From Escherichia coli (GTDB lineage: Bacteria; Pseudomonadota; Gammaproteobacteria; Enterobacterales; Enterobacteriaceae), in assembly GCF_041886205.1 (NCBI RefSeq), contig NZ_CP169029.1: a DNA stretch of 64,000 nucleotides. The stretch is one strand, 5' to 3'. The notes under the pieces are model-generated. The model had not been told where the DNA came from and ran no database searches. It saw only the letters and a list, made by a program, of their open reading frames with translations. Shown here in pieces: positions 1-64,000 of this stretch (within the stretch, counting starts at the first letter, position 1; the number at the start of each line of letters is the position of its first letter). A program made the translations under genes and the position numbers.

Positions 1-1
1 A

Positions 2-1081
2 ATCATTGGTCAATTGCATAACATTCAGGGCCGACAATTATTTTTAATGGCATTTCACCAATCGCATACCAGTTTTTCTGTAGCAAATGCACCTGATGAA
101 CCACATATTGAACAATTGGTTGGCGAGTGCCGTGTTATGCGGCAATTAAAACGACTCATTAGCCGTATTGCACCCAGCCCATCCAGCGTTATGGTGGTTG
201 GTGAAAGCGGCACGGGTAAAGAAGTCGTCGCCCGAGCAATCCATAAGTTGAGCGGAAGACGGAATAAACCCTTTATTGCTATCAACTGTGCCGCGATTCC
301 GGAGCAGCTTCTGGAAAGCGAACTGTTCGGTTATGTTAAAGGCGCATTTACTGGCGCTTCTGCCAACGGTAAAACAGGGTTGATTCAGGCGGCGAATACG
401 GGCACGCTGTTTCTCGATGAAATAGGTGATATGCCATTAATGTTGCAGGCTAAATTACTGCGCGCTATTGAGGCGCGTGAAATTCTGCCGATTGGTGCCA
501 GTAGCCCAATACAAGTCGACATTCGCATCATTTCTGCAACTAATCAGAATTTGGCCCAGTTCATTGCCGAAGGTAAATTCCGCGAAGATCTCTTCTACCG
601 ACTTAATGTTATCCCGATAACTCTGCCACCGCTGCGTGAACGTCAGGAAGATATTGAACTATTGGTGCATTACTTTTTACATCTGCATACCCGTCGTCTG
701 GGATCGGTTTATCCTGGCATTGCTCCCGATGTCGTCGAAATATTGCGTAAGCATCGTTGGCCCGGAAACCTGCGCGAGTTAAGCAATTTGATGGAATATC
801 TGGTTAACGTGGTTCCTTCAGGTGAAGTTATCGACAGCACGCTATTGCCGCCAAATCTGCTGAATAATGGCACAACGGAGCAAAGTGATGTAACAGAGGT
901 CAGTGAGGCGCACCTGTCACTCGATGATGCGGGCGGCACGGCGCTGGAGGAGATGGAAAAGCAAATGATCCGCGAGGCGCTTTCACGTCATAACAGCAAG
1001 AAGCAAGTTGCTGATGAACTGGGCATCGGCATTGCTACGCTCTATCGCAAGATTAAGAAATATGAGTTGTTAAACACATAA
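2..1081 (+). CDS. ygeV: sigma-54-dependent transcriptional regulator, C-terminal AAA+ and HTH part; 5' end lies outside the window
   Basis: Walker A GESGTGKE, GAFTGA sigma-54 contact motif, C-terminal HTH; open frame runs to window start; convergent with xdhC as in K-12. Confidence 0.7.
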   Translation: MIGQLHNIQGRQLFLMAFHQSHTSFSVANAPDEPHIEQLVGECRVMRQLKRLISRIAPSPSSVMVVGESGTGKEVVARAIHKLSGRRNKPFIAINCAAIPEQLLESELFGYVKGAFTGASANGKTGLIQAANTGTLFLDEIGDMPLMLQAKLLRAIEAREILPIGASSPIQVDIRIISATNQNLAQFIAEGKFREDLFYRLNVIPITLPPLRERQEDIELLVHYFLHLHTRRLGSVYPGIAPDVVEILRKHRWPGNLRELSNLMEYLVNVVPSGEVIDSTLLPPNLLNNGTTEQSDVTEVSEAHLSLDDAGGTALEEMEKQMIREALSRHNSKKQVADELGIGIATLYRKIKKYELLNT

Positions 1082-1090
1082 CCTCAGTGA

Positions 1091-1114
1091 ATCCGGCCTG
1101 AATTCAGGCCGGAT
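1091..1114. terminator. GC-rich palindrome between convergent ygeV and xdhC, likely bidirectional terminator
   Basis: atccggcctgaattcaggccggat perfect hairpin followed by T-rich stretch. Confidence 0.5.
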
Positions 1115-1120
1115 ATCCTT

Positions 1121-1600
1121 TTACTTCGTTTTCTCGCAATCCAGAACTGTATTTACAATCATCTGATACCCCGTGCAGCGACAAAGATTTCCCGCCAGTC
1201 CGCGACGAATTTCCGTAATGGTTAATGGCTTCTCGCGTGGTTTCGCCAGCATTGCCGTGGTAGCCATAATCAGGCCAGGCGTACAAAACCCGCACTGCAC
1301 TGCGCCGGATTTCGCATAAGCCTGCTGAACATGAGAAAGTTTTCCGCCTTTCGCTTCACCTTCCAGCGTGCGGATCTCTTTTCCTTCAGCCCAGGCGGCA
1401 AGGTATAAGCAACTGTCTATTGCTGTGCCGTCGACCAACACCGTACAGGCACCACATTCACCCACGCAGCACCCTTGTTTGACACTTAGCAGTCCTTGTT
1501 CGCGGAGTAATTCCGAGAGCGGCGTGCCTGGTGCGGCGTGAAGCTGAAAAGGCATCCCGTTAATGGTGCATTCGATGGTAATTGTTTCGCTGTGATTCAT
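1121..1600 (-). CDS. xdhC: xanthine dehydrogenase [2Fe-2S] iron-sulfur subunit
   Basis: 159 aa; two cysteine clusters ([18 protein letters not shown]) typical of the molybdo-hydroxylase small subunit; operon position. Confidence 0.85.
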
Positions 1601-2475
1601 TGCAATTTTCCCCCCGCCGCGGCGACGGCTTCGCTAATCACTTTTTTGGTCATCGTCTGGATGAGATGCAGACGAAACTCTTTACTGGCCCGCCATGAAG
1701 AACGCGGGGCGACATCTTGCAGGACAGATTCGCTGATAGCTTCCAGCGTTTGCAGGTTTAATGGCGCATTTTGTGCAGTCTGTTCGGCATGTTGGCAGCG
1801 AATCGGCGTTGGCGCGGCAACACCAAATGCCAGGCGTAATTCGCTGAAATTGCCGTTATCCAGTCGGCAATGTGCGGCGCAGCCAATCGTTGAAATATCC
1901 ATTGCGTCGCGCATGGCATATTTAAAATGCGCGCTGCCCGCGTGTTCTTTCGGCTGTGGCGGAAAATGAAAGGCGACGAGGATTTCGTCATGCTCAAGAG
2001 ACACTTTGCCCGGCCCGGTGTGAAAGCCATTAATCGGGACGAAACGAACACCGCGCGGGGAGTGGATCTCCAGTTTCGCGTCATAAATTAGCGTTGGCGT
2101 GGCAGAATCTGCGCTGGTGGCACCGTTGCAAATATTTCCACCGTAGGTAGCGACGTTACGGATCTGCGGTCCAGCAATGGACGTGGCCGCAGCACATAAC
2201 GCCGGGAGATGACGTTGAGTTATAGGATCTTCTATTAGCTGGGTAAATGTCGTTGCAGAGCCGATACGTAGCGAGCCATCTTCCGCCAGCGTAATTCCCC
2301 GCAGCTCCGCCAGATTATGAATATCAACAATATGGCGATAACGGTCATTGTGATGGTGGAGCTGAATCAGTACGTCAGTGCCACCGGCGAGCAGTTTGGC
2401 CTGCGGGTTGTCAGCCAGCAGGTTGATGGCATCGGCAAGGGTTGCTGCGCGATGGTAAGAAGCAAAATCAAACAT
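1597..2475 (-). CDS. xdhB: xanthine dehydrogenase FAD-binding subunit
   Basis: 292 aa, GGTD FAD-binding signature, overlaps xdhC start by 4 bp. Confidence 0.85.
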
Positions 2476-2485
2476 GATGTTATCC

Positions 2486-4744
2486 TCAAATCAATCCTAC
2501 CAGATGGAACTCTTCATATAACCGTTTTGGCGTCAGCGGCAGTGTATTGATTGCAACACCGGTAGCCATCTTCACCGCGTTACGAATAGCAGCGGCAACA
2601 GGAATTATTGGTGGCTCACCCAGTGACTTATGTCCGTATGCGGATTGCGGCTCATTGATTTCGACGAACGCGCTTTCCAGTTGTGGCAGATCCGGCATGG
2701 TCGGCATTTTGTAATCCAGCAGATTGGGGTTACGGACCACGCCGCTTTTAGCATCGATGATCATCTCTTCAAATAGCGCCCAGCCAATGCCCATTCCCAT
2801 TCCGCCGTGTACCTGACCTTCTGCCAGCAGTGGATTAAGAATATGCCCTGAATCATGAACGTTGAGGATGCGGTTGATGGTGACTTTGCACAGCGCAATA
2901 TCGACCGTCAGATCAACAAAGGTACAGCCAAACGCCGGTGGGTTAGTGGTGGTTTTGATGGAGCTTTCAGCAGAGAGCTGCCCGCCGCGTTCAGGGTGGT
3001 AGAAAGCGTCCATCGCCAAATCTTTTAACGACATTAACGGCTCTTCCGGTCGTTCAACCAGCACGATATGGCCTTTTATCAGGGTCAGATTCATCGCTGA
3101 CTGATGTAGCATGACTGCGGCGTGAGCGATGATTTTCTCTTTTAATAATAGTGCCGCACTGCGCAGCGCAGGCGCGGCAACATAGCTCTGGCGTGAGGCA
3201 AATGCGCCGGGATCGAACGGCGTAACGTCGGTATCTTGAGTTGAAATAACGCGAACGTCGCTGACCGGAACCCCCACGGTTTCTGCCACCATTTGCGAGA
3301 AGACGGTGTCGGCACCCTGACCGATTTCCGTCGCGCCGCTTTGCACGTTGATGGTTCCATCCTGATTCATCAGAAGGCGCGCGCCTGCTATTTCTACGCC
3401 GACAGGCCAGGTGTTAGAGGTGTAGCTAAAACAGGCGACGCCAACGCCGCGGCGCAAATTGCCTTGCTGGTTCTGGCATTCTGCACGGCGTTTTTCCCAT
3501 TCAAAGATTTTCCGGCCTTTTTCAAGACACTCCGGCAACCCTGCGCTGTAAATACGTTTGCCCGTGAGCGGATTAGCATCTCCTTCGCGGGCGGCGTTGC
3601 GTAAACGAATTTCAACAGGATCAATACCTAACGCTGTCGCGGCGTCATCAAGCATAGACTCAACGGCAAATACGACTTGTGGCGCGCCATAACCACGCAT
3701 CGCACCAGCCGAGGGGAGGTTGGTATAGCAGGTCTTTGAACTGTAAGCGTAGGCACAACGAGGATAAAGGTAAGCGACTTTATTCCCCCCCGCAGAAGCG
3801 ATGGAGTGCCCGTGAGATGCATAAGCGCCGGTGTTAGACAGAACATCCAGACTATAACCTTTCAATGTTCCGTCGCGGTTCACGCCCATTTGCCCGTCAA
3901 TAGTAAAAGCGTGGCGGGTACGGGTTGCGAGGAAACACTCTTCACGGCTAAGGGAAACTTTCACCGGAATGCCGCCAAGCTTGCTGGTCAGGAATGCCGC
4001 CATTGGCTCTTCCAGTACATCCTGTTTATTACCAAAACCGCCACCGACAAATGGTTTGATGACTCGTACGCATGACCAGGGAATATCCAGCGCCTGACCA
4101 ACCACGCGGCGAACAATGTGCGGGATCTGGGTGCTGGAAACGATGGTAATTCGCGAGTCATTCTCCATCCACGCCAGCGATGTTACGCTTTCCATGTGAC
4201 AATGTTGAATAACGGGGGTCTGATAGTGCCCCTGTACCTGGTAGTCGGCGGCATCGATTGTTTGTTGGACATTGCCCGTCGACATCGTGCTTTGTTTCAG
4301 TAAATTGCCGCCGTTATGGATTGGTGCAGCGTCCTCTGCCAGCGCCGCTTCTGGCGTGGTGATAACGGGTAATTCTTGCCACTCAATGCTGACCAATTGC
4401 GCCGCTTTTTCTGCCGTGAGTTCATCGCGGGCCACGACGATGGCAACGGCGTCACCATGATGACGAACATGGCGAGTTAGCAGTGCGCGATCGGCGGTAT
4501 CGCGCTTGTTTTCGTCAAGTGTCCATGCATGTCCAGCTGTAGCGAATGGGATATCAGGCACATCTTCCCAGGTAAAAATCGCCAGTACGCCCGGTAAACT
4601 TCTGGCTTGTTCATCATTAATACTTACGGCATAACCATGTGCGATAGGGCTACGTACATATTTCGCATAACACATGCCCGCCATAACATAATCGTCAGTA
4701 TATCGTGCCCGCCCGGTGACCTTAGCAATGGCATCGACGCGCAT
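2486..4744 (-). CDS. xdhA: xanthine dehydrogenase molybdopterin-binding subunit
   Basis: Large aldehyde oxidase/xanthine dehydrogenase family protein; start placed at MRVDAIAKVTG (752 aa); the longer ORF starts at 4783. Confidence 0.85.
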   Translation of the reverse strand: MRVDAIAKVTGRARYTDDYVMAGMCYAKYVRSPIAHGYAVSINDEQARSLPGVLAIFTWEDVPDIPFATAGHAWTLDENKRDTADRALLTRHVRHHGDAVAIVVARDELTAEKAAQLVSIEWQELPVITTPEAALAEDAAPIHNGGNLLKQSTMSTGNVQQTIDAADYQVQGHYQTPVIQHCHMESVTSLAWMENDSRITIVSSTQIPHIVRRVVGQALDIPWSCVRVIKPFVGGGFGNKQDVLEEPMAAFLTSKLGGIPVKVSLSREECFLATRTRHAFTIDGQMGVNRDGTLKGYSLDVLSNTGAYASHGHSIASAGGNKVAYLYPRCAYAYSSKTCYTNLPSAGAMRGYGAPQVVFAVESMLDDAATALGIDPVEIRLRNAAREGDANPLTGKRIYSAGLPECLEKGRKIFEWEKRRAECQNQQGNLRRGVGVACFSYTSNTWPVGVEIAGARLLMNQDGTINVQSGATEIGQGADTVFSQMVAETVGVPVSDVRVISTQDTDVTPFDPGAFASRQSYVAAPALRSAALLLKEKIIAHAAVMLHQSAMNLTLIKGHIVLVERPEEPLMSLKDLAMDAFYHPERGGQLSAESSIKTTTNPPAFGCTFVDLTVDIALCKVTINRILNVHDSGHILNPLLAEGQVHGGMGMGIGWALFEEMIIDAKSGVVRNPNLLDYKMPTMPDLPQLESAFVEINEPQSAYGHKSLGEPPIIPVAAAIRNAVKMATGVAINTLPLTPKRLYEEFHLVGLI

Positions 4745-5197
4745 GCATGATTCACCCGTAGCGGTTGCTTCCCGCGCTTCCATAGAAATCCCCTCGATTT
4801 GAACATTTGGTTCTTATGGCAAAGATTTAGTCTAAGCAGGCAAGATTTACGCCAGAAACGACGATAAGCGTTAGGGGAGGAAGGAAGTGTGATGACGTTA
4901 AAAAAACACAGATATGATACGAAACAGGACTCTGAATAGGGACAGTGATACGTATCAATATGAGTGGCGATAAAATCAATGTGATAAATCAGGATTATTA
5001 CGCATCAGGATGGGAAATAGGGTAAAAAGTCAGGAACTTCGATACCTCTACAGCGAATATTTTGCTGATGATACTTCCCTTTGCCAAATGAAATTAACCT
5101 CTTTCTCTATTACCACGTTTTTCCAGAAGCAAGAGATTGGGTATCAAGAGGCTGGCTGCTATGATATGGCGTCTTGTTTTTTAAGCGAGGAAAGATT

Positions 5198-5953
5198 TTG
5201 AGTGCGGGACGCCTGAATAAAAAATCTCTGGGTATCGTGATGTTGTTATCGGTTGGACTGCTTTTGGCGGGCTGTTCGGGTAGCAAATCATCCGATACAG
5301 GAACGTATTCCGGCTCCGTTTACACCGTGAAACGGGGGGATACGCTATATCGTATTTCGCGCACCACGGGAACCAGCGTAAAAGAACTGGCGCGACTGAA
5401 CGGCATTTCCCCCCCTTACACCATTGAAGTTGGTCAGAAACTAAAACTGGGTGGGGCGAAAAGTAGCAGTAGTACACGTAAATCAACCGCCAAATCAACG
5501 ACCAAAACCGCATCGGTTACACCGTCATCAGCGGTACCGAAATCATCCTGGCCGCCAGTAGGGCAACGTTGTTGGTTATGGCCAACGACAGGGAAAGTTA
5601 TCATGCCGTATTCGACAGCAGATGGCGGCAATAAAGGGATTGATATCTCAGCTCCACGGGGTACACCTATTTACGCCGCGGGTGCAGGAAAGGTGGTGTA
5701 TGTGGGCAACCAGCTGCGTGGCTACGGTAATCTCATCATGATTAAACACAGTGAAGATTACATTACGGCTTACGCCCATAATGACACGATGCTGGTAAAT
5801 AATGGGCAAAGCGTGAAGGCTGGGCAAAAAATCGCCACCATGGGGAGCACTGATGCGGCATCTGTTCGCCTGCATTTCCAGATTCGTTACCGTGCAACGG
5901 CAATTGATCCGCTACGTTACTTGCCGCCTCAGGGCAGCAAGCCAAAATGCTGA
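5198..5953 (+). CDS. ygeR: LysM-domain M23-family peptidase lipoprotein
   Basis: Lipobox LLAGCSG, LysM motif (YTVKRGDTLYRIS), M23 peptidase C-terminus; probable TTG start after GAGGAAAG RBS (the ATG-start ORF begins at 5174). Confidence 0.8.
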   Translation: MSAGRLNKKSLGIVMLLSVGLLLAGCSGSKSSDTGTYSGSVYTVKRGDTLYRISRTTGTSVKELARLNGISPPYTIEVGQKLKLGGAKSSSSTRKSTAKSTTKTASVTPSSAVPKSSWPPVGQRCWLWPTTGKVIMPYSTADGGNKGIDISAPRGTPIYAAGAGKVVYVGNQLRGYGNLIMIKHSEDYITAYAHNDTMLVNNGQSVKAGQKIATMGSTDAASVRLHFQIRYRATAIDPLRYLPPQGSKPKC

Positions 5954-6031
5954 TGGCGAATTAATCAGCAGTCAGCAGCGTGGCACTTGCTAAGGAGAGC
6001 GTAAGGTTTATAATGCCTTACGCATCTCGAA

Positions 6032-6105
6032 GCGGGCGTAGTTCAATGGTAGAACGAGAGCTTCCCAAGCTCTATACGAGGGTTCGATTCCCTTCGCCCG
6101 CTCCA
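6032..6105 (+). tRNA. glyU: tRNA-Gly (anticodon CCC)
   Basis: 74-nt sequence GCGGGCGTAGTTCAATGGTAGAACGAGAGCTTCCCAAGCTCTATACGAGGGTTCGATTCCCTTCGCCCGCTCCA with cloverleaf pairing and CCC anticodon. Confidence 0.9.
6076..6105 (+). repeat. attL: 30-bp 3' end of glyU, duplicated at the distal island end
   Basis: acgagggttcgattcccttcgcccgctcca is identical to 19239-19268. Confidence 0.75.
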
Positions 6106-6107
6106 GT

Positions 6108-6137
6108 TTACTGATAAATAAGCATATTTTTATTTAT
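6108..6137. repeat. perfect 11-bp inverted repeat immediately 3' of glyU (tRNA terminator or integrase arm site)
   Basis: ctgataaataa-gcatattt-ttatttatcag. Confidence 0.4.
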
Positions 6138-6452
6138 CAGCTAGTTACTTAGCCCCGCTAATGCAGGTACAGTCGTAACTACACATTGCACAATCGCCGC
6201 GCCTGTCGCGTGGTTGGTGTGTGGTAGTCGGGAGCATATCACCGCGCTGGCAGTGGTTTCAACGTTCTTACTGCGACAGCCCAACAACGAACAAAAGCCG
6301 CCTGCCCGGCATAATCCCGAAGACTTTTAGTGAAGCGCATTTTAGCCCGATGCCCCCGTTCTGTCGCCGTCGCGAGACGCCGCAGGGGATAAACAGGTTT
6401 ATGGTGGTCACGGTACTTGCAGACCATATGCAAGCTCTGCCAGCGGTTCGGC

Positions 6453-6564
6453 CTCGCTCCCCTTGGGTACATGGTCATCCTGATAAACTTCACTAACTGA
6501 CATAACGCTGATAAAGTCGCCAGAGGCTCCGCTTGTCTCTTTACCACTAATGGGGCTTTATGGC
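6453..6564. repeat. copy 1 of a ~110-bp imperfect direct repeat (about 80% identical to 7003-7112)
   Basis: Shared blocks ctcgctcc..gggtacatg.tcat..tgataaa.ttcact..ctgacataac.ctgat..gtcgcc..ctccgc..accac.aa.ggggct. Confidence 0.5.
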
Positions 6565-6635
6565 TTCTATTGCCTTGATTTTTAATGTTTATGTTCTAGT
6601 CTGAATGTAACTTTGACACAGCAAGGAGTGAAAAA

Positions 6636-6914
6636 ATGTCTGATAATATGAAACGTTTCGAAGTTAAACGAGAAGGCATAGTTTACGGATATGTAGAAGA
6701 GGGTACATTTGAAACCCGGCGTTGGAATTTCGTCTACCCAATCGTAGATGGAAAGATATCTATGGACATTACGACCGTTAATATCCAAAAACAAGACGGA
6801 AAGACCCTTTTGGAATCACAAATCAAAAATATTGGTTTTGATGTCGATTTTGAAAAAAGAACCCTTACAAGAAATGATGGTACAGTTTTTGATTTAGTTG
6901 AAATCGATAGTTAA
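6636..6914 (+). CDS. hypothetical small protein (92 aa) bracketed by the two direct-repeat copies
   Basis: Strong RBS (aaggagtg) 7 bp upstream of ATG; hairpin downstream (ggcaggagt...actcctgcc at ~6940-6975); no recognisable domain. Confidence 0.5.
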   Translation: MSDNMKRFEVKREGIVYGYVEEGTFETRRWNFVYPIVDGKISMDITTVNIQKQDGKTLLESQIKNIGFDVDFEKRTLTRNDGTVFDLVEIDS

Positions 6915-7002
6915 TCATCACTAAAAGTCTTCACACTTGGGCAGGAGTACCCACCCCTTGGGAACTCCTGCCTGTATTCAAACCCGTTTCAAGTAGCTAC
7001 GT

Positions 7003-7112
7003 TCTCGCTCCTTCGGGTACATGATCATGATAAAATTCACTGTCTGACATAACCCTGATGCTGTCGCCTGACGACTCCGCGTGTTGTCTTACCACCAACG
7101 GGGCTATATGCG
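7003..7112. repeat. copy 2 of the ~110-bp imperfect direct repeat
   Basis: See 6453-6564. Confidence 0.5.
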
Positions 7113-7247
7113 CGCTTTGTTTAAATGGCCCCAATTTAAAGATTCACATGGGAAAGGCCTGCACTTCTGAAAACCCGCTTTCTCAAATTCAATTGAAAAC
7201 GGGTTAATATACTATTACTCAATTTTTTTTCTAAATAATAATCAGTC

Positions 7248-8387
7248 TTATTTGATTAAAGAGTAAATTCCATCTCTATCTAAAAAATCAATGACGTCGT
7301 AGTATGATATTGATAACTCCCACGATCCTAATGCATAGCATTGAATTTCGTACGGGCGGAAATGAAAAGTTAATCCTGAATCATGTATAGTAAAAATATC
7401 TAAACGGCTTTCTAAAATCCCCTTTACCATTTCAGCTAAAGTAGTGTCGTCCGGTTTTTGACCAGTCCTCTCCCAAAATACACGTGGAGCATCTGACATG
7501 AGTTTTTCTTTAATTTTTTTAATAGCATCTAAGTGGGTGCCTCGAATGAAAAGCTCAGATAGAGAAAATTTATATGCGTAGTCATTATCTGTAACCACAA
7601 AATTACTCACAGCAAAGTGGCTGTTTGGGTGTGCAGCGCCAGCGCCGTACCAGTCTACGTTATGTAAGATGCTTATAACATTTTTATTGCAATAAGCAAT
7701 ATAATACATTTCATTGTAATAGCTTGTGTACGTACTTTTATATTCTTCATGCCAGCCAAAATTGTGTGGCCAAGGCGACGTTCTGTTATCAAACACTAAG
7801 CTTGCTACACGGCCTGAAAAATAATTAGATATTATTTCTGCCGACTCTGGAAATAGTTGACTGCTTATTTTCGGGTAAGTTATTTCAAGCTCATGGCTAG
7901 GGATGGTGTTGTGATCTTCTTTATGTGTTAGGCTTATGAATGTAAAGCTGCCGTGTGTAACCCCGCTTGTTACTTCAAGGTTTTGTTGGGTTGCAGCCAG
8001 GTTTAATGATCTTTCTAAAATATCCCAGCCATCAGATCTTTTGTAGTCGATGTATTGGATTTTACTAGATATTAAGGATGGGACTTCGGCGTCGTCAATC
8101 AGCAGTGGGACTACGACGACATCATCTGGTTTATAATATTTTAACTTTTCAATGGCGTCATTTATTTCGCGCCTGATGTATCCATTTTTATTACAGCTAA
8201 CTTTGCTAAGTATTATTATGATAACATTTGCATTGTTAAAATTCTTTTGTATTTCATAATCCCAAATCACACCACCCGGAATATCTTTTATATCCATCCA
8301 CGGTTTATAGCCATTGTTTTTCAACTTTTCATAAATTGACTCGGTTATTTTTTCATCTTCTTTAGCGTGAGCCAAGAATATCTTCAT
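7248..8387 (-). CDS. TIR-domain protein with an unrecognised ~250-aa C-terminal domain (candidate antiphage effector or sensor)
   Basis: N-terminal MKIFLAHAKEDE...W...VIIIILSKVS...NGYIRREINDAIEK matches bacterial TIR motif spacing; AT-rich gene unlike neighbouring core. Confidence 0.7.
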   Translation of the reverse strand: MKIFLAHAKEDEKITESIYEKLKNNGYKPWMDIKDIPGGVIWDYEIQKNFNNANVIIIILSKVSCNKNGYIRREINDAIEKLKYYKPDDVVVVPLLIDDAEVPSLISSKIQYIDYKRSDGWDILERSLNLAATQQNLEVTSGVTHGSFTFISLTHKEDHNTIPSHELEITYPKISSQLFPESAEIISNYFSGRVASLVFDNRTSPWPHNFGWHEEYKSTYTSYYNEMYYIAYCNKNVISILHNVDWYGAGAAHPNSHFAVSNFVVTDNDYAYKFSLSELFIRGTHLDAIKKIKEKLMSDAPRVFWERTGQKPDDTTLAEMVKGILESRLDIFTIHDSGLTFHFRPYEIQCYALGSWELSISYYDVIDFLDRDGIYSLIK

Positions 8388-9080
8388 GTTTAATCCTCTA
8401 TGTGAATCACTCTATAAGGTTGATACTTGTGACATATAAAATGCATTTATTATATTGCAATAAGTAAGGTATCGATAGTCTGTGTTTTCTAAAGCCCAAT
8501 GCGTTGAGAGCAAAAGTTAGTGCTAAGATGAGTTAACTTTTTGACTATCAAAAGCGGTCTTTGAGAAGCAGTGACCCATAAATGTGATATCCGTGCTAGA
8601 TGTCTGAAAATTTCCTGCTTCAGGCCACATTTTACTCTTGGCTGTTAAGCAAACTGGGGAGTTTTATCTCGACTTGAAAAATTGCACGCTTATGGTTGCC
8701 CCTCCCTCAACGATTAAGGCTTCAACTTCCCCCGTGCGCCTCTCCCAGCCGAAGGCTGGGCGGGCTGTATATCGATTTGCCTTTCTCTGTGGCGTTTATG
8801 ACCCTGTTTCGCGTTCTGATCATGAGGCTGTGGGTTAGGGTTAATCTTCTCTTTAAACGCTAAATCACTCTTGACTCTCCGCTGTTAAAGCACTTTGCGT
8901 TGATGCTTGGCGCTTCTCTTGGCTGTCGTTATTGTTTTGGCTTCGGTGTCATCAATCGTTCGATTCTTGCTACCTGTCTGAGTGATTACTATCTGGTATC
9001 ATCAATTTAGGGTTTGACTAAATGCTACCACCAATGCAATGATGCTACCGTTTTGTGATACCAGACGGGTGAGGTGAACC

Positions 9081-9656
9081 ATGAGGACTTTTATCTACTG
9101 CCGCGTTTCAACACGCGAGCAGGATACGCAGAATCAGGTGCTGGCTATTGAGCGTGCCGGGTATAAGGTGCCGGAGAGCAGGGTAATCAGCGAGGACATT
9201 TCCGGCAGCGTTCAGGCTATGCAGCGCCCTAAGTTCCGGGCGATGGTTGAGCACAAGCTGGAAGCGGGAGATCAGCTTGTCGTGCTGAAACTGGACAGGC
9301 TGGGGCGTGACAACATCGATGTGCAGCAGACCATCGACATGCTGTTAGAACGCGGCGTGAAGGTGGTGTCTCTTGACCTGCCAGCGCGTGATCTGACTTC
9401 ATCTGAGGGCAAGCTAATCCGCCAGATGTTTGGAGCCTTTGCTGAGTTCGAGCGAAACCGTATCCGTGAGAGGACGCTGGACGGGCTGGAGAAGGCGAAA
9501 GCCAATGGCGTTAAGCTGGGACGCAAGGAAGCCACCGACACCACTCAAAAGGTGCAGGAGTTGCGGAGTGAGGGACTGTCTCAATCGAAGGTAGCGAAGC
9601 GTCTCGGCGTTAGCGTGAGCACCGTTAAACGCCACTGGAACAAGGGCGAGGGGTGA
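9081..9656 (+). CDS. small serine recombinase (resolvase/invertase family)
   Basis: N-terminal catalytic motif YCRVSTREQ, 191 aa, C-terminal HTH (GLSQSKVAKRLGVSVSTVKRH). Confidence 0.8.
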   Translation: MRTFIYCRVSTREQDTQNQVLAIERAGYKVPESRVISEDISGSVQAMQRPKFRAMVEHKLEAGDQLVVLKLDRLGRDNIDVQQTIDMLLERGVKVVSLDLPARDLTSSEGKLIRQMFGAFAEFERNRIRERTLDGLEKAKANGVKLGRKEATDTTQKVQELRSEGLSQSKVAKRLGVSVSTVKRHWNKGEG

Positions 9657-10737
9657 TGACCTACAAGCGAACGAGGTGCTACGACTGGCCGTTACTGGGC
9701 TGTGGGTGATGGATGACCTACAGTTTTTATATGGATATCAGGGTGTCATGTTATGCGTAATATCGTAATGATATGATTTATAATGTATTTTCGTATTACT
9801 TGCGGCTCTCGATGTGAAGAGGTGGCGGGGCTTTAGCCGTGCCAGACGATGAACATCGAGATCAGATTGTGAATGTGATTCATCACTGAACAATTCGGGG
9901 GATGGGGAGGGAAGGGGAGCAAGAGGTAATTGGTTACGTTCGGCGGCTGGGCTGAATCCTCTCTGTTCCCTGATTAACTTATTTCAGCGTACATGTGTAC
10001 ACTTAACTAATTATCTAGCCTCCCCTACTTACTTATCCTCCCCTCGGGAGGTACGCGCTGCACCTCGTTTACACGTCCCGTCCGCCTGCCGGAGACAGGG
10101 CTTCGCCCCTTCTCCAGACCTCTTCCCCTGCTGCGCTTCTCGCTCGCTTTGCTCTCTGTGATGCTCGGTGCTCATCGCTGCCACGCTTGCCGCACTGGCT
10201 AGGTGGCGGGGGTATACAGTGACACGACATTAACCATAGTTATTTGCACTTTACTGGTAATGGCACTGTATTCTCCATGCCATCTTCACTGTCTGCCGCC
10301 TGCCATTCTTTAGGATTCCATCCCTTAACATTCCGCGCTCGCTCTGCATATCTGGCGACACATTATCAAAATGTATCTTTCATAATTTTATAATCAATAC
10401 AATGAATTACATCTTTAATATTTAAAGGCTACTAATAAGGAAAGCTGGAACATACCTTTCCTGCTTTTAAACCTACGTGAATTGTTTTGTTAACTCCTCT
10501 CGGCCTAGACGCAACAAGGCTTTACCGGGCGTTGCAATCAGTTAAACCGCTAGAAAGCGGCTACTGTGGCAAGACGAACACCACTCGCTTGTGCATCCGT
10601 AGTTACCTACATGAGAGTGACTGCTAAGGATAGGCGGAACATTGTCACCAACACCGACAACGAAACCTCCACTACGGGAATGCAACCAATTCCCTGCGGA
10701 GCCTTTCAAATCCAAACCATTTACTGGAGTCTGTACA

Positions 10738-12582
10738 ATGCCAACAATTTTAGAGCGGCTGCTGGCGCATGCCGACAGGGCTGATGTGCTCAATGTGGGG
10801 TGCGCGGATGCTCAACAATTAATTGCAGATAAGGTTGTTATTCCCCGTTCCAAGTTGTGTCCTGTCAGTGGTAAGCCCGTTAAAGCTGTGTTTAATACTG
10901 AGCAGAACGTATTTTATTTTCACGCTGATGGTTCGGTTATGACTTTCCGCGAATGGAAAATCATAAACGGGATTGGCCGCAAGATACACGCCCGACGCGC
11001 TGATGCTGGGCTTCGTCAGGTTATTCAGCCCGGTGATGCAACTCACTGCCGACGCGCTGAGATTGAGCAGTGGCTGGACAAGAAGCCTGCTCGTTATGTT
11101 GACCCGCTGCCGCCAGACTTCCCCGGCGTTCGTGTCGATGACGCTGCACTTAAACCGCGTGAACACTCCATTCCAGAATCGACAACCGGGCAGAATGCTT
11201 TTCTCAAAGCCTGCCGCGAGTTCCTGATTTGTGATGAGAAGACCATGCACCGTATCAACAGGGGCATGAATAAACTGGAAGCGATGCGCAATACAGATTT
11301 CAAACGCTACGGGGACTCAGCGGAGTTTCGTCAATTGTGGTGTGGAGAGTCGAAACCTGCCGAGGATAAATTTAACAGTACAAATCATCATTGTGACCCG
11401 AACGGCTTGGCTGCATTGCCGTCTGTGCCGTCACTGAATACTGCGCCGTATGAGTTCCGCCCGCTGGCTCGCTGTGACCGAAACGCACGCGTTAGCCTGC
11501 TGCCACCTGATGGGCTGGAGTGGAGGCCGGGGCAGTTGTCTGTTGCTGATGTGATCTTTTCCCGTGGTGGTGATGTGCTGGCCGTTCTTCCCACGGGTTA
11601 TGGCAAAAGTGCTGCCTTCACTTACCCATTGATTTATGAGTCCCGTGCTGGCGTTGGTCTGTCTGTAATCGTTGTTCCTACTAATACCCTTAAACGCCAG
11701 ATTCTCCGACAGTTGCGGGAAGCGGGCGTTCACGCAGTGGCCTTTGGCGATAAGCTACCGAAGCACCGCAACGCGCAACAACTGGCGGGGCTGGCTGCCG
11801 GGGCGTTCCGTGTTGCTGTTGTTTCGCCTGAACATCTGGTTCCGTCGAATCAGGTTTTCGCGGCGCTGATGGCTTACGGTGTTGATCGTTTTATCATCGA
11901 CGAAGCGCACACGGTTAAAGACTGGGATTTTCGGCCTGCTTACGAGGCAATGCAGCACTCGCTACAACATGCCTTTCCTTCGGCTCAGCGCTGCGTGTTT
12001 ACGGCTACGCTACTACGTGAAAATGAGCGCGGTTTAATGGAGTCGCTGGGATGCCGTGGCGATTACGTCACATTCCGTGCTGATGTTGCTCGCGAGAATA
12101 TCCAGTTGATTCCGGTCAGGCAGTGCCGCCAGCGATACCGCGCGGCTGTTGGTCTGGTCGAGGCTCTGCCGAAGGAAGAGAAGACCCTCATTCTCGTCAA
12201 TGACCTTAAGACCTTGCGGGCGTACCTGAAACTCTTAGGCGACCGGGCGCGGCCATATCACTCGAAGACGATGCACCTGAGTAACGAAGAACGCCACGCA
12301 AACGCTGAGTGGTTTGCCACTACGCCGGGCGCAATTCTGGTTGCGACTAAAGCTTTCGGACTGGGGGCTGATGTTCCCGATATCCGTAACGTTATCGTGA
12401 CTTACATTCCTGATGACCTGCCTGATCTCGTTCAGATGATTGGACGAGCCGGGCGCGATGGTCAACCTGCCCGCGCGTTTCTGCTGTGGTCATCTCTGGC
12501 GCTGGATGCTGCGCCTGATGAGCTTGCTTACTTCTACCGCGCTGAAAACTGCAACTGGGATTACATCTCCCGCTTCCTCTGA
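10738..12582 (+). CDS. RecQ-family SF2 DNA helicase fused to a novel ~270-aa N-terminal domain
   Basis: LPTGYGKS (motif I), FIIDEAHTVKDWDFRPAY (DEAH, RecQ-like), IGRAGRDGQPA (motif VI); start chosen at MPTILER with RBS; the ORF-track start at 10642 is less likely. Confidence 0.75.
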   Translation: MPTILERLLAHADRADVLNVGCADAQQLIADKVVIPRSKLCPVSGKPVKAVFNTEQNVFYFHADGSVMTFREWKIINGIGRKIHARRADAGLRQVIQPGDATHCRRAEIEQWLDKKPARYVDPLPPDFPGVRVDDAALKPREHSIPESTTGQNAFLKACREFLICDEKTMHRINRGMNKLEAMRNTDFKRYGDSAEFRQLWCGESKPAEDKFNSTNHHCDPNGLAALPSVPSLNTAPYEFRPLARCDRNARVSLLPPDGLEWRPGQLSVADVIFSRGGDVLAVLPTGYGKSAAFTYPLIYESRAGVGLSVIVVPTNTLKRQILRQLREAGVHAVAFGDKLPKHRNAQQLAGLAAGAFRVAVVSPEHLVPSNQVFAALMAYGVDRFIIDEAHTVKDWDFRPAYEAMQHSLQHAFPSAQRCVFTATLLRENERGLMESLGCRGDYVTFRADVARENIQLIPVRQCRQRYRAAVGLVEALPKEEKTLILVNDLKTLRAYLKLLGDRARPYHSKTMHLSNEERHANAEWFATTPGAILVATKAFGLGADVPDIRNVIVTYIPDDLPDLVQMIGRAGRDGQPARAFLLWSSLALDAAPDELAYFYRAENCNWDYISRFL

Positions 12583-12627
12583 GTTAACTGGCTCGCCTGT
12601 TTAAATTCTTTTCTGGAGAAAATTTGT

Positions 12628-13062
12628 ATGCCTGATGAAACCGCGCTGCATCGCGCGGGGCGTTCTGACGCCCTGATTAATGCACAACTCGCCTTTGCCC
12701 TGAACGGGTATTCATTTGACGGACTGGCGTCACGCCATGTTCACGCTCTTAATCGTGAGGCCATATTGCGCCGGGTAAGCTCGCCACTACAGCGGTATTG
12801 CCTGCTGAATGATTGCGAGCCGTGGGAATGCATCGCGGCGGTGTTGAACAGATTCCGACGCCGGGAGGATGGCTCTCGCGTTTGGCCGACCTACCGCATG
12901 GCTCGCGAGATATTTAACGGAACTGTTCACCCGGATATTAAGACGCGCGATGAGATATTCCAGTCTGTACAACGCCGCCTCTTTTTACCAAAACCAGTAC
13001 ACGCCGAAGTAATTCAGTATCTGCGCGTAATGGGGCTGATAGGAGTTAATCCGCATGACTAA
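12628..13062 (+). CDS. hypothetical protein (144 aa), first of a run of overlapping small ORFs
   Basis: ORF with RBS; stop overlaps next start. Confidence 0.45.
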   Translation: MPDETALHRAGRSDALINAQLAFALNGYSFDGLASRHVHALNREAILRRVSSPLQRYCLLNDCEPWECIAAVLNRFRRREDGSRVWPTYRMAREIFNGTVHPDIKTRDEIFQSVQRRLFLPKPVHAEVIQYLRVMGLIGVNPHD

Positions 13063-13261
13063 AACCGAGTTTGAAAATGAAACGTGGCGGATGAAAGGCT
13101 TGCTCCTTGGAGCGCTAATTCGCCGCCTTGAGGAAGACAAGGTTGGTGAGTCGCGCATGGCCGCAGCGGAGTTATCCAGTGCGGTCAACTTCCTTAAGGC
13201 CAATGCCGTAGAAGCGCCGGACACGTCATTTAACCGTGTATTTGAGGATGACGAGCAATGA
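13055..13261 (+). CDS. hypothetical protein (68 aa)
   Basis: Overlapping start/stop with neighbours. Confidence 0.4.
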   Translation: MTKTEFENETWRMKGLLLGALIRRLEEDKVGESRMAAAELSSAVNFLKANAVEAPDTSFNRVFEDDEQ

Positions 13262-13434
13262 CACCCGCAGAGTTTAGAGCTTGGTTTGCAACCCTGCCGC
13301 CGAACTATCAGAGCGCAGCACGAGCCATGTATGAAAGCGCCCGCAAGACGGGAACACATACCGCTTCCAGCCTGTTACTCATTCGCTCGCTGATTGAAGA
13401 TCAAATCAATTTCGATGGAGATTTTACTCTATGA
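13258..13434 (+). CDS. hypothetical protein (58 aa; below the ORF-track size cut-off)
   Basis: ATG overlaps upstream stop (caATGAcac); translates to MTPAEFRAWFATLPPNYQ...; stop overlaps the next ATG (ctATGAgag). Confidence 0.35.
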   Translation: MTPAEFRAWFATLPPNYQSAARAMYESARKTGTHTASSLLLIRSLIEDQINFDGDFTL

Positions 13435-13994
13435 GAGTTTTAAACCTGACCGATATTCAGCGCATTAATACCCTTGTGAAGCGCGACCTTCTCAATGTGG
13501 AGGAGGTTGTCGCTGCAACCGGATTCGACCCGGTAGATGTGGACGCGGTGCTGAGAGGCGTCTATGTCGCCGATCTTGCCAGCCAGTGGAAGGACGACGC
13601 CGCTATCTCACTGGAGGAATACAACGCTATCCGTAAGCGCTGGAAACCGGGGCGCGGTCACTGGGACACTGCACACGCCATTGCACGCGATTTTCTAATC
13701 CGGCCTGAAACGGTATTAGCTATCGCCCATTCCCGCTTTAGCAATGCCCAAACGCACCCGATGCCGAAAGCTGTTAAAGCGAAGCCTGAGAAGCCGCAGA
13801 CGATGCGCCGCCTGTCTGGCGCTGATCTTGACGAGGCGCACAAGCTGGAGCGCTTTGGCTGGCCTGTTGCTGAGATTGCCGGAAAGCTTGAAATTCCAGT
13901 CGAAGCGGCTGCTCAAGCGCTGCGCCTGATGCGTAATCGCTGGAGCTATCCCGATATTTTAGAAGACGTTAACGCGCGATACGGGGCTAAGTGA
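13431..13994 (+). CDS. hypothetical protein (187 aa)
   Basis: ORF in coupled operon. Confidence 0.45.
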   Translation: MRVLNLTDIQRINTLVKRDLLNVEEVVAATGFDPVDVDAVLRGVYVADLASQWKDDAAISLEEYNAIRKRWKPGRGHWDTAHAIARDFLIRPETVLAIAHSRFSNAQTHPMPKAVKAKPEKPQTMRRLSGADLDEAHKLERFGWPVAEIAGKLEIPVEAAAQALRLMRNRWSYPDILEDVNARYGAK

Positions 13995-14230
13995 TGGCAG
14001 AGCATAACGAACCACTGCATCCCGCAGTTAACCCTGATCTCTATGTGAATCTTGATGAACAACGCGAGGGATACGCGCCGATTGAATCACGGGGCTGGGG
14101 TGTGTTGACGCAGAACCTGACCGGGGAAGGGCGAACCGACTCCAGCCAAACGCTTAACCAGAATCGAAGACAACGCCCGCGCGGCTCTGTTGGTGAACGC
14201 CGTTGGCTTCGCAGGCATGGGTTACTTTAA
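13991..14230 (+). CDS. hypothetical protein (79 aa)
   Basis: ATGA overlap with upstream gene. Confidence 0.35.
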   Translation: MMAEHNEPLHPAVNPDLYVNLDEQREGYAPIESRGWGVLTQNLTGEGRTDSSQTLNQNRRQRPRGSVGERRWLRRHGLL

Positions 14231-14242
14231 CGAGGAATTACC

Positions 14243-14482
14243 ATGAGCAAAACCATTGTACTGTTGCCGCCCCGAAAGAATACCGACTGGGCTGCACAAT
14301 TAAAGCTGATTTCTGAATCGCTTGAGGTGAGTCAGGCAGACCTTGCCCGCGCCTATCAGGTTGACCGTCAGGATATGGGGAAAGCGTATCACGGTGTACG
14401 CAAACTGCCGGAGCGATGTGTGCCTGTTCATATGCTGTTGTTAGCGCAGGTTCACGACTTTAGAGCATTATCAGGAGAATAA
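14243..14482 (+). CDS. hypothetical protein (79 aa), possible helix-turn-helix
   Basis: GAGGAA RBS; segment SQADLARAYQVDRQDMGKAYHG resembles an HTH. Confidence 0.4.
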   Translation: MSKTIVLLPPRKNTDWAAQLKLISESLEVSQADLARAYQVDRQDMGKAYHGVRKLPERCVPVHMLLLAQVHDFRALSGE

Positions 14483-14485
14483 TTT

Positions 14486-15166
14486 ATGTCTGATCAGAAT
14501 GTTAATCCGTACCTTTCCGGTGGTGATGCTGCACCGCAGCAATCGCCATACATGGCCGCACCAGTGGGCGCTGACAATGGCGCATCTCGCTTTAGCGCTG
14601 AGCCTGCTGATGCTGATTTCCTCCGTACCCAGCCCGTTAACGGCAATGATGGCGGCCAATGGAATAATAGCAATATTGCTAATCAGCAAGACCGGAACAC
14701 TGACAGCGCCGAGGCGCAGGTGGGCGATACTATCCCCCTGATGGATGGAACAGCTATTGAGTACACCGCCGAGCTACAAGGTTTAATGGGGCAGTTTCAC
14801 CAGTCCATAGAAAGCCAGCTAGGGCAGGGTACAGTTGACGCTATGTTGCAGTACGCTGGCACGCTCGATGCCGGGACTCAATCAACCCTTGAACGGATGG
14901 TTATGTCTGGCGACCCTGCACAGATGCAGCGGGCGGTTCAGTATCTGCAAGAGCGTATGGCTGGCGGTTCCATTACCGGTTACGTCCCGAACGGCCAGAC
15001 CGCCGCGCAACCTGTCGGAATGTCTCATGCTGAGTTTATTGCAGCGTATGACCAGCTTTCGCAGTGGGCACAGCAATCAGGGTATGGCCCCGGCCATCGT
15101 CAGTACGACGAGCAATACCGCGCTCTGGTTGCGCAGCGCTCCGCTGGCAAACGTGCTGGCCGCTAA
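14486..15166 (+). CDS. hypothetical protein (226 aa) with low-complexity N-terminus
   Basis: AGGAGA RBS; ORF. Confidence 0.45.
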   Translation: MSDQNVNPYLSGGDAAPQQSPYMAAPVGADNGASRFSAEPADADFLRTQPVNGNDGGQWNNSNIANQQDRNTDSAEAQVGDTIPLMDGTAIEYTAELQGLMGQFHQSIESQLGQGTVDAMLQYAGTLDAGTQSTLERMVMSGDPAQMQRAVQYLQERMAGGSITGYVPNGQTAAQPVGMSHAEFIAAYDQLSQWAQQSGYGPGHRQYDEQYRALVAQRSAGKRAGR

Positions 15167-15325
15167 GCAATCGCCCGTCCTGTCTTCTCCGCGTCTTAAC
15201 CTTACGTTTTAGAGCCTGAATCGCGTTGTACATCGCCAGATGTGTATTCGTACACCTGCGCCTGTAAAACGCGAAATTACCTCTCAAACACCACACATAA
15301 ACCCACTTTGCATTGAGATCTGACA

Positions 15326-15673
15326 ATGACCTTACTGACACCTGAAAACGTGGCAGCGGCTAGGGCTGCCCGTAGTGCGAGGATTGAACACTGGAAAGCC
15401 AACGCCAGCCAGCTTAAACAGGACTTTGCTGACGAAGCGCACTGGCGGCGGCTCGCCTCACTCTACGGCGTGCGTATGCCCTCGGCGTATGTTCCCGGCT
15501 CTGAGCTGCGATTGTTGCGCAGGGCGGCCAAACGCGCGGGCATCTCTGGTGCTGACATGCGCGATGCTTTCGGTGGAGGCGTTGCGCACCTGCACGAGCT
15601 TAATCCCCACTGGCCTGCTTTCGCGCTTATCGGCCTGATTCTTGAGATCGCGGCTGAAAAAGCTGCTGCCTGA
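15326..15673 (+). CDS. hypothetical protein (115 aa)
   Basis: ORF. Confidence 0.4.
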   Translation: MTLLTPENVAAARAARSARIEHWKANASQLKQDFADEAHWRRLASLYGVRMPSAYVPGSELRLLRRAAKRAGISGADMRDAFGGGVAHLHELNPHWPAFALIGLILEIAAEKAAA

Positions 15674-15740
15674 CCCGTCACATTCTCTTTTCCCATTTCT
15701 ATAAATCGCGCTGGCTATAGCTGGCGCGGGAGCTATTCCT

Positions 15741-16553
15741 ATGACTGACAATGTTTATACCCCTGATCAATTCCGCCCGCACTGGGGCGGTGTAGGTGCT
15801 GACAACGACATTCACATTGAAGCGTATGACCGGGACGTTCAGACCCGTCTTGAGGCAAAGAGCGTCTTTCTGGCCGAGGGGCTGAGCACATACAAGCCGC
15901 TGAAAGCCAGCAACCATTACCGCATTGATCGCCTGAGTGGTGATCTTGAGGTGAAGGGCAGAACCTCAGGGCAATCGCTGGAGCCTACCGCTGTTAAGTC
16001 GGACAAGCTGATTATCTCTGTGGATACGCTGAGTTATATCCGCATCCCGATTGATTATCAGGATGACTGGACTGCACCCACCTTTCGCGCAGAGCTGAGC
16101 CGCAATATCGGCACTGCGCACGCTAAGTTCTACGACGAAGCGCACACCATCCAGTTAATCAAAGCGACTGACTTTGTACCGCCGCCGACACTGCAACCAA
16201 CGTTTAACCCGCTTACCGGGCAATGCACCCAGCTTACAGAGAGGATAAATAAGATGATAACCACGATTAAGCTGAGGTGGCGGTACATCGAGCCGCCGCC
16301 AATGACTGGCGCACTTGCTGACCTGAAACAATGGGTAATTGATGCCGGAGAGCCTGAGCTTGAAGATGAATTTCGTAAGCTGCTGGGGCTGATGCGTCGC
16401 AATGGTATCAGTGATGAACGTGTTAAGGCGATTGCTGATGAGCTTTATGCTCTGGTATGCCAACGCCAGCGCGAAGAATACGAAGCCTGCAAGCGGGCTG
16501 CCTCTGACAATGGAGACTTTGAATCATGGTTACACGGACAGACCAACTACTAA
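15741..16553 (+). CDS. hypothetical protein (270 aa)
   Basis: ORF; no recognisable domain. Confidence 0.5.
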   Translation: MTDNVYTPDQFRPHWGGVGADNDIHIEAYDRDVQTRLEAKSVFLAEGLSTYKPLKASNHYRIDRLSGDLEVKGRTSGQSLEPTAVKSDKLIISVDTLSYIRIPIDYQDDWTAPTFRAELSRNIGTAHAKFYDEAHTIQLIKATDFVPPPTLQPTFNPLTGQCTQLTERINKMITTIKLRWRYIEPPPMTGALADLKQWVIDAGEPELEDEFRKLLGLMRRNGISDERVKAIADELYALVCQRQREEYEACKRAASDNGDFESWLHGQTNY

Positions 16554-16561
16554 GAAAAGTG

Positions 16562-16954
16562 ATGCGGGGCTATTTGGAACACCTCGGCAATATACCGCTG
16601 GCGGAACGGATTACAAACGCTGCTGCATTCGAAGATGTTTATCGCTTCCTGTTGAATGGTTCCGGGCGGCTGGAGCTGCGCCGTGCTGACGTGGCTGCTG
16701 TCCGTGTCTTCTTGTGGAATTATCAGTACCGTCGCTGTGCGGTGACAGGTAAGCCGCTGCGCCTTGCGTCTGCCGTGCTGGATCACTGCCACCGAACCGG
16801 GCGCGTGCGTGCTGTGGTGCATCGTTCTGCTAATGCTGCCGAGGGCGGCTATCACGTAGGGCGTTTGTGCGGTATGTCCCCAACCAGCATGGGGGCGATG
16901 CTGAGTTGCTATCGCCAGCAATATAAAGGACTCGGCATTATTTATCCGAAATGA
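16562..16954 (+). CDS. possible endonuclease VII / HNH-like protein
   Basis: C..TG...(x)LDHCHRTGRVR segment resembles the recombination endonuclease VII motif (CxxC...DHxHxTGxxRG); weak. Confidence 0.35.
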   Translation: MRGYLEHLGNIPLAERITNAAAFEDVYRFLLNGSGRLELRRADVAAVRVFLWNYQYRRCAVTGKPLRLASAVLDHCHRTGRVRAVVHRSANAAEGGYHVGRLCGMSPTSMGAMLSCYRQQYKGLGIIYPK

Positions 16955-16996
16955 CGGGGCTACTATGCCCCGTATTTTAACTGGCGGGAGGTGTTA

Positions 16997-17914
16997 TCAA
17001 ACAGGAATATTCAAGTAAGCGCAGATTGCATTAGTCAGCAGAGCCGGAGCTACCGCACCCGCAATTTTGAGGCTGCCAGAGTAAGCTTTGCCTATCATAG
17101 CTCCGACCCAGTTACCAATTTCCCCTCCAAGATTATTTGATGATGTGGGGGCTGGGGACTGCTCTATTGCTTGTTTCAACGTCTTAATGTCGCTGTCTTC
17201 AATGCCATATTCTTTTAGTTGACGCTCAAGAGTATTGAAGTCACCAGCTGTTATGGAATTTTGCTGATTAATATCCCCAGTGTTTCCAGCACCAATTGCA
17301 CCAGAGTTGTTAACATTTCCGTTGAAATTATTAATGTTATTTACTGTCATACCTGCCGCCTCTTTCTTTTCTTCGAGAGAAAATAACAACCCTTCACCGA
17401 GTATCCCTTTTCTTTCAAGTAATAAAGCCCAGTCGAGAATCCTTGAGCGAGTATTTGAAAGTATTTTGGTTATCTGTGTGGGGTTAATGCTATATGCCAT
17501 CCGAAAATCGCAGTCGCCCATTTCCTGCAAGAAGTCAGCCAGAAAAGATGGGAGGTCACTATATAGTGTGCTGTCCCGTTTCGCGTACTCAATCAACATT
17601 GATACAGGATTGTTTATGTGAACAGTTGTTAAGGTATCGTAGATATCTTGATGCTTTTCCTGTGTATTACTTAGTTGATATGGAATCCAACCGACATATG
17701 GATTGAACGCTCGAATCGGAACATTTCTGAGAACTCTGTAGTCGGGAAGTAGATCATGTGATGGATAGCCGTTTAATTCATGCTCAAGCCACTCAGATAT
17801 ATCCTTTAGGTCTAGTTTGACTGAGATCATTTTTGCTCGTGCCAATAGCTCCTCAATATCGGTTGAGCTTGAGCTAGCCATTTCTTGTAACTTAAGGACG
17901 GGAGAATTGTTCAT
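16997..17914 (-). CDS. AbiTii-like abortive-infection protein candidate with Gly/Asn-rich linker and hydrophobic C-terminus
   Basis: N-terminal ELLARAKMISVKLDLKDISEWLEHELNGYP resembles the AbiTii N-terminal region; AT-rich; directly downstream of the integrase. Confidence 0.45.
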   Translation of the reverse strand: MNNSPVLKLQEMASSSSTDIEELLARAKMISVKLDLKDISEWLEHELNGYPSHDLLPDYRVLRNVPIRAFNPYVGWIPYQLSNTQEKHQDIYDTLTTVHINNPVSMLIEYAKRDSTLYSDLPSFLADFLQEMGDCDFRMAYSINPTQITKILSNTRSRILDWALLLERKGILGEGLLFSLEEKKEAAGMTVNNINNFNGNVNNSGAIGAGNTGDINQQNSITAGDFNTLERQLKEYGIEDSDIKTLKQAIEQSPAPTSSNNLGGEIGNWVGAMIGKAYSGSLKIAGAVAPALLTNAICAYLNIPV

Positions 17915-17934
17915 TGAAGCCCCTCAAAAGTTTT

Positions 17935-19152
17935 TCAGCATGTTATCGCATCATATTTGACTAACTCAACATGTCTCGATAACTCTTGCATCCCAGCTCC
18001 CTTGCTGTATGTCCTGAATGCTTCAGTTTTGGCCTTTTGTTCGGTGTGCCCTGTGATTGCACCTATCCGCTGTTCTGGTACGCCAGCCCTATCTAAGCAG
18101 GTGATGAAGTGACCGCGCAGTGAATGGAAGCATTGGCGATCTGTAGCCGCTGGCAGCACGCGACGGCGTAGCCGTGTGAATGCCTGAGAATACCACGGGC
18201 CGCGCTTACCATCGGCGCGTTTAATCTTGTTTGATTGGGGCAGTAGGTATTCCCCGTTGTTCTGCGAAAGGTATTTATCAACGATGCTAATTAATAGCGA
18301 GTGTATGGGGACGTGCCTTACGCCCGCTTTAGTTTTAGATTTGCTGACGTAGAAGCACCGTATCCCTTCAACTGTGACGATCTCATCTCGTTTGATGCTG
18401 GCGATTTCGTCGAGACGCATACCGGAATACAAGCCGATTATGATTACGTCGCGCACCTCGCCACCTGCCTCTTTTATTAATGCCTGTAGTTGGTGAGGCT
18501 CAAACGGCTGGTAACTTTCAATGGTGCGGCGGGCTTCCAGATTGTGGCCGTGGAACGGGTTGCTGTCCGGTATCTGATCGTAACGTCTCTTGGCGAACTC
18601 ATAAAGACTGCCCAAGGAGGTTAACCAGTTTTGCACAGTCTGCGGAGCTGCATCACTTTGCTGCTGGGTATCAACGAACTCTGAAACGAGCCGCCGCCCA
18701 ACTTTATCTAAGGTGATATCTGTCTTCTTGATGCTTTGGAGAAATACCTCTACCGCTCTGGCCGACTTGCTCAATGTAGAGAATGTTCGGCGCTCGCTAT
18801 ACACCGCCATGTACTCATCACGGATAGCGGACAGCTTGGGAATCATTGTTGAAACATGTGTAGTTTCGGGTGATTTATTGCTGGCCTGTTTTAATAAAAT
18901 TTGCAGGGAGCTAAGCGTGTTCTGGATTCTAATATCTTCGCGCTCAGGATTTAGTAATGTCTTGATGTTATTGAACTCAATCAGCATGTGGTTGCGAAAA
19001 TGCCGAGCCTTTACGATGTCCCTAGTTCCCGTGGATTTGCGCCAAGCCCGTTTATTGCCAAACAGATGGCGCATGTATTTTGGGACAAAGATTTGAAATA
19101 TCCAGACGCCGTTATGGCTTTGAAAAAGATACTGATTGTGCTTGATAGGCAT
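17935..19152 (-). CDS. tyrosine-type site-specific integrase
   Basis: 405 aa; C-terminal catalytic residues (R...HSLRGHF...Y); adjacent to attR. Confidence 0.85.
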   Translation of the reverse strand: MPIKHNQYLFQSHNGVWIFQIFVPKYMRHLFGNKRAWRKSTGTRDIVKARHFRNHMLIEFNNIKTLLNPEREDIRIQNTLSSLQILLKQASNKSPETTHVSTMIPKLSAIRDEYMAVYSERRTFSTLSKSARAVEVFLQSIKKTDITLDKVGRRLVSEFVDTQQQSDAAPQTVQNWLTSLGSLYEFAKRRYDQIPDSNPFHGHNLEARRTIESYQPFEPHQLQALIKEAGGEVRDVIIIGLYSGMRLDEIASIKRDEIVTVEGIRCFYVSKSKTKAGVRHVPIHSLLISIVDKYLSQNNGEYLLPQSNKIKRADGKRGPWYSQAFTRLRRRVLPAATDRQCFHSLRGHFITCLDRAGVPEQRIGAITGHTEQKAKTEAFRTYSKGAGMQELSRHVELVKYDAITC

Positions 19153-19238
19153 AGCTTTTTGTCCTATAAAAGCACGCTATCAGGTACAGCCATTTGTACA
19201 ATGTTGGGATGGGTAAGCAAGTTTCCGACTTGTTTTAA

Positions 19239-42174: not shown

Positions 42175-42936
42175 ATGATTTTAAGTGCATTTTCTCTCGA
42201 AGGTAAAGTTGCGGTCGTCACTGGCTGTGATACTGGGCTGGGCCAGGGGATGGCGTTGGGGCTGGCGCAAGCGGGCTGTGACATTGTTGGCATTAACATC
42301 GTTGAACCTACTGAAACCATCAAGCAGGTCACGGCGCTGGGGCGTCGTTTTTTAAGCCTGACCGCCGATCTGCGAAAGATTGATGGTATTCCAGCACTGC
42401 TGGATCGCGCGGTAGCGGAGTTTGGTCATATTGATATCCTGGTGAATAACGCCGGATTGATTCGCCGCGAAGATGCTCTCGAGTTCAGCGAAAAGGACTG
42501 GGACGATGTCATGAACCTGAATATCAAGAGCGTATTCTTCATGTCTCAGGCAGCGGCGAAACACTTTATCGCGCAAGGCAATGGCGGCAAGATTATCAAT
42601 ATCGCGTCAATGCTCTCCTTCCAGGGCGGGATCCGTGTGCCTTCTTATACCGCATCAAAAAGCGGCGTGATGGGTGTGACGCGATTGATGGCGAACGAAT
42701 GGGCTAAACACAACATTAATGTTAATGCGATAGCCCCGGGTTACATGGCGACCAACAATACTCAACAACTACGGGCAGATGAACAACGTAGCGCGGAAAT
42801 TCTCGACCGCATTCCAGCTGGTCGTTGGGGACTGCCGAGTGACCTGATGGGGCCGATAGTGTTCCTTGCCTCCAGCGCTTCAGATTATGTGAATGGTTAT
42901 ACCATTGCCGTGGATGGCGGTTGGCTGGCGCGTTAA
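42175..42936 (+). CDS. kduD: 2-dehydro-3-deoxy-D-gluconate 5-dehydrogenase (SDR family)
   Basis: GxxxGxG NAD-binding (TGCDTGLGQG), YxxxK catalytic motif. Confidence 0.9.
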   Translation: MILSAFSLEGKVAVVTGCDTGLGQGMALGLAQAGCDIVGINIVEPTETIKQVTALGRRFLSLTADLRKIDGIPALLDRAVAEFGHIDILVNNAGLIRREDALEFSEKDWDDVMNLNIKSVFFMSQAAAKHFIAQGNGGKIINIASMLSFQGGIRVPSYTASKSGVMGVTRLMANEWAKHNINVNAIAPGYMATNNTQQLRADEQRSAEILDRIPAGRWGLPSDLMGPIVFLASSASDYVNGYTIAVDGGWLAR

Positions 42937-42958
42937 TTCATTCTTCTTACTTTTATGA

Positions 42959-42983
42959 CCCTGCCGCATGGCAGGGTTTTTTA
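42959..42983 (+). terminator. rho-independent terminator after kduD
   Basis: ccctgccgcatggcaggg hairpin followed by TTTTTTA. Confidence 0.7.
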
Positions 42984-43250
42984 TACCTGTAGATCATCAT
43001 AATCCATATCATGGTTATGAAATAATCCATATTAATTATCAATTAATGAACTTTATGAATTTTATCTGCTGTAAAATTAGGTGGTTAATAATAATCTCAA
43101 TAATTCAACTTAATTTGAAAATTGGAATATCCATCACATAACGACATGTCGCAGCAATTTAATCCATATTTATGCTGTTTCCGACCTGACACCTGCGTGA
43201 GTTGTTCACGTATTTTTTCACTATGTCTTACTCTCTGCTGGCAGGAAAAA

Positions 43251-44669
43251 ATGGTTACTATCAATACGGAATCTGCTTTAACGCCACGTTCTTTGCGGGA
43301 TACGCGGCGTATGAATATGTTTGTTTCGGTAGCTGCTGCGGTCGCAGGATTGTTATTTGGTCTTGATATCGGCGTAATCGCCGGAGCGTTGCCGTTCATT
43401 ACCGATCACTTTGTGCTGACCAGTCGTTTGCAGGAATGGGTGGTTAGTAGCATGATGCTCGGTGCAGCAATTGGTGCGCTGTTTAATGGTTGGCTGTCGT
43501 TCCGCCTGGGGCGTAAATACAGCCTGATGGCGGGGGCCATCCTGTTTGTACTCGGTTCTATAGGGTCCGCTTTTGCGACCAGCGTAGAGATGTTAATCGC
43601 CGCTCGTGTGGTGCTGGGCATTGCTGTCGGGATCGCGTCTTACACCGCTCCTCTGTATCTTTCTGAAATGGCAAGTGAAAACGTTCGCGGTAAGATGATC
43701 AGTATGTACCAGTTGATGGTCACACTCGGCATCGTGCTGGCGTTTTTATCCGATACAGCGTTCAGTTATAGCGGTAACTGGCGCGCAATGTTGGGGGTTC
43801 TTGCTTTACCAGCAGTTCTGCTGATTATTCTGGTAGTCTTCCTGCCAAATAGCCCGCGCTGGCTGGCGGAAAAGGGGCGTCATATTGAGGCGGAAGAAGT
43901 ATTGCGTATGCTGCGCGATACGTCGGAAAAAGCGCGAGAAGAACTCAACGAAATTCGTGAAAGCCTGAAGTTAAAACAGGGCGGTTGGGCACTGTTTAAG
44001 ATCAACCGTAACGTCCGTCGTGCTGTGTTTCTCGGTATGTTGTTGCAGGCGATGCAGCAGTTTACCGGTATGAACATCATCATGTACTACGCGCCGCGTA
44101 TCTTCAAAATGGCGGGCTTTACGACCACAGAACAACAGATGATTGCGACTCTGGTCGTAGGGCTGACCTTTATGTTCGCCACCTTTATTGCGGTGTTTAC
44201 GGTAGATAAAGCAGGGCGTAAACCGGCTCTGAAAATTGGTTTCAGCGTGATGGCGTTAGGCACTCTGGTGCTGGGCTATTGCCTGATGCAGTTTGATAAC
44301 GGTACGGCTTCCAGTGGCTTGTCCTGGCTCTCTGTTGGCATGACGATGATGTGTATTGCCGGTTATGCGATGAGCGCCGCGCCAGTGGTGTGGATCCTGT
44401 GCTCTGAAATTCAGCCGCTGAAATGCCGCGATTTCGGTATTACCTGTTCGACCACCACGAACTGGGTGTCGAATATGATTATCGGCGCGACCTTCCTGAC
44501 GCTGCTCGACAGCATTGGCGCTGCCGGTACGTTCTGGCTCTACACTGCGCTGAACATTGCGTTTGTGGGCATCACTTTCTGGCTCATTCCGGAAACCAAA
44601 AATGTCACGCTGGAACATATCGAACGCAAACTGATGGCAGGCGAGAAGTTGAGAAATATCGGCATCTGA
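43251..44669 (+). CDS. araE: arabinose:H+ symporter (MFS sugar porter)
   Basis: 472 aa from [10 protein letters not shown]; sugar-transporter signatures (GRK, PESPRWL); ORF-track start 43122 is upstream read-through. Confidence 0.9.
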
Positions 44670-44675
44670 TTTCAC

Positions 44676-44708
44676 GGGCCGGATGTGCTGTACATCCGGC
44701 CCTTTTTT
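44676..44708 (+). terminator. rho-independent terminator after araE
   Basis: gggccggatgt...acatccggccc hairpin followed by T6. Confidence 0.75.
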
Positions 44709-44797
44709 CGTTAATAGAGATCGGGCACTTGGCCGTTGAGGCGTTTGTCTCGTTCCTTATTCAGCCTTGTTGCGGTAACGCACATCAGGAGAGAGGA

Positions 44798-45490
44798 ATG
44801 AAAACAATTGGTTTGCTGGGAGGAATGAGCTGGGAATCCACCATTCCTTACTATCGTTTGATAAATGAAGGCATTAAACAGCGGCTTGGTGGGCTTCACT
44901 CTGCGCAAGTGCTGCTACATAGCGTCGATTTTCATGAAATAGAAGAGTGCCAGCGTCGCGGGGAATGGGATAAAACCGGGGACATTCTGGCTGAGGCGGC
45001 GCTTGGCTTACAGCGGGCGGGCGCAGAAGGTATTGTGTTATGTACCAATACGATGCATAAAGTGGCGGATGCCATTGAGTCACGTTGCACTCTGCCTTTC
45101 TTACACATTGCGGATGCCACCGGACGTGCAATTACCGGGGCCGGAATGACTCGTGTGGCGCTGCTGGGTACGCGTTACACCATGGAACAGGATTTTTATC
45201 GCGGGCGGCTGACGGAACAATTTTCCATCAATTGTCTTATTCCTGAAGCGGATGAACGGGCGAAAATTAATCAGATTATTTTTGAAGAACTGTGTCTGGG
45301 GCAATTTACCGAAGCGTCACGCGCTTATTATGCGCAAGTGATTGCTCGCCTTGCAGAACAGGGCGCACAGGGCGTCATTTTTGGCTGCACAGAAATTGGT
45401 TTACTGGTGCCAGAAGAGCGCAGTGTTTTGCCTGTGTTTGATACCGCGGCGATCCATGCCGAGGATGCTGTCGCTTTTATGCTGTCGTAG
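44798..45490 (+). CDS. ygeA: Asp/Glu-racemase-family amino-acid racemase
   Basis: 230 aa from [15 protein letters not shown] after GAGAGG RBS; ORF-track start 44423 is upstream read-through. Confidence 0.85.
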
Positions 45491-46412
45491 CTGACGACAA
45501 AATAGCGTCAAGAGAAGTGACCAGTTTCGGTAACCCCGCTTGTAAATGCCCACTAAACGCCTGAACCAGCGCTGATGACGGGCGGTGCAGGGGGCGGATC
45601 AGGCTGACGGTGAACGGAACCGCAATACTGAACCGCCGCACCACTAAACCGCTTGCCGCATAATCTAGTGCGGTGAGCGGGTTAACCACCGAAACACCTA
45701 CCCCCGCCCGTACCATTGCGCAGACTGACGCGGCGCTGTGGGTTTCTACGATCATGCGTCGTTTAACCTGATGTTCAGTAAATAGCTGATCCAGCAACTG
45801 GCGATAGCTGTCAGTACGGGAAAGGCTGATGTAGTTCTCACCCTGAAAATCATCCGGCGTTAATACCTTTTTTACCGCCAGCGGATGACCCGGAGGTAAC
45901 ACACACACTTCATCTAAAGAGAGTAATTCGGTACGTTCTGTTCCCGCAGGCGTATGGAGCGTTTCAGTGAGTCCTAAATCATGACGCTGGGCCGAGAGCC
46001 ACTCTTCAAGTAGCGGTGATTCCTGGGGCACGATATTTAAGCTGACATCGGGATAACGTGCCAGAAAGGGTTGCAGGAGCTGCGGTAAAAAAGATTGCGA
46101 AAAGACCGGCAGGCAGGCAATAGACAGTTCTCCCTGGCGAAACTCGCGCAGACTTTCTGCGGCGCTGACAATGCGATCCAGTCCGTACCAGGATCGTTGC
46201 ACTTCTTCAAACAGACGCAGTCCTTGCACGGTAGGATGTAATCGCCCACGTACGCGCTCAAACAATTTCAGCCCGATCACCTTCTCAAAGCGCGCAAGTT
46301 CGCGGCTGACGGTTGGCTGTGAGGTGTGTAGCAGGTGTGCCGCCTCAGTCAGGCTTCCGGCGGTCATTACCGCATGAAAAATTTCAATATGACGTAAGTT
46401 AACGGCGGCCAT
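45477..46412 (-). CDS. lysR: LysR-family activator of lysA
   Basis: N-terminal LysR HTH; divergent from lysA. Confidence 0.9.
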
Positions 46413-46533
46413 TAGCGCTCTCTCGCAATCCGGTAATCCATATCATTTTTGCATAGACTCGACATAAATCGATATTTTTTATTCTTTTTATGATGTGGCG
46501 TAATCATAAAAAAGCACTTATCTGGAGTTTGTT

Positions 46534-47796
46534 ATGCCACATTCACTGTTCAGCACCGATACCGATCTCACCGCCGAAAATCTGCTGCGTTTGCCCGCTG
46601 AATTTGGCTGCCCGGTGTGGGTCTACGATGCGCAAATTATTCGTCGGCAGATTGCAGCGCTGAAACAGTTTGATGTGGTGCGCTTTGCACAGAAAGCCTG
46701 TTCCAATATTCATATTTTGCGCTTAATGCGTGAGCAGGGCGTGAAAGTGGATTCCGTCTCGTTAGGCGAAATAGAGCGTGCGTTGGCGGCGGGTTACAAT
46801 CCGCAAACGCACCCCGATGATATTGTTTTTACGGCAGATGTTATCGATCAGGCGACGCTTGAACGCGTCAGTGAATTGCAAATTCCGGTGAATGCGGGTT
46901 CTGTTGATATGCTCGACCAACTGGGCCAGGTTTCGCCAGGGCATCGGGTATGGCTGCGCGTTAATCCGGGGTTTGGTCACGGACATAGCCAAAAAACCAA
47001 TACCGGTGGCGAAAACAGCAAGCACGGTATCTGGTACACCGATCTGCCCGCCGCACTGGACGTGATACAACGTCATCATCTGCAGCTGGTCGGCATTCAC
47101 ATGCACATTGGTTCTGGCGTTGATTATGCCCATCTGGAACAGGTGTGTGGTGCTATGGTGCGTCAGGTCATCGAATTCGGTCAGGATTTACAGGCTATTT
47201 CTGCGGGCGGTGGGCTTTCTGTTCCTTATCAACAGGGTGAAGAGGCGGTTGATACCGAACATTATTATGGTCTGTGGAATGCCGCGCGTGAGCAAATCGC
47301 CCGCCATTTGGGCCACCCTGTGAAACTGGAAATTGAACCGGGTCGCTTCCTGGTAGCGCAGTCTGGCGTATTAATTACTCAGGTGCGGAGCGTCAAACAA
47401 ATGGGGAGCCGCCACTTTGTGCTGGTTGATGCCGGGTTCAACGATCTGATGCGCCCGGCAATGTACGGTAGTTACCACCATATCAGTGCCCTGGCAGCTG
47501 ATGGTCGTTCTCTGGAACACGCGCCAACGGTGGAAACCGTCGTCGCCGGACCGTTATGTGAATCGGGCGATGTCTTTACCCAGCAGGAAGGGGGAAATGT
47601 TGAAACCCGCGCCTTGCCGGAAGTGAAGGCAGGTGATTATCTGGTACTGCATGATACAGGGGCATATGGCGCATCAATGTCATCCAACTACAATAGCCGT
47701 CCGCTGTTACCAGAAGTTCTGTTTGATAATGGTCAGGCGCGGTTGATTCGCCGTCGCCAGACCATCGAAGAATTACTGGCGCTGGAATTGCTTTAA
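46534..47796 (+). CDS. lysA: diaminopimelate decarboxylase
   Basis: 420 aa PLP-dependent decarboxylase. Confidence 0.9.
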   Translation: MPHSLFSTDTDLTAENLLRLPAEFGCPVWVYDAQIIRRQIAALKQFDVVRFAQKACSNIHILRLMREQGVKVDSVSLGEIERALAAGYNPQTHPDDIVFTADVIDQATLERVSELQIPVNAGSVDMLDQLGQVSPGHRVWLRVNPGFGHGHSQKTNTGGENSKHGIWYTDLPAALDVIQRHHLQLVGIHMHIGSGVDYAHLEQVCGAMVRQVIEFGQDLQAISAGGGLSVPYQQGEEAVDTEHYYGLWNAAREQIARHLGHPVKLEIEPGRFLVAQSGVLITQVRSVKQMGSRHFVLVDAGFNDLMRPAMYGSYHHISALAADGRSLEHAPTVETVVAGPLCESGDVFTQQEGGNVETRALPEVKAGDYLVLHDTGAYGASMSSNYNSRPLLPEVLFDNGQARLIRRRQTIEELLALELL

Positions 47797-47802
47797 CTGC
47801 GG

Positions 47803-48834
47803 TTAGTCGCTGGTTGCATGATGACTTGCCTCCAGCGACGGAGTTGACACTGAATGACGACGTACCAGCGTCGGACTAAAGACATTAGTGATTTCCGGGA
47901 GAGGGCGATTATCCGCCAGCGCCAAAGCCAGTTCGGCAGCCTGGGTCGCCATCGTCACGATTGGGTAACGCACGGTGGTCAGGCGCGGACGCACATAGCG
48001 TGACACCAGCACATCATCAAAGCCAATTAACGAAATCTCACCCGGTACATCAATACCATTATCATTGAGAACGCCCATCGCACCCGCCGCCATTGAATCG
48101 TTATAACAGGCTACCGCAGTGAAATTTCTTCCTCGTCCCAAAAGCTCGGTCATTGCCTGTTCGCCGCCGCTTTCGTCTGGTTCGCCAAATGTCACCAGCC
48201 GGTCATTGGCCGCAATACCACTTTCAGCAAGGGCATCGTAATACCCTTGCAGACGATCTTCGGCGTCAGAAATAGAGTGGTTAGAGCACAGATAACCAAT
48301 GCGGGTATGACCTTGCTGAATTAAATGACGCGTTGCCAGCCAGGCACCGTAACGATCGTCAAGAGCAATACAACGGTTTTCAAAGCCAGGCAGGATACGG
48401 TTGATCAGCACCATACCGGGCATTTGTTTCATTAATGAGGCTAAATCGGCATCCGGGATCATTTTGGCATGGACGACCAACGCAGCACAGCGATGGCGGA
48501 TCAGTTGCTCAATAGCCTGACGCTCTTTTTGTTCGTTGTGGTAACCGTTGCCAATCAATAAGAAATTACCGGTGTGATAAGCCACCTGTTCGACCGCTTT
48601 CACCATTGCACCGAAAAACGGATCGGAAACATCACCAACGATCAGACCGACCGTTTCAGTGGTCTGCTGCGCCAGCGCACGGGCGTTGGCGTTCGGGTGA
48701 TAGCTAAGAGACTCCATTGCACTATGCACAGCCAGCCGGGAAGCTTCACTGGCTTTAGGTGAATTATTAATGACGCGGGAAACGGTGGCGACTGAAACGC
48801 CTGCCAGTCGGGCTACATCCTTTATGGTCGCCAT
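47803..48834 (-). CDS. galR: galactose operon repressor (LacI family)
   Basis: N-terminal MATIKDVARLAGVSVATVSRV HTH; 343 aa. Confidence 0.9.
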   Translation of the reverse strand: MATIKDVARLAGVSVATVSRVINNSPKASEASRLAVHSAMESLSYHPNANARALAQQTTETVGLIVGDVSDPFFGAMVKAVEQVAYHTGNFLLIGNGYHNEQKERQAIEQLIRHRCAALVVHAKMIPDADLASLMKQMPGMVLINRILPGFENRCIALDDRYGAWLATRHLIQQGHTRIGYLCSNHSISDAEDRLQGYYDALAESGIAANDRLVTFGEPDESGGEQAMTELLGRGRNFTAVACYNDSMAAGAMGVLNDNGIDVPGEISLIGFDDVLVSRYVRPRLTTVRYPIVTMATQAAELALALADNRPLPEITNVFSPTLVRRHSVSTPSLEASHHATSD

Positions 48835-49047
48835 GAAAATACCTTAGTGGGTAAACGCTTACATTCTTTCAGTGTTACGGAAAACGCCCGTTGGTTCAAG
48901 GGGTGGCGTGTTTTCATCGTGGGAATGTGAGCCAAACGCAAATAAGTAAGACAAAAAAAGAGATTGCAAACCTTTGGTTACACTTTGCGAAACGCTGTTG
49001 CGATTGACCGCTGGTGGCGTTTGGCTTCAGGTTGCTAAAGTGGTGAT

Positions 49048-49130
49048 CCCAGAGGTATTGATAGGTGAAGTCAACTTCGGGTTGAGCACATGAATTACAC
49101 CAGCCTGCGCAGATGCGCAGGTTTTTTTTT
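49048..49130 (+). ncRNA. omrB: OmrB small regulatory RNA
   Basis: cccagaggtattgataggtgaag...gcgcagatgcgcag hairpin plus T9; shares 5' and 3' ends with OmrA. Confidence 0.8.
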
Positions 49131-49243
49131 GCCGGTCATCAATCTGTAACAGTAACCGACAATTTACACACCTCGTTGCATTTCCCTTCATTCCTTTGCG
49201 TTTTCTCGCTGGCGAAGAGTCGTCGTGCAGACCACAATCAAGA

Positions 49244-49331
49244 TCCCAGAGGTATTGATTGGTGAGATTATTCGGTACGCTCTTCGTACCCTGTCTCTTG
49301 CACCAACCTGCGCGGATGCGCAGGTTTTTTT
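49244..49331 (+). ncRNA. omrA: OmrA small regulatory RNA
   Basis: cccagaggtattgattggtgagattattcgg...gcgcggatgcgcag hairpin plus T-run. Confidence 0.8.
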
Positions 49332-49398
49332 TCGCACCTAATTTACTGTCGCTCGCGTTCTTTATCTCGTGTAATCTCCCTCCATTCGCTTTTACTGA

Positions 49399-52765
<3,367 letters not shown>

Positions 52766-52803
52766 GCTTTCACCAGATGGTATATTCCGCCATCTGGTGA
52801 AGG

Positions 52804-54474
52804 TCACATTCCCGAAGGGTGCATACCTTTCGGATACTTTACGCTGTATGAGAATGGCAGACTCACGTTCTCTTTGCCTGACAGTTTCAGCGTCCAGGAC
52901 AGTTCACCTGTTTTCGCATCAAACTGCGCCTGGTCATACTGCATTTTTTCCACCGTAATATCACTATTAGCACTGACAGGGATCTGGTCGAGCAGAGTGA
53001 TATCTACCGCTTCGCCGTAGCTGTTCTTTACATTGAGGGTGTAACTGAAGTTGCGTACCGCGCTGTCGTTAAAGATAGATAACGCATTCTCTTTTTTGAG
53101 TACGGCTTTACGCTGAATAATCAGCTTAGGATCGCGGTTAAGCTGAATATCAAGTGACTTACCATCTTCTGGCGGCTGCAAATAGCCCACACCGGTACGG
53201 TTGTTACCAAAGAAGATCTGACTTTCGCCGGGGATTAAATTTAACTGTTCCCACTCTTTAATTTGCACCTGAAGATATGCGTCATTACTGATCTTCGGAA
53301 TAGCAAAGAAGCGATATTTACCGCTGACCGACTCTTCCTTAATGACCACCGTGCGCGCGGTATTATCGCTGTCGATTTGCCATGGCAGCGAAAGCGCATA
53401 GCGAACATTTTGCGCCGTGAAACTTTCTGGTCGCGCCGAAGCTGGCACTGCCTGTGGGGCATACTTGCGCCCGGCATGTCGCTCCCTTGTTTTTTGCATG
53501 TCTGCCTCCAGGGTTTTCTGCAATTCTGAGGCATCCAGGTTAGACGAATATTCCAAACGCTGTTCCATCACGGGTGATGCTGAAAGCGAGCCGCTTACAC
53601 CACCATACTCCGGAACATCCACATACAGGGTTTCCAGGTGTGGCAACGTGAGATGAGTATCAGGTTCACTGGTCGAGAGCACGAGATTAACGCCTTTCCA
53701 GGGCAACCCCGTATACTGGCGAATATTAGCCTTATAAACCAGACGCAGCGGCTGGTTTATGGCCGTGGCGTGAATATCATAGATCGGCGTCCATGTAGCA
53801 TCTGGGGTCATATAACGCACCACCGCTTTCGCAGTGACGGTTTTTGGGGCATAGACCTTAGCGATAATAACCTGCGGATCATCGGCTGCCATTGAATCGC
53901 CGTTACTCATACTCTCGCGTTGCTCCAGCTTTTCAATTTCAAGCTGCTTATCAGCAAGTTTCTGCGTCAACTCATTGTCGACTTGTAATAACTCACCATT
54001 TTTCTCTTTCACCATTTGCAAATACTTGCCAACTTCGGCGGCACTTTTATTGGTTAATGTGCTATTTGCCTCTAATACCTTAATTTGAGCCGCGATATTG
54101 TTTTTCTCGGCGGTCAGTTTTGCCTGTTCCACTTTTGCTGCTTTTAACTGTTGCTGAATATCTGGCGGCAGCGCATTCGGCTGTGTTTCCATTAGCGCAA
54201 TACGTGAGGAAAGCACCGTCACTCCGTTATCGATAGAAATGGCGATGCTGTCGTCGGTTACCGAATTGGCGATATTTGTGAAAATAATTTCGCTTTCACC
54301 AGCCGGTAAGTTGAGTGTCTCTTCACCTTGCAGGCTGGCACCATGCAGATAAACAGTGACGTCTTTAAGTGTTAGCGGTTGAGTTAACTGCGCCCCCCAG
54401 GCGGAGGACAGACACCCGGTAAGCAACATGGCGAGGGGAAGAGGTTTGAAAATCAACATAGTTATCCTTAACAA
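52804..54474 (-). CDS. secreted coiled-coil protein of unknown function (possibly DUF4139-like); not expected between tas and lplT in K-12
   Basis: 556 aa, signal peptide, central coiled coil (QQQLKAAKVEQAKL...EIEKLEQRE); family assignment tentative. Confidence 0.6.
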   Translation of the reverse strand: MLRITMLIFKPLPLAMLLTGCLSSAWGAQLTQPLTLKDVTVYLHGASLQGEETLNLPAGESEIIFTNIANSVTDDSIAISIDNGVTVLSSRIALMETQPNALPPDIQQQLKAAKVEQAKLTAEKNNIAAQIKVLEANSTLTNKSAAEVGKYLQMVKEKNGELLQVDNELTQKLADKQLEIEKLEQRESMSNGDSMAADDPQVIIAKVYAPKTVTAKAVVRYMTPDATWTPIYDIHATAINQPLRLVYKANIRQYTGLPWKGVNLVLSTSEPDTHLTLPHLETLYVDVPEYGGVSGSLSASPVMEQRLEYSSNLDASELQKTLEADMQKTRERHAGRKYAPQAVPASARPESFTAQNVRYALSLPWQIDSDNTARTVVIKEESVSGKYRFFAIPKISNDAYLQVQIKEWEQLNLIPGESQIFFGNNRTGVGYLQPPEDGKSLDIQLNRDPKLIIQRKAVLKKENALSIFNDSAVRNFSYTLNVKNSYGEAVDITLLDQIPVSANSDITVEKMQYDQAQFDAKTGELSWTLKLSGKENVSLPFSYSVKYPKGMHPSGM

Positions 54475-54616
54475 TGGGCACAGACATTGAAACGCGCGCT
54501 GGCGTTGACCAAAAGAGTCTATTGCGCTTTGTCAGGAAAGATGCGGCGAAAAGTAGTGAATATATTCTGAAAAGTGGAGAAAAGAGACGCCTGGTGCAAA
54601 ACACCAGGCGAAAGGA

Positions 54617-55657
54617 TCACGGTGCCGGATAAGTATAAACCTGATGTACCGCTTCAATTTCAGCTAATACGTCTTCGCTTAACTCCAGATGCAAACTTTC
54701 GACGTTAGTTTTCAGCTGCTCCATCGTGGTTGCGCCCAGCAGAGTGCTGGCAACAAACGGTTGACGGCGTACAAAAGCGAGCGCCATCTGAGCAGGATCC
54801 AGCCCATGACGTCTGGCAATATCAACATACGCCGCGACGGCTTTTTGCGTTTGCTCACCGCTATAGCGGGTGAACCGACTAAAGAGCGTATTACGTGCGC
54901 CAGCGGGTTTTGCACCATTGAGATATTTCCCGGTCAGCGTACCGAAACCCAGGCACGAATAGGCCAGCAGTTCGACCCCTTCATACTGGCTGACTTCTGC
55001 CAGACCTACTTCAAAACTGCGGTTTAATAGACTGTAGGGGTTCTGAATGGTGACAATACGCGGCAGATCGTGTTTGTCCGCCAGATGCAGGTAGCGCATT
55101 ACGCCAAATGCAGTTTCGTTCGACACGCCGATATAACGAATTTTTCCCGCGCGTTGGTACTCTGCCAGTGCGTCCAGCGTATCCAGCAGCGAAACCGCAG
55201 GCGCAGAATCCGTCCAGCTATAACCGAGTTTGCCGAAGCAGTTGGTTGGGCGCTGCGGCCAGTGCACCTGATAAAGATCGAGGTAATCAGTCTGCAGACG
55301 CTTGAGGCTGTCATGCAGCGCTTCGCGGATATTCTTCCGATCCAGCGCCTGATCCGGGCGGATGCCCTTGTCATTATTGCGCGACGGTCCGCTCACTTTG
55401 GAGGCGATAATTAACTTTTCGCGGCTGCCATGTTTCGCCAGCCAGTTGCCGACGTAGGTTTCGGTTAACCCTTGCGTTTCGGGGCGCGGAGGTACTGGGT
55501 ACATTTCGGCAACGTCGATAAGGTTAATGCCCTGAGCGACGGCATAGTCGAGTTGTGCGTGGGCGTCGGCTTCGCTGTTCTGTTCACCAAACGTCATCGT
55601 GCCAAGCCCCAGCGTGCTGACTTCCAGCGAACTGTGGGGTATACGGTGATATTGCAT
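54617..55657 (-). CDS. tas: NADP(H)-dependent aldo-keto reductase
   Basis: 346 aa AKR fold. Confidence 0.85.
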   Translation of the reverse strand: MQYHRIPHSSLEVSTLGLGTMTFGEQNSEADAHAQLDYAVAQGINLIDVAEMYPVPPRPETQGLTETYVGNWLAKHGSREKLIIASKVSGPSRNNDKGIRPDQALDRKNIREALHDSLKRLQTDYLDLYQVHWPQRPTNCFGKLGYSWTDSAPAVSLLDTLDALAEYQRAGKIRYIGVSNETAFGVMRYLHLADKHDLPRIVTIQNPYSLLNRSFEVGLAEVSQYEGVELLAYSCLGFGTLTGKYLNGAKPAGARNTLFSRFTRYSGEQTQKAVAAYVDIARRHGLDPAQMALAFVRRQPFVASTLLGATTMEQLKTNVESLHLELSEDVLAEIEAVHQVYTYPAP

Positions 55658-55764
55658 AGCCGTTTCCTTTTTATAATCACGACATAAGGAATATAAAAAT
55701 GGCAGAGGGAAGGGAAAAGGGAAAGAGAAAAATCTTAAGGCCAGCCGGATGCTGACCTTATTTG

Positions 55765-55983
55765 TTAACGTTCAATAATTTGCGAAACATCATCACGGTT
55801 AATTTGCATCGCGTTACCTTGCTGATCGTGATAACTCACCAACCCGGTATCATCATCAATTTCAGGTTTTCCATCGGTCAAAATCATACGGCCATCTTTG
55901 GTCGCCATGACGTAATCACTGGAACACCCGGAAACAGCAAACGCCAGTCCGACTGCAGAAATTATTACTGCCCATTTTTTCAT
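55765..55983 (-). CDS. ygdR: small lipoprotein
   Basis: 72 aa; lipobox AVSGCSS. Confidence 0.7.
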
Positions 55984-56120
55984 CCGGTTATCCTCATTTG
56001 GCCCACCTATGATAATAGTCTGTTTATAAACCGACGTTATATATCTTGAAAGCAGGAAAATCTTAAACTGTGAGGGTAACAGGAGTGAGTACGCTCTCCC
56101 GCAGGAGAGCGTACGGAGTA

Positions 56121-56834
56121 TCAGAGCGGATTCTTTTTGTTGCGAATCAGGTTGAGGCTTTCAACCGCAATAGAGAAGAACATCGCGAAGTAGATGTAAC
56201 CTTTCGGTACGTGGATGTCGAAACTTTCCAGAATCAGGGTAAAGCCCACCAGAATCAGGAAAGAGAGCGCCAGCATTTTTACCGAAGGATGGCGTTCGAC
56301 AAAATCACCAATCGAGCGCGCGGCGAACATCATCACGCCTACGGCAATCACCACGGCGGCCATCATAATAAACAGGTGATCTGACAGACCCACAGCGGTA
56401 ATCACCGAGTCGAGGCTGAAGATAATATCCAGCAGCATAATCTGCACGATAGCGCCGAGGAATGATGAAACGCGTGTTTTCAGCCCTTCTTCTTCACCTT
56501 CGATGGATTCGTGGATTTCCTTGCTGGCTTTCCAGATAAGGAACAAGCCACCCAGAAGCAGAATCAAATCACGGGCGGAAATTTCCTGACTGAATATTGT
56601 AAAAAGCGGATTCGTCAGGCGCGTAACCCAGGCGATTGATGCCAGCAGCGCCAGACGCATAACCATGGCTCCCGCCAACCCCAGACGGCGCGCATGAGCA
56701 CGTTGTGCTGTGGGAAGCTTTGCCACCACCAGAGAAAGGAAAATAATATTGTCGATCCCAAGAACGATCTCCAGCAGCGTCAGCGTACCGAGCGCAAGCC
56801 AGGCGTTAGGATCGGTTATCCATGCAAATAACAT
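56121..56834 (-). CDS. ygdQ: TerC-family inner membrane protein
   Basis: 237 aa polytopic membrane protein. Confidence 0.8.
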
Positions 56835-56902
56835 CTAAAAAGCCCTGCCAAAAAAATGAAGCGGTAATTATATGCCCGGAAAGCGGCAGGTCAAAGCGAT
56901 GG

Positions 56903-64000: not shown

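Follow-up and report, generated by a model that had tools for sequence, protein, structure and literature searches.

An Escherichia coli gene that lies near one end of an integrative element, in the 64,000-nt stretch of contig NZ_CP169029.1 analysed here (the window), encodes a TIR domain fused to a DUF4163/DUF3298 module. The protein seems rather likely to be a stand-alone, cytoplasmic, single-gene abortive-infection system against phages. A defence role is suggested by where the gene lies in genomes, by how the family is built and by the exchange of effectors, the functional evidence for the family being by association throughout, and each of the four alternatives weighed below is less likely. 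In the proposed mechanism, the C-terminal module would be the sensor and would bind a phage-derived ligand, most likely a protein. Binding would lead the N-terminal TIR domains to self-associate, and the assembled TIR domains would hydrolyse NAD+ via Glu74, so that the infected cell would be arrested or killed before phage release. TIR NADases are a recurring immune output in bacteria, plants and animals, and what most of them sense is the main question. The gene and the parts of its product are as follows.

7248 to 8387, minus strand: TIR-DUF4163/DUF3298 gene, from the ORF list, with an ATG start and 379 aa plus a stop codon
8394 to 8398, minus strand: Shine-Dalgarno sequence GAGGA, read from the sequence, 6 nt upstream of the ATG of the TIR gene
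7983 to 8387, minus strand: N-terminal TIR domain, residues 1–135, predicted NADase effector
8166 to 8168, minus strand: Glu74 codon, candidate catalytic glutamate from its invariance and the SPARTA alignment
7251 to 7970, minus strand: C-terminal DUF4163(PdaC)/DUF3298 RsiV-like module, residues 140–379, predicted sensor
7623 to 7652, minus strand: W-Y-G-A-G-A-A-H-P-N motif, residues 246–255, invariant or nearly so in the family

The original prediction had recognised a TIR domain from sequence motifs and had proposed an HMM search as the check. All of the motifs that it quoted are present in the 379-aa translation, and the search bore the claim out: Pfam TIR_2 (PF13676) matched residues 3–122 with E = 4.4e-20, covering model positions 1–115 of 122, and Pfam TIR matched residues 5–80 with E = 4e-5. 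The N-terminal domain has the flavodoxin-like TIR fold. Its nearest relatives in sequence are SPARTA TIR-APAZ proteins (PADLOC E = 3e-16; PDB profile E = 4e-12), and the nearest solved structures are NAD+-depleting SPARTA TIR domains. Not every TIR domain depletes NAD+; some act as scaffolds or generate signals. The domain described here looks catalytic, and is an NADase by prediction. Glu74 was invariant in 64 homologues spanning 23–86% identity, and it aligned with Glu77 of CrtSPARTA TIR-APAZ, the residue whose mutation (E77A) abolishes NADase activity in that protein (PMC9097488).

The C-terminal ~245 aa had been described as matching no recognised family, which did not hold. Pfam DUF3298 matched residues 279–362 (E = 2.8e-7) and PdaC/DUF4163 gave a borderline match to residues 166–256 (E = 1.6e-3), while DUF3298 is the precomputed annotation on almost all homologues. 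The predicted fold agreed with these matches. An AlphaFold2 model, for which a 64-sequence alignment was the input, had a mean pLDDT of 88.6, with blocks of 92–98 over most of the C-terminal half; at a pTM of 0.64, the arrangement of the domains relative to each other is uncertain. Foldseek comparison with the PDB returned 3cyg, 3s5t, 5jen (RsiV bound to lysozyme) and 4e72, with E values of 5e-12 to 6e-9, and the module has the two-subdomain fold of DUF4163/DUF3298 proteins (RsiV / PdaC-N / MPT64 type). The W-Y-G-A-G-A-A-H-P-N motif is the signature loop of this fold, as it aligns with FTGGAHG in 3cyg and with AGGTHP in MPT64. The protein is a true member of both the TIR_2 and the DUF4163/DUF3298 families. 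The original prediction had also allowed that the C-terminal domain might prove to belong to a well-characterised family with a non-defence role. This is not what was found, since DUF4163/DUF3298 is only partly characterised and the protein here is cytoplasmic.

The assignment to the cytoplasm comes from the sequence: the N-terminus starts directly at the TIR beta-A strand, and no hydrophobic segment, signal peptide, transmembrane segment or delivery domain was found in the protein (maximum KD19 1.43). RsiV and most other DUF3298 proteins, by contrast, are extracytoplasmic by virtue of a transmembrane segment, signal peptide or lipoprotein signal, whereas the module here is fused to an enzyme. 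The transmembrane anchor and anti-sigma N-terminus of RsiV were not found, the N-terminus here being the TIR domain. Identity of the module to RsiV (the anti-sigma-V factor and lysozyme receptor, 5jen), 3cyg, 3s5t, 4e72 and MPT64 was only 11–18%. Because 5jen was not retrieved by sequence profile even at E ≤ 10, the comparison with the lysozyme-contact residues of RsiV failed, and the contact loops could not be aligned.

RsiV occupies the active-site cleft of lysozyme, inhibits the enzyme at 1:1 and turns binding into a signal, while MPT64, with the same fold, does not bind lysozyme (PMC5014341). The protein joins a SPARTA-like TIR domain to a fold of which RsiV alone has been characterised, as a receptor whose ligand, lysozyme, is a protein. 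By analogy, the RsiV-like module might be an intracellular counterpart of the lysozyme receptor, which would respond in the cytoplasm to a muramidase of phage origin (endolysin or tail lysozyme), or to some other phage protein, and switch on the fused TIR, HNH or DUF4062 domain. We consider this unlikely, and lysozyme sensing in particular is speculation by analogy. If it is true, Proteobacteria would share a widespread and new family of phage sensors.

Homologues were collected from a search of 5.8 billion proteins, which gave 126 sequences, almost all of 376–404 aa and of TIR_2+DUF3298 architecture. Their sources are Enterobacteriaceae, Yersinia, Pantoea, Pseudomonas, Burkholderia, Stenotrophomonas, Collimonas, Azonexus, Methyloversatilis and many metagenomes, with environmental Proteobacteria and metagenomes making up most of the set. 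The ~380-aa architecture is kept across Proteobacteria, and about 20 residues stay unchanged even in homologues of only ~25% identity; truncated homologues also occur (for example P0019, P0021 and P0027). A tblastn search with the TIR protein found no match in 50,697 phage genomes. Against plasmids it found only distant matches, at 22–45% identity: two near-full-length genes annotated 'TIR domain-containing protein', on Agrobacterium and Rhizobium megaplasmids, and three matches confined to the N-terminal part.

Exchange of the effector domain was seen when a profile of the C-terminal module was searched against 1.84 billion cluster representatives. At E ≤ 1e-3 the profile matched 8625 proteins, of which 122 still matched at E ≤ 1e-30. 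Among the best 150 representatives, 98 carried a TIR domain, and 83 of these 98 were 360–430 aa long; those without TIR were mostly gene fragments or secreted DUF3298 proteins. Four representatives (P0241, P0294, P0295 and P0297) had an N-terminal HNH nuclease instead of TIR, and one (P0205) had DUF4062. The relationship of the HNH version to the sensor profile was clear, with an hhalign probability of 99.7 over 215 columns. Sensor-effector immune proteins are typically built in this way, from a common non-catalytic module and a toxic enzyme that can be exchanged.

The exchange of effectors bears on a reading in which the protein serves a phage or satellite in lysis control or lysozyme neutralisation. 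The module would then inhibit a phage muramidase, against helper-phage lysis, with the TIR domain as an accessory. Such a role would fit the 1:1 inhibition of lysozyme by RsiV through occupation of the active site (PMC5014341), and prophage copies of the gene do lie at or near the lysis region, beside DUF2514 genes in P. fulva and, in B. cepacia, with the late-gene region on one side and the terminase on the other. However, this part of a prophage is a generic moron site, and both the invariant catalytic Glu and the HNH swaps favour a toxic output over simple inhibition. No similarity to the lysozyme-contact loops of RsiV was shown at the sequence level, 5jen being out of reach of the profile. 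We therefore hold lysis control to be improbable and keep to abortive infection as the preferred reading.

Comparison with characterised TIR systems suggested how such a protein might work. In SPARTA TIR-APAZ, as here, an N-terminal TIR domain is followed by a non-catalytic module of ~250 aa, and the catalytic glutamates are aligned (E74 here with E77). The output of SPARTA is NAD(P)+ depletion after oligomerisation (PMC9097488). The C-terminal module here, however, is DUF4163/DUF3298 and not APAZ. No APAZ domain and no nearby Argonaute ORF were found, and the PADLOC and PDB matches stopped at residue ~120–139; sensing of target DNA by guide RNA is impossible here because there is no Argonaute gene. 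TIR-SAVED, TIR-STING/CAP12, retron-TIR, Cat1 and TIR-NLR/Avs-like proteins share a logic that may, by analogy, apply here as well: a TIR effector with a fused sensor, ligand-driven oligomerisation and abortive infection. In those single-polypeptide systems the sensor is a cyclic-nucleotide receptor, a reverse transcriptase or a STAND NTPase, whereas none of these is present here and no upstream signal-generating enzyme is encoded nearby. The TIR-SAVED, CAP12, retron-TIR and ThsB models matched the TIR part only and far below the family cut-offs (SAVED_TIR, E = 8e-6 over residues 2–68; CAP12, E = 0.81). By analogy with SPARTA TIR-APAZ or TIR-SAVED, the protein probably works through a fused sensor with a TIR NADase output.

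Membership of Thoeris, SPARTA, CBASS, Pycsar or retron-TIR was rejected, as the PADLOC, NCBIfam and PHROGs matches were limited to the TIR part and fell below the cut-offs. For CBASS and Pycsar, no cyclic-nucleotide sensor domain was found in the protein, and no CD-NTase in the element. For Thoeris, no ThsA gene (SIR2/SLOG or Macro/TM) adjoined the TIR gene or occurred in 10 other contexts, and ThsB models scored poorly (PADLOC ThsB, E = 0.007–0.008; Pfam ThsB_TIR, E = 0.65; NCBIfam ThcB4, 14 bits against a cutoff of 220). With APAZ and Argonaute, SAVED or STING with a cyclase, ThsA and reverse transcriptase all not found, the protein belongs to none of these systems. The suggestion that the architecture is new was supported, in that PADLOC-DB 2.0.0 and NCBIfam 20.0 (June 2026) contain no full-length model of it. 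A full-text literature search likewise found no paper on the combination of TIR with DUF3298, DUF4163 or RsiV, though supplementary tables and very recent defence screens may have been missed. Should a defence role be confirmed, a compact single-gene system with a new class of sensor would join the catalogue. Its trigger could be found simply, via escaper phages and co-expression toxicity, and a second functional setting would be known for the DUF3298 superfamily, which is large and for the most part uncharacterised.

The location of the gene was next to be considered. It had been placed at the edge of an island; more exactly, it lies within a defined element, ~1.1 kb from the attL end, and the bounds of the element are given by a 33-nt repeat running from the 3' end of a tRNA-Gly gene to attR.

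6106 to 19268, no strand: integrative, phage-satellite-like element of 13,163 bp carrying the TIR gene, from att repeats and gene content
6032 to 6105, plus strand: tRNA-Gly(CCC), of which the 3' 33 nt (6073–6105) are attL (ARAGORN; Rfam, 71.6 bits; repeat search)
6636 to 6914, plus strand: 92-aa orphan ORF, convergent with the TIR gene
9081 to 9656, plus strand: serine recombinase/resolvase, divergent from the TIR gene and first gene of the conserved core (phrog_125, E = 5e-55; kept in related elements)
16997 to 17914, minus strand: AbiTii-domain gene in a second cargo slot (PADLOC AbiTii, E = 6e-41)
17935 to 19152, minus strand: tyrosine integrase adjoining attR (phrog_1 integrase, E = 5e-35)
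19236 to 19268, plus strand: attR, a 33-nt copy of the tRNA-Gly 3' end, 32/33 identical (0 matches expected by chance)

The order of the element is attL, the 92-aa ORF (+), the TIR gene (−), resolvase, helicase, several small genes, a major-head-like gene, an endonuclease VII/HNH gene, AbiTii, integrase and attR. Features of satellite type are the integrase, the 33-nt att repeat and the helicase, as a replication module. A capsid-like gene and an HNH/endonuclease VII gene are also present. From gene content alone, we infer that the 13.2-kb element is a satellite. It resembles the defence hotspots of P4-like elements and PICIs in its variable slot between att and conserved core, its integration at a tRNA gene, and its integrase, helicase and capsid-like genes, the comparison with P4, PICI and cfPICI being one of gene content. 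An Rfam scan found the tRNA only; a ctRNA match at 8672–8765 was sub-threshold and was taken as chance. Past attR, and outside the att-bounded element, lies the AT-rich ETT2 type III secretion island.

Of 5426 complete E. coli genomes, 638 contain elements whose core is ~90% identical to that of this one, and such related elements sit at glyU, thrW and a tRNA-Leu. Among these relatives the contents of the slot between attL and the resolvase vary. The same TIR cassette occupies it in N18-04097 and P377, DUF3800 and two hypothetical genes in NCTC11023, two hypothetical genes in E2348/69, and an unrelated 289-aa gene in Enterobacter. The AT-richness that had been remarked on for the TIR gene was borne out: its GC content is 36.3% (GC3 34.5%), whereas the element core has 53.6% and the flanking chromosome 50.8%. 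The TIR gene is thus low-GC cargo in a variable slot of the integrative element. As such cargo in a satellite-like element, it would, we propose, protect the element and its host against competing phages. This widespread element family, with its two cargo slots, could be mined for further defence genes.

The immediate neighbours of the TIR gene are the 92-aa orphan ORF and the resolvase, neither of which matched PADLOC, in keeping with the earlier observation that no ThsA, CBASS or STING gene is adjacent. The 92-aa ORF, which also had no PHROGs match, has only three homologous clusters. It was rejected as a partner of the TIR protein, being an orphan that is absent from eight loci with a 98%-identical TIR gene and present in Enterobacter without a TIR gene. 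Those eight loci (L003–L010), from other enterobacterial assemblies, form a minimal island of integrase remnant, AbiTii, TIR and tRNA-Gly, with AbiTii directly adjoining the TIR gene.

More distant homologues occupy varied contexts. Some integrative elements carry the TIR version close to two reverse-transcriptase genes, to AAA_13 or to YobI-ATPase, and it also occurs in a satellite that has genes for D5 primase, capsid and AlpA. In B. cepacia it is a prophage moron near nSTAND3/Mrr, and in P. fulva it lies in a prophage beside a NACHT-SNaCT13 gene. The HNH version P0241 (locus L025) sits in a dense defence island, among RM methylases, DpnII-MboI, GmrSD, NERD and SIR2_2+DUF87. The Methyloversatilis locus was uninformative, which, like the rarity of the gene in E. 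coli, weighs against the defence reading. Across the contexts examined, location beside known defence genes or in prophages and satellites recurred, and no conserved neighbour of the TIR gene was found.

These contexts also bear on whether the protein acts within a system of several genes, either as a ThsB-like TIR whose nucleotide signal would reach an effector encoded elsewhere or as a protein working with the AbiTii of the element. The eight loci with AbiTii beside the 98%-identical gene, the presence of AbiTii on the same element in the window and the weak ThsB matches (E = 0.007–0.65) would be consistent with this. However, the TIR gene and AbiTii are 8.6 kb apart in the window, and E. 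coli N18-04097 and P377 have the identical gene with no AbiTii beside it, which led us to reject AbiTii as an obligate partner; AbiTii is also absent from all of the more distant contexts. No ThsA, SLOG or Macro effector lies nearby, and replacement of TIR by HNH would be more natural for a terminal effector than for a domain that generates a signal. A multi-gene system is accordingly unlikely, and action by a single gene is preferred.

Bacterial TIR proteins of Tcp type exist in pathogens, and the gene might on that precedent encode a virulence factor (TcpC, BtpA-like) that is delivered into eukaryotic cells and subverts TLR signalling there, or else an inter-bacterial toxin. The Stenotrophomonas copy adjoins an X-Tfe/Imm11 pair (T4SS effector and immunity protein), a context that suggests inter-bacterial conflict, and the element in the window neighbours ETT2. 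ETT2 is, however, outside the att-bounded element, the protein has no secretion signal or delivery domain, no conserved immunity gene adjoins it, and the homologues are mostly environmental or metagenomic. A role in virulence or as a toxin between bacteria is therefore very unlikely, and intracellular defence is again favoured.

Least probable of all is that the TIR gene has lost its function and persists as a decaying passenger. Few complete E. coli genomes have the gene (2/5426), and truncated versions exist, as noted above. Against decay, the ORF is intact with a good ribosome-binding site, the protein is 98–100% identical across several species and sites, and the invariant residues persist among the most divergent homologues. 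Promoter and terminator scans around the gene were uninformative, the DNA being AT-rich.

The direct repeats reported to flank the small ORF were confirmed as two segments of ~103 nt that are roughly 80% identical.

6460 to 6562, plus strand: direct repeat copy 1, a conserved attL-proximal segment of the element family
7010 to 7110, plus strand: direct repeat copy 2, adjoining the 3' end of the TIR gene

The attL-proximal segment is single-copy in L003–L010 and in two further loci (L028 and L029), and in L003–L010 the single copy lies at the same position relative to the TIR gene as copy 2. The direct repeat arose by duplication of this segment; it is a trace left by recombination as cargo was gained, and does not belong to the TIR gene.

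A 33-nt tRNA-Gly att repeat marks both ends of the integrative element in which the TIR gene lies, and the element also carries integrase, resolvase, helicase, capsid-like and HNH genes. Of 5426 complete E. coli genomes, 638 contain related elements with a core of ~90% identity, inserted at glyU, thrW or a tRNA-Leu. Each end of these elements holds a variable cargo slot. The neighbouring AT-rich block (31–40% GC), which encodes SctQ, SctT, SctJ and YgeH, is ETT2, the type III secretion island beside glyU, and is outside the att-bounded element.

6106–19268, integrative element, 13,163 bp
~19300–38000, AT-rich block

At the integrase-proximal end, the cargo slot is occupied by a gene for an AbiTii-domain protein. 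Eight loci in further enterobacterial assemblies have AbiTii directly adjoining the TIR gene in a minimal island without the element core.

16997–17914 (−), AbiTii-domain protein gene, PADLOC match E = 6e−41

At the opposite end, an imperfect direct repeat has one copy on either side of a small orphan ORF, for which no domain match was found. The repeat is a duplication of a conserved attL-proximal segment that occurs as one copy in related elements, which suggests that recombination at this segment adds cargo cassettes to the element. Homologues of the orphan ORF formed only three clusters among 5.8 billion proteins. In Enterobacter, the ORF is found at the same tRNA-Gly site, where its neighbour is an unrelated 289-aa gene and the TIR gene is absent.

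6460–6562 and 7010–7110, imperfect direct repeat, ~103 nt
6636–6914 (+), orphan ORF, 92 aa

The helicase of the element is covered end to end by the PADLOC 'DpdF' model PDLC02858. Because the element lacks other dpd genes, this model may in reality describe a satellite-type helicase like that of the element. The major-head-like ORF matches the PHROG capsid profile over residues 1–159 only, and overlaps the start of an endonuclease VII/HNH ORF. As the capsid protein of related elements is annotated at 331–333 aa, compared with 270 aa here, this copy may have been truncated or have undergone rearrangement.

10642–12582 (+), helicase, 646 aa, PDLC02858 E = 1e−269
15741–16553 (+), major-head-like ORF, 270 aa
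16526–16954, endonuclease VII/HNH ORF

The intergenic stretch that separates the TIR gene from the resolvase contains a sub-threshold match to the Rfam family ctRNA_pGA1 (8672–8765, minus strand; 23.8 bits, gathering threshold 45, E = 0.11), which is probably due to chance.

The cytoplasmic DUF3298 module, the predicted sensor of the TIR protein, also occurs with an HNH nuclease or DUF4062 replacing TIR, in protein clusters represented by P0241, P0294, P0295, P0297 and P0205. The P0241 gene (locus L025, 8001–8999) is surrounded by a dense defence island that includes RM, DpnII-MboI, GmrSD, NERD, and SIR2_2 with DUF87.

What the first reader, a model, noticed from the sequence alone, without database searches (positions are those of the whole stretch)
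49048..49331. Tandem OmrB and OmrA sRNAs upstream of aas
Two paralogous sRNAs with nearly identical 5' seed (cccagaggtattgat) and identical terminator hairpins sit in the galR-aas intergenic region. Known regulators of outer-membrane protein mRNAs, included for completeness.
Basis: established knowledge. Interest (0 to 1): 0.2.

Follow-up and report, generated by a model that had tools for sequence, protein, structure and literature searches.

The report
Known OmrB and OmrA small RNAs
The interval holds the two well-studied E. coli regulatory small RNAs OmrB and OmrA, base-for-base identical to those of strain K-12, so the finding is correct but ordinary.

Summary
Window 49048-49129 (+) is omrB and 49245-49332 (+) is omrA. 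Both are full-length Rfam RF00079 matches (86.1 and 96.6 bits; threshold 40). Both are 100% identical to the curated K-12 genes b4445 and b4444. They lie between galR (-) and aas (+), as in K-12.

The whole 585-bp intergenic region equals K-12 except for one extra T after the omrB terminator. It is present in 5,423 of 5,426 complete E. coli genomes.

Across 50 homologues from about 30 Enterobacterales genomes, the 5' 20 nt and the 3' terminator are conserved and the middle is free to vary. Three terminator base pairs show compensatory changes.

Published promoter features are all present: the omrB box with T-75/A-68, omrB -12T, and omrA -13C/-12C (sigma-S discriminator).

The single-stranded 5' end is complementary to ompT, cirA and ompR mRNAs at the experimentally mapped sites.

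Novelty: none. In passing, a 13-kb integrase-bearing island carrying TIR and AbiTii genes lies at tRNA-Gly (6106-19268), and no complete E. coli genome covers it well.

The parts
47803..48834 (-). galR, divergent upstream neighbour (343 aa)
   Evidence: ORF. NCBIfam GalR equivalog NF008002 scores 734.5 bits against a cut-off of 557. Same position as in K-12.
48969..49005 (+). omrB promoter upstream boxes: GTTACACTTTGC at -71 (48977-48988; published box B2 with OmpR/RstA-type site, T-75 = 48973, A-68 = 48980) and TGTTGCGATT at -52 (48996-49005)
   Evidence: The bases at -75 and -68 match the residues mutated in PMC13425233. Both boxes are conserved at the same distance in 15 omrB-type promoters and in chimeric single-copy loci. 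OmpR or RstA binding itself was not tested here.
49033..49041 (+). omrB -10 region TGcTAAAGT (hexamer 49036-49041, -12T; TG at -15/-14)
   Evidence: Read from the sequence. -12T is present in 13 of 15 aligned omrB-type promoters. The literature links -12T to sigma-70 use (PMC12692685).
49048..49129 (+). omrB sRNA gene (82 nt; the T-run continues to 49130)
   Evidence: Rfam RF00079 at 86.1 bits, full length. 100% identical to K-12 b4445. Fold: free 5' end plus terminator, z = -2.9. Terminator at 49102-49123.
49144..49238 (+). omrA promoter: conserved CTGTAACAG (49144-49152, about -100), GTTGCATTT (-70), and -10 hexamer CACAAT (49233-49238) with -13C/-12C
   Evidence: Read from the sequence. CCACAAT is present in 12 of 16 omrA-type promoters and the boxes are conserved. 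The literature names -12C as the sigma-S specificity determinant of omrA (PMC12692685).
49245..49332 (+). omrA sRNA gene (88 nt)
   Evidence: Rfam RF00079 at 96.6 bits, full length. 100% identical to K-12 b4444. Fold: nt 1-15 unpaired, internal hairpin, terminator, z = -2.7. Terminator at 49305-49326.
49420..51579 (+). aas, downstream neighbour (719 aa), followed by lplT at 51572-52765
   Evidence: NCBIfam Aas equivalog at 1528.8 bits (cut-off 886) and LplT at 578.9 bits (cut-off 297). Synteny with aas is kept in all loci examined.

Best explanation
The interval contains two separate genes for paralogous, Hfq-dependent, trans-acting small RNAs: omrB (49048-49129) and omrA (49245-49332). Each has its own promoter and its own Rho-independent terminator. 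[quoted passage not shown] The omrA -10 element (CACAAT, -13C/-12C) makes it dependent on sigma-S (stationary phase). The omrB element (TGcTAAAGT, -12T) is read by sigma-70 and, per a 2026 paper, responds to RstA in multicopy. Each RNA starts with the same unpaired 5' end, CCCAGAGGUAUUGAU. This end base-pairs with short complementary stretches at or near the ribosome-binding site of many mRNAs (ompT, cirA, fecA, fepA, ompR, csgD, flhD, dgcM, btuB, flgM and others). Pairing blocks translation and promotes RNase E decay. The 3' hairpin with its U-tail terminates transcription and is the Hfq-binding module. Because ompR is itself a target, the pair forms a negative feedback loop on its own activator. 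SHOWN HERE: sequence identity to the characterised genes, family membership, structure and covariation, presence and conservation of the promoter elements, and complementarity at the published target sites. INFERRED from the literature on identical sequences: expression, OmpR, sigma-S and Hfq dependence, and target repression.
For: Rfam RF00079 gives 96.6 and 86.1 bits against a threshold of 40, both full length. Both copies are 100% identical to K-12 omrA and omrB. The 585-bp galR-aas spacer is identical to K-12 except for one T. It is found in 5,423 of 5,426 complete E. coli genomes, and 5,405 of them cover at least 80% of it. The seed occurs twice against 0.09 expected. Terminator-like hairpins with T-runs occur only on the + strand. 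The predicted folds leave the 5' end free. In other Enterobacterales, 48 homologues pass the Rfam threshold, while 12 unrelated loci with chance seed matches give none. In the 50-sequence alignment, nt 1-15 and 17-20, the CACC, and the terminator are conserved. The middle varies, with lengths from 75 to 110 nt that are not multiples of 3. The terminator helix is 100% paired, with compensatory changes at 3 of 8 pairs; slid controls give 18-54% paired. The promoter bases T-75, A-68, omrB -12T and omrA -12C are as published and conserved across genera. The best predicted duplexes put sRNA nt 1-9 on ompT +12..+20, cirA about -19..-10 and ompR about -18..-10. These are the sites proven by compensatory mutations in PMC2588501.
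Against: There are no expression data for this strain. The simple sigma-70 consensus scan found neither sRNA promoter; this is expected for activator-dependent promoters with poor -35 elements, but it means the promoters were located from the literature and not independently. Duplex energies alone barely separate the real targets from random 100-nt window segments: the background fraction is 0.02-0.05 for ompT, 0.02-0.11 for ompR and about 0.4 for cirA. Invariance of nt 1-15 across species is partly due to ascertainment, because the loci were found with that 15-mer. RefSeq/PGAP records do not annotate these genes.
Confidence: 0.97

Rival explanations
1. The two hairpin-plus-T-run elements act mainly in cis, as attenuators or a leader for aas-lplT. 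On this reading the 'sRNAs' are prematurely terminated aas leader transcripts, and read-through couples aas expression to OmpR and sigma-S.
For: Same strand as aas, only 87 nt upstream. Synteny with aas is kept in every locus examined, including Pantoea, where copy 2 stays next to aas. A 2026 preprint also remarks on this conserved synteny.
Against: The spacer between omrA and aas holds its own conserved -10-like element, CTCGTGTAATCT at 49366-49377, in Enterobacteriaceae, so aas probably has its own promoter. Both terminators are strong: 9-bp stems, 6 G-C pairs and 8-9 T. The conserved part is the 5' seed, which pairs with unlinked mRNAs. Trans-action is shown experimentally (PMC2588501).
Confidence: 0.03
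2. The region encodes small proteins: the mechanical ORFs at 48974-49093, 49113-49265, 49225-49341 or 49259-49495 on +, or 49027-49191 and 49188-49337 on -.
For: Such ORFs of 38-78 codons are listed.
Against: The conservation pattern is not that of a coding region. The ends are invariant, while the middle is hypervariable with indels that are not multiples of three (lengths 75-110 nt). Substitutions in the hairpin are compensatory. The ORFs run across promoter and terminator boundaries.
Confidence: 0.005
3. A chance repeat or a generic intergenic repeat element (REP or IS remnant) with no RNA function.
For: None beyond the fact that it is a two-copy repeat.
Against: The seed is expected 0.09 times and seen twice. 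It has a single fixed chromosomal location across genera. Rfam E-values are 1e-15 to 1e-18.
Confidence: 0.001

Closest known systems
OmrA (RygA, b4444) and OmrB (RygB, b4445) of E. coli K-12; Rfam RF00079
   Same: Every base of both transcripts, both promoters, their order, spacing, strand and flanking genes.
   Different: Only one extra T in the T-run after the omrB terminator: 9 here against 8 in K-12. Many other E. coli genomes match the whole intergenic region, this T-run included, at 100%.
Chimeric or single-copy Omr loci of other Enterobacterales (described in PMC13425233)
   Same: Same seed, same terminator and same neighbourhood next to aas.
   Different: Those loci have one gene: either an omrB-type promoter fused to an omrA-like body (Lelliottia, Superficieibacter, Serratia silvae) or, in my sample, an omrA-type promoter only (Siccibacter colletis, Serratia bockelmannii, Dickeya oryzae). 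The window has the full two-gene arrangement.
Other enterobacterial envelope sRNAs that pair through their 5' end (RybB, MicF, MicC)
   Same: Hfq-dependent, with 5'-end seed pairing near the translation start of outer-membrane protein mRNAs, under envelope-stress regulators (discussed in PMC2588501).
   Different: Unrelated sequences and different regulators (sigma-E for RybB). They are single genes, not a tandem paralogous pair. Not compared by sequence here.

Membership tests
OmrA-B sRNA family (Rfam RF00079) | Covariance-model score at or above the curated gathering score (40 bits), full-length match | tested here: met
   96.6 bits (49245-49332) and 86.1 bits (49048-49129), model positions 1-87 of 87, not truncated.
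OmrA-B sRNA family (Rfam RF00079) | Conserved unpaired 5' end CCCAGAGGUAUUGAU(N)GGUGA used as the seed | tested here: met
   Identical in both copies except position 16. Invariant in 50 homologues; nt 1-15 are partly ascertained, nt 17-20 are not. Unpaired in the predicted OmrA fold and largely unpaired in the OmrB fold.
OmrA-B sRNA family (Rfam RF00079) | 3' Rho-independent terminator (G+C hairpin plus U-tail), the usual Hfq-binding module | tested here: met
   9-bp stems with 6 G-C pairs, followed by 8-9 T. The helix is 100% paired across 46 distinct sequences, with compensatory changes at 3 pairs.
OmrA-B sRNA family (Rfam RF00079) | Location in the galR-aas intergenic region, same strand as aas | tested here: met
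   GalR and Aas are identified by NCBIfam equivalogs. Layout is identical to K-12.
OmrA-B sRNA family (Rfam RF00079) | Sequence identity to the experimentally characterised K-12 genes | tested here: met
   82/82 and 88/88 identical.
OmrA-B sRNA family (Rfam RF00079) | OmpR-dependent transcription; sigma-S dependence of omrA only | not testable with these tools
   Only the cis elements could be checked: T-75 and A-68 in PomrB, -12T (omrB) and -12C (omrA) are present and conserved.
OmrA-B sRNA family (Rfam RF00079) | Base-pairing with target mRNAs (ompT, cirA, ompR) through the 5' end | tested here: inconclusive
   The best duplexes fall exactly on the published sites. However, the energies are only marginally better than background for ompT and ompR, and no better for cirA. 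K-12 target sequences were used because the targets lie outside the window.
OmrA-B sRNA family (Rfam RF00079) | Hfq binding and RNase E-dependent target decay | not testable with these tools
   Known for the identical K-12 RNAs (PMC2588501, PMC6443205).

The most novel reading that the evidence does not exclude
The conserved adjacency of omrA to aas-lplT is functional: some read-through of the omrA terminator, or shared control by upstream OmpR and sigma-S sites, would couple lysophospholipid recycling to the same envelope-stress signals that induce the sRNAs. This would fit the 2026 preprint's report that the Omr RNAs repress fabA and accBC. My data neither show nor exclude it. A conserved -10-like element between omrA and aas argues that aas has its own promoter.
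Probability: 0.08. Interest if true: 0.35.

Novelty: already known. Interest (0 to 1): 0.08.

Why it matters
For the scan, it matters only as a correct positive control. A reader without tools recognised two textbook sRNAs, and the tools confirm them to the base. Biologically, OmrA and OmrB link EnvZ-OmpR, sigma-S and possibly RstA signalling to outer-membrane composition, iron uptake, motility and biofilm formation. All of that is established for identical sequences in K-12. A practical point: the RefSeq/PGAP record checked here lists no gene in this spacer, so sRNAs like these are easily missed in annotation-based analyses.

Tried and rejected
(1) The simple sigma-70 promoter scan of 48700-49500 found neither sRNA promoter and only one weak site inside galR. 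I therefore placed the promoters from published positions and from cross-species conservation.

(2) Duplex-energy statistics were meant as a stand-alone test of targeting. The sites are right, but the energies are not convincingly better than random window segments or shuffled seeds for cirA. The computation supports the location of pairing, not its significance.

(3) Folding the minus strand gives equally low z-scores, so folding energy cannot assign the strand. The T-runs after the hairpins and the Rfam strand do.

Twelve of these, used as negative controls, gave no Rfam hit. Copy-number statistics from this sample are therefore illustrative, not a census.

(5) Small-ORF and cis-attenuator readings were considered and rejected (see rivals).

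(7) A megablast of the glyU island against the phage collection found nothing.

Full report
OBSERVATION. The sequence at 49048-49332 was read directly. The 15-mer CCCAGAGGTATTGAT occurs exactly twice in the 64-kb window, at 49048 and 49245 on the + strand; 0.09 matches are expected by chance even with two mismatches allowed. Each copy ends in a G+C-rich hairpin followed by a T-run, at 49102-49123 and 49305-49326. The omrA 3' end is 49332, not 49331. The quoted 15-mer is exactly identical, and the wider 21-nt block differs only at position 16. The hairpins differ in one loop base (AGAT versus GGAT) and in the base preceding the stem. The T-run after omrB is 9 T here and 8 in K-12.

IDENTITY. 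A scan of the whole window against Rfam 15 at gathering thresholds gave three hits. Two are full-length OmrA-B (RF00079) matches at 49245-49332 (96.6 bits) and 49048-49129 (86.1 bits), against a threshold of 40. The third is a tRNA at 6032-6102. The K-12 MG1655 record annotates omrA (b4444, 88 nt) and omrB (b4445, 82 nt) between aas and galR. Alignment shows copy 1 = omrB and copy 2 = omrA, both 100% identical, and the two paralogues share 59 of 88 aligned columns. The complete 585-bp galR-aas spacer equals K-12 apart from the extra T. It matches in 5,423 of 5,426 complete E. coli genomes, and 5,405 of them cover at least 80% of it. The flanking ORFs are GalR, Aas, LplT and LysA by NCBIfam equivalog models, all well above their cut-offs.

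STRUCTURE AND CONSERVATION. Predicted folds have a free 5' end, a variable internal hairpin and the terminator (z = -2.9 and -2.7). The opposite strand folds about as well, so strand assignment rests on the T-runs and on Rfam, not on energy.

It included 32 Enterobacterales loci. Thirty-one of these gave OmrA-B hits above threshold, 48 hits in all; the remaining locus is cut off at its end. Twelve unrelated loci with chance seed matches gave no hit.

In the 50-sequence alignment, nt 1-15, GGUG at 17-20, the UU and CACC just before the terminator, and the terminator itself are conserved. The middle is hypervariable, with lengths of 75-110 nt. Invariance of nt 1-15 is partly ascertainment. Even so, in every two-copy locus both copies carry the exact seed, although one would have been enough for the locus to be found.

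The 8-bp terminator helix is paired in 100% of cells, with full compensatory changes at three pairs (U-A to C-G, G-C to A-U, C-G to U-A). Sliding the partner columns drops pairing to 18-54%. The GGUG/CACC helix never varies and so says nothing either way.

PROMOTERS. The generic sigma-70 scan missed both promoters, which is common for activator-dependent promoters. I therefore used published positions. The review PMC12692685 reports that omrA has -12C, which confers sigma-S dependence, and omrB has -12T. The window has CACAAT at 49233-49238 (-13C, -12C) and TGcTAAAGT at 49033-49041 (-12T).

PMC13425233 reports that the mutations T-75C and A-68G in box B2 of PomrB abolish activation by multicopy RstAB and strongly reduce activation by OmpR. 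The window has T at 48973 (-75) and A at 48980 (-68), inside GTTACACTTTGC.

Across genera, omrB-type promoters keep GTTACACTTTGC at -71, TGTTGCGATT at -52 and -12T in 13 of 15. omrA-type promoters keep TGTAACA near -100, GTTGCAYTT at -70 and CCACAAT in 12 of 16. This independently reproduces the paper's statement that the two promoters have different conserved boxes.

MECHANISM. Guillier and Gottesman (PMC2588501) showed by compensatory mutations that the OmrA/B 5' end pairs with cirA at -10 to -19, with ompT at +12 to +20 and with ompR just upstream of the AUG. A 4-nt seed mutation also abolishes fepA and fecA control.

I fetched the K-12 target leaders and computed optimal duplexes with nt 1-21 of the window's RNAs. 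The cores fall on exactly those sites. The energies are only modestly better than 3,000 random 100-nt window segments: background fraction 0.02-0.05 for ompT, 0.02-0.11 for ompR and about 0.4 for cirA. The calculation therefore supports where pairing occurs, not that it is statistically exceptional. This is consistent with the paper's own emphasis on short stretches of complementarity.

Expression, dependence on OmpR, sigma-S and Hfq, and repression of targets are inferred from work on identical sequences. They were not tested here.

RIVALS. A cis-attenuator or leader role for aas is suggested only by the conserved synteny, which a 2026 preprint also notes. A conserved -10-like element, CTCGTGTAATCT at 49366-49377, lies between omrA and aas, and both terminators are strong. 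Small-ORF coding is contradicted by the conservation pattern and the compensatory changes. Chance is excluded.

COMPARISON AND NOVELTY. This is OmrB and OmrA themselves: already known. The cross-species sample shows the known variants. Chimeric single genes (omrB-type promoter with an omrA-like body) occur in Lelliottia, Superficieibacter, Enterobacter sp. BIGb0383 and Serratia silvae. These are consistent with deletion by recombination between the identical 5' ends, which is my inference.

In my sample, three single-copy loci show an omrA-type upstream motif and no B2 box within 3 kb upstream. In Siccibacter colletis the TGTAACA box and the CCACAAT -10 are also present. There is no second hit even at E <= 1, and a galR-sized ORF (347 aa, not further identified) starts 277 nt upstream. 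In Serratia bockelmannii the -10 region is identical to copy 2 of S. grimesii. In Dickeya oryzae the call rests only on the -70 motif, which differs from the omrB box by a single base, so it is weak. This differs mildly from the generalisation in PMC13425233 that the omrB promoter is always retained.

In Pantoea the two copies are 2 kb apart, with a class-B penicillin-binding protein gene between them.

SIDE OBSERVATIONS. Between tRNA-Gly(CCC) (6032-6105) and the low-G+C type III secretion island (about 19.4-39 kb) lies a 13.2-kb element. It is bounded by a 33-nt direct repeat of the tRNA 3' end, at 6073-6105 and 19236-19268. It encodes:
- a tyrosine integrase and a resolvase;
- a DpdF-like helicase;
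- a truncated major-head-protein homologue and an endonuclease VII-like protein;
- two defence-type genes, a TIR_2 + DUF3298 protein and an AbiTii protein.
No complete E. coli genome covers 80% of window 6000-30999; the best is 76% coverage at 96% identity. The island has no megablast match among phage records.

VERDICT. The feature is already known; interest is low (0.08).

Noticed in passing
window 6106-19268 (att repeats 6073-6105 and 19236-19268): A 13.2-kb integrative element at tRNA-Gly(CCC), bounded by a 33-nt direct repeat of the tRNA 3' end (32/33 identical). It encodes an integrase (17935-19152, -), AbiTii (16997-17914, -), a TIR_2+DUF3298 protein (7248-8387, -), a resolvase (9081-9656), a DpdF-like helicase (10642-12582; PADLOC 1e-269), a truncated major head protein homologue (15741-16553) and an endonuclease VII-like protein (16526-16954). 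It looks like a phage-satellite-like island carrying anti-phage cargo. No complete E. coli genome covers 80% or more of window 6000-30999 (best 76% at 96%), and the phage collection gives no match.
   Followed up: partly
window about 19400-39000: A low-G+C (31-38%) block. At least its part within 19.4-31 kb matches type III secretion genes (PrgH/EprH, EscU, EscJ, SctT and others) at 99.9-100% in many E. coli genomes. This is the ETT2 island. From K-12 coordinates I recalled rather than looked up, tRNA-Gly lies about 20 kb further from omrB here (43 kb) than in K-12, where ETT2 is truncated; about 13 kb of that excess is the glyU element above.
   Followed up: partly
window 49366-49377: A conserved CTCGTGTAATCT (TGTAAT = -10-like, 5/6 to consensus) lies between the omrA terminator and the aas start codon and is kept across Enterobacteriaceae. 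It is probably the aas promoter.
   Followed up: partly
window 49122-49130: The T-run after the omrB terminator is 9 T here against 8 in K-12 MG1655. This is the only difference in the whole galR-aas spacer. Many other E. coli genomes, including an O157:H7 strain, match the whole spacer at 100%.
   Followed up: yes
L002 (NZ_CP025849.1) and the annotated-feature column: The RefSeq/PGAP record checked here lists no feature between galR and aas although the spacer is 100% identical. Of the records checked, only the curated K-12 record annotates omrA and omrB.
   Followed up: yes
L080 4050-4132 (Siccibacter colletis); L033 12514-12606 (Serratia bockelmannii); L049 2533-2622 (Dickeya oryzae): Single-copy Omr loci with an omrA-type upstream motif and no omrB-type B2 box within 3 kb upstream. 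Siccibacter also has TGTAACA at -100 and a CCACAAT -10. The Dickeya call rests on one motif only. This contrasts with the statement in PMC13425233 that the omrB promoter is always retained.
   Followed up: partly
L030 2747-4879 (Pantoea stewartii); also L059 and L076/L077: In Pantoea the two OmrA-B copies are about 2 kb apart instead of about 200 bp. In L030, a class-B penicillin-binding protein gene (PBP_dimer + Transpeptidase, 2936-4675) lies between them, and copy 2 stays next to the aas-like and lplT-like genes.
   Followed up: partly
window 49144-49152: CTGTAACAG, a short inverted repeat (CTGT-A-ACAG) about 100 bp upstream of omrA, is conserved in most Enterobacteriaceae omrA promoters. 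It is one of the published conserved boxes, and no regulator is assigned to it in the papers read here.
   Followed up: no

What the first reader, a model, noticed from the sequence alone, without database searches (positions are those of the whole stretch)
52804..54474. Extra gene between tas and lplT: secreted coiled-coil protein
tas and lplT are immediate neighbours in my recollection of the K-12 map. Here a 556-aa signal-peptide protein with a long central coiled coil and a beta-rich C-terminal half is interposed, convergent with lplT. This looks like a strain-variable insertion of unknown function.
Basis: partly seen in the sequence, partly recalled or inferred. Interest (0 to 1): 0.4.

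Follow-up and report, generated by a model that had tools for sequence, protein, structure and literature searches.

The report
Rare ancestral MuiA-family envelope gene
The extra gene between tas and lplT is real and encodes an exported protein of the uncharacterised MuiA/DUF4139 family, but it is an old resident of this site that about 99% of E. coli have lost, not a new insertion, and RefSeq already annotates it.

Summary
The ORF exists as described. It runs 52804-54474 on the minus strand; the likely start is the ATG at 54459, giving 551 aa. It matches Pfam DUF4140 plus DUF4139 and NCBIfam TIGR02231 ("mucoidy inhibitor MuiA family", 207 bits against a cutoff of 112.6).

K-12 MG1655 has only 31 bp between tas and lplT. 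Just 51 of 5426 complete E. coli genomes carry the gene, always at this site.

It is not an insertion. E. fergusonii, an E. whittamii-like contig, other Escherichia lineages, Pseudocitrobacter and Superficieibacter all hold it between tas and lplT. There are no repeats, integrase or IS at its borders. It is under purifying selection (dN/dS about 0.14-0.19). Most E. coli share one identical empty allele, so loss is the best reading. Salmonella, Enterobacter, Trabulsiella and Cronobacter also have the empty arrangement.

The AlphaFold model (pLDDT 83) shows these parts:
- a signal peptide
- a beta domain
- an 85-residue helical hairpin
- a second beta domain
- a hypervariable disordered linker
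- a roughly 200-residue beta-sandwich C-terminus

No solved structure matches beyond generic folds, and no catalytic motif is conserved.

My inference is a non-enzymatic periplasmic binding or scaffold protein tied to envelope stress, by analogy with P. aeruginosa MuiA. The mechanism is unproven. This is ordinary pan-genome variation of an already annotated family.

The parts
52804..54459 (-). CDS of 551 aa plus stop (TGA at 52806-52804). MuiA-family / DUF4140+DUF4139 exported protein, 100% identical at the DNA level to the gene of RefSeq protein WP_000904522.1.
   Evidence: ORF. PGAP coordinates. Pfam. TIGR02231 at 207 bits. dN/dS 0.14-0.19.
54460..54474 (-). Probably not translated; it overlaps the ribosome-binding site.
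   Evidence: PGAP start.
54465..54469 (-). Shine-Dalgarno AAGGA, 5 nt before the ATG.
   Evidence: Sequence. The block TTAAGGA is invariant in six taxa.
54394..54459 (-). Signal peptide (residues 1-22, MLIFKPLPLAMLLTGCLSSAWG|AQ). It also contains a possible lipobox LTG|C at residues 13-16.
   Evidence: The AW[GS]|AQ site is conserved beyond Escherichia; the Cys is found only in Escherichia.
54166..54393 (-). N-terminal beta domain (residues 23-98, DUF4140).
   Evidence: pLDDT 89-98.
53905..54165 (-). Antiparallel helical hairpin (helices 99-131 and 140-185). Asn132 at the tip is kept in 88% of distant relatives.
53665..53904 (-). Middle beta domain (residues 186-265) carrying the family's invariant Y216, W223, Y227, D228, Q248 and W254.
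53410..53664 (-). Hypervariable linker (residues 266-350) with low model confidence, probably disordered.
   Evidence: pLDDT 40-69. Identity to E. fergusonii is 33% here against 78-86% in the structured domains.
52807..53409 (-). C-terminal beta-sandwich region (residues 351-551), the most conserved part: K389, W403, D443, R450, N479, D491, Q492, P494, W522.
52769..52801 (.). Perfect 12-bp inverted repeat between the two convergent stop codons. Likely a bidirectional terminator for lplT and this gene.
   Evidence: I6. Folding energy -19.2 and -23.7 kcal/mol, z = -5.6 and -7.2. Compensatory changes in E. fergusonii and Pseudocitrobacter.
54588..54610 (-). tas terminator hairpin followed by a T-run. 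It separates tas from this gene's upstream region.
   Evidence: Folding energy -18.2 kcal/mol, z = -6.3. Compensatory changes across genera.
54556..54573 (-). Conserved upstream block TTTTCAGAATATATTCAC containing the palindrome GAATATATTC (54567-54558). Candidate regulator-binding site.
   Evidence: TTTTCAGAAT is invariant from E. coli to Pseudocitrobacter. The functional reading is inference only.
54516..54523 (-). Conserved block AATAGACT. TAGACT is a possible -10 hexamer about 57 nt before the ATG.
   Evidence: AATAG is invariant and the remainder is near-invariant. The sigma-70 consensus scan found no promoter here. Inference only.

Best explanation
The gene is a monocistronic chromosomal gene for an exported envelope protein of the MuiA / TIGR02231 (DUF4140+DUF4139) family.

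It is an old occupant of the tas-lplT intergenic site in Escherichia and some related genera. A minority of E. coli lineages (about 1% of complete genomes) keep it, and the rest lack it through what looks like one ancient deletion allele.

The product is most likely a non-enzymatic periplasmic binding or scaffold protein, and in Escherichia possibly one anchored by a lipid. Two beta domains flank a long helical hairpin, followed by a disordered spacer and a conserved beta-sandwich C-terminus studded with invariant Trp, Tyr, Asp, Gln, Asn and Arg.

By analogy with P. aeruginosa MuiA, I infer that it binds an envelope component (a glycan or a misplaced envelope protein) and so dampens envelope-stress signalling and exopolysaccharide output.

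Shown here: gene reality, family membership, an N-terminal signal sequence, purifying selection, synteny and population frequency. Inferred: the direction of the event (loss), cellular location, binding rather than catalysis, and any link to envelope stress in E. coli.

Confidence is about 0.85 for identity and history and about 0.25 for the mechanism. The single number given is a blend.
For: Identity:
- Pfam DUF4139 E = 5e-43 and DUF4140 E = 4e-13.
- TIGR02231 at 207 bits against a cutoff of 112.6, over the full length.
- The family is large: 7903 cluster representatives at E <= 1e-3.

Export: the signal peptide and its AW[GS]|AQ site are conserved.

Real gene:
- The ORF is intact in six taxa with dN/dS about 0.11-0.19.
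- The Shine-Dalgarno and both flanking hairpins are conserved, with compensatory changes.

History:
- 51 of 5426 genomes carry it, all at this site.
- MG1655 has a 31-bp spacer.
- The empty spacer is identical in K-12-like, UTI89 and O157 genomes.
- The same synteny holds in E. fergusonii, an E. whittamii-like contig, Pseudocitrobacter, Superficieibacter and other Escherichia.
- There are no bordering repeats and no marked GC anomaly.

Architecture: AlphaFold models with pLDDT 82.9 and 85.0.

Standalone gene: the neighbours of distant homologues are unrelated to one another.

MuiA precedent: it depends on the ECF sigma factor SbrI, is induced by envelope stress and lowers PalgD activity (PMC10418997).
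Against: - No experimental data exist for any enterobacterial member.
- E. coli has no alginate and no SbrI, so the MuiA phenotype cannot transfer directly. The review itself says MuiA's role needs re-evaluation.
- I could not obtain the PA1494 sequence, so closeness to MuiA rests only on the NCBIfam name.
- Salmonella, Enterobacter, Trabulsiella and Cronobacter have the empty arrangement. At family level, gain in some ancestor or exchange between genera is as possible as repeated loss.
- The gene tree is not cleanly vertical. dN between E. coli and E. fergusonii (0.162) is about equal to dN between E. coli and Pseudocitrobacter (0.178), although the flanking genes differ about threefold. dS to the E. 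whittamii-like allele (0.245) is lower than in the flanks (0.40-0.58, from lplT, tas and aas).
- The empty-site spacer shows no similarity above chance to either border of the occupied site, so the deletion junction cannot be reconstructed.
- No promoter was identified.
Confidence: 0.6

Rival explanations
1. Introgression. The E. coli ancestor had already lost the gene, and the three carrier lineages regained it by homologous recombination through the conserved tas and lplT flanks from other Escherichia species.
For: dS between the window allele and the E. whittamii-like allele (0.245) is lower than in the flanking genes lplT, tas and aas (0.40-0.58). dN among E. coli, E. fergusonii and Pseudocitrobacter is star-like. 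The three E. coli alleles differ by 3-5% while the flanks differ by 1-3%. The empty allele is identical across strains I recall as phylogroups A, B2 and E.
Against: No sampled non-coli allele is more than 94% identical to any stretch of the window gene. The E. coli alleles are closer to each other (94.7-96.7%) than to any other Escherichia allele (about 92%). Within E. coli, the gene's dS (0.10-0.15) lies inside the range of the neighbouring genes (0.05-0.25). No non-carrier has flanks at least 99% identical to the window, so the carrier lineage is distinct as a whole.
Confidence: 0.25
2. Recent insertion of a strain-specific gene cassette or islet.
For: The gene is absent from K-12 and from about 99% of E. 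coli. Its GC content (46-51%) is slightly below that of the flanks (52-58%).
Against: The site is identical in four genera. There is no integrase, IS, tRNA or flanking direct or inverted repeat. Divergence to other taxa broadly increases with that of the flanks, with exceptions (E. fergusonii versus Pseudocitrobacter, and the E. whittamii-like allele). The gene is not on plasmids and has no hit to defence-system models.
Confidence: 0.05
3. In Escherichia the protein is an outer-membrane lipoprotein, processed at LTG|C16 by signal peptidase II, rather than a soluble periplasmic protein.
For: A lipobox L/F-[TVA]-G-C lies at residues 13-16 in every Escherichia sequence examined, with a non-Asp residue at +2.
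Against: The Cys is absent in Pseudocitrobacter, Superficieibacter and almost all distant relatives, which have ordinary signal peptidase I sites. The AWG|AQ site 6 residues downstream is conserved. The hydrophobic core before the Cys is only about 8-10 residues long.
Confidence: 0.35
4. The gene is a decaying relic with no current function in E. coli.
For: It is lost in about 99% of genomes. Three of the 14 genomes of the window's lineage have it split by IS elements. dN is 5-10 times that of the neighbouring genes. Truncated 305-413-aa versions exist in public data.
Against: 48 of 51 carriers keep an intact 551-aa frame. dN/dS is 0.14-0.19, well below 1. All family-invariant residues are present. 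The ribosome-binding site, terminators and upstream blocks are conserved.
Confidence: 0.15
5. The hairpin makes it a periplasmic adaptor-like or Skp/prefoldin-like protein. It would dock tip-to-tip on an outer-membrane channel, or hold unfolded envelope proteins between coiled-coil arms.
Against: These matches cover only the helical hairpin, a very common motif. There are no Pfam hits to HlyD, Biotin_lipoyl or Skp. No transporter or channel genes are adjacent in any genome examined.
Confidence: 0.1

Closest known systems
MuiA (PA1494) of Pseudomonas aeruginosa, the namesake of NCBIfam TIGR02231
   Same: The window protein scores 207 bits over the full length of the family model. It is an exported protein. 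By the literature, MuiA is an envelope-stress-induced factor that lowers alginate promoter activity.
   Different: Orthology was not shown, because I had no PA1494 sequence to compare. E. coli has neither alginate genes nor the SbrI/SbrR ECF pair that drives muiA. The nearest non-enterobacterial relatives are only about 30-36% identical.
Pfam DUF4140 / DUF4139 proteins of Bacteroidota and other phyla
   Same: They share the two-domain core, length and signal peptide.
   Different: Many Bacteroidota members add an N-terminal CarboxypepD_reg or Plug-like domain, which is absent here. The enterobacterial subgroup replaces the family's near-invariant Gly at position 441 with Asn.
Periplasmic membrane-fusion (adaptor) proteins such as HlyD, LipC and AcrA
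   Different: The similarity is limited to the hairpin. There is no lipoyl, beta-barrel or MP domain signature, no HMM hit and no partner pump genes.
Prefoldin / Skp-type holdases
   Different: Those proteins are far smaller. Nothing corresponds to the 350-residue beta-rich remainder, and oligomerisation is untested.
Mu-homology domain of AP-2 mu2 and beta-sandwich accessory domains of glycoside hydrolases
   Different: The scores are typical of generic beta-sandwich resemblance, with 4-16% identity. There is no evidence of common descent or shared ligand.

Membership tests
NCBIfam TIGR02231 (mucoidy inhibitor MuiA family) | Whole-protein HMM score above the curated cutoff, with end-to-end coverage | tested here: met
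   207.3 bits against a cutoff of 112.6. Residues 37-551 align to model positions 3-521 of 524.
NCBIfam TIGR02231 (mucoidy inhibitor MuiA family) | Functional property of the namesake: suppresses alginate overproduction and PalgD activity and is ECF sigma (SbrI) dependent | not testable with these tools
   Known only from the P. aeruginosa literature. From my own knowledge, E. coli lacks both alginate genes and SbrI.
Pfam DUF4140 + DUF4139 architecture | N-terminal DUF4140 and C-terminal DUF4139, both above the gathering score | tested here: met
   DUF4140 scores 50 bits (cutoff 27) over residues 39-134. DUF4139 scores 147.5 bits (cutoff 31.8) over residues 219-549 of the 556-aa ORF, i.e. 5 less in 551-aa numbering.
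Pfam DUF4140 + DUF4139 architecture | Family-invariant residues present (W223, Y227, W254, N479, P494 and the near-invariant set) | tested here: met
   Alignment of 93 members. Conservation recount in 86 sequences (the query plus members at or below about 48% identity to it).
Sec-exported envelope protein | N-terminal signal peptide with a cleavage site | tested here: inconclusive
   A clear n-region, hydrophobic core and AWG|AQ site are seen by eye and are conserved. No signal-peptide predictor or experiment was available, and signal peptidase I versus II is unresolved.
Mobile element / genomic islet | Flanking repeats, an integrase, transposase or tRNA target, deviant composition, and variable location | tested here: not met
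   No bordering repeats. No mobility gene within the segment. GC is 46-51% against 52-58% in the flanks. The site is the same in all 51 carriers and in four genera.
Membrane-fusion protein (HlyD/AcrA) family | HlyD or Biotin_lipoyl-like HMM match and an adjacent transporter | tested here: not met
   No such Pfam hit at E <= 0.1. The neighbours are tas and lplT. Only the hairpin matches structurally.
Anti-phage defence systems (PADLOC) | Match to a defence-system protein model | tested here: not met
   0 families at E <= 0.01.

The most novel reading that the evidence does not exclude
The MuiA/DUF4139 family may be an unrecognised class of periplasmic envelope-homeostasis proteins with a fold not yet represented in the PDB. 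In this reading the hairpin is used for partner docking and the Trp/Tyr-rich beta domains bind an envelope glycan or unfolded outer-membrane protein. The E. coli presence/absence state would then be an ancient polymorphism, possibly kept alive by exchange between Escherichia species, that changes envelope-stress or capsule regulation in the carrier lineages.
Probability: 0.1. Interest if true: 0.5.

Novelty: already known. Interest (0 to 1): 0.2.

Why it matters
The practical value is modest. The result corrects the polarity of the event: this is loss in most E. coli, not gain in this strain. It also flags a natural knockout/knock-in pair, about 1% carriers against 99% non-carriers with otherwise near-identical flanks. 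That pair could be used to study a very large protein family (thousands of clusters) that has no solved structure and only one loosely characterised member. If the family does modulate envelope-stress signalling, E. coli carriers would give a tractable genetic system for it.

Tried and rejected
- Sequence search of the PDB returned only chance coiled-coil hits with E > 0.1.
- Foldseek of the whole model against the PDB gave nothing at E < 1e-3.
- A second profile search of the 5.8-billion-protein set, using the 93-sequence alignment to find P. aeruginosa MuiA, returned essentially the same candidates (only one new fragment) and no Pseudomonas entry. That search was wasted.
- The literature holds nothing on DUF4139, DUF4140 or TIGR02231 beyond incidental mentions and one review paragraph on MuiA. 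A PF13598 mention in an Aspergillus paper is irrelevant.
- I tested the idea that the 31-nt spacer of the empty allele is a remnant of the tas terminator or of the lplT-side hairpin. Similarity is not above shuffled controls, so I rejected it.
- I also asked whether the E. coli empty spacer is homologous to the Salmonella, Enterobacter, Trabulsiella or Cronobacter spacers. It is at best marginal against Salmonella (5 of 300 shuffles reach the score), which is not decisive.
- The sigma-70 consensus scan finds no promoter in the 157-bp upstream region. By eye I saw no convincing sigma-E or RcsB box.
- There is no Rfam family in or next to the gene.
- I first assumed the window was colinear with strain wlxctx60. 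That was wrong outside the locus.

Full report
**Observation.** The six-frame ORF list shows a 556-aa ORF at 52804..54474 on the minus strand. It lies between lplT (51572..52765, +) and tas (54617..55657, -). The listed start is a TTG. Five codons further in is an ATG (54459), preceded by AAGGA at a 5-nt spacing. PGAP uses this ATG in every annotated genome, giving 551 aa. The ribosome-binding block and ATGTT are invariant from E. coli to Pseudocitrobacter. The gene is convergent with lplT and lies in tandem behind tas.

**What the protein is.** Pfam gives DUF4139 (E = 5e-43) and DUF4140 (E = 4e-13). NCBIfam gives TIGR02231, "mucoidy inhibitor MuiA family protein", at 207 bits against a cutoff of 112.6 over the whole length. 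An exhaustive HMMER search of 1.84 billion cluster representatives finds 7903 relatives at E <= 1e-3 and 1688 at E <= 1e-30. The family is therefore very large.

Most of the 93 aligned members carry a hydrophobic N-terminal leader. In the window protein the site AWG|AQ follows residue 22, and Pseudocitrobacter keeps it as AWS|AQ. A Cys at position 16 forms a possible lipobox (LTG|C), but only in Escherichia. No defence-system model matches.

**Structure.** An AlphaFold2 model built from the 93-sequence alignment has a mean pLDDT of 82.9. It shows these parts:
- a beta domain (residues 23-89)
- an antiparallel helical hairpin (99-131 and 140-185)
- a second beta domain (196-262)
- a low-confidence segment (about 263-350)
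- a beta-rich C-terminus (353-543)

The low-confidence segment is also the hypervariable part of the sequence. It is 33% identical to E. fergusonii, against 78-86% in the structured domains.

Across distant relatives the invariant or near-invariant residues are Y216, W223, Y227, D228, Q248, W254, K389, W403, D443, R450, N479, D491, Q492, P494 and W522. Only N132, at the hairpin tip, is strongly conserved within the hairpin. No His/Cys/Ser catalytic set stands out. This pattern fits a binding or scaffolding protein better than an enzyme. That conclusion is an inference.

**Synteny and population frequency.** MG1655 has tas and lplT separated by 31 bp. A query spanning both flanks and the gene matches 5423 of 5426 complete E. 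coli genomes. Only 51 contain the gene, all on the chromosome and all with both flanks in one place.

The carriers fall into three allele classes:
- 14 genomes at 99% identity or more
- 7 genomes at 96.3-96.9%
- 30 genomes at 94.7% with near-identical scores, which look clonal

Three of the 14 genomes in the window's class have the gene split by an IS element. No non-carrier has flanks at least 99% identical to the window. The empty-site spacer is the same 31 nt in a K-12-like strain, UTI89 and O157:H7.

**Insertion or loss?** The gene lies at exactly the same place (tas, then the gene, then convergent lplT and aas) in the following:
- E. fergusonii (76% aa identity)
- an E. whittamii-like contig (92%)
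- Pseudocitrobacter (72%)
- the GTDB representatives of two further Escherichia lineages
- Superficieibacter electus (47%)

The segment has no bordering repeats, integrase, IS or tRNA, and its GC content is only slightly below that of its neighbours. Both flanking hairpins are conserved across genera with compensatory substitutions, and they fold far better than shuffled controls. Within Escherichia the parsimonious reading is that the gene is ancestral and the common E. coli state is a deletion.

**Caveats on the history.** Salmonella enterica, Enterobacter kobei, Trabulsiella and Cronobacter have tas and lplT adjacent, with spacers of 38-96 bp. At the level of the family the occupied state is therefore the minority, and its ultimate origin is open: an old gain with exchange between genera, or repeated loss. 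The spacers are unrelated hairpins or REP-like sequences and carry no usable homology.

Codon-level comparison gives dN/dS of about 0.14-0.19 within Escherichia and 0.11 to E. fergusonii. This is purifying selection, but dN is 5-10 times that of the neighbouring genes. Within E. coli the gene's dS (0.10-0.15) lies within the range of its neighbours (0.05-0.25).

Two things do not fit simple vertical descent:
- dS to the E. whittamii-like allele (0.245) is lower than in the flanking genes lplT, tas and aas (0.40-0.58).
- dN between E. coli and E. fergusonii (0.162) is about equal to dN between E. coli and Pseudocitrobacter (0.178), although the flanks differ threefold.

A sliding-window comparison shows no sampled allele from another species above 94% identity to the window gene, so a recent import from a sampled donor is excluded. 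Older recombination through the conserved flanks is not excluded. I rate it at 0.25.

**Expression signals.** The 157-bp upstream region begins with the tas terminator (54610-54588). It then contains two blocks conserved across genera. One is TTTTCAGAAT, part of the palindrome GAATATATTC at 54567-54558. The other is AATAGACT at 54523-54516. The sigma-70 consensus scan finds no promoter there. Whether these blocks are a regulator site and a weak -10 is speculation. No Rfam family lies in or beside the gene.

**Function.** The only studied relative is P. aeruginosa MuiA. According to a 2023 review, it is transcribed from an SbrI (ECF sigma) promoter, induced by osmotic shock, D-cycloserine and CtpA overproduction, and reduces PalgD activity. 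The authors note that its role should be re-evaluated (PMC10418997). I could not retrieve the PA1494 sequence, so orthology is untested.

Distant homologues sit next to unrelated genes: a eut operon, a SIS/dehydrogenase cluster, and a tandem paralogue. The gene therefore acts alone rather than in a conserved operon.

My best mechanistic guess has a confidence of about 0.25. I propose a non-enzymatic periplasmic protein, or in Escherichia possibly a lipid-anchored one. It would bind an envelope component through its conserved aromatic and polar beta-domain surfaces. It would use the hairpin for self-association or partner docking, and so buffer envelope-stress signalling.

**Novelty and verdict.** The exact protein is already in RefSeq (WP_000904522.1) and is annotated as a DUF4139 or MuiA-family protein in all carriers. 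However, it is ordinary accessory-genome variation of a known but uncharacterised family, and the polarity is loss, not gain. Interest is low (0.2). The residual value is that E. coli offers natural carrier and non-carrier backgrounds for studying a very large family with no solved structure.

Noticed in passing
window 6106-19238 (tRNA-Gly(CCC) at 6032-6105): A 13.1-kb island absent from the otherwise near-identical strain wlxctx60. It is inserted at the 3' end of tRNA-Gly(CCC), with about 30 bp of the tRNA end repeated at 19239. It encodes a tyrosine integrase (17935-19152, -), AbiTii (16997-17914, -), an endonuclease-VII-like protein, a DEAD/DEAH helicase (10642-12582, +), a resolvase (9081-9656, +) and a TIR_2+DUF3298 protein (7248-8387, -). 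It looks like an integrative anti-phage defence island.
   Followed up: partly
window 35670-36146: Here wlxctx60 carries a 768-bp IS1 copy between yqeI and yqeK, while the window has 477 bp of other sequence. The window therefore comes from a different strain of the same lineage.
   Followed up: partly
window about 20900-34650: A degenerate ETT2-type type III secretion cluster. Several genes are annotated as frameshifted or carrying internal stops in the near-identical wlxctx60 record. Coordinates come from mapping through.
   Followed up: no
window 49048-49129 and 49245-49332 (+): Two tandem OmrA/OmrB-family sRNA genes (Rfam RF00079, 86 and 97 bits) upstream of aas, matching omrB and omrA in K-12.
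   Followed up: yes
L020 2380-5686 (metagenome-derived contig): Two DUF4140+DUF4139 genes in tandem (519 and 561 aa), so the family can duplicate locally.
   Followed up: no
window 52804-54459 compared with L007, L008 and L010: Unexplained rate pattern. dN between E. coli and E. fergusonii is about equal to dN between E. coli and Pseudocitrobacter, although the flanking genes differ threefold. dS to the E. whittamii-like allele is about half that of the flanks.
   Followed up: partly
L022 5042-5134 and L023 5042-5137: The tas-lplT spacers of Salmonella and Enterobacter are about 95 bp, REP-like and similar to each other (0 of 300 shuffles reach the score). The E. coli, Trabulsiella and Cronobacter spacers are unrelated short hairpins, so this intergenic site turns over quickly.
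   Followed up: partly
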